A DNA stretch of 64,000 nucleotides from Nitrospirota bacterium. Its GTDB lineage: Bacteria > Nitrospirota > Nitrospiria > 2-01-FULL-66-17. Position 1 is the stretch's first letter; every line of letters begins with the position of its first letter. The translations under genes and the position numbers were made by a program. The notes beneath the pieces are model-generated. The model was not told where the DNA came from. It was given only the letters and a program-made list of their open reading frames with translations, and made no database searches. The stretch is from NCBI GenBank assembly GCA_049325335.1, contig JBMOMC010000001.1:160001-224000 (forward strand). The letters are read 5' to 3'. This document shows positions 1-64,000 of this stretch, one piece after another.

Positions 1-655
1 GGTCGGCCTGGAAATTCGCCTTGCGCAACATCGACAGGTGGGTGTTGCCGATCAACACCATCTTCTCCGAGGTGGCGCGCAATCGGACCAACCGCTCTTT
101 GGTATCCTCCCCCCACAACATGAGGGCCGTGGAATACTCGGTATGTCCGCTAAAGCTCAACCGATCTTCGTAATAGTCTCCTTCCTGCAACGTCACCAAC
201 GGGATGTGATATCGCGTCGCGAGATGGCCGATCAATTTCCCCCAGCGGTTTCGCTCGTGGAGCGCGACGAACACGTCGGGCTGCTCCCGGCGAATAAAGG
301 CTTCGAGGCAAAAATACTCTTCCAAGCCGCTCGACAACAGGCTCGATTGCAGCACCATCGGCCAATGACGAAGCCCGTCCCATTGCGTACACCGCTCCGC
401 CCACAGGTCCCAGAATTCTCGGGTCGCGCCGTCGAGGCGTTGTCGCGTCTCGTCGGTCGCGTACGCCTGGAGGATGCGACACGTTTTGCCCTTCTTGACC
501 AAGTCCCGTTCAAACGGGAAGTCGCCCATCACCGTAAAATACAGCGGGATCGCGCCGCGGCGTTCGAGCTGATCCATCAACGGCGACAGAAACCGCGTGT
601 GATGCGGCAACGCCACGAAACACGCGACCTTTTTCCCCTTGAGATCGCGACTCAT
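1..655 (-). CDS. GT-B-like putative glycosyl/ulosonyl transferase, 3' end beyond the window edge (not in ORF track)
   Basis: Manual translation from ATG at 655 (ATGA overlap with the upstream stop at 652-654) is open to the edge: MSRDLKGKKVACFVALPHH...QPDVFVALHERNRWGKLIGHLATRYHIPLVTLQEG...LMLWGE...IGN. This resembles surface-polysaccharide GT-B proteins. Confidence 0.6.
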   Translation of the reverse strand, partial: MSRDLKGKKVACFVALPHHTRFLSPLMDQLERRGAIPLYFTVMGDFPFERDLVKKGKTCRILQAYATDETRQRLDGATREFWDLWAERCTQWDGLRHWPMVLQSSLLSSGLEEYFCLEAFIRREQPDVFVALHERNRWGKLIGHLATRYHIPLVTLQEGDYYEDRLSFSGHTEYSTALMLWGEDTKERLVRLRATSEKMVLIGNTHLSMLRKANFQAD

Positions 656-1845
656 TCCGGGACCCTCGTGACGATGTTCGAGAGGGTCATCCGCCGCTGT
701 TTGCGCTCGTAGGCCTCGAGCAACATCCGCCGCAACGCGTCCGGAGATCCCGCGAACCCCACGTCGTCGCCGCTGCCGACGGCGCGAGCCAACGGGTTGT
801 ACACGATGCCGGTCTTGCGGTACCGCGCCCCGAAGCTCAGTTGCAACATCGGCTGGGTCGCGACCATCGCGTCGCTTAACATCAGCGCCCGAATCATGCC
901 GGCTGAATCCACCGAGTAGTACGCCCCAATCGTCTTATCCAGGGTGGGTTTGAGCAGGTCGTCGAAGATATCTTTTTCGTGCAACTCCTTCACCGCGAAG
1001 TTCAGGAACACAAAAAACACCGTCGTGGGCACGCCCAGTTTGCCGATCACCGCGAACACTTCCAGGAGTTGTTGACGGTTTCGCACGTGGTTGACGATCA
1101 CGATCCCCAAATGGTCCGCGGGAACCGCGATCTCCTTGTCAAACGTGTGTTGCATGTACACGTCTTCGATCGTGTCGATGCAGTACCGCTCCTTGAGGTC
1201 CTCCAGCACGAACACGCGGTCCGCGGACGCGCCGTCGGCGGTCAACGCCCCCCGCTCCCGTTCATCCTTCACGATGTAGTAGTCCAAGAGCTTCGGGAAG
1301 ATCGGCGGGACGTCCGACGTCGGGTACAGCAGGAGTCCGGCCACGGGCACCCGGTGTTCCTTGGCATAGAACATCACGTTGGTATAGAACACGTCCTGAA
1401 TCGGAGACGGGTGCTCGTGAAACGACGGGATCGGGAACACCATCAAGTCGTACGACTCCGTGATCTTCGGAAACACCGAAGCGGACACGTTCCACAGGAA
1501 ATCGTCGAACCCGACCATCTTCCACAACTTCATATCGGTGCCGGGAATCACGATATCGTGCGTGAGTTTGATGAAGGTTTTGGCGAAATTATCACGCTGC
1601 GCCATGGTCCAAAACCGCTCGTCCGCCTTGGTGAGCCGGACTCGCACCTCGGGCCGCCCGTGATACGACTCGGTGGCGGCTTGCGCCAGGCCGTCGTGGC
1701 ACGTCAGGATATCCACGCGGTGCCCGGCGTCGGCCAGCGCCCCGGCCAGCTTCAGCACGCGACCGCCGGTGGACTGGTGCTCCTTTTCCCCCAGCGGGAA
1801 CAGGATGCGACGCGCGGCGTTACGAGGCGGCGCGTTCTTGGGCAT
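652..1845 (-). CDS. Hypothetical protein, possible GT-B fold glycosyltransferase
   Basis: 397 aa; N-terminal 'GG...LAGALADAGHRVDILT' resembles GT-B N-termini; coupled within the glycosylation operon. Confidence 0.5.
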   Translation of the reverse strand: MPKNAPPRNAARRILFPLGEKEHQSTGGRVLKLAGALADAGHRVDILTCHDGLAQAATESYHGRPEVRVRLTKADERFWTMAQRDNFAKTFIKLTHDIVIPGTDMKLWKMVGFDDFLWNVSASVFPKITESYDLMVFPIPSFHEHPSPIQDVFYTNVMFYAKEHRVPVAGLLLYPTSDVPPIFPKLLDYYIVKDERERGALTADGASADRVFVLEDLKERYCIDTIEDVYMQHTFDKEIAVPADHLGIVIVNHVRNRQQLLEVFAVIGKLGVPTTVFFVFLNFAVKELHEKDIFDDLLKPTLDKTIGAYYSVDSAGMIRALMLSDAMVATQPMLQLSFGARYRKTGIVYNPLARAVGSGDDVGFAGSPDALRRMLLEAYERKQRRMTLSNIVTRVPE

Positions 1846-2389
1846 TCGAGGTCCGGGGGGTATTGATGGCCGTCATCACCTGGTACGCGCGTTGCACCAA
1901 GGGATTCTTGGTGGTCTCCGCGAGTTTGCGGACCACCTCCAGCGTCTGGAGCCTGGTCGCGGACTTGGCGTAGGCCAGCGGAATCAGCGTGGCGAACATT
2001 TCCCGCACGGGGCCGTCCCCGAAAAATTCGTATTCGTAGCGGGCGCGATCGGTTGATCCGTACGAGACCAAATACGACACCGCGGCGCCGAACATGTCGT
2101 CGAACCGCTTTTCTTCCCAACAATAGAGCGTCCGGAGAAAAAGCAGGTCCGCGTGATCCGGTTTGACGCGTAAGCCCTCGACGATGTACGCGTCGGCCTC
2201 GGCGCGCGCGCCTTGTTGCAGCGCGATCTTGGCCAACACCGCCAGGATGCGGAGGTAGACCACGTTGGTTCGGACTTTTTGCGAGGCCTCCACCCCCGCG
2301 AGCGCCGCGAGGAACGATTCTTTCGCGCGGTCGGTCAGGCCCGCCATCAGATACGTCACCGCGGTGTCGTAGTTGGCCTCATACCTCAT
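1820..2389 (-). CDS. TPR-like helical protein
   Basis: 189 aa with a TPR-like pattern (AEADAYIVEGLRVKPDHADLLFL); ATGA overlap with the upstream gene. Confidence 0.55.
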   Translation of the reverse strand: MRYEANYDTAVTYLMAGLTDRAKESFLAALAGVEASQKVRTNVVYLRILAVLAKIALQQGARAEADAYIVEGLRVKPDHADLLFLRTLYCWEEKRFDDMFGAAVSYLVSYGSTDRARYEYEFFGDGPVREMFATLIPLAYAKSATRLQTLEVVRKLAETTKNPLVQRAYQVMTAINTPRTSNAQERAAS

Positions 2390-3099
2390 GCCGCCTCCTC
2401 CATCACGGTCTCAGCCAGCCGGAAATCCAACGGAGTGTTAACGTCGAGCGACTCCGTCTCGTCCATCACGAAGGGAATCACCACGTCGCCGGTGGTCGAA
2501 CGTTTCTCGATCACGGTCGAGGGCTTGAAAATGTAAATGCTCGCGTTCTGGATATACACGTCGGGCAGCCGGTGATACGGCCAGGTCTGTCGGGCCACAC
2601 CGCCGGCCTCGCGCACAAACGGGTGGAGGTACAGTCCATCCGTCGTCCACATCTTGTAGGGGTGTTCGGAACACTTGCGGACCGACCGCAGGGAGTCGGC
2701 TTCCGGATGGGCTAACATGGCCTCCACCGCGCGATCAATGGATTCGGGCCGCCGAAAGGGGGAGGTGGGATACAACAGCACCACCAAATCCGGCACGTAT
2801 CCCTCGTGCGTCTGCAGCCACTGCAACGCGTGATCCACGCACTCCAGTTCCGTGGAATCCGCGGTCGCCAACCCGGCGGGTCGGCGAAACGGCGCCTCCG
2901 CGCCCCACGCCGTGGCCACGCGCGCAATCGGCTCCGCGTCGGTGGACACGATCACGCGGGTGAGTCGCCGCGCGCGCCGCGCAGCTTCGATGGTGTACGA
3001 GAGCAACGGCCGGCCGTGCAACGGCCGGATATTTTTTTTCGGCACCCGCTGCGACCCGCCGCGGGCGGGGATCAACCCCAATATCTGCGTCTCGCCCAT
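2386..3099 (-). CDS. neuA: Acylneuraminate (ulosonate) cytidylyltransferase, NeuA/CMAS family
   Basis: IPARGGSQRVPKKN, STD, RPAGLA, PTSPFR, QNASIY and DVNTPLDF motifs. Confidence 0.9.
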   Translation of the reverse strand: MGETQILGLIPARGGSQRVPKKNIRPLHGRPLLSYTIEAARRARRLTRVIVSTDAEPIARVATAWGAEAPFRRPAGLATADSTELECVDHALQWLQTHEGYVPDLVVLLYPTSPFRRPESIDRAVEAMLAHPEADSLRSVRKCSEHPYKMWTTDGLYLHPFVREAGGVARQTWPYHRLPDVYIQNASIYIFKPSTVIEKRSTTGDVVIPFVMDETESLDVNTPLDFRLAETVMEEAA

Positions 3100-3102
3100 C
3101 CC

Positions 3103-3975
3103 TCACCTCGCAAACAGGCAGTTCGTGACGAACGGCCCCGGATGAAACGGATTCTGATTGTGCACGTATTCCGCGCACAGCTTGAAGCCGGCCCGTTCGA
3201 GCAAACCCGTGATCAGCCCGCCGCCCGGTCGGCCGGTTTCGGTTTCCACCAAAATGGTGCGCAGCAGAGGGTTCGCCACTGTCGCGGCCGCGCCGGTCAA
3301 AATTGCGTATTCGATGCCGTCCACGTCCAACTTGATGTGCCGCGGTTGGGGAATCGCGAACTGTGCGATGAAATCATCCAAGCGGTACCCGAGAATGGGT
3401 TGGCTGTACACGGCGGCGCGCCGCGCGGGCGCCTCCGACGACACCAACTCGTGCAACGCCGCGCCGCTCTCCAGGCTGCCGTACTGCAACGAAGCCAACC
3501 CGGTGCGGTCCGCCAACGCCGCGTGGATCGGGATCACGACGCCTTGAGCCCCATTGAGCGCCACGTTGCGGCTCAGTTGCGCGAAGGTGGCGAACGACGG
3601 TTCGAACGCGTACACCGTGGTCCGCCCGGCCTTGGCGCGCGCGATCGCCAACGCGTACGCGCCCACGTTGGCGCCGATGTCGAAGACCACGTCGCCGGGT
3701 TGGATCCACTGCTCGATCCACCGCGCCATCTCGGGTTCCTTGGCCGCCGAGCGGGTGCGTTTGTCGTATTCGACCCACGACTCCACGTGCAGGAGCACGG
3801 GCCGCGCGGGGTAGTCCATGGGGCGGATCACGGTGAGCGCCTGTTTGATCGCCAACCGCCAGGCGTCGGGCAGCCCGCCCAACACGCGCCGCAGCGCCCC
3901 CACCGCGGCGACAAACGCCTTGCCCCGCCACCTGGGCGCCCACACCCACCGGTATCGCAGCGCGACGGAGCTCAT
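3103..3975 (-). CDS. FkbM-family SAM-dependent methyltransferase
   Basis: DIGANVG, YAFEP and IKLDVDGIE motifs; start placed at ATG 3975 (ATGA overlap with the transketolase stop). Confidence 0.85.
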   Translation of the reverse strand: MSSVALRYRWVWAPRWRGKAFVAAVGALRRVLGGLPDAWRLAIKQALTVIRPMDYPARPVLLHVESWVEYDKRTRSAAKEPEMARWIEQWIQPGDVVFDIGANVGAYALAIARAKAGRTTVYAFEPSFATFAQLSRNVALNGAQGVVIPIHAALADRTGLASLQYGSLESGAALHELVSSEAPARRAAVYSQPILGYRLDDFIAQFAIPQPRHIKLDVDGIEYAILTGAAATVANPLLRTILVETETGRPGGGLITGLLERAGFKLCAEYVHNQNPFHPGPFVTNCLFAR

Positions 3976-5894
3976 CCCTTGACCGGAGACAGCGCGGCCT
4001 TGACCGTCCGCGCGATGCTCTCCCCGTCCAACCCGTGAAAGTGCAACACTTCGGCCGGGGCCCCGCACACGGGCATCCCGGAGACCGCCAGTTTGCGGAA
4101 ACGCCGGTCGCGGAGCGCGTCAGACTCCAGCACCAGATTGGCCAAATGATCCCCCAGGCCGCCGACCGGCGCATGGTTGTCCATCACCGCGATCACGGCG
4201 CAGGCGCCCACCGTCTCCTCGAACCAGCGCGGGTCCACGCGATTGAGCCACGGAAGGTTCACCACTTTGAGCGAGACGCCGTCGGAGGCCAACCGCTCCG
4301 CGGCATGGAGTGCCTCGTACACCATCACGGGGCCGTATGCGAACACCACCGCGTCATGCCCCTCGCGCAGCGCCACCCCGCGCCCCTCGGTCACGCGATA
4401 GTCGTCGGGAAGGTGGATCGGCCCCGGCGAGGGAAACAACGACAGCCGCAGCATGCACGATTCGCGGGCCTCGTTCACGCACCAATCCAACAGCCACGCG
4501 GCCTCTGCGGCGTTGCACGGTTCCACCGCGACGCAACGGGGCAGCGCCCCGAACAACGAGAGGTCTCGAACCGCCTGGTGGGATTGCCCCGCCCCCGCGG
4601 GCAACACCCCGGCATAGTTGCACACGTACAGAACCTTGGTGCCTTCCGACGCGTTGTTGTAAATCTGCTCGTTGGCTCGAGCCGCGAGAAACGCCGAAAA
4701 GGAGTGCACGATCGGCAGATACCCCTGGAGCGCCAAGCCCCCGGCCATGGACACCATGTCTTGTTCCGCGATGCCGTGTTCGACGAACCGGGCGGGAAAC
4801 CGCTCCTCGAACGCCCGCAGCCCGCAATCCGCCGACAGATCCGCGTCGAGCACCACCACGTCCTTACGGCGCTCCCCGATGTCCGTCAACGCCCGGCCGT
4901 ACGCCGTCACGATGCGTTCATCCGAGACCGGGTAGGCGGGACGGCGCTCGACCGCCGGATACTCCAACGCCACGGGGGCGACGCGGCGGTCGCGCAGCCA
5001 CGCGTCGGCCCGGTCCGTTAATTCGCGCACGGCTCGGCCGAACGACTCGTCGTCCGGCGCGCCGGAGTGCCACCGGTACAAGCCGTCGGTCATGGCGGTG
5101 TGCTCCATGAACGACACCCCTTTGCCCTTAATCGTGTCGGCGATCAGGATCTGCGGACGGCCGGTGACCCCGCGCAACGTATTAAACACCTGCCGCAACA
5201 CACGGACGTCATGCCCGTTGCAGCGCTCCACGTGCCATCCGAACGCGCGCAGTTTAGCTTCCAGATCCCCTAGATCCGAAATCTCTTTGACCGGCCGGTC
5301 GGTCTGAATGGTGTTCGCGTCCACGATCACGGTCAACGCGTCCATGCGCTGGTGGGCGGTCGCGCGCAACGCTTCCCAGATCTGCCCCTCTTGGAATTCG
5401 CCGTCCCCGGTGAGCACGAACACTTTGCCACCGCGACCGGACAACCGCTTGGCGTACGCGATGCCCCGCGCCTTGGAGATCCCCATGCCCAACGACCCGC
5501 AGTTGGCCTCGATACCCGGCGTGGTGATCTCCGGGTGCCCCTCCAACCCGCCCAACCGCCGCAACGTGAGCAACGCCCGCGCATCCAACACCCCGGCCGC
5601 GCACAACACCGCGTACTGCGCGGGCGCATCGTGGCCTTTGGACGAGAAAAAAATGTCCCGATTCGGATTGTCGAGCCCCAACTTCGTGGTGTTGAGTTCT
5701 TCGAAATAGAGGTAGGTGAAGAGGTCCATCGAACTCAGGCTGCTGCCGATATGGCCGGATCCCGCGCGTTTGATCGCGGACAAGGCGTTGAGGCGACACA
5801 GGTCGCTGACGATCGTGAGACGATCAAAGCGATCCAGCCCCGCTTCCATGAGCCGGCGGAACTCCGACGCCGGAACAAACGGAATCCCGTTCAT
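3972..5894 (-). CDS. Transketolase-family TPP enzyme (fused N- and C-terminal domains)
   Basis: GSGHIGSSLS, SKGH, GSLGMG, TPP motif GDGEFQEGQIWEA...N, TIKGKG, GIAEQDM. Confidence 0.9.
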   Translation of the reverse strand: MNGIPFVPASEFRRLMEAGLDRFDRLTIVSDLCRLNALSAIKRAGSGHIGSSLSSMDLFTYLYFEELNTTKLGLDNPNRDIFFSSKGHDAPAQYAVLCAAGVLDARALLTLRRLGGLEGHPEITTPGIEANCGSLGMGISKARGIAYAKRLSGRGGKVFVLTGDGEFQEGQIWEALRATAHQRMDALTVIVDANTIQTDRPVKEISDLGDLEAKLRAFGWHVERCNGHDVRVLRQVFNTLRGVTGRPQILIADTIKGKGVSFMEHTAMTDGLYRWHSGAPDDESFGRAVRELTDRADAWLRDRRVAPVALEYPAVERRPAYPVSDERIVTAYGRALTDIGERRKDVVVLDADLSADCGLRAFEERFPARFVEHGIAEQDMVSMAGGLALQGYLPIVHSFSAFLAARANEQIYNNASEGTKVLYVCNYAGVLPAGAGQSHQAVRDLSLFGALPRCVAVEPCNAAEAAWLLDWCVNEARESCMLRLSLFPSPGPIHLPDDYRVTEGRGVALREGHDAVVFAYGPVMVYEALHAAERLASDGVSLKVVNLPWLNRVDPRWFEETVGACAVIAVMDNHAPVGGLGDHLANLVLESDALRDRRFRKLAVSGMPVCGAPAEVLHFHGLDGESIARTVKAALSPVKG

Positions 5895-7396
5895 GACGCT
5901 CTCCTTTCACCGTCCGCCACGAATTGCACGTTCTGAATCCTCGCGCTGTAATCCACGTACAAGGTTTTGACCTCGGAAAAGGCTTCGATAGCGGCCCACC
6001 CGGCCTCGCGATGGCCGAGCCCCGACTGTTTCAGCCCGCCGAACGGAAGGTGGGCTTCGGACCCGAACGTGGGCGCGTTGACGTAACACACGCCCGCTTC
6101 CGCGTCGGCGAAAAACGCGAACGCCTGGTTCACGTCCGCGGTAAACACCGACGCGGCCAGCCCGTACAAGGACGTGTTGTGAATGCGGATCGCGTCTTCA
6201 TAGGATTCGGCCGGGAACACGGTCAACACCGGGCCGAACACCTCCTCGCGCGCGATCTCCATATCCGGCGACACCTGATCCACGATCGTAGGCGCCACGT
6301 AATACCCCTGGTCGTACACGCCGCCTTTCAACCGCTCTCCGCCCACGACGATGCGGCCGCCTTCGGCGCGGCAGCGCGCGAGATACCCCATCACGCGATC
6401 ACACTGCGCGCGGCTGATCAGCGGGGTCACATCCGACAGCGCGTCCGAGCCCGGGCCCACGCGAAGCGCGGACGTGCGCCGAATCACCCGGTCCAACACC
6501 GCCGTGTACACGGATCGGTGCACGATCACCCGGCTGGTCGCGGTGCACCGCTGTCCGGACAGGGAAAACGCCCCGGAGACCACGCCCTCCGCGGCCAAGT
6601 CCAGATCCGCGTCCGGCATCACGATCACGGCGTTTTTCCCGCCAAGCTCCAGGGACACTTTGGCGAGCCGGGCCGCGCAGTTGGCGGCCACGATCCGACC
6701 GACCGCGCTGGAGCCGGTGAACGAAATCATGGCCACCTGCGGATGCCGGGTCAGCGCCTCGCCCGCTTCGGGGCCCTCGCCGTGCACCACGTTGAACACG
6801 CCGGGCGGCAACCCCGCGTCGTGGAGAATTTCGGCCAACCGCACCGCGGTCTCGGGCGTGCGTTCCTCCGACTTGAGCACCACGGTGTTGCCGCACACCA
6901 GCGCCGGAAACGCCTTCCAGCACGTAATGGCCATCGGAAAATTCCACGACGTGATGATGCCGACCACCCCGATCGGCGCGCGCGTGGTCATGGCGAACCG
7001 CCGCCGCAATCCCGAGTGCGTGGTGCGCCCGTACCAGCGTTTGCCCTCGCCGGCCGCGAACTTGGCCATCTCAACCCCGGACTGTACATCGCCCACCGCG
7101 GCTTTGACGGTTTTCCCGTTTTCCCGCGAGATCACTTCCGCCAGGTCGTTGCGCCGCGCGGCAAGCGCGCGACCCGCCTCGGCGATCAGGTCCGCCCGGT
7201 CGGACGGCGATACCGCCGCCCACTCGCCGCGCGCCTTCACCGCGGCCGCGACCGCGCGGTCCACGTCGCGCGCGGTTGAGCGCGGATACACGCCCAAGAC
7301 GGACGCGATGTCCGACGGGTTGACGTTCTCGAAGGTCCGCCCCGACTCGGAGGGCGCCCATTGGCCGCCGATGTAATTGTGATAGGTCTGCGCCAT
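5891..7396 (-). CDS. NAD(P)-dependent aldehyde dehydrogenase
   Basis: WNFP, FTGS, LELGGKN, catalytic GQRCTA, EEVFGPV, PFGGLKQSG; GAGGAGG RBS before ATG 7396. Confidence 0.93.
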   Translation of the reverse strand: MAQTYHNYIGGQWAPSESGRTFENVNPSDIASVLGVYPRSTARDVDRAVAAAVKARGEWAAVSPSDRADLIAEAGRALAARRNDLAEVISRENGKTVKAAVGDVQSGVEMAKFAAGEGKRWYGRTTHSGLRRRFAMTTRAPIGVVGIITSWNFPMAITCWKAFPALVCGNTVVLKSEERTPETAVRLAEILHDAGLPPGVFNVVHGEGPEAGEALTRHPQVAMISFTGSSAVGRIVAANCAARLAKVSLELGGKNAVIVMPDADLDLAAEGVVSGAFSLSGQRCTATSRVIVHRSVYTAVLDRVIRRTSALRVGPGSDALSDVTPLISRAQCDRVMGYLARCRAEGGRIVVGGERLKGGVYDQGYYVAPTIVDQVSPDMEIAREEVFGPVLTVFPAESYEDAIRIHNTSLYGLAASVFTADVNQAFAFFADAEAGVCYVNAPTFGSEAHLPFGGLKQSGLGHREAGWAAIEAFSEVKTLYVDYSARIQNVQFVADGERRAS

Positions 7397-7407
7397 GCGG
7401 AGCCTCC

Positions 7408-8235
7408 TCACCAACAGCTATAACCGCCGTCCACCACCAGGTTCGCGCCGGTCATGTAGGACGACGCGTCCGAACAGAGAAAGAGCACCGCCGCGTTGTA
7501 TTCGTCGGGACGCGCCATCCGCCCCAGCGGCACCTTCTGGCTGTATCGTTTCACGAACAGGTCGTCCTGTCGGTTGTAGACGCCGCCCAACGTGAGCGTG
7601 TTGACCCGCACGTTGCGGGCGGCCCAATAGGTGGCCAAATACCGCGTCAGATTGAGGATTCCGGCTTTGGTCGCTGAATACGCCGCGGGCTTTACGAACG
7701 GCGTGTCCCGACGCTGATCCTCGTAGATGCGCTGATCCGGCGACAACAGCCCGTAGATCGAGGAGATGTTAATGATGCTGCCGCCCCGGCCCGCGGCCAT
7801 CGCGCCGCCAACCACTTGGCAACACAAAAACACCCCGGTCAGGTTCACGTCCACCATCGCGCGCCACGAGGCTTCCTGGTAGGTCTCAAACGGCCCGGTG
7901 TCGTTCCGGCCGGCATTGGGCGGAGCGTCGATCGCCGCGTTGTTGATCAAGATCGACGGTTCGCCGAATCGCGCGCGCACCGCGGCCAACCCCTCCTCGA
8001 TCGACGCCTTGCGGCTCACGTCCACGGCCGCGGTCATGACGCGATCCGTGGGCAGGTTCGCGAGCGCGGACTTGGGGTTCTCCGGCGCCACGTCGAACGC
8101 GGCCACGCGCGCGCCCGCGTCCGCCAACGCCGCGGCGTACTGGCCGCCCAGTTGGCCCGCCGCACCGGTGACCACCGCGATCCGGTCCGACAGATCGAAC
8201 CGGACGCGCGTGCGGACCTCGCACTCGGGTGTCAT
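7408..8235 (-). CDS. Short-chain dehydrogenase/reductase (SDR)
   Basis: TGAAGQLG, NNAA, NISS, YSATK and VDGG motifs; start ATG 8235 by ATGA coupling (the ORF-track extension overlaps GT41). Confidence 0.9.
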   Translation of the reverse strand: MTPECEVRTRVRFDLSDRIAVVTGAAGQLGGQYAAALADAGARVAAFDVAPENPKSALANLPTDRVMTAAVDVSRKASIEEGLAAVRARFGEPSILINNAAIDAPPNAGRNDTGPFETYQEASWRAMVDVNLTGVFLCCQVVGGAMAAGRGGSIINISSIYGLLSPDQRIYEDQRRDTPFVKPAAYSATKAGILNLTRYLATYWAARNVRVNTLTLGGVYNRQDDLFVKRYSQKVPLGRMARPDEYNAAVLFLCSDASSYMTGANLVVDGGYSCW

Positions 8236-10469
8236 GCCGCCACCGCCTGGCGGACGCGCGCCGTGTCGCAATACCGCCGCCACATCGTCCGATACGCCTC
8301 CTCCAGCGCGCGAGTAAACGCGGCGCCGCCGCACAACGGGGATGCCGCCATGCGCCCGCGCAACTCGGAGCGCACCGCGGCCAACCGGCCCGGATCGCGC
8401 GCCCACGCGGTGGCGATCCGTACGTACGCGTCCGAATCCCCCGCCACCAGATCCGCCAGGCCCACCCGCGAGACCAGGCTCGCCGACATGCGCCCCGCGT
8501 GGCGCGCGCCGAGGAGGGTCACCACCGGCACGCCCATCCACAAGGCCTCGCAGGTGGTGGTGTGTCCGTTCCACGGAAACGCGTCCAACGCCACGTCGAT
8601 CTGGTGGTACACGGAGAGAAAACTCGCGCCGACCGACCGCGTGTTGAACAGGTCCACGCGCGACGGGTCGATCCCGCGCGCGACGAATGCCGCGCGATAC
8701 CGCTCTTGCACCGCGCCCTTGAGCGTGTTGCGAAACACCAGCAGCCGCGACGAGGGAGTGGCGTCCAACACGCGGCACCACAGGGCGATCACCTCGTCGT
8801 TGAGTTTGGCCAAATCATTGAGGGACCCGAACGTCACCGCGCCGCGCGAACCCGCGGGTGACGCCGACACCGGCGGCGCGTCGTGGTCGGGCTCATAACA
8901 CGCGAAGCCGTTGGGCAGGCGGACCAGCGCTTCGCTGTAGTACGCCTCCTGCCCCGGCGGATCCGCGATCGCGTCGGTGAGACGGTAGTCCACCGTGTTC
9001 AGCCCGGTGGTGTTGGGGTATCCGAGATACGTCGCTTGGATCGGCGCGGGCTTCTGCGCCAACACCAACAACCGGTTCTTGCGCGTGTGACCGGCCAAGT
9101 CAACCAGGATGTCGATGTGATCCGACCGGATGAGGTCCGCCACCTCGCCGTCCGAACGGCCGCAGATGTCGCGCCACGAGCCGGACAACCCGCGCAAGCG
9201 CTCGGTCACCGCGTCTGTCGCGCCGACGTCCGCGTAACACGTCACCTCGACGTCGGTCCGGTTGTGGTACGACAAGATCGGCGCGAGAAAACACGCCACC
9301 GGATGACGGCGAAAATCCGGCGACAGATACCCGATACGCAGCCGCCGATCCGGGGTGCGGTCCGTCCGGTCCGACGGCGCGATCACCGCGAGGCCGGCGT
9401 GCGTCGCGGCCCATCGGCGGTGTTCGGCGAACAACTCCTCGGACGAGACCGCCGGGTGATAGTTGAGCGTGTAGACGAGGTTGCTGTGCGCCTCGACGAA
9501 CCCCGGGGCCAGACGGATCGCCTCGCGATAGTCCGCGAGCGCCCCGTCGATCTCACCCGCGTCTTTATACGCGTTTCCCCGATTGTTGTACGCCTCGGCG
9601 AACGACGGATTGGCAGCCAGCGCGCGCGCAAAACACGGCAACGCCTCATCCACCTCGCCCAACTCTTGGAGCGCCAAGCCGAGGTTATTGTGCGCCTCGG
9701 CGAGTTCGGGAACGATCGCCAGCGCCCTGCGGTAGGAGGCCATCGCCTCGTCATACCGTCCGAGATCCCGCAGCAGATTCCCCACGTTGTTGTGCGCTTC
9801 CGGAAACTCCGGGTTCAATCGCAACGCGTCGCCGTACGCGGCAACCGCCGCGTCGGATCGTCCCTGCGCGCGCAGGACGTTGCCCAGGCTGTAGTGGGCC
9901 TGCGCGAACTCGGGTTTGAGACGAATCGCGGCTCGAAAACACGCGGCCGCTTCGTCCCACCGGCCCTGCGCGCGCAACGTGTTGCCCAGGCTGTAATGGG
10001 CCTTGACGTGTTCGGGCCACTGCGTCAGCAACGCGCGAAAACAGGCCTCGGCCTCCGCCGACCGCCCCCCGCTTTTGAGCGCCGCGCCCAATCGGTACTG
10101 GATATCCGCCACCGTGGGCGCCAGGTCCCGGGCCCACCCCAATAAGTCGATCGCCGCGTCCCACCGGCCCTGGCCGTACAACAAACTCCCCAGTCCGGCG
10201 TAGAACGACGCCTCGATGGCGGCCAACGGCAACGGCAACGCGGGCCCGGCGCCTCCGTCGGAGTTCGCCCCTCGGCAATGGGCGAGCAGTCCGTTCAAAT
10301 GGAGCGCGTACGGATCATCCGGACTGGCCCGCAGGAGATTTCGACACCAAGTCTCGGCCTCCTCGATCCGTCCGGCGCGATACGCGCGCGCGGCGGACGT
10401 GAGCGTCTCGGCGCGTCCTCCGGACGCGCCGTCCCGAATCGCGACCGTATCAGGAACCGCGCGGCTCAT
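8232..10469 (-). CDS. TPR-containing GT41 (SPINDLY/OGT-like) protein glycosyltransferase
   Basis: Multiple tandem TPRs (AHYSLGN, AHNNLG) followed by RIGYLSPDFRRHPV, DILVDLAGHT, PAPIQATYLGYPNTTG, DAFPWNGHTTTCEALWMGVPVVTL. Confidence 0.9.
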   Translation of the reverse strand: MSRAVPDTVAIRDGASGGRAETLTSAARAYRAGRIEEAETWCRNLLRASPDDPYALHLNGLLAHCRGANSDGGAGPALPLPLAAIEASFYAGLGSLLYGQGRWDAAIDLLGWARDLAPTVADIQYRLGAALKSGGRSAEAEACFRALLTQWPEHVKAHYSLGNTLRAQGRWDEAAACFRAAIRLKPEFAQAHYSLGNVLRAQGRSDAAVAAYGDALRLNPEFPEAHNNVGNLLRDLGRYDEAMASYRRALAIVPELAEAHNNLGLALQELGEVDEALPCFARALAANPSFAEAYNNRGNAYKDAGEIDGALADYREAIRLAPGFVEAHSNLVYTLNYHPAVSSEELFAEHRRWAATHAGLAVIAPSDRTDRTPDRRLRIGYLSPDFRRHPVACFLAPILSYHNRTDVEVTCYADVGATDAVTERLRGLSGSWRDICGRSDGEVADLIRSDHIDILVDLAGHTRKNRLLVLAQKPAPIQATYLGYPNTTGLNTVDYRLTDAIADPPGQEAYYSEALVRLPNGFACYEPDHDAPPVSASPAGSRGAVTFGSLNDLAKLNDEVIALWCRVLDATPSSRLLVFRNTLKGAVQERYRAAFVARGIDPSRVDLFNTRSVGASFLSVYHQIDVALDAFPWNGHTTTCEALWMGVPVVTLLGARHAGRMSASLVSRVGLADLVAGDSDAYVRIATAWARDPGRLAAVRSELRGRMAASPLCGGAAFTRALEEAYRTMWRRYCDTARVRQAVAA

Positions 10470-10999
10470 GCCGGCACGTCCATCGCGACGCGATGCGACG
10501 CGAGCAGCCAATCGCACAGCTCCCGCACCGCGCCTTCCCCGCCGCGGCGCTCGGTCACCCACGCCGCGGCGCGGAGCGCGTCCGGGTGGGAATCGCGCAC
10601 GCACACCGGGACCCCGACCATAATGAGGCAGTCCACGTCATTGACGTCATTGCCCAGGTACGCCGCGTCCGACAGGGGCACGCCCAACCGTTCCGCCTCC
10701 GCGCGCAGCGTCTCGGCCTTGCGCTCGCACCCCTGAATGCAGCGCACCCCGAGTTTCTCGCACCGCACGGTCACGATCGGATTTTTCTCGGCGGAGAGCA
10801 CCAACGCGTCGATGCCCCGGCGCGCGAGGGCTTGCAACCCCAGGCCGTCCGCGCGACTGCACCAGACCGCTTCCCGACCGTCCTGAAACACCAACACGCG
10901 GTTGTCCGTGAATACGCCGTCGAAATCAAACACCGCCAGACGCACCGACCCGACGCGGACGCCCGGTGTCCGACGACGCGCCGTGGTCGCGCGCTTCAC
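10466..10999 (-). CDS. KdsC-family HAD phosphatase (ulosonate-phosphate phosphatase)
   Basis: FDFDGVFTD, DGLG, GNDVND and GGEGAVRE motifs; GTGA overlap with the neuB stop. Confidence 0.88.
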   Translation of the reverse strand: MKRATTARRRTPGVRVGSVRLAVFDFDGVFTDNRVLVFQDGREAVWCSRADGLGLQALARRGIDALVLSAEKNPIVTVRCEKLGVRCIQGCERKAETLRAEAERLGVPLSDAAYLGNDVNDVDCLIMVGVPVCVRDSHPDALRAAAWVTERRGGEGAVRELCDWLLASHRVAMDVPA

Positions 11000-12075
11000 G
11001 CCGCCTTCTTCCGCGCGTCCGCGGCCGCGACTTCCACGTCATCGGCCCGAATCAACGCGTCCGGCACCAGATCCCGCTTTAACCGTTTCCCCAGCAGCTC
11101 GTGGATGCGCGAGGGCGGCAACCCGCCGTCCGGAGATTTGATCGCGATGTCCGCCTGCCCCAACACCGCGCCGCTCGCGAGCGCCCGGGCCGCGTACAGA
11201 CTCTTGCCCATCTTGGCGCGCGCGTCGCGCTCAAAGTCACGCACCACTTTGGTCCCGTCGCCGAGCGACGCGTCCACGCGCCGCAGATCGCGGATCATCT
11301 TATGGAGGCCGGTCGGCTCGAGCGAAAACTTGTGATCGGTGCCTTTCCACGCGCGGTTCAACGTAAAGTGCTTTTCCACCACCACCGCGCCCAACAAGTA
11401 GGCGACCACCGGCGCAAGGATGCCGTTGTCGTGGCCCGAGTACCCGATGATGGTGGACGGGAACTCGCGCCGCAGCGTGGAGATGGCGCGTAAGTTCAGG
11501 TTTTCGTATTCCGTGGGGTACCCCGCGGTGCAGTGCAAGAGGCAAAATTGATCGTGGTGCGCGCGGATCGCGTCATGCGCGGTGCGGACTTCCTCCAGCG
11601 ACGCCGCGCCGGTGGAGACCACCATGGGTTTGCCCAATTTCGCCACGTAGGTCAGCAGCGGCGTGTTGGTGACGTCGCCGGAGGCGATCTTGTACCCGGC
11701 AATCCCGAGTTTTTCCAGGAAATCCACGCTCGCGAAATCAAACGGCGTGACCAAGAACTCCACCTCGTTGTCCTCGGCGCACGCTTTGAGCTGGACGTAC
11801 TCGTTCCACCCGAACTCCAAAAAGTCCCGGTGCTGTCCGTAGGTGGCGCCGTAGCTGTTCTCGTTGTCGTACGGGCGATCGTACATGGCCTTGGTGTAAA
11901 GGGACTTGTTATCGCGTTTCTGAAATTTCACGGCGTTAACGCCCATGCCCGCCGCGATCTTGATCATGCTAAGCGCGGTCTTGAGATCGCCCTGATGGTT
12001 ATTGCCGATCTCGGCGATGACGTAACACGGTCCTTGTTCGGATACAGTGGTCCGTCCGAGGGTGAATCCCTTCAT
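10996..12075 (-). CDS. neuB: NeuB-family nonulosonate(-phosphate) synthase with C-terminal AFP-like domain
   Basis: IAEIGNNHQGD, VKFQK, KIASGD, STG, LHCT..YP, GYSGH, EKHFTL; GGAGG RBS before ATG 12075. Confidence 0.92.
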   Translation of the reverse strand: MKGFTLGRTTVSEQGPCYVIAEIGNNHQGDLKTALSMIKIAAGMGVNAVKFQKRDNKSLYTKAMYDRPYDNENSYGATYGQHRDFLEFGWNEYVQLKACAEDNEVEFLVTPFDFASVDFLEKLGIAGYKIASGDVTNTPLLTYVAKLGKPMVVSTGAASLEEVRTAHDAIRAHHDQFCLLHCTAGYPTEYENLNLRAISTLRREFPSTIIGYSGHDNGILAPVVAYLLGAVVVEKHFTLNRAWKGTDHKFSLEPTGLHKMIRDLRRVDASLGDGTKVVRDFERDARAKMGKSLYAARALASGAVLGQADIAIKSPDGGLPPSRIHELLGKRLKRDLVPDALIRADDVEVAAADARKKAA

Positions 12076-12124
12076 CGGTCTCCTCCGGTTAACACCCGAC
12101 ACCGCCACTCCCGGTTCTTGCGGC

Positions 12125-12140
12125 TGCAATCGTGATGCCA
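12125..12140 (-). promoter_or_regulatory. Putative sigma54 (-24/-12) promoter of the glycosylation operon
   Basis: Minus strand TGGCATCACGATTGCA = GG-N10-GC, about 50 bp upstream of neuB. Confidence 0.7.
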
Positions 12141-12257
12141 TCGACAGGTCGCGCCCATTCGCGGATTTCGGTCGAGCCGATCCTCTCGCTAGGTCGTTTT
12201 TGCCGGGTGCTAGGAAAATTGGATCAGACGCCGCTGGCGGCGTCGCTGGACAGCCTG

Positions 12258-13475
12258 CTACCGGAGGAAGTTCAGAAACGACGAGTTGAACAATCGCGAC
12301 GCCATGGTCCGCGTGGCTTGGAGCACGTTCTGCTGGAACATCAGATCCGATACCGCGCGATCCAAATCCACGTCCCCGGTCTCCGAACGGAATCGCGCGG
12401 CCACGACTTTGAGATCCTCGAACGTCGTCACGGTCGCGTCCATCCCATTGAGGCGCGCTCCCACCAGGGCTCGCTCGCTGTTGAGCTGCTCCATCGCCGT
12501 GCTCAAGTCCGTGAGCGCGGTTTCCATCCCGGGAATGTCGTCGTTCTGCAACGCGATTTGCAATCCGGCCACCGCGGATAGAACATCCACGCCTCCGGAC
12601 ACCCCCGCGCCCAGGAACAACCGATCGCCGGGCAAATTTTTCACCACGCTTTCTTGCGCGCCGGTCAACACGGACATCTCATTGGAGTCGCCCAGATAGG
12701 TCCCCGCGGGTTCGTTCGTCCCCGCAGCCAACCCCAACCCGGCGAGCGCCCCGCCCGCGGTCGGACTCACCGCCGACGCGCCGCCGGTCGCATCCGACGT
12801 GATCACCAGATGGTCCGTATCAAACGTCACGCTCACGGACCGCCCCGCGGCCGCCAAGGTGGGATCCGCGTTCACCACGCTCTCCACCATGGTCGCGAGC
12901 GACGCCCCGGTCGCGTACGCGCCGCTGGTGAGCGTCACCGTGGTCGAGACGCCGTCAACCGACAGGGTCAAGTCATCCGTCCCCGGGGCGACGGTCACGG
13001 GAAACGCGAGCGCGGTCCCGGTGTACCGCCCGTTGACCACAAACGGTTGGGTGGACGTTTCGTACCCGGAGAACACGTACCGCCCGTCGTGGACCGTATT
13101 GCCCACCGCCACCATGTGATCGAAGATTTCACTGACCTCGCGAGCCGCGTTGGCGCGATCTTCCGGCGTGTTGGTGCCGTTGATCATCTGCAGCGCCAGT
13201 TCGCGGGCGCGGATCAACTGGTCCTGCGCGGACGATAACGCGCCCTCGCTGGTGGATATCCAGGCCTCCGCGTCCGCGATATTGCGCAGGTACTGGTCGG
13301 CCGAGGCCAGCGTGGTCTCGTAGTTGAGCAGTTGCGCGTGTTTGATCGGATCATCGGAGGGCTGATTGATTTTCTTCCCGCTCGACACCTGATCTTCCAA
13401 ACGCAGCACCGCCGCGGATTGACGCTGCATGTGCCCCACCAAGGACTCGAAGATCATGCGTTCCGAAACGCGCAT
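12258..13475 (-). CDS. flgL: Flagellar hook-associated protein 3
   Basis: SSGKKINQPSDDP N-terminus, GRYVFSG, flagellin-like C-terminus; follows flgK. Confidence 0.93.
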   Translation of the reverse strand: MRVSERMIFESLVGHMQRQSAAVLRLEDQVSSGKKINQPSDDPIKHAQLLNYETTLASADQYLRNIADAEAWISTSEGALSSAQDQLIRARELALQMINGTNTPEDRANAAREVSEIFDHMVAVGNTVHDGRYVFSGYETSTQPFVVNGRYTGTALAFPVTVAPGTDDLTLSVDGVSTTVTLTSGAYATGASLATMVESVVNADPTLAAAGRSVSVTFDTDHLVITSDATGGASAVSPTAGGALAGLGLAAGTNEPAGTYLGDSNEMSVLTGAQESVVKNLPGDRLFLGAGVSGGVDVLSAVAGLQIALQNDDIPGMETALTDLSTAMEQLNSERALVGARLNGMDATVTTFEDLKVVAARFRSETGDVDLDRAVSDLMFQQNVLQATRTMASRLFNSSFLNFLR

Positions 13476-13523
13476 CCCCCTACCTCGCCGCCCCGCGCCC
13501 GACCGCCCGGCTCACCGGGCCGC

Positions 13524-15173
13524 TCATCGTTTGATCTCCAGCAGGGTCTGCAACAGCTCATCGGCCATCGTGATCAACCGCGCCGAGGCCTCAAACGCTC
13601 GTTGGAAGCGGATCAAGTTGGTCATCTCCTCGTCCAACGACACCCCGGAGGTTTCCTCGCGCATACGGCCCAGTTGTTCCTCGATGATCTGTTGCGCGGA
13701 CAAGCTCCGCTGCGCGGCTTGCGCGTCGGTGCCGACGTCGCTGGTCAACCCGCTGTAAAACGCGTGCATCGTCACCGATCCCAGGGCCGTGACCGCCTGG
13801 TCCTGGATGCGCGCCAACAACACCGCGTTGCCGTTGTCCCCGGGAACACCCGCGGCCGACGACGAGGCCGCGACCTCGTCCGGGTCGCTGAGCGCGACCG
13901 ACATCGCGGCGGCCGTGCCCGCGTGCGCGCTGAGTGTAAACACGTCGCCCGCCGCCGGCGCGCCCGTGACCGCCACGGACAGCCCTTCAAAACCGATGGT
14001 GGTCGGATCGCTGTAGGCGGCGGTGGCGCTCGCCCCGGTGGCCGTGTTGGTGATGGTGTAGTTTCCGCCCGCGAAACTCAGTTGGTACGCGTCGAAGGTC
14101 AGCGCCGACGGGGTGGCGACCGTCACGGTCACGGCCCCGGATCCCGTATTCGCGCTCAGCGCCCGCGCGGTCGGCGCCAGCGGACCGAAAAAGTCGTTGC
14201 CGGTTGATCCGTCGAGCCCGAAACCCGCCCGATGTTGCTGGTTGATTTCGTTCACCAGGCCCGCGGCCAGTTGATCGAGTTGATCGAGATAGCCGGGAAT
14301 CGTGCTGTCGCGAAGATCGAGCAGACCTTTGAGGCGTCCGTCGGTGATCGAGGACATCATGTCAAACGTGGTCCCGGTCCCCGGATCGAAGACGACATCC
14401 AGAAATCCCGCGTTGTCGGGGTCCGCCGCGCCGCGCAAGGGGAACGCTTGGTTCCCTTCGACCAAGGGTTTGCCCCCGCCTACCATCACGGTCATCTGCC
14501 CGCCCGCGTCCTCGAAGGTGTTGATGTCGATCTGTTCGGCCAATTGGTTGATCAACACGCCGCGCGCGTCGCGCAGGTCATTGGCGTGTTGCCCGCGCAG
14601 TTCCGCGCGGTTGATTTCTTCGTTGAGCGACGCGATTCGTGACGCCATCGCGTTGATGTCGGCGATGGTGCCCGCCACGTCCCGGTTGACGTCGGCCTGG
14701 ATCTGACGCAATTGCGAGTTCGCCGCGGTGATGCGCTGCGCCAACGTATCCGCCCGCGCCAACAGCGCCACCCGTTCGGCCCGGCCCTGCGGATTATTCG
14801 AGACGTCCTGCACCGCGGCGAAAAAGTCGGTCAACGCTTGATGCACCCCGGTCCCCCGCGAATCCGCGAACACCGATTCCACGCGGCTCAGAATGCTGCG
14901 CGTGACGTCGAACCGCCCCAAACTCGACTGTTCCGAGGTGAGTTGGTCTTCGACGAACTGATCCACCAACCGACGGATCTCGCCGACTTGCACGCCGGTT
15001 CCGATTTGGCCCGGGCGATCATCGGCCGGGGTGGTGGTTTCAAACACCGGGTTTTGCCGCGAGTAGCCGGGCGTGTTGACGTTGGCGATATTGTGCGAGG
15101 TCACGGACAAGGCGCGCTGCTGGGCGAACAAACTCAGCTTCCCGGTGTTGAAGATGCTGAAAATGCTCGACAC
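13524..15173 (-). CDS. flgK: Flagellar hook-associated protein 1
   Basis: HNIANVNTPGYSRQ N-terminus; SGVSLDEEMTNLIRFQRAFEASAR C-terminus. Confidence 0.95.
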   Translation of the reverse strand: MSSIFSIFNTGKLSLFAQQRALSVTSHNIANVNTPGYSRQNPVFETTTPADDRPGQIGTGVQVGEIRRLVDQFVEDQLTSEQSSLGRFDVTRSILSRVESVFADSRGTGVHQALTDFFAAVQDVSNNPQGRAERVALLARADTLAQRITAANSQLRQIQADVNRDVAGTIADINAMASRIASLNEEINRAELRGQHANDLRDARGVLINQLAEQIDINTFEDAGGQMTVMVGGGKPLVEGNQAFPLRGAADPDNAGFLDVVFDPGTGTTFDMMSSITDGRLKGLLDLRDSTIPGYLDQLDQLAAGLVNEINQQHRAGFGLDGSTGNDFFGPLAPTARALSANTGSGAVTVTVATPSALTFDAYQLSFAGGNYTITNTATGASATAAYSDPTTIGFEGLSVAVTGAPAAGDVFTLSAHAGTAAAMSVALSDPDEVAASSSAAGVPGDNGNAVLLARIQDQAVTALGSVTMHAFYSGLTSDVGTDAQAAQRSLSAQQIIEEQLGRMREETSGVSLDEEMTNLIRFQRAFEASARLITMADELLQTLLEIKR

Positions 15174-15175
15174 GC

Positions 15176-15721
15176 CTACCCTCGCCCGAGCGAGCGACCG
15201 CTCACCGTCGTCTCATGGAGCGCGCCGCTGGGCTGGTAGATCGCGCCGGCGCTGGTGAGCCGACGCAGCAGCCCGATCAGCCCGTTGACCCGCGTGAGGA
15301 GCCGATCCGCCACCAGGCCGTTGAGCTGATTGAGTTCGATGATGCCGGCGGTCAACGATTCCAGGCGCGCCTGACAGGATTGCAGTCTGCTCGCGTACGC
15401 CGGAGGGGCGCACGCGATGAGCTCGGATAACGTCCACTCCCGCGAGGCCCGGCCCGCGGACGCGGCCCACGCGGCCACAGCGTCCCGCCGACGCCCCTCC
15501 GCCTCGCGGAGGCGATGCAGCAGGCGCTCCTTCTCGTTCAGGCAGGGCACCACCTCGTCCACCTCGCCTTCCACCATCAGTCGCTTTTCCGCCTGGAGCA
15601 CGGGCAGCAACTGCTGGTGCAGGGCGATCTGCCCCTCCAGGACGACCGTCAAGGTTTCCAACTCCAGGTCCAGCGACCGGCCCTGGGATTCATGTCCATC
15701 GGTTGCGGCTCTCGGCTCCAT
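15176..15721 (-). CDS. flgN: FlgN export chaperone
   Basis: Helical protein between flgM and flgK with 'ELNQLNGL' and a C-terminal 'YQPSG'; start uncertain. Confidence 0.75.
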   Translation of the reverse strand: MEPRAATDGHESQGRSLDLELETLTVVLEGQIALHQQLLPVLQAEKRLMVEGEVDEVVPCLNEKERLLHRLREAEGRRRDAVAAWAASAGRASREWTLSELIACAPPAYASRLQSCQARLESLTAGIIELNQLNGLVADRLLTRVNGLIGLLRRLTSAGAIYQPSGALHETTVSGRSLGRG

Positions 15722-15755
15722 GCGTGTCTCGTGGGGTCCCTTCGTGCGTGGGTGA

Positions 15756-16061
15756 TTAGAGCAGGCGGTCGAAAATCGCGGCGCGAACCAAGCCGTCCGC
15801 AATGTCCTCGTTCGTTGCCGCATAGGAGCCGTCCGCCACCCGTTGGGCAATGGCGTCCACGCGTTCGACGCGCGGGTCCGACGCCGCCGCGTCGAGACGA
15901 TGCGTCGAGCCCTCCTTGGCTTGCACGGAGAGATCAATGCGGTCGCCCGCGTCCGGCCGGTGACCGACCGGTTCTTCGTATTGTCCTTTTTTGGCCACTC
16001 CCTTGTTCCCGGGGAGCGACGTTTCCACCACTCGAAATGGGTTCTGGCCGGGTATTCTCAT
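15756..16061 (-). CDS. flgM: Anti-sigma28 factor FlgM
   Basis: DRIDLS...RVERVDAIAQRVADGSY...IAD motif; typical position. Confidence 0.85.
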   Translation of the reverse strand: MRIPGQNPFRVVETSLPGNKGVAKKGQYEEPVGHRPDAGDRIDLSVQAKEGSTHRLDAAASDPRVERVDAIAQRVADGSYAATNEDIADGLVRAAIFDRLL

Positions 16062-16117
16062 GGCTGCCCCCTCATGCTCGCGCGCACCGATGCCTCCCTA
16101 AACCAAGGCTTATCTGC

Positions 16118-16145
16118 GTATCGGACGGTCCGACTCAAAACTTAA
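16118..16145 (-). promoter_or_regulatory. Putative sigma28 promoter of flgM
   Basis: TTAAG-N15-TCCGATAC upstream of flgM. Confidence 0.6.
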
Positions 16146-16432
16146 GGCCCATTTTCGCCCGTGCCCCGATCCAGCAGGGCCTGGGTGAGCCCGATGCCCC
16201 CGGCTTTGGCCACGGCATCGGCCAGGGCCTGGTCGGTCAAGGACTGAAACACCCCCCCGCCGAGGCCTTCGCCCCCCATACCGCCGCCGGGAATGGTCTC
16301 GCGCATTTCCTGTAAGAGGAGCTGGACCAAATAGGCTTCAAACTCGTGCGCCGCGCGGGCCAGGGCGCGGCCGCTCTCCGGAGGCTGCGCCCCGCCGAAC
16401 GCGCCCACGCCGGGTACCCCAGGGATCATCAT
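16142..16432 (-). CDS. flgJ: FlgJ, rod-binding domain only
   Basis: AAHEFEAYLVQLLLQEMR...DQALA...GGIGL; no muramidase domain. Confidence 0.85.
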   Translation of the reverse strand: MMIPGVPGVGAFGGAQPPESGRALARAAHEFEAYLVQLLLQEMRETIPGGGMGGEGLGGGVFQSLTDQALADAVAKAGGIGLTQALLDRGTGENGP

Positions 16433-17553
16433 AAGATCTCCAGATCCGCGTGCAATGCGCCGGCCGCCTGCATCGCTTGTAAGATGGCGATCAAGTCCCG
16501 CGGGCTGACCCCGATGGCGTTTAACCCCCGCACCACGTCCCCGATGCTGGTGCCTTCCGGCAACATGATGACCTGCGCGTCGTCTTCGGTCACGTCGGTT
16601 TGCCGCCTAGGCGTGACCACGGTTTGTCCGGTCTCGGAAAACGGCGAGGGCTGGGACACCGTCAACTCGGTTTTCACCCGGATCGTCAAGTTCCCGTGCG
16701 AGACCGCGACGTCCGCGATTCGGACGTGCTCCCCCATGACAATGGTGCCGGTTCGTTCGTTGACCACCACTTTGGCCGGCAGATCCACTTCGACATCCAA
16801 GTTCTCGATCTCCGCGACCAACGCCACCACCCGCCCGCGGTACGCATCCGGCACGCGCAGGCTCACCGCGCCCGAGTCCGCGGCCATCGCCGACACGCCG
16901 TCTCCGAGCCGGGTGTTGATCGCCGCGGCCATCCTGGTAGCGGTGGTGAAATCTTGTTGACGCAACAACAACGTCAGCGATGAACGGTCGCCGAGATCCA
17001 GCGGCACCGCGCGTTCTACCACCGCCCCTCCGGCAATGCGGCCCACAGTCGGATGGTTTTTCTGGACCGTGTCCCCGTCTTTGCCCCCAAGGAACCCCCC
17101 GATCGAGACCGGACCTTGCGCCACGGCATACACCTGCTGATCCGGCCCTTGCAACGGCGTCAAGAGTAGGGTCCCGCCCTGGAGACTGGTGGCGTCGCCC
17201 ACCGAGGAAACCACGATGTCCACGCGGCTCCCGGGCTTCATGAACGGCGGTAATTTGGCCGTCACCACCACCGCGGCGATGTTTTTGACTTTGATCGCGC
17301 TGGCGTCGACCGCCACGCCCATTTTATTGAGCATGCTCGACAAACTCTGAACCGTGAACAACGTCCCGGTTTTATCGCCGGTGCCGTTGAGCCCGATCAT
17401 CAAGCCGTACCCGATCAACGCGTTTTCCCGCACGCCGGCCACGGTGGCCAAATCCTTGATCCGCGCGGCCTCGGCCGGATGCCCCATCGAAAGGGTCAGC
17501 AGCGCGCCGATGGCCATCGTCAGCCATCGCCCACGTGAACCACTTGAACGCAT
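16429..17553 (-). CDS. flgI: Flagellar P-ring protein
   Basis: RIKDLA.VAGVRENALIGYGL..GL.GTGD; ERTGTIVMG; AGALHADL; AGGAG RBS before ATG 17553. Confidence 0.95.
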   Translation of the reverse strand: MRSSGSRGRWLTMAIGALLTLSMGHPAEAARIKDLATVAGVRENALIGYGLMIGLNGTGDKTGTLFTVQSLSSMLNKMGVAVDASAIKVKNIAAVVVTAKLPPFMKPGSRVDIVVSSVGDATSLQGGTLLLTPLQGPDQQVYAVAQGPVSIGGFLGGKDGDTVQKNHPTVGRIAGGAVVERAVPLDLGDRSSLTLLLRQQDFTTATRMAAAINTRLGDGVSAMAADSGAVSLRVPDAYRGRVVALVAEIENLDVEVDLPAKVVVNERTGTIVMGEHVRIADVAVSHGNLTIRVKTELTVSQPSPFSETGQTVVTPRRQTDVTEDDAQVIMLPEGTSIGDVVRGLNAIGVSPRDLIAILQAMQAAGALHADLEIL

Positions 17554-17578
17554 TGAACTCCTGTTGTCTTGCGCGCCT

Positions 17579-17606
17579 GTAGGGACGTATAGCCATACGC
17601 CCCTAC
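17579..17606. repeat. GTAG-type REP-like palindrome in the flgH-flgI spacer
   Basis: GTAGGGACGTAT-AGCC-ATACGCCCCTAC, an imperfect inverted repeat with GTAG at both ends. Confidence 0.55.
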
Positions 17607-17674
17607 GAAAACCGTGAGCACGCAAAGCCGAGCGGCAACGCCGCAGATGGCCCGTCATGAACAGGCTCCTACCC

Positions 17675-18379
17675 CTAGAACGGCCATATCCAATCCAAGA
17701 TTCGCACCAGCCATCCCGGACGTTGCGTATCGCTGACCACGCCGGCGCCGGTGTATTCGATGCGCGCGTCCGCGATCACGGTGGACAACACGCGGTTGCG
17801 CGGCCCGATGTCTTGCGGCCGAATCACGCCGCTCACCCAAATGCGTTCGCGTTCATCGTTGATCAACACTTCGCGCCAGCCTTCGATGGCCATATTCCCG
17901 TTCGGCAGCACCTGGGTCACCGTGGCGGTCACGTCCGCGGTGAGCGCGCCGCTTCGGCTGGTGGCGCCCGACCCGTCGAACGCGCCCGCAAAACTCGCGT
18001 CGGCCTGGAGCCGATTCGCCGTGCCAGCGGGGATTCCCAGAAACGAGTCGGTGCCCGCCGTCACCGTGGACGAGCGCTCGGCCGCGGTTTTCGCACCCTT
18101 GGAGCCCTGAGCGTTTTCCACGATCCGGACCGTCACCACGTCGCCCACGCGACCGGCCTTGGTGTCTTGAAACAAAAACAACGGCGCGCCCGCGCCGGGC
18201 CACAAGGACCCGTCGGTTGCGGGCGCCGCCGCCGTGGTCTGTTGCTGGGAAAACACCCGCGGCTGTGCCGTAGGCGCTGGCCTCGCGGACGGCGCGGCCG
18301 CGCACCCGCCGACCACCGCGGCCAGCGCGAGGCTCGCCGCGATCCGGGTGATGCGTTCGGCGTCCGTCCGCGGTGTCAT
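17675..18379 (-). CDS. flgH: Flagellar L-ring lipoprotein
   Basis: Lipobox-like VVGGC; GSLW; VGDVVTV.I.E; VLPNGNM; ADARIEY.G.G; GWL. Confidence 0.93.
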   Translation of the reverse strand: MTPRTDAERITRIAASLALAAVVGGCAAAPSARPAPTAQPRVFSQQQTTAAAPATDGSLWPGAGAPLFLFQDTKAGRVGDVVTVRIVENAQGSKGAKTAAERSSTVTAGTDSFLGIPAGTANRLQADASFAGAFDGSGATSRSGALTADVTATVTQVLPNGNMAIEGWREVLINDERERIWVSGVIRPQDIGPRNRVLSTVIADARIEYTGAGVVSDTQRPGWLVRILDWIWPF

Positions 18380-19101
18380 TCCCCAAACGCCTCCACCAAC
18401 ACGGTCCCGGGGTCCACCACGCGACCGTACACGACTTTGCGGGACTCCTCATTGGCGACCGGAATGTGCGCGCCCAGTCGCCCATCCTCCTTGGCCCGCC
18501 CGATCGCCAGGATCGTCAAATTCCCGCTCCGGACCCTGACCGTCACGCGGTCGCCCCGTTGGATCACCGGGGGGTCCTCCACCGCGTCCACGGTGATCGG
18601 ACGGTTCTTGCCGATTGACCGCGTCAACCGCTTGCCGATCAACGCGTCCGGCGAATCCGTCACCGCGTCAACGCCCGGTTGCACCAAGGCGGTGTGCACC
18701 TCCAGGTCCTCGGCGCCGATCACATGGAACCGATTCAGGCGCCGCGCCGCCATCACCACCCGTCCCACGCGCTCCACGTCCACGCTGAGCACTCGCGATG
18801 CCGCGCGACCATTGTCCGCGGCCGTGCGCACCACAAACGCGGTCCGTCCCAGCAAAGCGCCGGGTTTGGCTTCTTGCACGCCAATGACCTTCGCCCCGGA
18901 TGACGCCGCGTTCGCGGGGTCGGGACTCACGGTCCGGACGCGAATCTCCGACGCGTCCACGTCGAGTTGCTCCGCCACGTACGCGGCGATCGCGGACGTG
19001 GGGTCGGACGAGGCCCACGCGGCGGCAACACCCACGTTGAGGCTCGCGGCGCACACGGCCGCGGCGAGCCAACCCGGTTTCACGCGCGCGGGGCTCATCA
19101 T
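18376..19101 (-). CDS. flgA: P-ring formation chaperone FlgA
   Basis: Signal peptide, SAF domain, VIQRGDRV...GRAKEDG..G..I.V.N..S. Confidence 0.88.
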   Translation of the reverse strand: MMSPARVKPGWLAAAVCAASLNVGVAAAWASSDPTSAIAAYVAEQLDVDASEIRVRTVSPDPANAASSGAKVIGVQEAKPGALLGRTAFVVRTAADNGRAASRVLSVDVERVGRVVMAARRLNRFHVIGAEDLEVHTALVQPGVDAVTDSPDALIGKRLTRSIGKNRPITVDAVEDPPVIQRGDRVTVRVRSGNLTILAIGRAKEDGRLGAHIPVANEESRKVVYGRVVDPGTVLVEAFGE

Positions 19102-19883
19102 CGCTTCAGGTTGTTGACCATCCCCAACATCTCGTCGGTGGTCTGGATGGCCTTGGCGTTGACCTCGTACGCGCGTTGGGCAATGATCATGTTGACCATC
19201 TCCTCCGCGATGTTCACGTTCGATCCCTCGATCGCGCCCTGGAGCACGGTCCCCAGTCCGCTCTGACCCGGCGCGCCTGTCACCGCTTCTCCGGACGCCG
19301 GGGTCACCTCAAACAGATTTTTCCCCATGCTACTGAGCCCGGCCGGATTCGTGAACCGAGCCAATTCCAGCACGCCGACCTGCGTGGGCGCGGCGCCGCC
19401 CGACTGCACCACGGAGATCACCCCGCCGGTTGAAATGGTGATGGTCTTGGTATCCGCCGGGATCGTGATATTGGGCAGGATGGCGTACCCGTCCGCCGTG
19501 ACCAGCCGTCCGTCCGAATCAACCTTGAGCGAGCCGGCCCGCGTGTACCCGGTGGACCCGTCCGGCATCGTGACCTGAAACAGGCCGTCGCCTTCAATGG
19601 CCAGATCCAACGGGCTATCGGTCTGTTGCAGCTCGCCTTGCCCGAACCGGCGATGCACCGCCACCGGGCGAACCCCGGAGCCCACCTGGATGCCGACCGG
19701 CAAGGTCCCGCTCTCGGTCACGCTTCCCGGCGCCTTGAACGTTTGATAAAACAGGTCCTGGAACTCCCCGGTGCTTTTCTTAAATCCCACCGTGGACATG
19801 TTCGCCAGGTTGTTGGCGATCACTTCCACCTGCAACTGCTGCGCGGTCATGCCCGTACTGGCGATGGTGAGTGCTCGTAACAT
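19098..19883 (-). CDS. flgG: Distal rod protein FlgG
   Basis: ANNLAN.ST.GFK, FQDL.YQ, LDLAIEGDG, YTRAG, SNVNIAEEMV.MI.AQRAYE.N. Confidence 0.96.
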   Translation of the reverse strand: MLRALTIASTGMTAQQLQVEVIANNLANMSTVGFKKSTGEFQDLFYQTFKAPGSVTESGTLPVGIQVGSGVRPVAVHRRFGQGELQQTDSPLDLAIEGDGLFQVTMPDGSTGYTRAGSLKVDSDGRLVTADGYAILPNITIPADTKTITISTGGVISVVQSGGAAPTQVGVLELARFTNPAGLSSMGKNLFEVTPASGEAVTGAPGQSGLGTVLQGAIEGSNVNIAEEMVNMIIAQRAYEVNAKAIQTTDEMLGMVNNLKR

Positions 19884-19893
19884 GTGCTCTCCT

Positions 19894-20628
19894 TTACGCG
19901 GTGCGACCGACTTCGTTCACGGCCTTGCCCACCACTGCGTCGGTGGTCTGTATCGCCCGTTGCGCGGCCTCGTACAACCTCATGACTTCGATCATGGCGG
20001 TCATTTCCGCCACGGGATTGACGTTCGACGACTCCAACGCGCCCGGACGGATCCGGCCGACCACCTCGGTTTCGCTTTGGCCCCCGCCCTCGAACACATT
20101 GTCCCCCACCTTGCGCAGGCGCGTCGGATCACTCACTTCCACCACCCGCACCGTATCCACCTCGGCGCCGTCCACCGTCATGCGCCCGTCCGAGTCCACC
20201 GCGACGGTCCCGACCGGCAAGGTGATCGCGCCGCCGCTTCCCAACACGGGATACCCGCTCATGGTCACGACACGTCCTTCGGTGTCGAGCGTGAAGTGAC
20301 CGTCCCGCGTGTACCGCGGACCATTCGGCGTCTCCACCACGAAGAACCCCTCCCCGTCGATCGCCAGATCCAGCGGATCGCCGGTGGTGCGTATGGCGCC
20401 GGGCCCAAAATCCGTGGCGACCATCGCCAACGCGTTGAAGACCGGCGGCACCTCGGCGGATGGCGTCTCCGCGCCGACCAACCCGGCGCCGGCAGCTTGC
20501 ACCACGCCGAACACCGCGTGGTCGCGCTTAAACCCGGTCGTGTTCAGATTGGCCAGGTTGTTCGTGATGAGTTCCAGTCGCTTCTCCTGGGCCATGGCCC
20601 CGGACAGGACCGGATACGCGCCTTCCAT
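19894..20628 (-). CDS. flgF: Proximal rod protein FlgF
   Basis: NNLANLNTTGFK, TGDPLDLAIDGEGFF, YTRDG, LESSNVNPV; GAGGAGG RBS. Confidence 0.92.
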   Translation of the reverse strand: MEGAYPVLSGAMAQEKRLELITNNLANLNTTGFKRDHAVFGVVQAAGAGLVGAETPSAEVPPVFNALAMVATDFGPGAIRTTGDPLDLAIDGEGFFVVETPNGPRYTRDGHFTLDTEGRVVTMSGYPVLGSGGAITLPVGTVAVDSDGRMTVDGAEVDTVRVVEVSDPTRLRKVGDNVFEGGGQSETEVVGRIRPGALESSNVNPVAEMTAMIEVMRLYEAAQRAIQTTDAVVGKAVNEVGRTA

Positions 20629-20669
20629 CGAAGCCTCCTCGCAACGCCCGAGCAACCGGTCGGAGCTAG

Positions 20670-20685
20670 AGCAACTTCAATGCCA
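20670..20685 (-). promoter_or_regulatory. Putative sigma54 promoter of the flgF operon
   Basis: TGGCATTGAAGTTGCT = GG-N10-GC, about 40 bp upstream of flgF. Confidence 0.75.
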
Positions 20686-20784
20686 GGAATACACGCGCGG
20701 GAGGAGGTCCTGGATGCGCGTCGCGAACGGCGCGTGTGCACCGCTCGGCAGATTTTGCCGATCAGCCCGGTAGGCCCTGCCGGG

Positions 20785-21642
20785 CTACGGTTTTAAGATA
20801 TCCGCAAACGGGTCGTCGATCGGAAGTCCGGCGCCGGGAAGACGTTCCGTGGGGTTCGACGCGGCGCTTTGAGCCCCGCCCTCCGCGGCCGGTTGAGCGC
20901 TGGGATCACCCACGGCTTGCGCGTCGAGCGTGTCGCCTTCATCCGGCTGCACCCGCGGCGTCTGGAGCACCACGATATCCACCCGACGGTTCTTGGCCCG
21001 ACCCTCCGGCGTATCGTTCCATGCAATGGGTCGGAACTCGCCGTAGCCCCCGATCGCGATGCGCTGCGGGTCGATGGTCCGGTGCTCCACAAAGTACCGG
21101 ACGATCGTGGTGGCACGCGCCACCGCCAGCTCCCAGTTGGAGGGGAACTGCGGCGTGCGGATCGGCACGTTGTCGGTGTGCCCTTCGACGATAATCTGAT
21201 TCGGAATCTCCGCAAGCAACGCCGCCACGCGATCCAGCAACTCGCTGTTCTGGGGAAGGATGTCGGCTCGCCCCGGCTCGAACACCAACGTGTCGGAAAT
21301 CCGAATGACCAGGCCGCGGCTGTCCTTGGCCACGGTGATGTTACTTTTGCCGGCGTCGATCAGCCGCACCGTTTCCTGAATCTTAAAATACCGCTTCATG
21401 TCCACGTCGAACATCTCGGTGCCGATCCGGGATTCCATCAGCCGGATATTGGTCGCGGACAGCGTCACGAACGGGTTAAACGCGGAGTTCATGGCATCCG
21501 CGACCGCGCGCAACTTTCCCGCGTTCACCGACGAGGTGGAATACATCACCACGAAAAACGCGAACAGTAAGGTAATGAAGTCGGCGTACGAGATCAGCCA
21601 CCGTTCGTGATTTTCCGGTTCTTCGGGTTTCTGCTTCTTCAC
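20785..21642 (-). CDS. motB: Flagellar stator MotB (OmpA-like peptidoglycan-binding domain)
   Basis: ERWLISYADFITLLFAFFVVMY; EGHTDN, SNWEL, KNRRVDI. Confidence 0.95.
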   Translation of the reverse strand: MKKQKPEEPENHERWLISYADFITLLFAFFVVMYSTSSVNAGKLRAVADAMNSAFNPFVTLSATNIRLMESRIGTEMFDVDMKRYFKIQETVRLIDAGKSNITVAKDSRGLVIRISDTLVFEPGRADILPQNSELLDRVAALLAEIPNQIIVEGHTDNVPIRTPQFPSNWELAVARATTIVRYFVEHRTIDPQRIAIGGYGEFRPIAWNDTPEGRAKNRRVDIVVLQTPRVQPDEGDTLDAQAVGDPSAQPAAEGGAQSAASNPTERLPGAGLPIDDPFADILKP

Positions 21643-21649
21643 GGCGGCC

Positions 21650-22420
21650 TTAAATCTTCTTCAACCCTGCCCGTTGGTGGCGATCCAAGAACCCCGCGAG
21701 TTTTTCTTGAAGCAGGCGCGGGTTTTCCCCGGAGGCGATCGAGATCAAGCCCTCGATGACCAATTCATGGCTCACCGCCTCCATGCGCGTGCGCATTTTC
21801 AACTTATTGGCCACGGGCAGAAAGATTAGGTTGGCGGACAGCACGCCGTAGATCGTGGCGACGAATGCCACCGCGATCCCGGACCCCAACATGCTCGGGT
21901 CCGCGAGGTTTTCCATCACGTGAATGAGCCCCATCACCGCGCCGATGATCCCGAACGTAGGCGCGTACCCGCCAAAGGCCTCGTACATCTTGATCGACAT
22001 GTGGCGAAATTCTTCTGCATACGAGACCTCCAATTCCAGGATCTCCCGGATGGCTTTGGGCTCAGTGCCGTCCAGCAACAACTGCAAGCCCTTTTTCAGA
22101 AAGTGATCTTCGGCGTCCTTCATTTTGGCTTCCAACGCCAGGATGCCTTGCTTGCGGACCAGGTTCGCATAGTCCACCAAAGTTTCGATCAACTTGGGGC
22201 CGTTGTTGGGCGGGGCCTTGAGCACGTCGAGGCCCATCAGCAGGCCTTCAATGAACTTGGGTAATGGAAACTGCACCATCACCGCGCCGAACGTCCCCCC
22301 CAACACGATCAACGCGGCCGTGAGCTGCATGATCGAGCCCACGTGCCCGCCCTCCAGGGCTTGGCCGCCCAACAGCGCGGCCAGCCCGACCACCACGCCG
22401 ATGATGGTGAGAATATCCAT
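21650..22420 (-). CDS. motA: Flagellar stator MotA
   Basis: GILALE, FLKKGLQL..DG, GGYAPTFGIIGAVMGLI, AFVATIYG, GENP. Confidence 0.95.
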   Translation of the reverse strand: MDILTIIGVVVGLAALLGGQALEGGHVGSIMQLTAALIVLGGTFGAVMVQFPLPKFIEGLLMGLDVLKAPPNNGPKLIETLVDYANLVRKQGILALEAKMKDAEDHFLKKGLQLLLDGTEPKAIREILELEVSYAEEFRHMSIKMYEAFGGYAPTFGIIGAVMGLIHVMENLADPSMLGSGIAVAFVATIYGVLSANLIFLPVANKLKMRTRMEAVSHELVIEGLISIASGENPRLLQEKLAGFLDRHQRAGLKKI

Positions 22421-22423
22421 CCC

Positions 22424-22768
22424 TCAGCGGGCCGACGACCAGATGCGCAAAACTTTGTGGTCCGCCAACTCAGGCAAGACACGCGCGCGCAAGACCTGAC
22501 AATACGCGGGTTCGCGGAAACAATCCGTCTTGTTGGTGGACATTAGGTCGAGCAGCGCGGTGACTTCGGACCCGCCGGGTTTCTCCCCCTCCAGATCGTC
22601 GTACGCTTGAAACGACTGCAGATTCAGATCGCGCAGCCGACACATAAGGCGGTTGACCAACAGATCCTTCTGGTGCGAGGGCAGGAGAATTTCGCTTTCG
22701 CGGTAGACCAAGGCGCTGAACTGCTGGACCCCGTGAGCGGTAATCGCGAGGTCGATGGCGGTCTCCAT
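22424..22768 (-). pseudogene. cheR: Truncated CheR remnant (N-terminal ~114 aa)
   Basis: FSALVYRESEILL...KDLLVNRL..RLRDLNLQSFQAY...LLDLMSTNKTDCFREP...LRIWSSAR then stop; the SAM-binding core is missing. Confidence 0.75.
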
Positions 22769-22791
22769 GAGGGCGGCCCGTTGCTCATCAG

Positions 22792-23256
22792 TTACGACGC
22801 GGGGAACCACACAAACAGCATGACATACACCAGATAAGCGGTGACCATAGTTCCACTGAACGTCCCCACCAACAGCAGGCCGATCAGCCGGTGACGCGCC
22901 GCCCCGGCCGCCATGGCGCCGACGCTGCCGCGTTGCAGCCGACGCAGCCCGGTATACAAGTTGTACGAGCCCAACCCGATCGTGCTCACGGCCAACACGG
23001 TATGAGTCAGCAACAACGGCACGTACCATCGCCAATACTGTTCGGGGGTTCCGCCGAACGCATCGCGGCCGAACACCACTTGTTTGGACACGTACGCCAC
23101 TAACCACAGGCCCACCACCGAACACGAGGCGACCATAAGCCGCGAGTGACGGGACACGTCGTGGCGGCGCGCGGACCTCACGCCGGCCATGGCAATGACG
23201 TACGCGCCGGTGACGCTGAGCAATACGCCGTACCACAACAGGCTTTTTACGTCCAT
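22792..23256 (-). CDS. DUF420-like four-helix membrane protein
   Basis: Four hydrophobic segments; H..LM, FGG, LLTHTVLA, HRLIG...GT..TAYLVY pattern. Confidence 0.65.
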   Translation of the reverse strand: MDVKSLLWYGVLLSVTGAYVIAMAGVRSARRHDVSRHSRLMVASCSVVGLWLVAYVSKQVVFGRDAFGGTPEQYWRWYVPLLLTHTVLAVSTIGLGSYNLYTGLRRLQRGSVGAMAAGAARHRLIGLLLVGTFSGTMVTAYLVYVMLFVWFPAS

Positions 23257-23476
23257 GACGCCTCCTCAACCGACGCGTCGCGAACGCGCGCCGCCCCGAC
23301 CATCACGACAACCAAAACGCCTTTCTTAAAACTCGTCAAATCCATCCGGGCTGAGCACGTCGTCATGCACTACGGATTCCTCCCAAGGTCTCCCATACGC
23401 GTACGCCTCTAAGAAGACGCACCAACCCTTTTTCGGCGAGTATGACGAAAAACTTGACCGCACCCGCGCCCGAGGC

Positions 23477-23820
23477 TCAGAACACTTCCGTCGCTCCCAC
23501 CGCCATCTAGTGCTGGCGCACCGCGCGATGTTGCGCGTCGGCCTCGACCCGTCGCGCCGCGTCAAGTTGCGCGCGCAGCGAGGACGCATTGCCGGACGTG
23601 TCGCGCGCGACCTAAAGGACCGCCGTCGCGACCTGGAACACCATGTCCTCGAATCGTAATCCCGTGACTGCCTGGGCCACCCGGTCCCTGACCTCGCGCG
23701 CCGTCTGTTCCACCTCGTTTAAACGTCGTACACGCGCGCGTTCAGGGTGCCCATTTCCGCCATCATGGTGTCCACGCGTCGTTTGGCGTTGAACGCCGTG
23801 GCCATATCTTTGGAGGCGAT
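23477..23820 (-). pseudogene. Decayed C-terminal part of an MCP-like chemotaxis protein
   Basis: IASKDMATAFNAKRRVDTMMAEMGTLN / frameshift / LNEVEQTAREVRDRVAQAVTGLRFEDMVFQ...stop...HRAVRQH stop MAVGATEVF. This matches the 'ASKDM...AV..LQFED...V.Q..M..G..ELF' pattern of che-cluster MCP-like proteins. Confidence 0.6.
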
Positions 23821-23854
23821 CCGCCACCCCCGGAGACAATGAACTTGCTCGCTT

Positions 23855-23883
23855 TTATCGGCAATTCAAAGCAGGCTGCTTCT
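23855..23883 (-). promoter_or_regulatory. Possible sigma28 promoter (perfect -10, weak -35) upstream of the remnants and motAB
   Basis: GCCGATAA at 23862-23855; -35 region only AGAAG with a 16-nt spacer. Confidence 0.35.
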
Positions 23884-23987
23884 CTGTGGTTCTTCAGAAA
23901 GGTAGCCTGAGCTACCCCTCTTTTCCTTCCCATTCCGAGCGGCGTCGGCACAGCCGCTTGTCCCCGCTTCTTCCCGGTCCGCCATGG

Positions 23988-24662
23988 CTAGAATCCGAAC
24001 TCCTTGAGCATGTCGTCCACCACGTCCTGTTTGACAGTGGTTCTCGACGTGGCTTCCAGTTTGGCCAACAGCGCTTCCTGCCGACACGAGTCCGCGTCGC
24101 TCCCGCACTCTTTCATCCCGAAGATGATCAGCAGCTTGAGAATCCGAGACTGCACGCCCTGGAGACCCGACGCGATCTTCTTGAGGCGCTGGCCTGTTAA
24201 ATCCTGAAACTCCAGACTCGTGAACAGATCCATCAGGACTTTGCGGTTTTCCTGAACGAGGGATTCGAGCTTGACCGCGACGCGCTCGAGCGCGGCGCGG
24301 TCCTGGGGCAAACCGAACGCGGCGCGCAACGACGCCAATTCCTCGGCCATCACGTCGTGATTACCCATCACCTGTTCGGTGTATCCCAGGATGCGGTGCG
24401 TGGCCTCTTCGGTAAATTTAGTCAAATCCGTCAACTGGTCAGCGGCCTTCGGCAGTTCACTCGCCGTGAGGTGCATCGGGCACTCGATGGACTGCAATGC
24501 CTTCATCATCTTGTTCAGGTGCTGGGCCAATCCCCCAAGTTCACCGTAAATCCGGCCGTTGACCTTAGTGACGAATTCGTTTTCCGAGGTCATGGACGAG
24601 GCTTCGCGGACGAGTCGGAGTAGATCGTCGTCTTCAGGCTGCACTTCCGCCGGCAATCCCAT
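23988..24662 (-). CDS. cheZ: CheZ-family CheY-P phosphatase
   Basis: TEEATHRIL; LEFQDLTGQRLKK (DxxxQ); C-terminal QDVVDDMLKEFGF. Confidence 0.88.
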   Translation of the reverse strand: MGLPAEVQPEDDDLLRLVREASSMTSENEFVTKVNGRIYGELGGLAQHLNKMMKALQSIECPMHLTASELPKAADQLTDLTKFTEEATHRILGYTEQVMGNHDVMAEELASLRAAFGLPQDRAALERVAVKLESLVQENRKVLMDLFTSLEFQDLTGQRLKKIASGLQGVQSRILKLLIIFGMKECGSDADSCRQEALLAKLEATSRTTVKQDVVDDMLKEFGF

Positions 24663-24679
24663 TGCGTGCTCCTTCTCGG

Positions 24680-25069
24680 TTAGGCCGCTTTTTTGTCGAA
24701 AATCTTGTCCACCTTTTCCTTCAACGTCTCGGCGGTGAACGGTTTGACGATGTAGTTGCTGACCCCGGCCTGGAGCGCTTCCATGATGTTTTCCTTTTGC
24801 GCCTCGGCCGTCACCATCAACACCGGGATGGCTTTAAGCGCCGCGTCCTTCCGAATTTCCTTGAGCAGGTCCAGCCCCGTCATATTGGGCATGTTCCAGT
24901 CGCTCACCACGAAGTCGAACCCGCCTTGGCGCAGCTTGGCGAGCGCGCCGTTGCCGTCTTCGGCCTCCTCAAAGTTCTGAAACCCGATTTGTTTCAGGCT
25001 GTTTTTGACGATCCGCCGCATGGTGGACATATCGTCGACAATCAAGATTTTCATTTGCAGATCAGCCAT
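24680..25069 (-). CDS. cheY: Chemotaxis response regulator CheY (enteric-like)
   Basis: [41 protein letters not shown]. Confidence 0.95.
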
Positions 25070-25118
25070 CGTTGCGCCTCCCTCTTCGTGACGTCCCGTA
25101 CCGGTTCACCGCGCGCGC

Positions 25119-25949
25119 TCACGTCGGCGCGTCGCGGCGCTTGTAGATCACCCCTTGATCCAACTTCACCCGCACCCACTGATCCGTGATGCCGATCGGC
25201 GTCTCCGTGCCGCCCAAGAACAACACACCGCTCGGAGACACCGCGCGCGCCATGCGATCGAGAATGTTCTTCTTGGTCGCGGTGTCGAAATAGATCAAAA
25301 TATTGCGAAAGAAGATCACGTCGAACACCCCGAGGCTTGAAAAGTCCCCCAAAATATTCAACTGCCGGAACTGCATGCATTTTCTGAGTTCGGGTTTGGC
25401 GGCCCAATCCGTGCCCTGCTGCGTAAAATAGCGAACCAGGTGCGCCACGCCCAACCCGCGCTGGACCTCGTGTTGCGTGTACACGCCCGCGCGCGCGCGA
25501 TCGAGGACTTTCTCCGCGATGTCCGTGCCCACAATCTTGACGTCCCAGCCCGCGAGGTCGGCGACGTCCGACACGGTCAGCGCGATCGAGTAGGCTTCCT
25601 GGCCCGTGGAACACGCGCCGCTCCAGATCCGGATGCGTTTGGTTTTGGCGTTGGTTTTGGCCAGGCCCGGCAACACGGTGTTCTTCAACACCGCAAACGG
25701 CGTGAGATCCCGGAAAAACGACGTTTCGTTGGTGGTCATCGCCTCGATGACCTTCTTGCGCAACGCCGCGGCGTCGTTGAGTTGCAGCCGCCGGACCAAC
25801 TCGTCGATCGAGCCGCACCCCTCGGCCTTGGCGATCGGCTCCAACCGGGTCTCCACCAGATACGTCTTGGATTCGTCCAAGATCAGACCGCTCTCCTTTT
25901 TGAGGAACGCGAAGAGGAACTTGAGGGTGTCGGTGGGGACCATTCCCAT
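25119..25949 (-). CDS. cheR: Chemoreceptor methyltransferase CheR
   Basis: MTTNETSFFRD, RIWSGACSTGQEAYS, GTDI, FDVIFFRNILIYFD; start about 25943-25949. Confidence 0.95.
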   Translation of the reverse strand: MGMVPTDTLKFLFAFLKKESGLILDESKTYLVETRLEPIAKAEGCGSIDELVRRLQLNDAAALRKKVIEAMTTNETSFFRDLTPFAVLKNTVLPGLAKTNAKTKRIRIWSGACSTGQEAYSIALTVSDVADLAGWDVKIVGTDIAEKVLDRARAGVYTQHEVQRGLGVAHLVRYFTQQGTDWAAKPELRKCMQFRQLNILGDFSSLGVFDVIFFRNILIYFDTATKKNILDRMARAVSPSGVLFLGGTETPIGITDQWVRVKLDQGVIYKRRDAPT

Positions 25950-25983
25950 CACTCGCGGCCGCGTGTCGGCACATCCCCACCGC

Positions 25984-27066
25984 TCATCGGACCGCGCCGG
26001 CCGGGTGAGAGGACACCGCCGCGTCGATCGCCGCGGCCAATTCATCGACCGAGAGCACGGCGTCCACCAGCCCTTCGCGGACCGGGAACGACGGCATGCC
26101 CCACACCACGCTGGTGGCTTGGTCTTGGGCGTACACCCCGGCGCCCTTGGCCCGCATGGCCCGAAGTCCGATGAGCCCGTCTTGTCCCATGCCGGTCATA
26201 ATCACGCCCAACGCGTGCGCGCCATACACCTCCGCGACCGACCGAAACAACGGGTCCGCGGCGGGACGGCACGAATTTTCCGGCGCGGCCTGGTTGAGCG
26301 AAATCGCGACGCGCCCGTCGCGTCGCCCCACCACCATGTGATGATCGCCGGGCGCAAGATACGCCGTCCCGGGCTGCGGCGTCATCCCGGCCTCGGCTTC
26401 CACCACCTTGATCTTCGAACTCAGCGCGAGCCGCTCGGCCAGCAACTTGGTGAACACGGGGGGCATGTGCTGCACGATCAGAATCGGCGTCGGGAACGTC
26501 TCCGGCAACCGCGGGAGCACTTTCGCCAGCGCTTCGGGCCCGCCGGTTGACACGCCGATCGCCACCACCTGCGGGGTCCCGGCCTCGCGGGCAGACGGAC
26601 ATCTGGGCGCGCCGGCCGGCGCCGCAAATGGCGGCGGAGCGGCCGGCCAGAGGTCGGGACGAAATTGTTTGATCTTGGGAATGAGCTCTTTGGCGACCTG
26701 TTTGAGCGTATCGCCGTATCCCAATCCCGTGCTGGCGGGTTTGAGCGCGTAATCGCTCGCGCCCAACGCGAGGGCTTCGACGGTCTGCGACGCGCCGCGC
26801 TGCGTGAGCGTGCTGAACATGATGGTCCGCGCGGTCGCGTGTTGGGCGCGCAAACCGCGCAGCACGTCGAAGCCGTTCGCCTCCGGCATCTCGATGTCCA
26901 GAATCACCACGTCGGGTTTGAGGTGCGCTGCCCGCTCCAGTCCGATCTTGCCGTTCGCTGCGGTCCCCACCACGGTAATGTCGGGTTCGGACGCCAGCGC
27001 GTCGGACACGGCCCGACGTACCACCGCCGAATCATCCACCACCAAGACCCGAATGGGATCAGCCAC
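25984..27066 (-). CDS. cheB: Chemotaxis methylesterase CheB (REC + esterase)
   Basis: VVDDS, LDIEMP; catalytic GVSTGGP, VQHMP, MTGMGQDG. Confidence 0.96.
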   Translation of the reverse strand: MADPIRVLVVDDSAVVRRAVSDALASEPDITVVGTAANGKIGLERAAHLKPDVVILDIEMPEANGFDVLRGLRAQHATARTIMFSTLTQRGASQTVEALALGASDYALKPASTGLGYGDTLKQVAKELIPKIKQFRPDLWPAAPPPFAAPAGAPRCPSAREAGTPQVVAIGVSTGGPEALAKVLPRLPETFPTPILIVQHMPPVFTKLLAERLALSSKIKVVEAEAGMTPQPGTAYLAPGDHHMVVGRRDGRVAISLNQAAPENSCRPAADPLFRSVAEVYGAHALGVIMTGMGQDGLIGLRAMRAKGAGVYAQDQATSVVWGMPSFPVREGLVDAVLSVDELAAAIDAAVSSHPAGAVR

Positions 27067-27445
27067 GAGGGTGTCCCAAGAGCCCCAACAGGGCCAATTT
27101 TTCTTGGAGGATCTCCTTGGTAAACGGCTTCATGATGTACTCGTTGGCGCCCTTGGTCATGGCGTGGACGATCTTTTCCATCTGATTATTCGTAGTCACC
27201 ATCACCACGGTGGGACGTTTGGGGAATTTATCGCGCATGGTGCGCAACGCCTCCAACAACTCGATGCCGGTCATTTCTGGCATATCCCAATCCAGCATGA
27301 CGAGCTCGATATCCTGATTGGCCAGGAGCTTGTCCAAGGCGTCTTTCCCGTGGATCGCCTCCATGGTCTGAAACCCCAGGTCCTTTAACATTTGACCGAG
27401 CAGCTTCCGGATCGGACCGGAGTCGTCGACGATCAATACTTTCAC
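27059..27445 (-). CDS. cheY: Second CheY-like single-domain response regulator
   Basis: LIVDDS, LDWDMPEMTG, MVTT, EYIMKPFTKEIL.EKL. Confidence 0.85.
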   Translation of the reverse strand: MKVLIVDDSGPIRKLLGQMLKDLGFQTMEAIHGKDALDKLLANQDIELVMLDWDMPEMTGIELLEALRTMRDKFPKRPTVVMVTTNNQMEKIVHAMTKGANEYIMKPFTKEILQEKLALLGLLGHPRG

Positions 27446-27529
27446 GTGAGACCTCCTACGGACAGCCCTGTTGTACGCACCGGCGCCCGCGCCGTTCGCG
27501 AACCCTCGGCATGCCTCGCGTGCTCGCGG

Positions 27530-28999
27530 TTACGCGGCGCGCCGTCGGACACCGTGCTGTTCTCCCCGCGGATCGGCCGCAGCATGACCGCGGAACTCTC
27601 CGATCAGCCCATCCAACTCCCCGGCCATCTTGGCGAGGCCTTGGCTGGCGGCCAGGACGTTCGCCGCGCCCTCGGTGGTGCCGCGCGAGGCGGTCGCTAC
27701 GCCCGCGATGTTCTCCACCACCTCGCCCGTGCCCCGCGCCGCCTCCGCCACGCTCCGGCTGATCTCCGTGGTCGTCGCCGCCTGCTCTTCCACCGCCCCC
27801 GCGATCGTGGTCGCAATTTCGTTGATCCGCCCGATGATGCCCCCGATCTCCCCGATCGCCGTCACCGCGCCCTGCGTGTCCGCTTGGATCGCGTCGATCT
27901 TGCGTTCGATCTCCTCGGTGGCCTTGGCGGTTTCCTTGGCCAACTCTTTGACCTCATTGGCCACCACCGCGAACCCCTTGCCCGCCTCGCCCGCCCGCGC
28001 CGCCTCGATCGTGGCGTTGAGCGCCAACAGGTTGGTCTGCTGCGCGATCGACGTGATCACTTTGATCACTTTCCCGATCTCCGCGCTCGATTCGCCCAAT
28101 TTCCCGATCGTGCGGTTGGTGCTTTCGCTGACCTGCACGGCTTGCGCGGTGACGCGGGTCGCGTCCTGCACGTTTTTGGAGATCTCTTTGATCGTCGCGG
28201 TCATCTCTTCCGCCGCGGTCGCCACGCTCTGTACGTTCTGGTTGGTCTGCTCGCTCGCCGTGGAGACCGTGCTCGCCTTCGCCGTCGCGTCCTCCGAACT
28301 AAGGCGCAACTGCTGGCTGGAGGCCGAGAGTTCTTCCGACGCGGCCGCGAGATGCCCGGCCACCTCGGTGATCCGTGTGAGCAGGCGTTTGAAATCGGCC
28401 TGCTCCTCCTGCAGTTTGTGTTGCTCAGCGAGTTGCTGTGAGACGACGTTCGCGATGTAGGTGTCGATCGCCAACTCCATGTCGAAGAAAACGACCTTCA
28501 TCACCGACTGAAGCGCCTGGAGGAGTTCCCCCTCTCCGCGAGCGCTCCTGCGCCACCCGCTCGCGCCGAATTCCTCGAACAACGCTTGCGTGACCAACCG
28601 CAGATAGAGGTTGTACGCGCCGAGGTACCACTGGGGCGTGATGTTTTCCCGAACGTGGGTCAGGCCGATCTTGACCCGATCCTCCACGTAGTCGCGATCG
28701 TATCGTCCGTCAAAGAGTTGCGAGAAATACGCTTTCTGGACGCCTTTGAGCCGACGCACCGTCGCCTCATTCGGCAGATGCGCCGCCGTATCCTGAAATC
28801 GCAGAAAGTGCTCGTACATCGTGTCGATGATGTGATCGACCTTGGAGGCCAACTTCGGGCCGATGCGCTGCAGGCGCTCCGCGTCGGCCGAACCGAATTC
28901 CAGAAAGTCCTTGCGGGTCTGCACCCCCCGCTGGTCGTGGAGATCGGACAACCCGCCCGTCCCGGCCGTCTCGGCCCCATCATCGTGTGTGGCTCTCAT
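27530..28999 (-). CDS. Soluble globin-coupled chemoreceptor (HemAT-like protoglobin + MCP signal domain)
   Basis: IIDTMYEHF (B10 Tyr), [10 protein letters not shown] (proximal His), [46 protein letters not shown]; no TM segment. Confidence 0.9.
27642..28350. repeat. Direct repeat copy 1 (709 bp, MCP signalling domain)
   Basis: Apparently identical to 29226-29934 (offset 1584) by eye. Confidence 0.88.
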
Positions 29000-29149
29000 G
29001 TCGCCTCCCTGGCTCCTGGTCTTCCAATGGACATTCCCTCCTCCGTGAGCCGCGGCCCGCTCGTTCAGGCCGCCATTCACCGTCGGGCATGCCCGCCATG
29101 GTCTCGGTCGCCTCGCGGGCGCCCCGCGAGGGTCACAACCTCATGCCGC

Positions 29150-31126
29150 CTACGCGGCCTTGCGTTGCAAATCGTTGATGTCCGCCACCATGGTGCGGAG
29201 CGCGCCGGCCATTTGGGCGAGGCTCTGGCTGGCGGCCAGGACGTTCGCCGCGCCCTCGGTGGTGCCGCGCGAGGCGGTCGCTACGCCCGCGATGTTCTCC
29301 ACCACCTCGCCCGTGCCCCGCGCCGCCTCCGCCACGCTCCGGCTGATCTCCGTGGTCGTCGCCGCCTGCTCTTCCACCGCCCCCGCGATCGTGGTCGCAA
29401 TTTCGTTGATCCGCCCGATGATGCCCCCGATCTCCCCGATCGCCGTCACCGCGCCCTGCGTGTCCGCTTGGATCGCGTCGATCTTGCGTTCGATCTCCTC
29501 GGTGGCCTTGGCGGTTTCCTTGGCCAACTCTTTGACCTCATTGGCCACCACCGCGAACCCCTTGCCCGCCTCGCCCGCCCGCGCCGCCTCGATCGTGGCG
29601 TTGAGCGCCAACAGGTTGGTCTGCTGCGCGATCGACGTGATCACTTTGATCACTTTCCCGATCTCCGCGCTCGATTCGCCCAATTTCCCGATCGTGCGGT
29701 TGGTGCTTTCGCTGACCTGCACGGCTTGCGCGGTGACGCGGGTCGCGTCCTGCACGTTTTTGGAGATCTCTTTGATCGTCGCGGTCATCTCTTCCGCCGC
29801 GGTCGCCACGCTCTGTACGTTCTGGTTGGTCTGCTCGCTCGCCGTGGAGACCGTGCTCGCCTTCGCCGTCGCGTCCTCCGAACTAAGGCGCAACTGCTGG
29901 CTGGAGGCCGAGAGTTCTTCCGACGCGGCCGCGACCGACTCGGCCATTTGCGACATACTCTCCTTGAGACGCGCCTCGGCCGTGGCCACGGTCCACGACG
30001 CCATGGTGCCGATACGCTGGTGTTTGTCGTCCATGATCGCGTTGACGGTGATCTCGAGCACCTCGCCGCCCACCCGAATCGTGGCGCTGTGCGGGAGGTT
30101 CTTGGGATCGGCCAGGATCCGGCGCGCCCGCGCCGGATCCTGGTGAAACACGTCGATGTTCTGGCCCAAGAGTTTCTCCGGCGGCACCGGCAGCGAACTC
30201 GCCAACGCCCGGAACGTTTTCGCGGCCGCGGGGTTCATGTACGTGAGTTTCATTTCCCGGTCGGCCAGCATCAGATTGATCGGCGCGTTTTCCACCAAGG
30301 CCGTGAGTTGCGCCATCCGCGTGCGTTGCGCGTCGGCTTGCCGCAACCCGCCCACCATCGACGCGAAGCTGCGCGCCAAGACCCCGGCTTCGTCCGTGCT
30401 TTCGGCCGTAATGTCCACCGACAAGTCGCCGGTCGCGATTTGTTTCGCCGCCTCGGCCATCCGGTGCAACGGCCTGGCAATGGCGTTCCCCAGAAATACC
30501 GCCAAACTGACACCGATGACGATTGCCCCGATAGTTATCGCCATGAATACTGTCACAACACGTGCGTAGTCGCGTCGGGATTGTACGACGAGGTTGGCGG
30601 CCTGCTTCTCCTGCAACGCCATCAGTTCACCCAGGAGGTTATCCATGGCCGCAGCCCGTTGCTCATTCTTCGCGAACGCTTCACCCTCCGAGCGCGACGC
30701 CGCCTTACCCGAGGTCAAGCCTGGGAGTATCTTTGTCCCGCGGTCGGCGTGGAATTCGCGCCACAGCGCTTGCCACTCGACGACCTTCTTGCCGATGTCG
30801 GTTCCGGCGCCGTTCCCGGCCTTCAATTCTTCAAACGCGGCGTCAACCTTGTCGCTCGATTCCTTAATGGCTTGTACCATCTGCTGCTGGACTTCACGAT
30901 CCGACCCGACCATCGTCGACATGAGTTGCGCTTGGGCGTGGAGTTCGGTCTGAATTGCAAGACCGGTGGTCAAGGTCAAGAGGCTATTATGCAACTCCCC
31001 TTGTGAACGGTTCAGTCGGAGAATCTGGCCATAGGCCACCGCCACGACCACCAAAATCACGGCGATCAATAGGCCGAACCCCACGAACAACTTGCTCTTG
31101 GTCTGTAAGTTACGAAACCATCGCAT
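29150..31126 (-). CDS. Transmembrane MCP: periplasmic helical domain, HAMP, Aer2-like PAS, MCP signal domain
   Basis: Two TM segments; HAMP (IARPL...IATGDLS...[10 protein letters not shown]); PAS with NIDVFH and C-terminal SW; MCP hairpin motif. Confidence 0.9.
29226..29934. repeat. Direct repeat copy 2 (709 bp, MCP signalling domain)
   Basis: Apparently identical to 27642-28350 by eye. Confidence 0.88.
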
Positions 31127-31170
31127 CGCGTCCTCCTGGCGTCATCCCGCCCTGTCAAGCCATCAGGTTC

Positions 31171-31671
31171 TCACGCGCCGACCGCGATCCGCGTGGCCGC
31201 GTCGGTATTGAGCGCGAGCAACAAACAATCCTTGAGTTTGTACACGCCGTCGATCACCTCCCGCAGCCGCTCATCCACGGTTTCCGGCGGCGGGGTAAAC
31301 AGATCCGGAGGTACTTCGATGACGTCTCCGATTTTGTCCACCAGCAAACTGACTCGGCCGCCCGCGGTCTGGACCACCAGGTTCATGGACGCGCTCCCGT
31401 CCGGCAACGCAGGAAATCCCAACCGCGTCCGCAGATCGAGGGCCATGACGATCTGTCCGCGCAAATTGATGAGCCCGGACACCACGGGCGAGGACAACGG
31501 CACGCGGGTCATCTCCTGGGCGGTGAGCACTTCCTGGACCTCCAACACCGGAACCCCCAGCACATGGCGGTCCAACACAAACGTCGCGTACTGCAGGGTG
31601 CGACCGCGCCGGCGATCCGGGCCGCGCGCCTTGTCGTTCGAGGGAATCATCGGTGACGCCTGCGCCTCCAT
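31171..31671 (-). CDS. cheW: CheW adaptor
   Basis: VQEVL...TRVPL...GLINLRGQIV..LDLR..LG; LLVDKIGDV. Confidence 0.93.
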   Translation of the reverse strand: MEAQASPMIPSNDKARGPDRRRGRTLQYATFVLDRHVLGVPVLEVQEVLTAQEMTRVPLSSPVVSGLINLRGQIVMALDLRTRLGFPALPDGSASMNLVVQTAGGRVSLLVDKIGDVIEVPPDLFTPPPETVDERLREVIDGVYKLKDCLLLALNTDAATRIAVGA

Positions 31672-31707
31672 GCGTGCTCTCCTACTCCCCGTTGCGCAGC
31701 GGGTTCA

Positions 31708-34035
31708 TCATGCCGCGAGCGGCTGCTCGATCCAGCCCGGCTCCACCCCGTCGATGACTTGATCGATATCCAATAGGTCGGTGGTCAGCCCATCGATCAC
31801 CATCGACCCGCGGACCCCGGTTTTCCCGGACGGGGGCGTGTAGAGCGTCAGATGCACGTCCACCACGTCCAGAATCCGTCCCACGACCAGCCCGATACTC
31901 TTGCCCCGACGAGAAAATACGATCGCGGGCACGCGATCGCCGGGCTCGCTCGCGCCAGACACGCCGATCGCGTGATCAAGCCGCACCAACGGCATGAGAT
32001 CGCCCCGGTACTGAATGACGTCCCGGCCCGCCGCATGTTCGATCCGGTCGGCCGCGAACTCCTCCAGCCGTGCCACCTCGGCCAGCGGCACCGCAAACCG
32101 GTCGCGTCCGGACAAAGAAAACGTCAACACGGTTTGCCGTTCGGTTCCGTTGCCGGTTTTGACTTCGTCGCCGCCTTTGACCTCGTGTTTGTCCTCGCCG
32201 CGTTGCAGAAGCTTGCCCTCCCTGGCGATCCCCATCACGTCCAGAATCAACGCCACTTTCCCGTCGCCGAGAATGGTGGCCCCCGCGAACACCGACAACC
32301 CTTTGAGTTGCGCGTCGAGCGGCTTGACCACGATTTCTTCGCTATCGTTGACTTCGTCCACCACCAAACCGAACGACCGCCCGCCCGTGCCCAATACGAC
32401 GATATTGGTCTCGCGCAGCTCGGCGTGGCGTTCGCCCTCCGCGGGCGCGGCCCGACGCGGCAGTCGAAAGAGGTGATCCAGGCGCACCAACGGCAGCAAG
32501 GCGCCGCGCAGCCGGAAGAATTCGGCGCCGCGGATTTCTTCGATCCGCTCGCCCGCGTCCTCGTCCACGCCCACCAGCTCCTGCAAACTGGCCTGTGGGA
32601 TCGCGAACCGTTCACCCGCCGCGGTGACCATCAACGCCGGCACGATCGCCAGGGTCAGCGGAATCTTGATCTTGAACGTGGTGCCCTGTTTGAGCCAACT
32701 GGTGATCTCGATCGCGCCGCCGATTTTTTCGATGTTGGTCTTGACCACGTCCATGCCCACGCCGCGGCCCGACACATTGGTCACCTTTTCGGCGGTGGAC
32801 AATCCGGCGTGGAAAATCAAACTCATGGCCTCGCGTTCGGACAGGTGGTTGGCCGTGTCCTGCGAGATCAGGCCCTTTTCCACGGCCTTGCGTTTGACCT
32901 TCTCCACGTCGATGCCGCCCCCGTCGTCCGTGATTTCAATGGTGATTTGCCCGCCCTCGTGGGAGGCTTTCATGTGCAGGATGCCCTTGGCCGCCTTGCC
33001 CCGGCCCTCCCGCACCGCCGGCGTTTCGATCCCGTGGTCCACCGAGTTGCGCACAATGTGCGTCAGCGGATCCTTGATCGCCTCGAGCAACGTGCGATCC
33101 AGCTCGGTTTCCGCGCCCTCCATCACCAGCTCGATCTCCTTGCCGCTCGTCCGGGCCAAATCCCGCACCACGCGGGGGAATTTTTCCCACACGTTCCGGA
33201 TGGGCTGCATGCGGGTCTTCATCACCGCGTCCTGCAGCTCGGTGGTGATCAGGTTCACGCGCTGGGCCGTGACGATCCCCGCGGCGTCTTCCTGTTCGCG
33301 CACGCGTTGGAGCAATTGATTGCGGGCCAGCACCAGCTCTCCGACCAGGTTCATCAGCCTGTCCAACAGGCCCACGTCCACCCGGATCGAGGACTCACTC
33401 GCGTGGAGTCCTTTGTTTGGGCCGGCCGCGCTCGGGTGCTCGGATCCCTGGCCGTCGCCCTCCTTGGCTTTGGCCTCTTCCTCATGTTTGGACACGGTGG
33501 TGGTTGCCGGAGGCGCGGCGGGCACGGGCACGGCCGGCGGTTCAGGGCTCGGCGCGGGTGTCACCGGAGTGGTCGCTGCGGCGGCCGGCTCGGGGGGCGT
33601 CGCCAGCGGGGTCGGAAGGGCCGGTGGGGCGGGCGCCGGCGCGGCCGCGCCGGACGCCAACACCGCGTCCAAGGTTTGGCGAACCTCGCCGTACTCCTTG
33701 GCCGGTTCCTTGCCGGTTCCTTCCAATGTTTCCAGGATTTCTTTGATGACGTCCACCGCCCCCAGCAGCACGGTGATGCGTTCGGGGGTGACCGAGAGTT
33801 TGCGGTCGCGCATTTTCGCGAGCACGTTCTCCGCGCCATGCGCCACGTTTTCGAGTTTGGGCAGTCCGAGGAACCCGCACGTGCCTTTGATCGTGTGAAT
33901 CGTGCGGAAAATACTGGCTAATAGGCTCGTGCTGTCGGGGTCCGCTTCGAGCGCGACGAACTCCTGATCCAGGCGCCCCACGCCTTCGGCGCACTCAACA
34001 AGAAATTCCTTGAGGATACTCTCGTCTTGATCCAT
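31708..34035 (-). CDS. cheA: Chemotaxis kinase CheA with two C-terminal CheW-like domains
   Basis: IFRTIHTIKG (HPt), HIVRNSVDHGIE, DDGGG, SGRGVGMDVV, KIPLTLAI, then two CheW-like domains; start ATG 34035. Confidence 0.96.
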   Translation of the reverse strand: MDQDESILKEFLVECAEGVGRLDQEFVALEADPDSTSLLASIFRTIHTIKGTCGFLGLPKLENVAHGAENVLAKMRDRKLSVTPERITVLLGAVDVIKEILETLEGTGKEPAKEYGEVRQTLDAVLASGAAAPAPAPPALPTPLATPPEPAAAATTPVTPAPSPEPPAVPVPAAPPATTTVSKHEEEAKAKEGDGQGSEHPSAAGPNKGLHASESSIRVDVGLLDRLMNLVGELVLARNQLLQRVREQEDAAGIVTAQRVNLITTELQDAVMKTRMQPIRNVWEKFPRVVRDLARTSGKEIELVMEGAETELDRTLLEAIKDPLTHIVRNSVDHGIETPAVREGRGKAAKGILHMKASHEGGQITIEITDDGGGIDVEKVKRKAVEKGLISQDTANHLSEREAMSLIFHAGLSTAEKVTNVSGRGVGMDVVKTNIEKIGGAIEITSWLKQGTTFKIKIPLTLAIVPALMVTAAGERFAIPQASLQELVGVDEDAGERIEEIRGAEFFRLRGALLPLVRLDHLFRLPRRAAPAEGERHAELRETNIVVLGTGGRSFGLVVDEVNDSEEIVVKPLDAQLKGLSVFAGATILGDGKVALILDVMGIAREGKLLQRGEDKHEVKGGDEVKTGNGTERQTVLTFSLSGRDRFAVPLAEVARLEEFAADRIEHAAGRDVIQYRGDLMPLVRLDHAIGVSGASEPGDRVPAIVFSRRGKSIGLVVGRILDVVDVHLTLYTPPSGKTGVRGSMVIDGLTTDLLDIDQVIDGVEPGWIEQPLAA

Positions 34036-34068
34036 GGTTCGCTCCGTGCTCAGATCGGCCCTGTTCCT

Positions 34069-34096
34069 GAATCGGCAGAGCCGACTCAAATCTTTA
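34069..34096 (-). promoter_or_regulatory. Putative sigma28 promoter of the cheA operon
   Basis: TAAAG-N15-GCCGATTC, about 35 bp upstream of cheA. Confidence 0.7.
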
Positions 34097-35419
34097 GGCG
34101 GCCCGTGCTGAGCGGATGTACACGTCCTCCCCCACCGGATCCAGTTGGTGAAACGACAGAATCTTCTGGAGGTGAGCCGGAGTCAGCTTTGTCCCGCCGG
34201 CCATCAACAACACGCCCTTACTGGTCATCAGATCCCGCGCCAACACCATGCCTTCGGCCAGGTCGCCCACCCCGACGCGCACTTCGCCGGGTTGTCGACC
34301 CGTGTCGCGACCCGCTACCACCCGGAACAAGGCTTCCACCACCACCGGATCGAAGCGCGAACCAGATTCGCGGCTCATGCACGCCAGGGCCTTGGTCAGC
34401 GGTATCCGGTTGACCACCTCGGCAGGATTCGCCAGACCTTCAAAGAAATCACACGCAGCCACCACCCGCGACGCCAGCGGAATATCATCGCCCGTGAGGC
34501 CGTCGGGGAATCCCCGACCGTCAAATCGCTCGTGGTGCGTCCGAATCACGACGGACACCGCCCGAAGCTGTTCAATGCCCTGGAGACTGGATTCCCCGAG
34601 AAAAGGATGTTTTTGCCAAAGGCTCCGGGCCAGATTGTCCATGTCGGTCTCGTGTTGCTTAAGGAGGTCATCCGGAAATCCGATCGCGCCGATATCCATC
34701 AGCAACGCCCCGATTTCACAATGGGACCGGTCCTCCTCGCTCAGGTTCATGTGCGCGGCAACTTGGGCCGCAAGCTCGGAGACCCGGCGGGCATGGCCGA
34801 CCAACGCGGGGCTCTTGAGTTCCATGATCCCCATAAACGCGCGGAGGGTCGCGGAAAAACTGACTTCCAGCCTGCGGTACAACACGGCAACATCGTGGTT
34901 CTTTTGCTCAAGCTCCGCGGTACGTTCCCGGACCTTGGCCTCCAACGCGCGTGTCGCCTCGAACATCTCCTGGTTCTGCTGCTTGACGAGGTCCGTGAGT
35001 TCACGGTTGAGCGCCATGACTTCGCACTGCCGAAGTGCCTGGCGGACCGTCAATCGCAAATCGTCGTCGTTCCAGGGCTTGGCGATGAACCGGTGGACCT
35101 CACACGCGTTGATGGCGTCCATCGCCGCTTGCATGTCCGCGTACCCGGAGAGCATCAAGCGAGCCGTCTGGGGCCGGAGTTGTTTGGCGCGCGCGAGGAA
35201 CACCGTCCCCGCCATCTCCGGCATCCGGTGATCGGAGATGATGAGGTCGATGGGCTGATTCTCAAGGAGCGCCAGGGCTTCGGCGGCGCTGGTCGTGGTG
35301 ACCACCTGGTAGGGTTCTTTTCGAAACACACGCTTGAGCGCGGAGAGGATGTTCTCTTCGTCATCCAGGCAGAGAATGGTGTGAGATTCGGTCAGTGCTG
35401 AATCGTCGCGTGGTTCCAT
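34094..35419 (-). CDS. REC + HD-GYP-like response regulator, degenerate HD motif
   Basis: CLDDE, ISDHRMP, KPW receiver; LLMDIGA in place of LLHDIGK; HHERFDGRGFPDGL; RVVAACD. Confidence 0.88.
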   Translation of the reverse strand: MEPRDDSALTESHTILCLDDEENILSALKRVFRKEPYQVVTTTSAAEALALLENQPIDLIISDHRMPEMAGTVFLARAKQLRPQTARLMLSGYADMQAAMDAINACEVHRFIAKPWNDDDLRLTVRQALRQCEVMALNRELTDLVKQQNQEMFEATRALEAKVRERTAELEQKNHDVAVLYRRLEVSFSATLRAFMGIMELKSPALVGHARRVSELAAQVAAHMNLSEEDRSHCEIGALLMDIGAIGFPDDLLKQHETDMDNLARSLWQKHPFLGESSLQGIEQLRAVSVVIRTHHERFDGRGFPDGLTGDDIPLASRVVAACDFFEGLANPAEVVNRIPLTKALACMSRESGSRFDPVVVEALFRVVAGRDTGRQPGEVRVGVGDLAEGMVLARDLMTSKGVLLMAGGTKLTPAHLQKILSFHQLDPVGEDVYIRSARAA

Positions 35420-35471
35420 CGTACGCTCCTAGCCGTTGCCCTCTGGGTAACCCTGTTCCGCCCTACCATCT

Positions 35472-37634
35472 TCATGCCGCCTGCACTCCCGGTTGGACGT
35501 CACTAGAAGCCGGTTTGGCGCCTCCCACCGGCAAGACCACGCGAAACCGCGTGCCTCGGCCTGGTTGGCTTTCTACCTCGATCGTGCCGCCGTGGTTGTG
35601 AACAATGCCGTACGAGATCGACAGACCTAACCCCGTACCCTTGCCCACGGGTTTGGTCGTAAAAAATGGGTCAAAAATCTTCTTGAGGTGCTCCGGAGCG
35701 ATTCCACTCCCGGTATCCTCCACCTCCGCCACCACGGACTGGGCTTGCACAAAGGTCCGGACCCAAATCGTTCCCTTGTCCTTGATCGCTTGCGCCGCGT
35801 TGACCAGCAGATTGACAAACACCTGATTGAGTTGCTGCGGATACCCCAGAATTTCAGGAATATCGCCCATCTCCTTGATAATGTCGGCCTTGTATTTCAA
35901 CTCGTTCCAAACAATCGCGAGCGTGCTCTCGATCCCTTGGTTAATGTTGACCCATGCCTGTTCCTGGCGGTCGACATGAGAAAACGTCTTGAGATTCTGC
36001 ACGATCTGGCGCACCCGATCGAGACCCTCGGAGGACTGCTGTACCAGCGTGGAGAGATCCTCCAGTAAGAACCCCATGTCGACTCGCTTGACCAGCTCGC
36101 GCGTCCGCTTGGCCTCGAGTGCGGCGGCCTCCATGCTCCCGGTTTCAACCGCCGCCAACAGGGTTTCATAGCCGCCGATCACCTGCACCAGGTCCTCGGT
36201 ATACTCCGCCAGGGTCCGTAGGTTGCTGCTCACGTAGCCGATCGGGTTATTGATTTCATGCGCCACCCCGGCGGCCAACTGCCCGATCGACGCCATTTTC
36301 TCGGACTGCAGGAGATGCCCCTGGGCTTCCTTGAGTTCCGCGTAGGCCTGTTGCAGCGCCTCCTCCGACTGCTTTCGCGCCGTGATGTCCTCGGCGATCC
36401 CGGTGATCCGATACACGTGTCCGTGTTCGTCCCGAATCGGGAAGGCCCGATCCAGAATCCAGCGCACCTCCCCGGTAGGCCGCACGATCCGATACTCTTC
36501 GTGGTACGCCCCGGTCACCTGTTTGGTCGTGGCCGCCTCCAACACCCGGGACCGATCCTCCGGATGAATGGCGTCGACCCATGCCTGCGGTGAGGCTAGG
36601 AGGATGTCGCGCGGACGACCCCAAATACCGTCGCAGGTCGGACTGATGTAGAGTATTTGGTTCGTGGTGGTGTCGGTCATCCAAAACACGGCATGGATAC
36701 TTTCCGTGACCTGGCGGAACCGCTCTTCGCTTTCCTGGAGTTGCTCTAAGGCCCGCCGGTGCTCCGTAATGTCGTCGACCGTCAACAGCATCCGCGCGGC
36801 GTCATCCTCGGTGCGCTCGATCGCGGTCCCAACCACGCGCAGGACGCGCACATCACCGGCACGGTTGTACGGCATGACCACGTCGCGTTGGGCGCCCACA
36901 GCCCCCAACAACTCCGCCAGGACGTCCCACCAATGCACGCCCGGCAACACCTCTTCCAGCGGTCGGCCTCGCAAATCCTCGTGAGTCCGCCCGATGATGT
37001 CGCGGACCTTGCGATTGGATGAGAGCACCAGGAGGTCGGCCGACAGCACGAACGTGCCGATCGGCACGCTGGCCATGACCTTCTCGATCGCTCGTTTGAG
37101 TTTCTCAACGGTTTGCAGTTTCGCGTAGACATACGTGTCGACCCCAATTCCCAGGTCCAGCAACACCACCTTCATGAAGGCGCCGAACGCGTCCACCGAC
37201 ATGCCGGGTGCCGGCTCGCGCGCCGACACCTCCTGGAGCAGGCTGGAGAGATATTTGGCGTACGCGCCGATGGAATACTTGGGCGCCAGGCCGAGACTCT
37301 GATGGACCAGGCCGATACGGATCCGATCCTCGACGTACGCCTGGTCATACTCCCCGGACGTGAGGCTGTCAAAATACGCGGCCTGCGCCTGCTGGACCCG
37401 CGCGAGCAACGCAGGATCGGTCAAAAACCGCGCCGTATCCTCAAAGGCCAGCAGGTGTCCGTAAAACGGCTCCAGGAGGCGCGGCGAGGCGGCTGCCAGG
37501 TGCGGCCGCAGGTTCCGTAACGTCTCAATCTCGTTGGGCCCGAGTTCCAGGAAGGCCTTACGGCTCGCGAGCTCGGCGGCATCGAGCCCGATCCCCTTGG
37601 CAATGGATTTGACTAGCTGATCTAACAGCCCCAT
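35472..37634 (-). CDS. Globin-coupled PAS-PAS sensor histidine kinase
   Basis: Protoglobin ([27 protein letters not shown]); two [37 protein letters not shown]. Confidence 0.9.
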
Positions 37635-37655
37635 CTCACGTTCTCATCGGCCTCG

Positions 37656-39002
37656 TTACGCCGCGACATCCCGGCTGTGCGGGCCGGGCTGCTCGTCGTC
37701 GATCGGACTCCGTATCGGGAGCAGGACTCGAAAGCGCGTACCCCGACCGACGGCGCTTTCCACCTCGATCTTCCCGCCGTGCTGCTGGACGATGCCGTAC
37801 GATATCGACAAACCGAGCCCCGTACCCTTGCCCACCGGCTTGGTCGTGAAAAACGGGTCGAAGATCTTATCGAGGTGTTCCTGCGAGATCCCGCTGCCGG
37901 TATCCTCGACTTCCACGACCACGTGATCGCCCCTCACCGCCGTTCGTACCCACACGGTCCCTCTGCTCGTCATGGCCTGCGTGGCGTTTACCAACAGGTT
38001 CAAAAAGACTTGGTTCAACTGCTGCGGATGCCCTTGAATCGCTGGAAGAGGCTGCAATTCCTTGACCACCTCGGCTTTGTACTTCAATTCATTCCACGCA
38101 ATAGCCAGGGTGTTTTCGATGCCTCCGTTGATGTCCACTGACGTCAGGCCCGGTTGATCCACCCGCGAAAAATCTTTCAGGTTTTGGACGATCTGGCGGA
38201 CACGCTCGATGCCCTCCTCCGACTGCATTGTCAATTGTTTGAGATCCTCGACCAAACGCCGGGCATCCATTTGATTCCCCAGGGCTCGCCCCCGCTCCGC
38301 TTCGGCCTGGACCGCGGTCGCGTCGCCCCCAGCCACCGCCCCGAGCAACGCCTCGTATCCCGCGACTAATTGGAGCAGGTCCCCTGCGTACTCGCCGAGC
38401 ACGCGCAGGTTGGTGCCGACGAACCCGATCGGGTTATTGATCTCGTGCGCCACCCCCGCCGCCAACTGCCCCAACGAGGACAGTTTCTCCGCCTGGATCA
38501 ATTGCGCCTGGGCCATTTTGAGATCGTGATAGGCGCGCTCCGCCTCCGCCTTCGCAGCCAGCAGTTCCGATGTGCGGGCAGAGACCTTCTCTTCCAACTC
38601 GTGGACCAGGCTCCAGGCCCTGCGTATATCGCGGACAACGCCCACAATGCCACGGATGCGACGCCCGTTGTCCCGGAGTACGACGCCGTAAAAGGCGGCC
38701 CGAATGCGCTCTCCCGCCCGCGTGAGGAGGAGGACATCGCAGTGGCCCGAGTCGCCCCCGTCCGTTAGGACACCGAGGGCACGCGCGAACTCCGAGCGTT
38801 CGTCGTCGACTATGACCCCGGCCGGTCGGCCCGCCAGGTCCGACCGCGCGTACCCTAACAGTTCCTCGCCGGAATGATTGATGAACTGGATGCGGGCCTC
38901 GCTGTCCAACACCATCACCACGTCGGTCACATTGTCCATCACGCCCGCCACGAGCGCTTCGTCGTACGGAAAATATTTAAGGAGGGCGCATCCGTCGGTC
39001 AT
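37656..39002 (-). CDS. PAS sensor histidine kinase (NtrB-like HisKA)
   Basis: PAS domain; [11 protein letters not shown]1, F and G2 boxes; GGAGG RBS before ATG 39002. Confidence 0.9.
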   Translation of the reverse strand: MTDGCALLKYFPYDEALVAGVMDNVTDVVMVLDSEARIQFINHSGEELLGYARSDLAGRPAGVIVDDERSEFARALGVLTDGGDSGHCDVLLLTRAGERIRAAFYGVVLRDNGRRIRGIVGVVRDIRRAWSLVHELEEKVSARTSELLAAKAEAERAYHDLKMAQAQLIQAEKLSSLGQLAAGVAHEINNPIGFVGTNLRVLGEYAGDLLQLVAGYEALLGAVAGGDATAVQAEAERGRALGNQMDARRLVEDLKQLTMQSEEGIERVRQIVQNLKDFSRVDQPGLTSVDINGGIENTLAIAWNELKYKAEVVKELQPLPAIQGHPQQLNQVFLNLLVNATQAMTSRGTVWVRTAVRGDHVVVEVEDTGSGISQEHLDKIFDPFFTTKPVGKGTGLGLSISYGIVQQHGGKIEVESAVGRGTRFRVLLPIRSPIDDEQPGPHSRDVAA

Positions 39003-39061
39003 GAGACCTCCATGTGACAATGGGGTTCCATGCCCGGGACAGCAGTCACCATCTCAACGAC

Positions 39062-39089
39062 TCATCGGCTGTCACGCTCGGGAACTTGA
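39062..39089 (-). promoter_or_regulatory. Putative sigma28 promoter of the kinase-kinase-HD-GYP block
   Basis: TCAAG-N15-GCCGATGA in the spacer downstream of fliA. Confidence 0.7.
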
Positions 39090-39112
39090 GGCGGTTCGCG
39101 GGTTCGACTGCG

Positions 39113-39853
39113 TTACGCGGCGTCACGGAACCCTCCGATCGCGCCCTGTAATCGATGAATCGCCTGCGCGTGCAGTTGGCAGACCCTCGATTCGGTGATC
39201 TTGAGCACCCGGCCGATTTCCTTCATGGTCAACTCTTCGACGTAGTACAACGAGACCACGAGCCGTTCCTTGTTCGGCAGCGCGTCGATCGCCGCGAGCA
39301 CGCGGCGACGCGAGTCCTCGGCGATCAACACCCGCAGCGGATCGGCCGCCTGAGGGTCGGCCACCGACTCCAGCGGGTCGCGGTCTTCCTCTCCCAGCGC
39401 GCCGAGGTCGTCGAGGCTCAACAGCGCCACCGAGCAGGCCTGCGCGGTAAACAGGGCGAATTGTTTGGCGTCCATGCCCAACGCGGCCGCGGTTTCCTCG
39501 TCGGTGGGCGGACGGCCCAGTCGCTTCTCCAGTGCGTCGTTCGTTTTGTGGAGCAGGCCCACTTTTTCGCGCACCGAACGCGGCACCCACGCCAGGGACC
39601 GGATCTCGTCCAACATGGCGCCCCGAATGCGCACTTCCGCGTAGGTCTTGAACTTGACCTCTTTGGTGGGGTCGAACTTGTCGATCGCGTCCATCAACCC
39701 GATCACCCCGACGTGGATGAGATCGTTGATATCCAGATACGGCGGCAGGCGAAATGAGAGTCGCTCCGCCAAAAATCGAATGACCGGCGTGAACTCGGCG
39801 ACCACCCGGTCCACGTCGGTGGACGTCCCGTACGGCGCGCCGGGGCCGATCAC
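39113..39853 (-). CDS. fliA: RNA polymerase sigma28 FliA
   Basis: DLIHVGVIGLMDAIDKFDP, RIRGAMLDEIR, LYYVEELTMKEIG.VL.ITESRVCQLH; GTG start by GTGA coupling. Confidence 0.95.
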   Translation of the reverse strand: MIGPGAPYGTSTDVDRVVAEFTPVIRFLAERLSFRLPPYLDINDLIHVGVIGLMDAIDKFDPTKEVKFKTYAEVRIRGAMLDEIRSLAWVPRSVREKVGLLHKTNDALEKRLGRPPTDEETAAALGMDAKQFALFTAQACSVALLSLDDLGALGEEDRDPLESVADPQAADPLRVLIAEDSRRRVLAAIDALPNKERLVVSLYYVEELTMKEIGRVLKITESRVCQLHAQAIHRLQGAIGGFRDAA

Positions 39854-40692
39854 CGCGCGGGTCCTGGTTCGATCGGCCTCATCTCGACGGTCCCGTCCCA
39901 CGACGCGACGCGATGGGCCAGACTCAGAAACGCCAGGCTGGACGGCGCGTGGGGCGAGACGTCCACCACCGCGCGCTGGCGACCCACGGCCTTGCGCAGG
40001 GCCGCGTCGTCCGGAATCGCGCCCAGGTACTCGACGGTCACGCCCAAAAACCGTCCGGCCACTTCGCGCAGGGTGCGCGCGGTCTCGTGCGCCTCGTGTT
40101 CACTCCGCGCCATGTTGACCACAAGGGAAAAGCGGTGCTCCCCGTGCCGAGCCCGCAGCACCTTCATGAGCGCGTACGCGTCGGTGAGCGACGCGGGGTC
40201 GGGCGTGGCCACCACGACGATCGCCCGGGCCGCGGCGTTGAACGCGAGCACGTTCGACGAGATCCCGGCGCCGGTGTCGATCAACACCACGTCCGGCCCG
40301 TCGTCCGTCCGTTCGATCTGATCCAGCAGCGCATGGATCTGGGCCGACGAGGGGTCGCGGGGTCCGGTCCACCCCGACCCGGCCGGCAGGATCCTGACGC
40401 CCCGTGGCCCGTCCGTCACGACCTCGGCAAGCGTCTTGCGGCCATCGAACACGTCCTCCACGGTGTCGCGCGAGGACAGGCCCAACAACACGTCCACGTT
40501 CCCCAGCCCCAAATCCGCGTCCAGCACCAGGACGCGACGCCCCAGGTCCGCGAGCGCCACCGCGAGATTGGCGACCACGTTGGTCTTGCCCACCCCGCCC
40601 TTGCCGCTGGTCACCGCGACCACCGCCAGCGCGCGCGTGGTCGCGCCGCCGGGAGCGGCCGCCCACTTGCGAAGCGTGTGCGCCTGATCCAC
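39850..40692 (-). CDS. flhG: FlhG/FleN MinD-like ATPase
   Basis: MDQA..LR; SGKGGVGKT; DADLGLGN; IDTGAG. Confidence 0.93.
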   Translation of the reverse strand: MDQAHTLRKWAAAPGGATTRALAVVAVTSGKGGVGKTNVVANLAVALADLGRRVLVLDADLGLGNVDVLLGLSSRDTVEDVFDGRKTLAEVVTDGPRGVRILPAGSGWTGPRDPSSAQIHALLDQIERTDDGPDVVLIDTGAGISSNVLAFNAAARAIVVVATPDPASLTDAYALMKVLRARHGEHRFSLVVNMARSEHEAHETARTLREVAGRFLGVTVEYLGAIPDDAALRKAVGRQRAVVDVSPHAPSSLAFLSLAHRVASWDGTVEMRPIEPGPAR

Positions 40693-40705
40693 GGGTCCCG
40701 TCCGC

Positions 40706-41929
40706 TCAGTTCGTTCCGAACACCAATTCCGCCACCCGGTGCGGCGTCGCGGTCTCGATGTCCTCGGGCACGCGTTGGCCCGTGGTCAGGTACGAGACCG
40801 GTTTTCGCGTCTTCTTGATGGTGGACACCAGGGCCCCGTAGGTCTGGGTCTCGTCGGTCTTGGAAATGAGCAGGCGGTCGATCGGAATGACGGAGAACCG
40901 ATCCACGATCGCGTCCAACTCCGACTCCTTGGTATTGGCTGCCACCACCAGATGGGTTTCCACCGGAACCCCCACCCGGGTGAGGTCCTTGAGTTCGTCC
41001 AATTGGGCGCCGCCCAAGTGGCTGCGCCCCGCGGTATCCACCAGCACCACGTCGCCGGGCGATCGGCGCGCCACGATGTCGCGCAGCTCGCGGCCCGACG
41101 CGGCCACTTCCACCGGCACGCCGATGATCTTGGCGTAAATTTTGAGCTGTTCGACCGCGCCGATGCGGTAGGTGTCCAGCGTGGCCAGGGTGACGCGGCC
41201 GTGATCGCGGAACTGATGCGCCGCCAGCTTCGCGATGGTGGTGGTTTTGCCCACCCCGGTGGGGCCCACCAGGGCGACCACCTTGGGACGGGTCCCGCCG
41301 CACTCCACCGGTCCCGCCGTCTCCACCATGCCCTGCACCAGCTCGAACAGGCACGCGCGCACCGCGTCGCGATGCCACAAGGCGTCCGCCGAGAGTTTCT
41401 GTTTGACCGCGCGGAGCAACCCCACCACGCTGTCTTGATCCAGCCCGCCCTCGCGCAGCCGATCCACCAGGCTCGTCAACGGCTCGGGCGCGCCCTGCCG
41501 CTCGCAGACTTCCTGCGCGGTCAACATCACGCCCAGCACGCCTTTCATGTCGATCCAGGTCTCTTGAATCCCGGCCATCTGCCGCAAGGGCCCGAAGGTC
41601 AGCGACCCGTGCAACGCGCTCACCGCCTCGCGGATCGCGCGCAGTTCTTTGTGCACCGCGCCGACGTCAGATGCCGGCGGCTCGGGCTGTTGCGCGGCGT
41701 ACAACGCGGACGCGAATTCCGGAGCCGGCGCCTCCACGGTCGTCGCGGTCACGGCGGGACGATCCACCGCGGCGGTCACTTCGACCATGGGCCGCCCGAA
41801 CACGCCGAACACGCCCTTGTCCTTGCGGATTTCCTTGGTGGAGAGAATGATGGCGTCCGGACCCAGATCTTCTTTGATGGCGCGGAGCGCGTCGGAGACG
41901 TTCAACGCTTCGTATTTTTTAATGTGCAT
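40706..41929 (-). CDS. flhF: FlhF SRP-family GTPase
   Basis: GPTGVGKTTTIAKLA, DTYRIGA, DTAGR, SKTDE, GQRVPED. Confidence 0.95.
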   Translation of the reverse strand: MHIKKYEALNVSDALRAIKEDLGPDAIILSTKEIRKDKGVFGVFGRPMVEVTAAVDRPAVTATTVEAPAPEFASALYAAQQPEPPASDVGAVHKELRAIREAVSALHGSLTFGPLRQMAGIQETWIDMKGVLGVMLTAQEVCERQGAPEPLTSLVDRLREGGLDQDSVVGLLRAVKQKLSADALWHRDAVRACLFELVQGMVETAGPVECGGTRPKVVALVGPTGVGKTTTIAKLAAHQFRDHGRVTLATLDTYRIGAVEQLKIYAKIIGVPVEVAASGRELRDIVARRSPGDVVLVDTAGRSHLGGAQLDELKDLTRVGVPVETHLVVAANTKESELDAIVDRFSVIPIDRLLISKTDETQTYGALVSTIKKTRKPVSYLTTGQRVPEDIETATPHRVAELVFGTN

Positions 41930-44012
41930 CAGCCGCCCTCACGGTTTCGAATGCTTGAATGCGAATCTGCGGCGCCACTTCGCCCGAGGAAATCACCCGC
42001 GCGGACGGCACCGCGCGTTCCAACAACCGGCGCACGTGCGGTCGGATCATGGGGGAGCACAACACCACCGGTTGGTGTCCCTTGACCATGATCCGCTCCA
42101 CCGCCTGCCGCACGCGCGTCACGACTTTCTGCCCCACGGTCGGGTCCAACGCCAACACCGACCCTTGCCCGCTCGGTTTGATCGCGGACGCGATCTCGTG
42201 ATCCAGTTGCGGGTCCAACGCGATGACCGGCAACGCGCCGTCGCGCGTTTGGTACTGCCGAGTGATGGTGCGGGCCAAGGCTTGGCGCACGGCCTCGGTC
42301 AAGACCTCGGGGTCCTTGCTCGCCACCGCGTGATCGGCCAAGGCTTCCAGAATGGACCGCAGATCGCGGATCGGAATGCGCTCGCGCAGCAGGTTGCCGA
42401 ACACCTTGACCACCGCGCCCAACGGCAACAAAGCCGGGACCAGTTCTTCCACCAATTTGGGGGCTTCTTTGGAGAACCGCTCCAACAACGCCTGTGTTTC
42501 CTGGCGGCCCACCAACTCGTGCGCGTGGGTTTTGATGATCTCGGTGAGATGCGTGGCGATCACCGACGCGAGGTCCACCACGGTGTATCCGGCGGCCTGC
42601 GCCCGCTCCTTGTCCGCCTCCGGCACCCACAGCGCGTCCAATCCGAAACAGGGTTCCTTGGTCGGGATCCCCGCGATACGGTGCGCGGCGTCTCCGGGCT
42701 GCATGGCTAGGCAGTGGCCCGGCAACAGTTCGCCGCGCGCCACTTCCATACCCTTGATCAACAGGACGTATTCGTTGGGTCGCAGTTTCAGGTTATCCCG
42801 GATATGAATGGCCGGGACCACGAAGCCTTGTTCCAGCGCCACTTGTTTACGGATCGCGGTGATGCGCTTGAGTAATTCCCCGCCCTTGGTTTCGTCCACC
42901 AGCCCGATCAGGCCGTACCCCACGGTCAGTTCCATCAGATCCAGGGGCGCCACCCAGTCGAGCGGCTCGGTCGAGGTCGGTTTAGCCGGGGCCGTCGCCG
43001 GGACGTGGGCCTGCGCCGACTCCTCGGCCCGCCGACTCTTCAACGCGGTGTAGCCCACCGCGGCCATGCCGGCGGCCAATGCCAGAAACGACAGGTGGGG
43101 TAACCCCGGCATCAACCCCAGCGCCAACGAAATGCCCGCCGCGCCCAGGATCGCACGGGGATGGCTCAGGATCTGACGAGCGACATCGGTCCCCAGGTTC
43201 GCATCCGACGCCGCGCGGGTGACCACGATGCCAGCCGCGGTGGAGATCATCAACGCGGGGATCTGGGCCACCAGACCTTCGCCGATGGTCAAGATCGTGT
43301 AGTTCTGGGCCGCGGTGAAAAAGCTCATGCCGTGCTGCATCACGCCGATGGCCAGACCGCCGACAATGTTGACCAGGATGATGAGGATGGCCGCGATCGC
43401 GTCGCCGCGCACGAACTTGCTGGCGCCGTCCATCGCGCCGTAAAAATCCGCTTCCTGGCCGATCGCCGCGCGCCGCTTGCGGGCTTCGTGTTCGTCGATG
43501 ATCCCGGCGTTGAGGTCCGCGTCGATGCTCATCTGTTTGCCCGGCAACGCGTCCAACATGAAGCGGGCCGCGACCTCCGCGATGCGCCCCGCGCCCTTGG
43601 TGATCACCACGAAGTTGATCACCACCAGGATCACGAACACCACGAGCCCGACCGCATAGTTGCCGCCAACCACGAACCCGCCGAACGCCTTGATCACCTG
43701 TCCCGCGGCGTCGTGCCCCTCGTTGCCGTGCAGCAAGATGAGTCGGGTCGAGGCCAGGTTCAGCGACAATCGAAACAAGGTGATCAACAGCAGCACCGAG
43801 GGAAACGCGGAAAACTCCACCGGCCGCAGCGTGTACATGGAGACAAACAGGATCACGAGCGAGAGGCTCAGACTGAGCGCAAGCAACAGATCGAGCAACA
43901 CGCGCGGCAAGGGCAGGATCATGAGCATGACGATGCCCACCACCCCCAGACTCAACGCCACGTCCCCGTGTTTGAGGTTGAACCCGCCCACCATGGTGGT
44001 GTTCGCCGCCAT
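41919..44012 (-). CDS. flhA: Flagellar export gate FlhA
   Basis: FPSVLL..TLFRL, KGAGRIAEVAARF.LDALPGKQMSIDADL, FYGAMDGASKFVRGD. Confidence 0.97.
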   Translation of the reverse strand: MAANTTMVGGFNLKHGDVALSLGVVGIVMLMILPLPRVLLDLLLALSLSLSLVILFVSMYTLRPVEFSAFPSVLLLITLFRLSLNLASTRLILLHGNEGHDAAGQVIKAFGGFVVGGNYAVGLVVFVILVVINFVVITKGAGRIAEVAARFMLDALPGKQMSIDADLNAGIIDEHEARKRRAAIGQEADFYGAMDGASKFVRGDAIAAILIILVNIVGGLAIGVMQHGMSFFTAAQNYTILTIGEGLVAQIPALMISTAAGIVVTRAASDANLGTDVARQILSHPRAILGAAGISLALGLMPGLPHLSFLALAAGMAAVGYTALKSRRAEESAQAHVPATAPAKPTSTEPLDWVAPLDLMELTVGYGLIGLVDETKGGELLKRITAIRKQVALEQGFVVPAIHIRDNLKLRPNEYVLLIKGMEVARGELLPGHCLAMQPGDAAHRIAGIPTKEPCFGLDALWVPEADKERAQAAGYTVVDLASVIATHLTEIIKTHAHELVGRQETQALLERFSKEAPKLVEELVPALLPLGAVVKVFGNLLRERIPIRDLRSILEALADHAVASKDPEVLTEAVRQALARTITRQYQTRDGALPVIALDPQLDHEIASAIKPSGQGSVLALDPTVGQKVVTRVRQAVERIMVKGHQPVVLCSPMIRPHVRRLLERAVPSARVISSGEVAPQIRIQAFETVRAADAH

Positions 44013-45127
44013 TACTGGTCGGTCCCGTGTTCAGGGGCCCGGCGGGACGCCATGGCCGAGGCCCCGCGCGAGGCGCGGCGGACGCGATACACGTACGCCA
44101 ACACTTCGGCCGCGGCGCGGTACAACTTGGACGGGATCGGCTCGCCCACCCCGGTTGTCTTAAATAAGGCCCGCGCCAACGGCTTGTTTTCCATGACCGG
44201 CACGCCGTGCCGCCACGCGGTTTCGCGGATGCGTTTGGCCACCAGGCCCGCGCCCTTGGCCACCACTTTGGGCGCGGCCATCTCGCCGTGCCGATAGAGC
44301 AACGCCACGGCCAGTTCGGTCGGGTTGGTCACCACGACGTCGGCCTTGGGCACCTCGGCCATCATGCGTTTGGTCGCGCGTTCGCGCTGCAACGCGCGAA
44401 TCCGGGCCTTGAGCCACGGGTCGCCTTCGGTTTCCTTCATTTCCTGTTTGATATCCTCACGGCTCATGCGCAGATTGCGCTCGAACTCCCACCGCTGGTA
44501 CCCGTAGTCCGCGGCGGCCAGGACCGCGATCACGCCGCCCGACCACAGGCCGAGCCGAAGCAACGCGGACGACATCACGCCGACCCCGGCCGACGGCTCC
44601 GCGGTCATGGCCGCGGTCAGCGCGGGCAGTTCGTCTTTCACGACCAGGTAGGAGACCCAGCCGATGACGCCGAACTTGAACAAGGTTTTGAGCGACACCG
44701 CCGCGGACTGCAGCGAGAACAGCCGCTTGAACCCGCTGAGCGGACTGATCCGCGACCATTCCGGCGCAAGCGGCGTGGCACTCCACACCAACCCCGGCTG
44801 CGCCACCACCGACACGATGCCCAACGCTGCGAACCAGGCCATCACCGGCGCGACCAATACCAACGTCGCGGAGAGGGCGTGCATCAACGCGGCGTAGACG
44901 TCCGCCTGGCTCATCGCGGCGGCCGGATTGGCGTTCAGCAACGTCGTCATCAGGGCGCGCATGTCGCGCAGCGCGGAGGGCCCCATCACGGTCAACCCGC
45001 CGACCGCGCCCAGGATCAGCGCGGCGGAGGTGATCTCCTGGCTGCGGGCGACCTGCCCTTTTTTGCGCGCGTCCTCGCGACGCTTAGGGGTCGCCCGTTC
45101 CGATCGTTCCTGTTCGTTCTCCGCCAC
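44012..45127 (-). CDS. flhB: Export specificity switch FlhB
   Basis: ATPKRREDARKKGQV, EGDP, TNPT (NPTE rather than NPTH), PKVVAKG. Confidence 0.95.
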   Translation of the reverse strand: MAENEQERSERATPKRREDARKKGQVARSQEITSAALILGAVGGLTVMGPSALRDMRALMTTLLNANPAAAMSQADVYAALMHALSATLVLVAPVMAWFAALGIVSVVAQPGLVWSATPLAPEWSRISPLSGFKRLFSLQSAAVSLKTLFKFGVIGWVSYLVVKDELPALTAAMTAEPSAGVGVMSSALLRLGLWSGGVIAVLAAADYGYQRWEFERNLRMSREDIKQEMKETEGDPWLKARIRALQRERATKRMMAEVPKADVVVTNPTELAVALLYRHGEMAAPKVVAKGAGLVAKRIRETAWRHGVPVMENKPLARALFKTTGVGEPIPSKLYRAAAEVLAYVYRVRRASRGASAMASRRAPEHGTDQ

Positions 45128-45139
45128 GACCGCGCTCCG

Positions 45140-45925
45140 TTAAGGCCCGGGGCGGGCCATGGCCCGCACCAGCCCGTTCAACGTGCCGTCCAGCGCGCGA
45201 ACCTGGTCCGCAAACAGGCCCACGAACAAGGACAGCGACGCCCCCACCACCAGCAACCCCACCCCCATCGTCACCGGGAAACTCATCAACAACACGTTCA
45301 TCTGCGGCACCACGCGACCGAGGATGCCCAGCGCCGCGCTGGCCAGCAACAACGCGGCCACCACGGGCAACGCCACCTGGAGCGCGGTGGCGAACATCCC
45401 CGACGTGAGCCGCATCAAGCCGTCGATCAATCCCGCGCCTGGGTAAAACCCCACCGCGGGCACGCGATGGAAACTCTCCGCCAGCGCGTGGAACACGAAG
45501 TGGTGGCCGTTGATCGCGAAGAACACCAGCATCGTCACCACCCCGTACAACTGGCTGATCAACGAGACCTGCCGCCCCGACGAGGGATCAAACACCATGG
45601 CCAGGCCGAACCCCATTTGCAACCCCGCCAGCTCCGCGCCCATGTCCACCGCGGCGAACACCAACCGGATCGCCAACCCGATCGCCAAGCCGATCATGGT
45701 TTCCCCGAGCAACCCGATCCCGGCCGACCACGGATCCACGGCGGTCGCGGCCGGAGCCACCACCGGCACCAAGGCCAAAGCCACCGCCACCGCGAGCCAG
45801 ACCTTGATGATGTTGGGCACGCTCAACCCGCCCACCACCGGGATCGCCGCGAGGATCGCGGCCACCCGCGCGAGGACCAACACGAATTCGGCCTCCCGCT
45901 GGATCACGACATGGAGCGCGCTCAT
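45140..45925 (-). CDS. fliR: FliR
   Basis: Hydrophobic; GE..IG, QMGFG..DP, PQMNV. Confidence 0.93.
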   Translation of the reverse strand: MSALHVVIQREAEFVLVLARVAAILAAIPVVGGLSVPNIIKVWLAVAVALALVPVVAPAATAVDPWSAGIGLLGETMIGLAIGLAIRLVFAAVDMGAELAGLQMGFGLAMVFDPSSGRQVSLISQLYGVVTMLVFFAINGHHFVFHALAESFHRVPAVGFYPGAGLIDGLMRLTSGMFATALQVALPVVAALLLASAALGILGRVVPQMNVLLMSFPVTMGVGLLVVGASLSLFVGLFADQVRALDGTLNGLVRAMARPGP

Positions 45926-45937
45926 CCGCGGCTTCCC

Positions 45938-46207
45938 CTATCTCACGTACATCGGAATGTTCCCCAGGATCGTGGTCGTAAATCCGACCATGAGTGAAAT
46001 CATCCACGGCAAAAACAACACGAACGCCAACGCCACGGCCAAAATCTTGGGCAAAAACGTGAGCGTGGCCTCGTTGATCTGGGTCACCGCCTGCAACACG
46101 CTCACCACCAGCCCCACCACCACGCTGAACACCAACGCGGGCGCGGCCAACATCAGCACCATCTCGATGGTGCGTTGCCCCATCTCCACGACGAACTCGG
46201 TGGTCAT
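45938..46207 (-). CDS. fliQ: FliQ
   Basis: QAVTQINEATLTFLPK, PWM. Confidence 0.95.
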   Translation of the reverse strand: MTTEFVVEMGQRTIEMVLMLAAPALVFSVVVGLVVSVLQAVTQINEATLTFLPKILAVALAFVLFLPWMISLMVGFTTTILGNIPMYVR

Positions 46208-46219
46208 CGCCGCTCCGCG

Positions 46220-46996
46220 TTACGAAAAACTTCTCACTAATGATCCGACGACCAAATACCAGCCGTCGGCCAGCACGAACAAAATCAATTTGAACGGCAA
46301 CGACACCATTGCGGGCGGCAACATCATCATGCCCATCGACATCAACACGCTGGCCACCACCAAATCGATCACCAAGAACGGCAGAAAGATCAGAAATCCG
46401 ATCTGGAACGCGGTCCGTAGTTCGCTGATCATGAACGCGGGGATCACCACGTGGGTCGGGACCGCGGCGACGTCCGTCGGCGGCGGCAACTTGGCGATGT
46501 CCACGAACAGCGCTAGATCCTTTTCCCGCACCTGACGCAACATGAACTCGCGCACCGGCGCCATCGCGCGTTCCAAGGCTTGGGCCTGGGGCACCTGTTT
46601 GGCCAAATAGGGTTGCAAGGCATCTGCGTTCACCCGCTGCCACACCGGGGACATGATGAAGAAGGTGAGAAACAACGCGAGTCCGATCAACACCTGGTTC
46701 GGCGGGGTTTGCAGCGTCCCCAGGGCTTGTCGCAGGAACGCCAGCACCACGACCACGCGGATAAACGACGTCATCATGATCAGGATCGCCGGCGCCACCG
46801 ACAACACGGTGAGCAACGCGACGATCTGCAGCACCGTGGTCATCTGGCCCGGATCACCGGACCCCAGGTCGATCGTGACCGCGGCCGGACTGCCTTGCGC
46901 GTCCGCCGCGAACGCGCGGTCGGTCTCGCCCGCCATCACTAGCCCGGTCAGCGCCACAGCGGCCAGCACGCCGCGAATCGCCGAGATCCGGCTCAT
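46220..46996 (-). CDS. fliP: FliP
   Basis: MTSFIR, QTPPNQVL, PAFMISEL.TAFQIGF, LPFKL.LFVL.DGW; start ATG 46996. Confidence 0.96.
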   Translation of the reverse strand: MSRISAIRGVLAAVALTGLVMAGETDRAFAADAQGSPAAVTIDLGSGDPGQMTTVLQIVALLTVLSVAPAILIMMTSFIRVVVVLAFLRQALGTLQTPPNQVLIGLALFLTFFIMSPVWQRVNADALQPYLAKQVPQAQALERAMAPVREFMLRQVREKDLALFVDIAKLPPPTDVAAVPTHVVIPAFMISELRTAFQIGFLIFLPFLVIDLVVASVLMSMGMMMLPPAMVSLPFKLILFVLADGWYLVVGSLVRSFS

Positions 46997-47304
46997 AGGA
47001 GGCGCTCTCCGCCCGGCGTGCGCCGCAACTCCGGCGGCATCGCCGCGGGGTCCAACGTGGCGAGCAACGACATCTGCGTCGCGGTCACGCCCACCACCAA
47101 ATAGGTCTCCCCCACGGCCACGACCGCGATCTGCTTGCGTGAGCCCAGGGGCAACGCAGCCACCACCTGCAACGGCGAGCGCGCGCCCCAGCGCATGCCG
47201 CCCACGCCGATCCACCGCTTGGCCGCGAACGCGGTCAACGCCATCAGTCCCAGCACTGCGGCCAAGGCGCCGGTCATTTTCACCAGACTCCACCACAGGT
47301 CCAT
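46993..47304 (-). CDS. fliO: FliO
   Basis: One TM segment then LG.RKQIAVV.VG..YLVVGVT; between fliN and fliP. Confidence 0.85.
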   Translation of the reverse strand: MDLWWSLVKMTGALAAVLGLMALTAFAAKRWIGVGGMRWGARSPLQVVAALPLGSRKQIAVVAVGETYLVVGVTATQMSLLATLDPAAMPPELRRTPGGERLL

Positions 47305-47311
47305 GGCCGTC

Positions 47312-47710
47312 TCAGCTCTTTTGCAACTGCTGGAGCCGCTCCGTGGTGCTCACGATGTCGGTCAACCGGACCCCGAACCGCTCGTTGACCACCACGACCT
47401 CGCCGCGAGCCACCAATTTGTCCCCGACCAAGACGTCCATGGGTTCCCCCGCCATCTTTTCCAGTTCAATGATCGAGCCTTGTCCAAGCTGCAGGAGATC
47501 CCGAATCACCATCTTGGCACTGCCGAGCCGGACGCTGATCTTGAGCGGGACATCCAGGAGAAAATCCAAGTTGCCCGGCTGCGCGGTGGCGGCCTGTTGC
47601 TTGAGCGGGGCCAGCGCGGCGGGCTGCGGCGCCGTCTTGGCCTGGGCCGGCATGGCCACGACCTTGGGATCCGCCTGCAACGGCTTCTCTTTGGGAACTT
47701 CATTCCCCAT
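47312..47710 (-). CDS. fliN: C-ring protein FliN
   Basis: LLDVPLKISVRLG, GSIIEL, ARGEVVVVNERFGVR. Confidence 0.95.
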   Translation of the reverse strand: MGNEVPKEKPLQADPKVVAMPAQAKTAPQPAALAPLKQQAATAQPGNLDFLLDVPLKISVRLGSAKMVIRDLLQLGQGSIIELEKMAGEPMDVLVGDKLVARGEVVVVNERFGVRLTDIVSTTERLQQLQKS

Positions 47711-48710
47711 TGTGGTCCTCCTGGGCCTCGGTCATCACCCGGCTGATCTGCACCGCGGGTTTGCCCCGGTGTGTCCCGATCTTGCCGAGGAATTTGGGCC
47801 GTCCCTCGACGCTGACCGGCAACTCGTCGTTCACTCCTCTGTCGAGGACCACCACGTCCCCCACGGCCAACCGCCCTACGTCATTCACGTTCAACATCAC
47901 GCTCCCCAGCTCCGCCGACACGGTCGTGGTGCAGTGCTCGATCTGCTCCCGAAACCGCACGGTCCAGCTCTTGTCCACGTCGAACTGATCGGTCGAAAAC
48001 CCGCTGTACAATTTGTCGCGAATGGGTTCGATCGTCGGGTACGGCAAACAGAAAAACACGTCCCGGCTCATGTTCTGTCCCTCGCCTTCAATTTCCAACC
48101 GGAACGTCACCTTGAGCACCAGTTCGGTGGGCACCACCACCATCGCGAACTGCGGGTTGATTTCCGACCGCGCAAGCGTGACCCTCACCGGGTGCAGAGG
48201 TGCCCATGCCTTCTCTAAATCGCCTAGGAAGAGATCGAGCACTCTGGCGATGAAGCGCTGCTGGATCGGGGTAAAGTCCCGGCCCTCGGTCTTGACGTGT
48301 GTTTGACCGGTCCCTCCGAAAAAAAAATCGATCAAGAGGTAAACCAAGGTGGCGTCGAAGACCACGACCACGTGCCCTTTTAAGGGATCGACCTTCACGA
48401 TATTGATGTTGCTGGGCAACGGAATTTTTTTCATGAACTCGCCGAACTTGGTGGCTTGCACCGACACCGCGGTGAACTCGACCTGGCGCCGCAACGCAGC
48501 GGACAAGGACGCTTGGAAGAGACGCGCGAACCGTTCGTTCACGATCTCCAGGCTCGGCATCCGCCCGCGGATGATCCGTTCCTGGCTGGTGAGGTCGTAC
48601 GGCCGAGTGCCGTCGGTCGGGCCCTGCGGCTGCTCGGTCGCCACCTCCCCCGAGGCCACGCCTTTGAGCAGGGCGTCGACTTCGTCTTGGGAGAGAATCT
48701 TCTCGGCCAT
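47700..48710 (-). CDS. fliM: C-ring protein FliM
   Basis: LSQDEVDALL CheY-binding peptide; ERFAR; FGG.G; SpoA-type C-terminus. Confidence 0.96.
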   Translation of the reverse strand: MAEKILSQDEVDALLKGVASGEVATEQPQGPTDGTRPYDLTSQERIIRGRMPSLEIVNERFARLFQASLSAALRRQVEFTAVSVQATKFGEFMKKIPLPSNINIVKVDPLKGHVVVVFDATLVYLLIDFFFGGTGQTHVKTEGRDFTPIQQRFIARVLDLFLGDLEKAWAPLHPVRVTLARSEINPQFAMVVVPTELVLKVTFRLEIEGEGQNMSRDVFFCLPYPTIEPIRDKLYSGFSTDQFDVDKSWTVRFREQIEHCTTTVSAELGSVMLNVNDVGRLAVGDVVVLDRGVNDELPVSVEGRPKFLGKIGTHRGKPAVQISRVMTEAQEDHNGE

Positions 48711-48713
48711 ACG

Positions 48714-49301
48714 TTACTGCGCCACGAAGTCCGTGAAATACGCGGCCGTCACCAGGTTCGCCTCCACCACCGAGTTGACCCGCTGCACGATTTCTTCGCG
48801 CAATTCCATCTTGCCCTCAACGGTTCGGATCGCGTCCGACGTCTTGCTGCTGAGCAAGATGAGCAGGCTGTCGCGAATCTGCGGCATCCGGTCGGTGATT
48901 TTTGGCGCCTTGCCCTCGGCCACCTGCAGCATGACGCTCACCTTCAGGTATCGAATTTCCGGCGTATCCGCGAGATTGACGATGAACTGATCCAGCTCCA
49001 ATAGCTTCCCCTCGTCTTTTGCGCCGCCCGACGCGGCGCCGTGCTCCTTGGATGGGGCTTTCTCGGGTTTGCCGTGTCCTTCCTCCGCCGTAGTCTCGGG
49101 CGCGGGGGTGTCGGCTCCCGGGTCCGCCGCGTGCTCCTCGGTCGAGCCGCCCCCCTTCATGAGGAACGCGCCGCCCACCCCGCCGAGCACGGCCGAGCCC
49201 GCCACCGCGATCGCCACGATGATCATGGGCGAACGTTTCTTTTTCGGCGGCGTGGCTTTCGCGTCTTCGCCGCCTTTGTCCTTCTCGTCTTCCGCCATCA
49301 T
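48714..49301 (-). CDS. fliL: FliL
   Basis: Single TM; FIVNLAD..RYLK, IRD, GK..LREEI, YFTDFV.Q. Confidence 0.93.
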   Translation of the reverse strand: MMAEDEKDKGGEDAKATPPKKKRSPMIIVAIAVAGSAVLGGVGGAFLMKGGGSTEEHAADPGADTPAPETTAEEGHGKPEKAPSKEHGAASGGAKDEGKLLELDQFIVNLADTPEIRYLKVSVMLQVAEGKAPKITDRMPQIRDSLLILLSSKTSDAIRTVEGKMELREEIVQRVNSVVEANLVTAAYFTDFVAQ

Positions 49302-49356
49302 GTCCCTCCCCGCGACGGATCAATGCCGCGCGCGCATTACCAACCAACCGATTGCA

Positions 49357-50664
49357 TTAACGCTTCAGGTTGACCAGTTCCTGTAAAATATCGTCGGTCG
49401 TGGTGATCACCCGCGAGTTGGCTTGAAATCCGCGTTGGTATTCGATCATCTTGACGAACTCGTGGGCCAAATCCACGTTGGACAACTCGATGGATTCCGA
49501 CAAGATCTTGCCCAACCCCGCGGCATTGGCCACGCCGATGATGGGTTGCCCCGAGTCTGCGGACGCGCCGAACAGGTTATCGCCGAACGGGGTCAGCCCT
49601 TGCGTGTCGGTAAACCGCGCCAGCACCACCTGGCCCAACGTGCGGTTCTTGCCGTTGGTGAAGAGCCCGGTGATGAGACCGTCGGCGTTGATCGACACGC
49701 TCTGAAGCGATCCGGACCCATACCCGTCTTGAGTCTGCTGCAACAACGCGGAGGTCGACCCGAACTGCGTCACCCCGTCCAAACCGGTGCCGGCGTCGGT
49801 GGTAATGCTGTCGCCAAAGTCGAACGCGATGGTTTGTCCCTGGGTCGCGCCGCCAGTAAAGTCAAACCCGCCGCTTGCCAACGGGTAGGTGACCGCGCTT
49901 TCCGTGTCCAGTTCGCCGTCGGTGGTGAACGTCAAGGTGCCTTGCGCCTGCACCTCGGTGAGGCCGCTGGTGGAGTCGCTCTGATCCACGACAATGAAAT
50001 ACTGCCAGGTGTTGCCGGTGGCCGCCTCCGCGCTCTTGCGAAAGTACGCGGTGACCAGATGCCCGTTGCCTAACGAGTCGTAGACGGTGAGGCTGGTTGA
50101 GAAGTTTGAGGTGCCCGCAGCGTTGGCCGCACTGAAGGCCGCGGGAATCGCGACGCGGGAATCGAGGTTGGCGACCATGTCCACGGCGCTGGTCGGGAGC
50201 GGCGGGAACACGGTGGACGCCAGGTTCACGTCTCCGACCACGCCGGTCAAGTTCCCCGCGGGGTCGGCCTGTACCCCTTGGAGCGTCAATCCGTCCGCGT
50301 TTTCCACCATGCCGAATTGATTCACGTGAAACAACCCGGCGCGGCTGTAAAACTCCGTGCCCGCTGGGTCCCGCACCACGAAGAACCCGTTCCCGTCCAC
50401 CGCCATGTCCAGCGCGTTTCCAGTGGTTTCGAACGAGCCCTGCACGAATTGCGTGTGGACATCGTTAACGTAGACGCCACGGCCGATTTGCGACCCGGCG
50501 GATCCGCCGCCCAAGTTCTGCCCGATGATGTTCGCGAACGAGGCTTGGCTGTCCTTAAACCCGACGGTGTTGAGATTCGCGATGTTGTTGCTCACCACCG
50601 ACAACCCGGTCCCAAACGCATTCAATCCGCTGACCCCCGAAAACAACGACGTTAAAATCGCCAT
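49357..50664 (-). CDS. flgE: Hook protein FlgE
   Basis: NNIANLNTVGFK, DMAVDGNGFF, QDGY, SNVDLA.EFV.MI..QRGFQANS. Confidence 0.96.
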   Translation of the reverse strand: MAILTSLFSGVSGLNAFGTGLSVVSNNIANLNTVGFKDSQASFANIIGQNLGGGSAGSQIGRGVYVNDVHTQFVQGSFETTGNALDMAVDGNGFFVVRDPAGTEFYSRAGLFHVNQFGMVENADGLTLQGVQADPAGNLTGVVGDVNLASTVFPPLPTSAVDMVANLDSRVAIPAAFSAANAAGTSNFSTSLTVYDSLGNGHLVTAYFRKSAEAATGNTWQYFIVVDQSDSTSGLTEVQAQGTLTFTTDGELDTESAVTYPLASGGFDFTGGATQGQTIAFDFGDSITTDAGTGLDGVTQFGSTSALLQQTQDGYGSGSLQSVSINADGLITGLFTNGKNRTLGQVVLARFTDTQGLTPFGDNLFGASADSGQPIIGVANAAGLGKILSESIELSNVDLAHEFVKMIEYQRGFQANSRVITTTDDILQELVNLKR

Positions 50665-50745
50665 GTCTGGTCTCTCCTCCCCATAGTCCTTCGTTGCCCA
50701 TCCGACGCCGGCTGCGCGCCGGGCCGACTCGTCACCTCGTCTTGC

Positions 50746-51375
50746 CTACTCCGCGATCGCCAGCACGTCCGACGCGGGCACACGTTCCCCATTCACTGTC
50801 AACGACACCACCCCGTTGTCCGTGCTCACCCCGGTGACTCTCCCGACCGTAAATTGGGCGCTGCGCACCGGCTCGCTCGCCGCATTCACCGCGCCGACTT
50901 CGTACGTGTACGCGCCGTTCGGCAACAGCCGACCGTTCCCGTCACGCCCGTCCCACGACACGGTGTGCGACCCCGCGTCCTGGGCCCCGACGTCGAGCAG
51001 CCGGACGGTGGACCCCGCCGAATCCACCACGCGGATCCCCACGCGCGCCGCGGTCTCGTCCAAGCGGTAGCGCAACGACGCCGGCCGCTCGGACCCGAGC
51101 GCCACGCCGTTCCCGGACACTTGCACTTCCCGCCCCAACAACCCGGCCGCGCCGTAGGTGTTGAGCGCCGCCAGATAGTCGAGCGACGAGTCCATCCGTT
51201 GATTGAGATCCGTGGTTTGCTCCAACTGGCTGAACTGCGCGAGTTGCGTGACAAACTCCGTGTTATCCATCGGATTGAGCGGATCCTGGTACTGCAATTG
51301 GGTGGTGAGCAGCCGCAGGAACGCATGTTCTCCCATCGCCTTGAGCCCCACCGCCTGCGCGCCGTCCATCGCCAT
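50746..51375 (-). CDS. flgD: Hook capping protein FlgD
   Basis: FLRLLTTQLQYQDPLNPMDN.EF..QLAQFS; WDG; GAGGAGG RBS. Confidence 0.93.
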   Translation of the reverse strand: MAMDGAQAVGLKAMGEHAFLRLLTTQLQYQDPLNPMDNTEFVTQLAQFSQLEQTTDLNQRMDSSLDYLAALNTYGAAGLLGREVQVSGNGVALGSERPASLRYRLDETAARVGIRVVDSAGSTVRLLDVGAQDAGSHTVSWDGRDGNGRLLPNGAYTYEVGAVNAASEPVRSAQFTVGRVTGVSTDNGVVSLTVNGERVPASDVLAIAE

Positions 51376-51415
51376 CTCGTTCCTCCTCATCACCGCGGCC
51401 TACGGCCTGCCGCGC

Positions 51416-52807
51416 TCACACATACACGTTGACCGCGTGCCGCGCTCCCGCGTCGGCCCACGCCGTCCATCTCATCGCGGCCGCGTTCGGCTCCGTCCGC
51501 GGCGTCGCCCACTCCGGCGCCCGCTCGCGTCCGGGCCATGACTCGCGCCCGAAATCCCACGAACGATTCGGCAAGTGTTGGCCCGCGTCCCCCACGCTCA
51601 CGGACAACCGATCCACGCGGAGCCCGTAGTCCGAGAGGGCTTGCCTGAGTTCGCTCTGATGTTGTTGGAAGAGATCCCGCATCAACGGATGGCTGGTCAG
51701 AATGTCCGCGCTCACGCGCTGATCCTGGACCACGACCTGCACGCGCACCGAGCCGAACTCGTCCGGTTCGAGTTGTACGCTCCACGCGTGCGCGTCGTCG
51801 CTCCGCATGGTCTGAACCCGCTCGACCAGGCCGCGCGCGACGGTTTGCATGGCGTCGACCGAGGACACCCGCGCGGACGATTCCGCCGGCACGCCCGCCT
51901 CAACCGGGGTATCGACGACCGCAGTACCCGCGGGCGACTCGATCCATTCGCCCGCGAAGCGCTCGGACGCGGACGGCCTCGTGTCCACCGCGGATCCCGG
52001 CGCCAGGCGGCGATCGCCGCCAACACCGGCGTGATGCGGCGCCTCCTGCTCGCGCCCGTTTGAGCCGAGCGGATCATCGGACCTCGATGCGGTGTGCTCG
52101 ACGATTGCTGGCACCTCACCGGCGTTGCCCGCGTCACCCGCGCTCGCGACCTTGGCTTGGGACCCAGACGATCCGTCCCCGCCCCCCGGAGCCGGCTCGT
52201 GACCCGACAGCGGAGCCGAGCGCGGAACAGCCGTTGAGTCGAGCGTTCCGCTGGACCCGACACTCACCTTGTCAACCGAGGGTTCGACCGTGTCCACCCG
52301 CTCGAACAGCGCCGCATCAACCGGTCCTTGGGTTGACGGCGTCACGGGTTTGATCAGTTCTACCGAGCGCGCGGCGTCATGACGGTCGGACGTTTCCATA
52401 CCGAACGCGCCTTTAATGTCTACGGGGATCGTGATGCCGTCGGCGACCGCGGCAGATGCCTGGGTTTCGACGACATCAGCGCCTGGGACAAGGGGCAGGA
52501 CCAGCGTGGCCGTCGTGAATGGGGCAAGCGCCGCCGTCGGCGCAACCACTGGTCCGGATTCATCCGAACCGGTGGTTGTCTGGTCCATGGTCTCAGACAA
52601 GGGCTCAGGGACGGTGTCGTTCTCCGGTTCAGTCCCCGTCACTGGATCAGAGACCGGGGACGCCTCGGCAGCGGTCGATTCAGAAACCGCGTCCCACTCG
52701 TGGGCAAACGACGATGAGGTCTTGTCGGGCGCCGCCGAGCCATTCGACTGACCCGCCCGGACCGGCTCAGGCGAACACCCCATGATGGGAAGGCCGCACC
52801 CGATCAT
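51416..52807 (-). CDS. fliK: Hook-length control protein FliK
   Basis: Low-complexity N-terminus; C-terminal QLEPDEFGSVRVQV...LRQAL...GL; start uncertain. Confidence 0.82.
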   Translation of the reverse strand: MIGCGLPIMGCSPEPVRAGQSNGSAAPDKTSSSFAHEWDAVSESTAAEASPVSDPVTGTEPENDTVPEPLSETMDQTTTGSDESGPVVAPTAALAPFTTATLVLPLVPGADVVETQASAAVADGITIPVDIKGAFGMETSDRHDAARSVELIKPVTPSTQGPVDAALFERVDTVEPSVDKVSVGSSGTLDSTAVPRSAPLSGHEPAPGGGDGSSGSQAKVASAGDAGNAGEVPAIVEHTASRSDDPLGSNGREQEAPHHAGVGGDRRLAPGSAVDTRPSASERFAGEWIESPAGTAVVDTPVEAGVPAESSARVSSVDAMQTVARGLVERVQTMRSDDAHAWSVQLEPDEFGSVRVQVVVQDQRVSADILTSHPLMRDLFQQHQSELRQALSDYGLRVDRLSVSVGDAGQHLPNRSWDFGRESWPGRERAPEWATPRTEPNAAAMRWTAWADAGARHAVNVYV

Positions 52808-52867
52808 CTCGATATCCCGATTTTGACTACTGAACGCATAACACCCCACCGAGTCAGCGGAGGTAAT

Positions 52868-52883
52868 AGCAAGACACGTACCA
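52868..52883 (-). promoter_or_regulatory. Putative sigma54 promoter of the fliK-fliA operon
   Basis: TGGTACGTGTCTTGCT = GG-N10-GC. Confidence 0.7.
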
Positions 52884-53022
52884 CCCGCCGTTCGGCATTC
52901 AGTGACGCTCTGGCACTCGTGAGACGCGCCGGGTGATCCGATGGTCAGGACACTAGGTCGTTCTTGCCTATCAACTCGGAAGAGTTTGCCAGCGTATGCC
53001 CGTTGAAGTTGGGACAAGACGC

Positions 53023-53088
53023 TCGTCAAGTCCATGACGATGGCAGTCAATCAATTGACGAACGTATACGATCGTCAACAAATGTCAC
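53023..53088. promoter_or_regulatory. Putative enhancer (UAS) boxes, GTCA-N6-TGAC, FleQ-like
   Basis: TCGTCA-AGTCCA-TGACGA (53023-53040), GTCAATCAATTGAC (53046-53059), and partial GTCAACAAATGTCAC (53074-53088). Confidence 0.6.
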
Positions 53089-53160
53089 ACTGGAGTTCGT
53101 GGTGAGACGGCATTGCACAGCGGGATCACTGTTTCGTCTGGCGAGATGCTTGTTTACTTT

Positions 53161-53173
53161 CAACCCACTGATT
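53161..53173 (-). promoter_or_regulatory. Possible IHF site in an AT-rich tract
   Basis: AATCAGTGGGTTG matches WATCAR-N4-TTR and lies between the boxes and the rightward sigma54 promoter. Confidence 0.4.
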
Positions 53174-53290
53174 TATTGATAGCTATATGCATCAATAACA
53201 GCTCGTGTAATCACCGCCACCTATAGTATGGAGTCTTCAACTCCTGTGGCCTTCTCGTGCCAAGCCTTGATGAAATACGAAGCAATTTCG

Positions 53291-53306
53291 TGGCATCGCT
53301 TTTGCT
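53291..53306 (+). promoter_or_regulatory. Putative sigma54 promoter of the TPR-activator-flgB operon
   Basis: TGGCATCGCTTTTGCT = GG-N10-GC. Confidence 0.72.
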
Positions 53307-53324
53307 TTACGAGCACATGACGCT

Positions 53325-55289
53325 ATGGACAGCTTGTTGATCGTGCGTGGATGGATCGTCGTCGGACTGGTCCTTGGCATCATGGGGGCCGGGGAGCCGT
53401 CCCCCGTGTCGGCTGCAAACACGGCCCGGCAAGAACTGCCCCTGATTCCCGCGGGGCTGTCCGCGCAGGACCGCGCGGCGCTTCAACCGATTCTGTCCGC
53501 GGTTGAAACCGGCGAGTGGAACCAGGCCCTCCACACCACCCTGACACTCCGCCAACGACCGGAACCCCTGACCACGGCGCTCGATGAGTTCACCGCGTTT
53601 CTCGTCGGCGACCTGTACGCGCGTCGCGCGGCCGCGGGTGATGCTCGGCTCGCGCTGCGCGCGTTCGAGGACGCACGACGGACATTCCCCGATTCCGACA
53701 ACGCGGTCCGCGCCCTCTGGCGGATCGGACAAATTTATGCGGCCATGGATCTGGCCCAGGAAGCCATCGCCAGCTTTAAGCGCACCGCCGCCGGCAAGAC
53801 CCAGACGCCCTTCGCGATCTTGGCGCAACTGGACCTCGGCGACCTCTATCGCAACTGGGAGCAGTGGCCCGAGGCCGACGACGTGTATCGCAAACTCCGC
53901 GCGCTGAAGGTGCCGCCGGCCGAACGTATCCGGGCCGTGTTGGGGTCCGCGGAAATCGCGTCGCGCATGGGCCGCACGGAAGACGCGTACCGAATGTACC
54001 GGGACATTGAATCCGAAACCAGAGAAAACGCCGCGGGCCTATTCTCCTTCGCCGAAACCGCGTACCGCACCAAGCGGTACGAACAGGCCCGCAACCTGTT
54101 CCTCGCGTTTTACAACATCTATTCCCAAGATCCGTTGGCGCCGGTGGCGTATGCCTTTGTGGCGGACACGCTCCGCATCAACAAACACACCCGGAACGCG
54201 GAACTGGCCTACGACGAGATTATCGCCCGGCCCGCGGAATCACTGGGAGACAAACTCGGTCTGCTCATGGCCGCCATGGGGAAACGGCAACTGCGAGGGT
54301 GCGCGCCCATCCCCTCGGGATTCGACGACGAGCCGTGCCGCGGCAAGGACAAGACCGAACACAATCCGTTATGGGTCGCGCGCGATTTGGCTACGCAGGC
54401 GAGCGCATTGATTCGGGAACGACCGGCCGACCCCATCCTGCGTCGCCTGGTCTTTAATGTCGCCACGTCGCTGCGAGGCTACGGGTTAATCGACGACGCG
54501 CTCCAACTCCACCACGCCATCGTGCTCGGACTGCCGCCGTCCCCCATGAAGGATCGCCTCAATACGATTCTTCGCGACACCGCAGAAGCCGCGGTCCAAT
54601 TACACGTGCAGGCCCAGGACGATTTCGGCGCGGTGCGGGTATTCTACGCGTACCGATCCGCGTTTACTTCGGACGCCATGACCGGCCGGATCGGGTTGTC
54701 CATCGCCGAGAGCCACGCACGGCTCGGACTGATTGCCCAAGCCATTGAGTTGGCGGGCCCGATCGCCGCGAACCGTCCGCGATTTCAGGGTGAAGAGGCC
54801 CTATACATCCTGGCGGACGGGTATCGCCGCCGCGGCGAATACGACCGGGCCCAACTGCGTTTTGGACAGTACCTGAACCGTTATCCGGGAAGTCCCAGGT
54901 CCGCGGATGCGTTCGTGCACTGGGTTCACGTGGTAGAACGCCAAGGACCGGCCCAGGACACGTTCCTGCGGTATCAGGCGTGGATCAATCAATACGGAGG
55001 GACCGCCGGGGGCGGCCATGTCGCGTTGCGCGTGGCCGACTCCCTCGGCAACGCGGCCTATGTGGACGGCCGGTACCCGGACGCGGTCCGTTACTACCAG
55101 GCCGCGCTCTCCGCACCCGCGGAGGCAGATCGCGCGTGGGCGCAACTCCAATTCGGCAACAGTCTGCTGGCGAGCGGGCACCGCGAGCGCGGACTAGCCG
55201 CGCTCACAACCGCCGCGGCGGGTCCGCCCAATTCACTGACCGCCCGCTTTGCCGCGCTCAAGATGCAGGACGCCCTGGAGGCAAAATGA
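53325..55289 (+). CDS. Exported TPR-repeat protein, flagellum-associated, function unknown
   Basis: N-terminal hydrophobic/signal segment; BamD/YfiO-like TPR motifs (FPDSDNAVRALWRIG, YPGSPRSADA). Confidence 0.7.
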   Translation: MDSLLIVRGWIVVGLVLGIMGAGEPSPVSAANTARQELPLIPAGLSAQDRAALQPILSAVETGEWNQALHTTLTLRQRPEPLTTALDEFTAFLVGDLYARRAAAGDARLALRAFEDARRTFPDSDNAVRALWRIGQIYAAMDLAQEAIASFKRTAAGKTQTPFAILAQLDLGDLYRNWEQWPEADDVYRKLRALKVPPAERIRAVLGSAEIASRMGRTEDAYRMYRDIESETRENAAGLFSFAETAYRTKRYEQARNLFLAFYNIYSQDPLAPVAYAFVADTLRINKHTRNAELAYDEIIARPAESLGDKLGLLMAAMGKRQLRGCAPIPSGFDDEPCRGKDKTEHNPLWVARDLATQASALIRERPADPILRRLVFNVATSLRGYGLIDDALQLHHAIVLGLPPSPMKDRLNTILRDTAEAAVQLHVQAQDDFGAVRVFYAYRSAFTSDAMTGRIGLSIAESHARLGLIAQAIELAGPIAANRPRFQGEEALYILADGYRRRGEYDRAQLRFGQYLNRYPGSPRSADAFVHWVHVVERQGPAQDTFLRYQAWINQYGGTAGGGHVALRVADSLGNAAYVDGRYPDAVRYYQAALSAPAEADRAWAQLQFGNSLLASGHRERGLAALTTAAAGPPNSLTARFAALKMQDALEAK

Positions 55290-55341
55290 GCACCGTCCCT
55301 GACACCGCCCGATCCACTTGGGGCTTTCCGGAGGAGAGAGC

Positions 55342-56790
55342 ATGACGCAAGTCGGCCAGAAACCGATCGTGGTGGTTGACGATGATCCGCAGGTCTGCGC
55401 GCTGCTCGCGTTAATGTTGCGACGCATCGGGCACACGGTGTTGTCCGCCGCGGACGGCGAAGAAGCCCTCGCCCTGATTGATCGACACCCCACGGCCTTG
55501 GTCGTGGCCGATATGTCGTTGCCGGGTATGAGCGGGATCGAGCTGTTTCACGCGGTCAAACAGCGCCGCCCCGGGCTGCCGTTCATCTTTATCTCGGGCG
55601 TCGGCACGATCGAAGGCGCAGTAGACGCCATGAAATCGGGGGGCGTGGACTTTCTGGTCAAACCGATCTCGCAGGAAACCATCGCGACCGTGGTCCGCCG
55701 GGTCTTGCACCCGCAACTCGCCGGACCCGGGCAACCGCCCGGCGCAGGAACCAAGGGCGTCTTGACCCGCGACCCCGGCATGCTCAAAACCCTCAAAATG
55801 GCGCAAACCGTGGCCGCGAGCCACGCCACGATCCTGATCGAAGGCGAAAGCGGGACCGGGAAAGAACTACTGGCCCGGTTTATCTACGAACACAGCTCGC
55901 GCGCCGACCGGCCGTTCGTGGCGATCAACTGCGCCGCGGTGCCGGAAGGGCTCATGGAAAGCGAATTGTTCGGGTACGAAAAGGGCGCGTTCACCGGCGC
56001 GGTGGCCAAAAAACCCGGTCGCTTCGAGCTCGCCCACACCGGCACGCTCTTGTTGGATGAAATCGGCGAATTACCCGTGTTCCTGCAAAGCAAACTCCTG
56101 CGCGTGCTCCAGGAACGAGAGGTCGATGTGTTGGGCGGAAAACGGCCGCTTGCGCTCGACGTGCGCGTGATCGCCAGCACCAACCGCTCGTTGTGGGAAG
56201 AGGTCAAGGCTGGGCGGTTCCGCGAGGACCTGTACTACCGGCTCAACGTGTTCCCGCTGCGTGTGCCGCCGCTGCGACAGCGGCCCGGGGATATCCCGTT
56301 GCTGGTGGAACACTTTGTCGCGCGCGCGTGTGAAGAGCACCGCAAGCCCCGGCTGGCCATCGCGCCCGACGCGATGGCCTCGCTCGCCGCCCGCGAGTGG
56401 CGCGGCAACATTCGTGAGCTGCAAAACGTGGTGGGACGGGCGGTGTTGCTGGCCGAAGACGGCGTGATCGCGCCGGAACACGTGTTCGCGGGCCAAGAGC
56501 CCCAGGCCGCGCCGTCCACCGCGTTTCGACCCGGCACCACCGTGTGGGAAGCCGAGCGGAATCTGATCCTCGCGACGCTGGAGCGCGTCGGGGGCAACCG
56601 AACCCACGCGGCCAAAATCCTCGGCATCAGCATCCGAACCTTACGCAACAAACTGCACCAGTACCGGGGCATCGCGTCCGCCGGAGCCGATCTCCATCCC
56701 GTCCCTCCTGCGGCCGGAACCGGTCGCGGGGAAACCGCCGGCGAGGCCGCCAACAACGAGTCGTGGTGGCCCCGCGTGGTAGGGTTCTGA
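55342..56790 (+). CDS. Sigma54-dependent response regulator (REC-AAA+-HTH), FlrC/FleR-like
   Basis: [75 protein letters not shown]. Confidence 0.93.
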
Positions 56791-56791
56791 C

Positions 56792-57190
56792 GTGCCCATC
56801 CACGCGTTCGACCACACCATGGGCCTGCTCGCCCGATTTCTCGACGGGAGCGCCGCCAAACACCACGCCATCGCCTCCAACCTGGCCAACCAGGATACGC
56901 CGGGCTACCGGGCGGTGGACGTCTCGTTTCAGAGCGCGTTGACCGACGCGTCGGGCGCCGCGCTCGCGCCTCTCGCCACCCAGCCGGGGCACGTGGCGGC
57001 CGCGCCAACGGCGTTTGCCGGAATCACCACGACCGCCGACGCCCACACCACGCGACTGGACGGCAACACCGTCAGCGTGGAGCACGAGATGGCCAAATTG
57101 GCGGAAAACACGTTGCTGTACCAAACCGGCGCCGAACTCTTGTCCGCAAAATTTCGTCTGCTCAAAACCGCGATCAGAGAAGGGAGATAA
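56792..57190 (+). CDS. flgB: Rod protein FlgB
   Basis: ASNLANQDTPGYRAVDV.F; DGNTV..E.EM. Confidence 0.93.
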   Translation: MPIHAFDHTMGLLARFLDGSAAKHHAIASNLANQDTPGYRAVDVSFQSALTDASGAALAPLATQPGHVAAAPTAFAGITTTADAHTTRLDGNTVSVEHEMAKLAENTLLYQTGAELLSAKFRLLKTAIREGR

Positions 57191-57193
57191 CCC

Positions 57194-57631
57194 ATGAGTT
57201 TTGACCACGCATTTTCCGTGTTGGCCTCGGGCCTCGAGGCCCAACGCGCGCGACTCGCCGCGGTATCCAGCAATTTGGCGAACGTGCAGACCACGCGCAC
57301 GCCCGAGGGCGGGCCGTACCGTCGTCAAGACGTGGTGTTTACCGCCGCGCCGGTGGAGCCCTCGTTCGAAGGCGCGTTGTCCTCGCAGCTTGAGGCGTTG
57401 GATCGGGGCGTGGAAGTCTCCGCGGTGGTCAAGGACCCACGGCCGTTTAAAAGCGTGTATGAACCCGGGCACCCCGACGCAAACGAGGATGGGTACGTGC
57501 AGTATCCCAACATCAATCCCATGGAAGAAATGGTCAACATGATGTCCGCGCTCCGGTCCTATGAAGCCAATGTCACGGCCGTGAACGCAACCAAGAGCAT
57601 GGCCATGAAAGCCTTGGACATCGGCCGGTAA
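57194..57631 (+). CDS. flgC: Rod protein FlgC
   Basis: SNLANVQTT, GPYRR, Y.PGHPDA..DGYV..PNIN..EEM, RSYEAN. Confidence 0.96.
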   Translation: MSFDHAFSVLASGLEAQRARLAAVSSNLANVQTTRTPEGGPYRRQDVVFTAAPVEPSFEGALSSQLEALDRGVEVSAVVKDPRPFKSVYEPGHPDANEDGYVQYPNINPMEEMVNMMSALRSYEANVTAVNATKSMAMKALDIGR

Positions 57632-57657
57632 CGGGCATCGCGACAGGAGACCTCCCG

Positions 57658-57948
57658 ATGGATATTTCACGAATCGGCCCAGCCATCCCGCCTGCGACGG
57701 CGGCGCCGCCCGCGACCGCCGCGGACGGTCCCGCGTTCGGCGCCGCGTTGGCGGAATCCATCGGACGCGTCGACCACAGCTTGCAGGGAGCCGACCAGGC
57801 GATCACGGCGTTGGCCACGGGACAGTCCGACCATATCCACCAGGCCATGATCGCGGTGGAACAGGCCGGGATCAGCTTGGAGTTGATGCTCCAGATCCGC
57901 AACAAGATTATCGCCGCCTACGACGAAATCAGCCGGATGCAGATGTAG
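57658..57948 (+). CDS. fliE: FliE
   Basis: HQAMIA.EQA...L.LQIRNK...AY.EI.RMQM. Confidence 0.93.
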   Translation: MDISRIGPAIPPATAAPPATAADGPAFGAALAESIGRVDHSLQGADQAITALATGQSDHIHQAMIAVEQAGISLELMLQIRNKIIAAYDEISRMQM

Positions 57949-57973
57949 GCGCTCCGTCGCGTAAACGCGCGGC

Positions 57974-59545
57974 ATGGCCGAGGACGGGACGACGATGGCT
58001 CAAGGATTCGCCGACATGAGTTTGGGACGCAAGGTCTTCCTGCTGGTGACCTTGGCGCTCGCGATCGCCGGAATCAGCGTGGTTTGGCTGTGGCTGCAAA
58101 AGCCGAACTTGCAGGTCCTGTACACGAACCTGTCCACGGACGACGCGGGCGCGGTGACCGCCAAGCTGCGGGAAAGCCGCGTGCCGTACGAGCTCTCCGC
58201 GGACGGCACCGCCGTGTTCGTGCCGGGCGACAAGGTCCACGAGCTGCGCATGCAGCTCGCGACCGACGGCTTGCCCCAGGGCGGCGGCGTCGGGTTTGAA
58301 TTGTTCGATCGCACCTCGCTCGGTACCACCGAATTCGTGCAAAAACTCAACTATCGCCGGGCGCTGCAAGGGGAACTGGCCCGAACCATCGGGCAGTTCG
58401 TGGAAATCCTGTCGGCTCGCGTGCACCTGGTGGTCCCTGAACGGGCCTTGTTCGCCGATCAACGCGAACCGTCCCGCGCATCCGTCGTCGTCACCCTGCG
58501 GCCGGGCAAACAACTCTCCGCCAGCCAGGTCCAGGGTATCGTGCATTTGGTCGCCAGCAGCGTGGAAGGCCTCACTCCCACCGCGGTCACCGTGGTGGAC
58601 AGCCACGGCCAAATGTTGTCCCGATCCTCCGGCGGCTCGGATCAAGACACCGCGTCGGCGGGGCAACTCGATTTCCAGCGCGGGCTGGAAAAAACCATCG
58701 AAACCAAGGTCCAAACCATGCTCGAACGCGTGGTGGGAGCGGGCAAAGCCGTGGTCAGGGTTTCCAGCGTGCTGGACCTGCGGAAAGTCGAATTCACCGA
58801 GGAAAAATTCGACCCCGACACCCAGGTGGTCCGTAGCGAACAACGGACGCAAGAGAGCCGCACGGATTCCTCCACCGCCGGAACCCCGTCCGGGATTCCC
58901 GGCGTGTTGTCCAACGTGCCCCCCGCGACGCCGGGCGCCGAATCCGGAGGCGGCAGCCAAAACGCCTCATCGAAGCGCAACGAAGTGATCAACTACGAGA
59001 TCAGCAAAACCGTGAGCCGAATCGTGGAACCCACGGGCACGATCAAACAATTGTCGGTGGCAGTCCTGGTGGACGGCACGTACGAAGCCCCGCCCGACGG
59101 CGCGGACGGCCCCGGCAAATATGTTCCGCGCAGCGAGGAGGAAATGGGCAAACTCACCGAGTTGGTGAAAAAAGCCATGGGGTTCTCCGACGCGCGTCAG
59201 GATCAAGTAGAAGTCCTCAACGTGCCCTTTGAAACCGGCGCGCTCACGGACGGCGGCGAGGCGCCGTCCGAGGCCGAGTCCTCGCTCGCGCAATTCGTGC
59301 CCTACGCGCGGTATGGCACCGGCCTGGCCCTGGCGTTGATCGTCGTGCTGTTCGTGATCCGCCCGATCCTCGCCATGCTCATGGCCGCCCCCGCGGCCCC
59401 GACCGGCGCCATCGGCGTCCAGCTCCAGGAGGCCGCATTGGTTCCGGCGCAGCCCGCGGTTCGGCGCGAAGACGTGGTCGCGCTCACCAAACAGAATCCC
59501 CTGGTGGCTACGCAGGTGGTGAAAAAATGGATGAAAGAATCGTAG
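57974..59545 (+). CDS. fliF: MS-ring protein FliF
   Basis: GFELFD, RALQGELARTI, ARVHL, NYEISKT, LSVAVLVDG; two TM segments. Confidence 0.96.
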   Translation: MAEDGTTMAQGFADMSLGRKVFLLVTLALAIAGISVVWLWLQKPNLQVLYTNLSTDDAGAVTAKLRESRVPYELSADGTAVFVPGDKVHELRMQLATDGLPQGGGVGFELFDRTSLGTTEFVQKLNYRRALQGELARTIGQFVEILSARVHLVVPERALFADQREPSRASVVVTLRPGKQLSASQVQGIVHLVASSVEGLTPTAVTVVDSHGQMLSRSSGGSDQDTASAGQLDFQRGLEKTIETKVQTMLERVVGAGKAVVRVSSVLDLRKVEFTEEKFDPDTQVVRSEQRTQESRTDSSTAGTPSGIPGVLSNVPPATPGAESGGGSQNASSKRNEVINYEISKTVSRIVEPTGTIKQLSVAVLVDGTYEAPPDGADGPGKYVPRSEEEMGKLTELVKKAMGFSDARQDQVEVLNVPFETGALTDGGEAPSEAESSLAQFVPYARYGTGLALALIVVLFVIRPILAMLMAAPAAPTGAIGVQLQEAALVPAQPAVRREDVVALTKQNPLVATQVVKKWMKES

Positions 59546-59549
59546 CTCC

Positions 59550-60551
59550 ATGGCGCGTAAGCTGACCGGTCCCGATAAAACCGCGATCCTCCTGATGACG
59601 CTGGGCGAGGATATGGCCGCCGAGGTCATGAAGACTCTCGACCCCAAGGACATTCGAAAGATCGGGGCCATGATCGCGCGGCTGACCGACGTGCCCGAAG
59701 AGGACGTGGCCCAGGTGCTGCAAGAATTCACGGATCAGGCGGGCAAGGGCATGGGGCTGAGCTTGGAAGGCAAAGACTACATCCAATCCGTCCTGACCAA
59801 AGCATTGGGCAAAGACCGGGCCACTCGTGTGCTGGAAACGCTCAGCGCCGCAGAGGAAGGCGGGTTGGAATCCCTCAAATGGATGGACCCCAAATCCATC
59901 GCGGGCCTCATCCGCGGCGAACACCCGCAAACCGTGGCGTTGATCCTCAGCAACTTGGACTCCGATCAGAGCGGACAAATCGTCCGGCATCTGCCCGCGA
60001 ACATGCGCAGCGACGTCATGCTCCGAATGGCCACGATCGAAGAGATCCCGCCCGGCGTGTTGAAGGAAGTCAGCGAGGTGTTGCAGGATGAAATGAAACG
60101 GGTCGGGACCGCCGGCGGAGTGAAAGTGGGCGGAGCCAAAATGGTCGCGGACATTCTCAACCGTTTGGACCATGCGTCGGAAGAAGCGGTCTTGACCTCC
60201 ATCGCGCAGAACAACCCGGACCTGGCCGAACAGATTCGCCAGATGATGTTCGTCTTTGAAGATTTGGCCAAACTCGACGACCGCGCCATGCAACAGGTTC
60301 TCAAAGAGATCCCCAAAGAGGCGTTGGGGCTCGCGCTCAAGGCCGCGAAAGACGAGATCAAAGACAAGTTCTTCAAAAATATGTCCAGCCGCGCGGTCGA
60401 GATCCTCAAGGAGGATATGGAGGCCAAGGGCCCGGTCAAACTCAGCGAGGTCGAAAAAGCGCAACAGTCCATCTTAAAAATCGCGCAAAAGCTGGCCGAA
60501 GAAGGCAAGATCGTGCTCGGAGGCAAGGGTGACACAGACGAACTGGTCTAA
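59550..60551 (+). CDS. fliG: Rotor protein FliG
   Basis: KTAILLM.LGE, EHPQT, GG, MFVFED, NMSSRA. Confidence 0.96.
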   Translation: MARKLTGPDKTAILLMTLGEDMAAEVMKTLDPKDIRKIGAMIARLTDVPEEDVAQVLQEFTDQAGKGMGLSLEGKDYIQSVLTKALGKDRATRVLETLSAAEEGGLESLKWMDPKSIAGLIRGEHPQTVALILSNLDSDQSGQIVRHLPANMRSDVMLRMATIEEIPPGVLKEVSEVLQDEMKRVGTAGGVKVGGAKMVADILNRLDHASEEAVLTSIAQNNPDLAEQIRQMMFVFEDLAKLDDRAMQQVLKEIPKEALGLALKAAKDEIKDKFFKNMSSRAVEILKEDMEAKGPVKLSEVEKAQQSILKIAQKLAEEGKIVLGGKGDTDELV

Positions 60552-61161
60552 GATCGTCAAGGCCGACCTGGCGGAAGACTCCGCCGTCGCCGCGTACAAC
60601 CTTCGCGAAGTCTCGGGGATCCTGGCGCCTCGGCACGGCGGCGGACCGAGCGGCCGCGGCACCGGCGAGCGCAACGGGTACGAGGAGGGCTTCGCCTCGG
60701 GCCAGCGCGCGGGGCGCGACGCCGGCTTGAAGGAAACCGAAGCCGCGCGACGCGCATTGGCCGCGTTGATGACCGAACTGACCACGTTGCGCAGCGCCCT
60801 CCTGGCGCGGTACGAGCAAGAACTGGTCGGTCTGGTGTTTGCCGCGGCCGACCGAGTCTTGGGCGGGGAAGCGGCCCGCCATCCGGAACTGCCGCTGGCG
60901 TATATCCGAGAAGCCGTCGATAAATTGGGCCGCACCGATCGGATCGTGATTCGCGCGCATCCCGATGACGTGGACCGCCTGACCCGCGAGTTGGCCGCCC
61001 ATGCGCCCGACCAAGGGCCGCAATTGCGCGTGGAAGCCGACCCCTCGCTGCGCCAGGGCGAGTGCGTGGCCGAAACCCCGCAGCGCGCGGTGGACGCGCG
61101 GTGGACAAGCCAACTGGCGGCCTTGGACCACGCGGTCCGACGCGGAGACGCGCCGTCGTGA
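60529..61161 (+). CDS. fliH: FliH
   Basis: GxxxG repeats (GYEEGFASGQRAG), HPDD, DPSL..G.C; between fliG and fliI. Confidence 0.85.
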   Translation: MTQTNWSKIVKADLAEDSAVAAYNLREVSGILAPRHGGGPSGRGTGERNGYEEGFASGQRAGRDAGLKETEAARRALAALMTELTTLRSALLARYEQELVGLVFAAADRVLGGEAARHPELPLAYIREAVDKLGRTDRIVIRAHPDDVDRLTRELAAHAPDQGPQLRVEADPSLRQGECVAETPQRAVDARWTSQLAALDHAVRRGDAPS

Positions 61162-62474
61162 CCGTCGAGATCGACCGCATCCGCGAGGTGATCGCCTCGA
61201 GCGACCCGCGCCCGGCCCACGGCCGCATTTCCCGCGCGGTGGGCTTGGTGCTGGAAGGATACGCGCCCGCCTGCGCGATCGGCGACGTGTGCGAAATTCG
61301 CTCGCGCCCCCAGGGTCCGTCCATCCGGGCCGAGGTCGTCGGATTTCGGGATGACAAGGCGCTGCTCATGCCGCTCGGCGACCTCACCGACATCGGCCCC
61401 GGCAGCCTGGTGGTGGACACGGGAGAACCGCCCACGGTGGCGGTCGGCGACGGGCTGCTGGGCCGCGTCATCGACGGACTCGGACGCCCCTTGGACGGCC
61501 GGCCCCCGATGGTTCCCCAGGCCGCGTATCGACTCCACGCCACCCCGCCCAACCCCATGCGTCGTCGTCGGATCAGCGCCCCGTTGGATCTCGGCATCCG
61601 CGCGATCAACGGACTGCTCACGTGCGGCAGAGGACAACGCGTCGGCGTCTTCGCGGGCAGCGGCGTGGGCAAAAGCGTGTTGTTGGGCATGATGGCCCGT
61701 TACACCGCCGCGGACGTGACCGTCATCGCGTTGGTGGGTGAACGCGGGCGCGAAGTACGGGATTTCATCGACAAGAATTTGGGCCTGGAGGGTCTCCGGC
61801 GTTCGGTCGTGGTGGTCGCCACGTCCGACCAACCCTCGTTGGTGCGCGTGCGCGGAGCCCTGACCGCCATGGCAATCGCGGAGTTTTTTCGCGACCAGGG
61901 CCGACACGTGTTGCTGATGATGGACTCGCTCACCCGCCTGGCCCACGCGCAACGCGAAATCGGTCTGGCGTCGGGCGAACCCCCGACCACCAAGGGCTAC
62001 ACCCCGTCCGTGTTCGCCCTGCTGCCCCGCTTTTTAGAGCGCGCCGGCACCGCCGACGGATCGGGAACCATCACCGGGCTGTTTACGGTCCTCGTCGAGG
62101 GGGATGACTTGACGGACCCGATTCCGGACGCGGCGCGAGCGATTCTCGACGGCCACATCATCCTGTCCCGCGAACTGGCAGCGCAAAATCAATACCCGGC
62201 CATCGACCTGCTGCGCAGCGCCAGCCGCGTCATGATCGACGTGGTCGAGGCGCGTCAACTGGACGACGCGCGTCGGCTGGCCGAGCTGCTCGCCGCATAC
62301 GACCGCGCCAAGGAACTCATTCAAATCGGCGCGTACAAACCCGGCTCGGACCCCGCGGTGGATCGCGCGCTGGCAAAATGGGACCGCATCCGGGCGTATT
62401 TTCATCAAGGGATGGACCAACGCGTGGACCTGGCGACCAGCGCGCAGGATCTCGCGCGTCTCGTGGAGAACTGA
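61158..62474 (+). CDS. fliI: Export ATPase FliI
   Basis: AGSGVGKS, GERGREV, MDSLTR, GEPP..KGY.PS, DGHI.LSR; GTG start by GTGA coupling. Confidence 0.96.
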   Translation: MTVEIDRIREVIASSDPRPAHGRISRAVGLVLEGYAPACAIGDVCEIRSRPQGPSIRAEVVGFRDDKALLMPLGDLTDIGPGSLVVDTGEPPTVAVGDGLLGRVIDGLGRPLDGRPPMVPQAAYRLHATPPNPMRRRRISAPLDLGIRAINGLLTCGRGQRVGVFAGSGVGKSVLLGMMARYTAADVTVIALVGERGREVRDFIDKNLGLEGLRRSVVVVATSDQPSLVRVRGALTAMAIAEFFRDQGRHVLLMMDSLTRLAHAQREIGLASGEPPTTKGYTPSVFALLPRFLERAGTADGSGTITGLFTVLVEGDDLTDPIPDAARAILDGHIILSRELAAQNQYPAIDLLRSASRVMIDVVEARQLDDARRLAELLAAYDRAKELIQIGAYKPGSDPAVDRALAKWDRIRAYFHQGMDQRVDLATSAQDLARLVEN

Positions 62475-62520
62475 CGCGGCCGCGGCGGGCCGCATCGGAA
62501 TCTCCAGGGAGGGAACGATC

Positions 62521-62970
62521 ATGCCGCCTACGAAACTTCACTCCGTGAGTCGTCTGCGGCAACGTCGCGTCGACGAGCTGCGGAAAGAATACGCGGAACT
62601 CCTAGACCAGCTTCACGAAGAAGAGGCTCGTGGGGACGCGATGCAGGCCCTCTTAGACCAGACCCTGCAAGCGGTCGCGCGCCAGATGCACGACGCGATC
62701 ACACCCCGGGAATTGGAGGCGTATTATCGATTCGTGGCCTACCAATCCACGGAACTTCAGGGCCACCGCTCCGCGCTCGATCAACTGCGCGCCGTGTGCG
62801 AGGAAAAACGCACGATCTTGGTCCAGGCCAAACAAGACGAGCGGGTGATCGTGGAACTCGAACGCGCCCACCACGCAAGAGAACGACGAGCCTCCGACAA
62901 ACGCGAACAACACGCGGCGGACGAATTCCTGACCCGGCGCGCCGTCATGAAGGCTCCGTCCGATGACTGA
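62521..62970 (+). CDS. fliJ: FliJ
   Basis: 149-aa coiled coil after fliI with EQ...DE near the C-terminus. Confidence 0.75.
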   Translation: MPPTKLHSVSRLRQRRVDELRKEYAELLDQLHEEEARGDAMQALLDQTLQAVARQMHDAITPRELEAYYRFVAYQSTELQGHRSALDQLRAVCEEKRTILVQAKQDERVIVELERAHHARERRASDKREQHAADEFLTRRAVMKAPSDD

Positions 62971-63535
62971 ACCGTCCGCGACCGTGGAAACCGCACGAGC
63001 CGATGCGCTCGCGCGCCCGTGGATCGCGGCGATCTGCGTACTCGGTCTGCTGTGCGCCGGGGCGGGAGCCCCAGGCGCACCGCCCGCCGACGGCCCATCG
63101 GCGCCGGAAGCGACTGCGGACCAAGAGCCGTCCACGCCGGAAGCCTTGCTGAAAGCCATGAAGCAGCGCGAAGACGAACTCAACCAACGCGCCGATGTCC
63201 TGCACCAACAGGAGCAACGCCTCAAAATCATGGACCAGGACCTTCGGGCCATGATGGACAAATACGTGAAGCTGCGCGACGAGGCGCTGCAGAAAGCCAA
63301 ACAAGCCGCGGGCTCGGATCAGGCGAGCGACGACTCCAAATACGCCCAATTGGCCAAAGTGTACGAACAAATGGCGGCAGACGAAGCCGCGGCGCGGATC
63401 GAGAAGATGGACGAGGCCGTCGCGCTCAAGATTCTGGCCGTCGCGAAACCCAAGGCCGCCGCCAAAATTCTGATGGGCCTCCCGGCCGCCAAAGCGGCCC
63501 GCCTGAGCGAACGCCTCGCGACCGGACGCAAGTAA
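62963..63535 (+). CDS. MotE/FlbB-like (MgtE N-terminal-like) flagellar protein
   Basis: Hydrophobic segment, coiled coil, LAKVYEQM...AAARI..MD...A..IL...P..AAKIL. Confidence 0.75.
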   Translation: MTEPSATVETARADALARPWIAAICVLGLLCAGAGAPGAPPADGPSAPEATADQEPSTPEALLKAMKQREDELNQRADVLHQQEQRLKIMDQDLRAMMDKYVKLRDEALQKAKQAAGSDQASDDSKYAQLAKVYEQMAADEAAARIEKMDEAVALKILAVAKPKAAAKILMGLPAAKAARLSERLATGRK

Positions 63536-63550
63536 TCGGTCGTACGGGAC

Positions 63551-63576
63551 GACCCGCCCGCCGCGCGCGGCGGGTC
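63551..63576. terminator. GC hairpin between convergent genes
   Basis: GACCCGCC...GGCGGGTC inverted repeat; no clear U-tract. Confidence 0.3.
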
Positions 63577-64000
63577 AAACGCGCAGTTTGTTTAAGCCGT
63601 TCAACGCCGCAACTTTATAGGCTTCCGCGAGCGTGGGGTAGTTGAACACGCTGTGCACGAAATACTCGATCGTGCCCTTGTGCGCAATCACGGCCTGTCC
63701 GATGTGGACCAGTTCGGTGGCGCCCTCCCCGATCACGTGCACGCCGAGCAGTTCGCGGGTCTGTTGATGAAAAATCAACTTGAGGAGGCCTTCGGTCTCC
63801 CCGATGATCTGCCCGCGCGCGATCTCGCGAAGCCGGGCCACACCGGTCTCGTACGGCACGCACTGTTCGGTCAATTCCTGCTCGGTCTTCCCGACCACGG
63901 AGATCTCCGGGATCGTGAACACGCCATACGGCAACAAATTCGGGAACGAACTCGCCGGATACCCGAACATATGGCACGCCGCGAGCCGCCCCTGGTCCAT
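63575..64000 (-). CDS. sthA: Soluble pyridine nucleotide transhydrogenase, C-terminal part (5' end beyond the window edge)
   Basis: MDQGR.AA, PYG.FTIPEIS.VG.TE, ARGQI.G, GATELVHIGQ, FNYPTLAEAYKVAALNGLN. Confidence 0.88.
   Translation of the reverse strand: MDQGRLAACHMFGYPASSFPNLLPYGVFTIPEISVVGKTEQELTEQCVPYETGVARLREIARGQIIGETEGLLKLIFHQQTRELLGVHVIGEGATELVHIGQAVIAHKGTIEYFVHSVFNYPTLAEAYKVAALNGLNKLRV

Follow-up and report, generated by a model that had tools for sequence, protein, structure and literature searches.

The window, a stretch of 64,000 nucleotides from a Nitrospirota genome, carries a NeuB synthase, a HAD phosphatase, an SDR, an aldehyde dehydrogenase (ALDH), a transketolase (TK) and a CMP-synthetase, which form a conserved mobile six-enzyme module found in many unrelated bacteria. 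Judging from the signatures of these enzymes, the module may make KDN via a phosphorylated route and then shorten its tail to a CMP-activated seven-carbon diacid, which would probably be put onto flagellin, a reading held tentatively and at slightly less than an even chance. To our knowledge, NeuB pathways leave the nine-carbon backbone intact and differ only in substituents and stereocentres. If the reading is true, a conserved module that cuts or lengthens the carbon chain once condensation is complete would bring a new kind of chemistry to glycobiology.

Between flgL (12258..13475, TIGR02550 over cut-off; all features given here are on the minus strand) and flagellin, the only one encoded in the genome, lie 11 co-directional ORFs, in line with the at least 11 genes after flgL of the initial annotation, whose family assignments were matched throughout. 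All seven of the overlaps it listed (655/652, 2389/2386, 3975/3972, 5894/5891, 8235/8232, 10469/10466 and 10999/10996) are 4-base overlaps, six of them ATGA and one GTGA, and its sigma-54-type motif, TGGCAT-N5-TTGCA, is present at 12140-12125 (12125..12140) as a putative promoter found by pattern match. The strict pattern has 10 matches across the 3.25-Mb genome, including 3 in this flagellar window. Since the longest-ORF ATG of NeuB at 12141 overlaps the motif, its start is most likely 12075, behind GGAGGAG. Pfam matches were obtained for nine of the 12 scanned proteins (FlgL included), covering NeuB with SAF, a KdsC-like HAD, TPR with GT41, SDR, ALDH, a full-length transketolase, FkbM and CTP_transf_3, and three operon ORFs had no Pfam match at E<=0.001. 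The gene truncated at the left edge encodes 668 aa and is followed 178 bases on by flagellin, then fliD and fliS. The Pse/Leg dehydratase, PLP aminotransferase, acetyltransferase and hydrolase were absent among the 11 operon genes by Pfam and NCBIfam, and reading the ORFs by eye over the 50 kb left of the window revealed no dehydratase, PLP aminotransferase, acetyltransferase or NeuC. The claim that no canonical Pse/Leg pathway is located here is thereby upheld, and canonical pse/leg/neuC genes past the left edge were dismissed, for the 50 kb read, as a source of the sugar, with flagellin, fliD and fliS standing there instead.

The linkage of SDR, ALDH and transketolase, proposed as a co-occurrence check, proved to be strongly conserved among metagenome loci. 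Of these loci, 23 extend for 8 kb or more beyond NeuB on its downstream side (two of them identical copies); SDR was found in 23/23, ALDH in 22/23, HAD and transketolase each in 21/23 and CMP-synthetase in 11/23. When 633 ORFs taken from 49 loci were clustered, only these six families occurred in at least 17 loci. No co-conserved isomerase, kinase or aminotransferase, and no transporter or sialidase, emerged from the same 633 ORFs. Three ALDH and three TK lineages (two of the latter fused, one split, at ~25-30% identity in the C-terminal half) have been swapped around similar NeuB/SDR genes, yet ALDH is also present in 27 of the 28 TK-bearing loci typed, suggesting that the TK-ALDH pairing is functional; on two viral contigs, NeuB-SDR-CMAS-TK occurs but ALDH gave no match. 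A plasmid search returned 165 matching records, only one of the best 20 of the 165 exceeding 41%, and no RNA run carrying the locus appeared among the sequencing-run matches listed. A named-genome contig search with the TK met the module in 1/80 loci among the matches listed (L003, Gemmatimonadales), most matches being unrelated TKs. Neither the gene combination nor the tail-shortening step was found described in the literature covered, which included few subscription journals.

The NeuB-family synthase (10996..12075, 359 aa from the likely start, PF03102 and PF08666, with a SAF domain) appears to be of the phospho-substrate (NanS/KDN-9-P) type. It falls below the NCBIfam cut-offs of NeuB_NnaB and PseI (239.8 vs 340.25 bits for PseI), and its clade carries the signature of phospho-substrate synthases, E134D with loss of R314: D134 is found in 75/76 aligned rows and Arg314 in only 2/76. 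E134D has been linked to a phosphorylated substrate as a proposal (PMC8208679). NeuB homologues number at least 3916 at E<=1e-100 among 8000 scored, counted by sequence score alone. The HAD phosphatase (10466..10999) bears a putative KDN-9-phosphate-phosphatase signature, as its E71 and K82 align with E56 and K67 of 3e81, equivalents of which are invariant in 63/63 rows; KdsC 4um5 has R/E at those sites. E56 and K67 of BT1713 are taken here to set KDN9P specificity, and PDB entries 4hgq and 4hgr carry Ala exactly at these positions. The score of the HAD against the NCBIfam KDN-9-P phosphatase model is 78.3 bits vs a cut-off of 180, and KdsC models score higher. By sequence, NeuB and HAD look like the known KDN-9-phosphate route, so that the novelty would sit in the SDR-transketolase-ALDH triad, a refinement of the initial annotation.

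The fused TK paralogue (3972..5894) is predicted to have a rewired acceptor/phosphate site. In the alignment to human TK 4kxu, the window TK keeps the thiamine-diphosphate/donor residues (equivalents of H37, H77, H110, GDGE, N185, H258 and E366). The cassette TKs have a His at the Q428/H473 site in 30/30 rows, and the D424 and R474 equivalents, present in 62/62 housekeeping-type rows, are absent in 30/30 cassette rows. At the human R318/S345/H416/D424/R474 sites, the window TK has V329, D356, Y427, A435 and L486, respectively; H416 and S345 persist in the split-type cassette TKs (11/30 rows), as does R318 (8/30). The roles of the acceptor Asp and of the phosphate-site residues are assumed, as is the equivalence of human D424 to E. 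coli D469. Changes at R358, S385, D469 and R520 of E. coli TK shift the acceptor range according to PMC7661550, which also gives H100 as the residue separating TK from DXS, where Phe is found. The window TK would thus be a natural enzyme changed at the four sites that the same source describes as engineering targets for unphosphorylated acceptors. DXS identity was rejected, the His100 equivalent being kept as His120, and so was a housekeeping role, a canonical TK elsewhere in the genome keeping all acceptor/phosphate residues. A canonical TK is also encoded in 5/5 Ignavibacteria genomes carrying the altered TK. In total, 14 Ignavibacteria TKs with the same altered site have no NeuB within 10 kb, and all five tested Ignavibacteria genomes with such lone altered TKs encode the SDR beside NeuB elsewhere.

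The altered acceptor site argues for work on the dephosphorylated ulosonate rather than on a sugar-phosphate precursor. The initial annotation had allowed for tailoring of either precursor or product; it is the precursor option that loses ground. In that option SDR, TK and ALDH would act upstream, building an unusual aldose phosphate for NeuB and PEP, which could draw on the ability of TK to release aldoses from ketoses and on the distinctness of the NeuB clade, found in 3/401 genomes of the phylum and possibly having a substrate of its own. It is quite improbable, however, as the TK lost its phosphate-site residues, the ALDH would destroy the very aldehyde required by NeuB, neither an isomerase nor a kinase is co-conserved and the HAD keeps nine-carbon (KDN9P) signatures.

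The SDR (7408..8235), a NAD-type classical member that is predicted to be an ulosonate side-chain dehydrogenase, has Asp after beta-2, NNA, S and YxxxK in 53/53 rows, and the profiles listed nearest to it, at generic scores only, mostly describe sugar dehydrogenases acting on secondary alcohols (gluconate 5-dehydrogenase, D-mannonate oxidoreductase and GolD/DthD). The ALDH (5891..7396, start ATG 7396, PF00171) has intact catalytic residues, with N152, K175, E250 and C284 in 34/34 rows, and best matches the alpha-ketoglutaric semialdehyde/2,5-dioxovalerate dehydrogenases of NCBIfam. All NCBIfam matches of both enzymes are generic and below cut-off.

In the preferred pathway, NeuB would condense PEP with mannose 6-phosphate (ManNAc-6-P being the alternative), as its signatures suggest, the HAD with its E56/K67 pair would strip the 9-phosphate, and the NAD-type SDR would oxidise C8, the penultimate carbon, to a HOCH2-CO-CHOH end. 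Counted from C9, 8-oxo-KDN has a computed L,R,R geometry, as D-fructose does, and an end matching D-fructose/D-xylulose would be a transketolase donor. The TK would then take C8-C9 as thiamine-bound glycolaldehyde and leave a C7 aldehyde, which has no phosphate and a neighbouring carbon bearing the ring oxygen and would thus fit the lost Asp and Arg of the TK. Irreversible oxidation of C7 by the ALDH would pull the two preceding steps and yield 3-deoxy-L-arabino-hept-2-ulosaric acid, and addition of CMP by the NeuA-like enzyme, either before or after the SDR, TK and ALDH steps, would give CMP-3-deoxy-L-arabino-hept-2-ulosarate.

Against this reading count the residues that split-type TKs retain, the below-cut-off scores of SDR, ALDH and HAD, the lone altered TKs of Ignavibacteria and the viral contigs lacking an ALDH match. 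Loss of the Asp would also suit, just as well, a TK running forward on a C9 aldehyde. The SDR might oxidise the primary C9 of KDN or CMP-KDN, followed by ALDH to a nine-carbon diacid and/or addition of two carbons by the TK to an eleven-carbon ulosonate. Such an aldehyde is unphosphorylated and has, by computed geometry, the non-standard L configuration at C8, also fitting the lost Asp and Arg, and clusters of the SDR with a class-III aminotransferase recall KdnB/KdnA of Kdo8N synthesis. Higher-carbon CMP-ulosonates are described from Magnetospirillum in PMC8157484 and bioRxiv 10.64898/2026.04.20.719630, but these are C10, N-acetylated and Pse/Leg-like. Oxidation at C9 is considered unlikely, as a single aldehyde would then be contested by ALDH and TK instead of passing from one to the other, yet 27/28 TK loci keep both, and the secondary-alcohol enzymes that prevail around the SDR, generic as their scores are, point away from a primary carbon.

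The same SDR family (46-49% identity) accompanies a short NeuB, a HAD and a class-III aminotransferase in 4/4 Ignavibacteria regions fetched, and a Streptomyces cluster combines NeuB-SDR-TK with a PLP aminotransferase in place of ALDH. Both variants, we infer from these gene sets, introduce a carbonyl into the ulosonate before capping it. Such replacement of ALDH by aminotransferases points to tailoring and bears on a further possibility, namely that plain KDN or Neu5Ac makes up the glycan and that SDR, TK and ALDH form a salvage or by-product branch for the breakdown of surplus ulosonate or the removal of free glycolaldehyde. NeuB, HAD and NeuA alone would make up a complete known pathway, the ALDH matches are catabolic semialdehyde dehydrogenases and the altered TK is met outside the cluster too; with translational coupling inside biosynthetic operons and no co-conserved transporter or sialidase, the probability of such a branch is nevertheless put very low.

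Among known systems, the KDN-9-P pathway of B. thetaiotaomicron (synthase, BT1713 phosphatase and CMP-KDN synthetase) and eukaryotic NanS/NanP share with the locus the phospho-type synthase, the E56/K67-type HAD and the NeuA-like synthetase; the locus differs in the linked SDR, altered TK and ALDH, in keeping SAF and in scores below curated cut-offs. The elaABC/aciABCD modules of Acinetobacter baumannii (8-epilegionaminic/acinetaminic acid) need lgaABCDEF and only invert stereocentres. Oxidoreductases likewise tailor the nonulosonate tail there, and PMC9676051 describes ElaA as a putative oxidoreductase for 8eLeg. The present locus, in contrast, has no lga genes and encodes a C-C cleaving or forming enzyme. 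The Shewanella Kdo8N pathway, consisting of the dehydrogenase KdnB and the aminotransferase KdnA, also creates a carbonyl on the finished ulosonate and then caps it, a logic shared by the Ignavibacteria variant, whereas the locus has a NeuB/KDN scaffold, with an SDR in the place of KdnB and TK plus ALDH in that of the aminotransferase. Dha (3-deoxy-D-lyxo-hept-2-ulosaric acid) occurs in rhamnogalacturonan II, algae and some LPS. The predicted product would be a seven-carbon ulosaric acid of the same formula and an isomer if the aldose is mannose, L-arabino (R,L,L) as derived from KDN compared with D-lyxo (L,L,R) for Dha.

It is thus conceivable, at a probability placed somewhat below even, that a widespread, hitherto undescribed sialic-acid branch uses a remodelled TK to cut the KDN tail, giving CMP-activated seven-carbon ulosaric acids (or amino-ulosonates with aminotransferases) that serve flagellin, polysaccharides or even an NRPS product, which would be the first enzymatic heptulosaric route and a model for Dha. 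It would provide a testable model of heptulosaric acid synthesis, the activated form of Dha having been listed as unidentified in PMC3355719 (2012), would account for many loci auto-named 'N-acetylneuraminate synthase' that are unable to make Neu5Ac, and supplies exact masses for CMP-sugar surveys.

The CMP-ulosonate synthetase (2386..3099, PF02348) is NeuA-like rather than KdsB-like, its best PDB matches being NeuA/CMP-Neu5Ac synthetases (E 1e-32 vs 2e-7 for KdsB), and it lies below the PseF cut-off (131.6 vs 205.7 bits). The FkbM-family methyltransferase (3103..3975, TIGR01444 over cut-off), which may O-methylate the ulosaric product, and the TPR + GT41 protein (8232..10469, O-GlcNAc-transferase-like by Pfam) had been counted as part of the pathway; both are present here, but they are accessories, found in 4/23 and 2/23 long loci, GT41 also in genome G022. 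GT41 enzymes use UDP-sugars, and this donor class together with the 2/23 loci led to rejection of GT41 as the ulosonate transferase; it may instead add a separate HexNAc.

The likelier transferases, as far as modelling indicates, are two unannotated GT-B proteins, the 668-aa and/or the 397-aa one, which would attach the sugar to the Ser/Thr-rich flagellin. The 668-aa candidate flagellin ulosonyl-transferase (1..655, ending at G000:C1:158649) combines a GT-B domain of the Capsule_synth/Glyphos_transf/Epimerase_2 kind with a GT2-like domain, and none of its 120 homologues at E<=1e-20 showed an experimentally assigned function. The 397-aa protein (652..1845) resembles GT-B families in Atlas features (0.95-0.96) and TM (about 0.62-0.66), and no BLAST similarity links it to the 668-aa protein. 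The gene for a 189-aa TPR-like protein, a possible adaptor (1820..2389, weak TPR matches below cut-off), recurs together with the two genes after it in G022 and L184. Pse/Leg flagellin glycosylation islands, which use Maf or FlmG transferases, likewise have, next to flagellin, genes for a ulosonate synthase, a CMP-synthetase and a transferase; the locus differs in having no amino-sugar steps and GT-B candidates as transferases. PF01973 (Maf) gave 0 matches in the 99% complete genome, a weak test, as this model is named MptE-like and matched only in 4 archaeal controls. The predicted GT-B fold and the adjoining TPR-like gene might, in architecture, correspond to the GT-B catalytic and TPR flagellin-binding parts of FlmG-type ulosonyl-transferases.

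Flagellin, with 29% Ser+Thr in its variable part, is the likely target at this locus on sequence grounds. The operon takes up the whole space between flgL and fliC, in a flagellar island absent from 3/3 same-genus genomes (98-99% complete), its sigma-54 motif resembles one preceding rod genes, and it encodes no flippase or polymerase. These features speak against the rather unlikely alternative that the same chemistry supplies LPS, exopolysaccharide or another surface protein and that the flagellar position is incidental, for which most homologous loci, sitting among wzx/ABC-export, CDP-sugar and GT genes, would argue. Also in its favour, flgL precedes NeuB in only 4 of the 33 loci with upstream sequence, the other 29 having no flgL match, and the near-identical operon of G022 is not on its flagellar contig. 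In favour of flagellin, G022 shares the three terminal genes, and its flagellin is 57.5% identical over 518 aa. The proposed flagellum linkage accordingly stands for this locus, adjoining flagellin, but not for the module, which is not flagellum-specific. A second, Pse/Leg-like NeuB locus on contig C7, with a separate Pse/Leg enzyme set, could also feed flagellin.

The initial annotation described at least 11 co-directional genes, and 11 were recovered as minus-strand ORFs with families as described, in the transcriptional order NeuB, HAD, TPR-GT41, SDR, ALDH, transketolase (TK), FkbM, CMP-synthetase and proteins of 189, 397 and 668 aa. All seven gene junctions reported as overlaps proved to be ATGA/GTGA, and the sigma-54-type motif was found at window 12140-12125. 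Since this motif overlaps the start of the longest NeuB ORF, NeuB likely starts at 12075. Beyond the left edge of the window, flagellin, fliD and fliS come 178 bases after the 668-aa gene. No pse, leg or neuC gene, regarded earlier as a possible alternative source of the product, was seen across the 50 kb left of the window.

The flagellin gene, preceded 5' by a box that we take from the general consensus to be sigma-28-like, is the sole FliC match in the genome, and its Ser+Thr content is 29% in the variable region versus 18-19% at both ends. Independently of how the pathway is read, flagellin is probably the target of the sugar here. The window, positions 160001-224000 of contig C1, is mostly a flagellar and chemotaxis island, complete at 12258-64000. 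Flagellin and FlgL matches were absent from all three same-genus genomes searched, as was the NeuB type of this operon. The island also holds two protoglobin-domain sensors (window 27530-29080 and 35472-37634) and two further strict sigma-54-type motifs (20685, minus strand, and 53291, plus strand), one of which sits just 5' of a flgF-like rod gene.

A metagenome scan with NeuB as query confirmed 292 relatives, and the best 80 were retained. Among these 80, 23 loci (two being identical copies) had at least 8 kb downstream of NeuB, and in them SDR was found in 23/23, ALDH in 22/23, HAD and TK each in 21/23, CMP-synthetase in 11/23, FkbM in 4/23, GT41 in 2/23 and the three terminal genes in 1/23. 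The linkage of SDR, ALDH and TK, for which conservation elsewhere had been proposed as a check, is thus conserved, the three occurring together with HAD in 20 of these 23 loci. Clustering of 633 ORFs from 49 loci left only the six module families in at least 17 loci; apart from them, a generic epimerase family was present in 15. The NeuB/HAD/SDR/ALDH/TK/CMP-synthetase core is a conserved module. It was also found in a Gemmatimonadales genome and, within the phylum of the window, in 3 genomes out of 401. Ca. Scalindua sp. AMX11 gave matches for both NeuB and TK on contigs of equal length, an indirect hint that the two genes are linked there. Among cultured organisms, Thermosulfuriphilus ammonigenes has the synthase at 66%. 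Two viral contigs from IMG/VR (L207:3213-8829 and L206) carry the module in part, as NeuB-SDR-CMP-synthetase-TK-FkbM with no ALDH, between terminase-like and portal-like genes on a phage-like contig.

The proposed link to the flagellum is probable for this genome, where the operon adjoins flagellin, but is no general rule: of 33 loci whose upstream sequence reached 3 kb or more, only 4 have the module after flgL, and the others lie mostly among polysaccharide genes. Nearly the whole operon, terminal genes included, recurs in another genome (G022) and in locus L184; in G022 it lies off the flagellar contig, and the flagellin there is 57.5% identical over 518 aa.

In an alignment with human TK, the thiamine and donor residues of the window TK are kept, while the sites of R318, S345, H416, D424 and R474 hold V, D, Y, A and L. 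The equivalents of D424 and R474 are missing in 30/30 cassette rows (C-terminal halves, including the window, one Streptomyces row and the second partial TK of locus L124, with three partial TKs excluded) and in 14/14 Ignavibacteria rows, and are present in 62/62 housekeeping-type rows. Among the split-type cassette TKs, 11 rows retain S345 and H416, and 8 retain R318. We equate R358, S385, D469 and R520 of E. coli TK with human TK positions and presume their phosphate and hydroxyl roles. These E. coli sites shift the acceptor range, according to PMC7661550. Judged by its residues, the module TK lacks a canonical acceptor site; a second TK in the genome is canonical. NeuB and SDR genes that resemble one another occur with three different TK lineages and three different ALDH lineages, ALDH being present in 27 of 28 typed TK loci. 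Locus L124 contains two TK lineages, with a split-type C-terminal half (L124:7250-8101) directly after the fused cassette TK.

NeuB scores under both the NeuB and PseI cut-offs, and carries D134 in 75 of 76 aligned rows with R314 kept in only 2 of 76. Eukaryotic NanS shows both E134D and loss of R314, and E134D was proposed to accompany a phosphorylated substrate (PMC8208679). HAD has Glu and Lys at the E56/K67 sites of the KDN-9-P phosphatase 3e81, where KdsC has Arg and Glu; the Glu/Lys pair is invariant in 63/63 rows, and HAD falls short of the NCBIfam cut-off for the KDN-9-P phosphatase family. The cytidylyltransferase is NeuA-like. The operon resembles the KDN-9-phosphate route with a tailoring arm added; that it makes plain KDN, with the arm in a salvage role, is improbable.

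SDR has the NAD-type Asp and a complete catalytic set in 53/53 rows, and its profile matches are generic, with sugar-acid and polyol dehydrogenases among them. The catalytic residues of ALDH are intact, its best matches being omega-aldehydo-2-oxo-acid dehydrogenases, all sub-threshold. Because ALDH works only towards acids and TK only on ketols and aldehydes, SDR, TK and ALDH is the sole order using all three sequentially. SDR would oxidise KDN at C8 to a ketose, TK would shorten it to an aldehyde and ALDH would convert the aldehyde to an acid. The tail of KDN is mannose-configured and, by established Fischer labels, the computed geometry of C8-oxidised KDN reads L,R,R from C9, as in D-fructose, a proper TK donor. 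The aldehyde left by TK would have an adjacent ring oxygen and no phosphate, matching the TK residues lost. This would yield 3-deoxy-L-arabino-hept-2-ulosaric acid, which is isomeric with the D-lyxo compound Dha; PMC3355719 lists the activated form of Dha as unidentified. We hold this C8 route to be a plausible but tentative reading, at somewhat less than even chances. The calculated masses of its predicted C7H10O8 product are 339.082 for the DMB derivative ([M+H]+) and 526.072 for the CMP form ([M-H]-), and flagellin would gain 204.03 or 218.04 Da at each site. The corresponding DMB and CMP values are 399.103 and 586.093 for a C9 diacid, 443.130 and 630.119 for a C11 product, and 385.124 and 572.113 for plain KDN; DMB surveys whose window opens at m/z 380-390 would overlook signals at 339 and 353.

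Oxidation at C9 instead, giving a diacid of nine carbons or a chain extended to eleven, is rather unlikely, although the same altered TK residues fit it equally and C10 CMP-ulosonates are reported in Magnetospirillum without genes (PMC8157484; bioRxiv 10.64898/2026.04.20.719630); the word transketolase does not occur in the latter. The initial annotation is partly borne out and sharpened: the linkage is conserved and non-Pse/Leg, but tailoring of a precursor by SDR, TK and ALDH, as one of its options, is unlikely, and more so than C9 oxidation.

Fourteen Ignavibacteria TKs without a nearby NeuB at first seemed a counter-example, which was offset in 5/5 altered-TK genomes tested by the same SDR (46-49%) adjoining a short NeuB; all five also hold a canonical TK. 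The order in 4/4 regions fetched (L235:4539-9937, likewise L236-L238) is transferase-like, SpsF-like cytidylyltransferase, class-III aminotransferase, SDR, HAD and NeuB, a candidate amino-KDN pathway. The cultured Melioribacter sp. Ez-97 has this aminotransferase variant. Among 151 genomes of this phylum, related and hence not independent, altered TK occurred in 3 (one being the search centre), all within the 28 with SDR. On a plasmid of Streptomyces sp. NBC_01237 (NZ_CP108509.1, L200:2600-17400), NeuB-SDR-TK with an altered TK, HAD and a PLP aminotransferase lie inside an NRPS cluster without ALDH and CMP-synthetase, gene identities there being assigned by eye except for three BLAST matches. 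Its product is possibly a ulosonate-derived amino-sugar or imino-acid building block. P450-, methyltransferase- and HmaS/Hmo-like genes are also present.

The operon does not belong to the Pse, Leg, Ela or Kdo8N systems. KdnAB likewise tailors another ulosonate. A further example of such tailoring is elaABC (PMC9676051). Literature searches on the gene combination, whose coverage stopped short of subscription journals and supplements, returned nothing relevant, and the chemistry, with catalytic steps that we infer, is possibly new.

A GT-B fold is predicted for both the 397-aa and the 668-aa protein, close to the families of capsule Kdo-transferases and glycerophosphate-transferases. Among 120 homologues of the 668-aa protein, none was shown to have a tested function. 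Its gene (L085:4-2007) belongs to an unannotated GT-B plus GT2-like family common in Nitrospirota, with relatives at 37-59% identity, including magnetotactic Nitrospirota; the homologue in the cultured Dissulfurispira thermophila stands at 49%. A second, Pse/Leg-like NeuB locus on contig C7 (L083:11300-20000), which could contribute too, lies amid polysaccharide genes and has a dehydratase, a PseC-like aminotransferase, a PseG-like protein and an SpsF-like cytidylyltransferase, together with WbqC-like and deacetylase-like genes.
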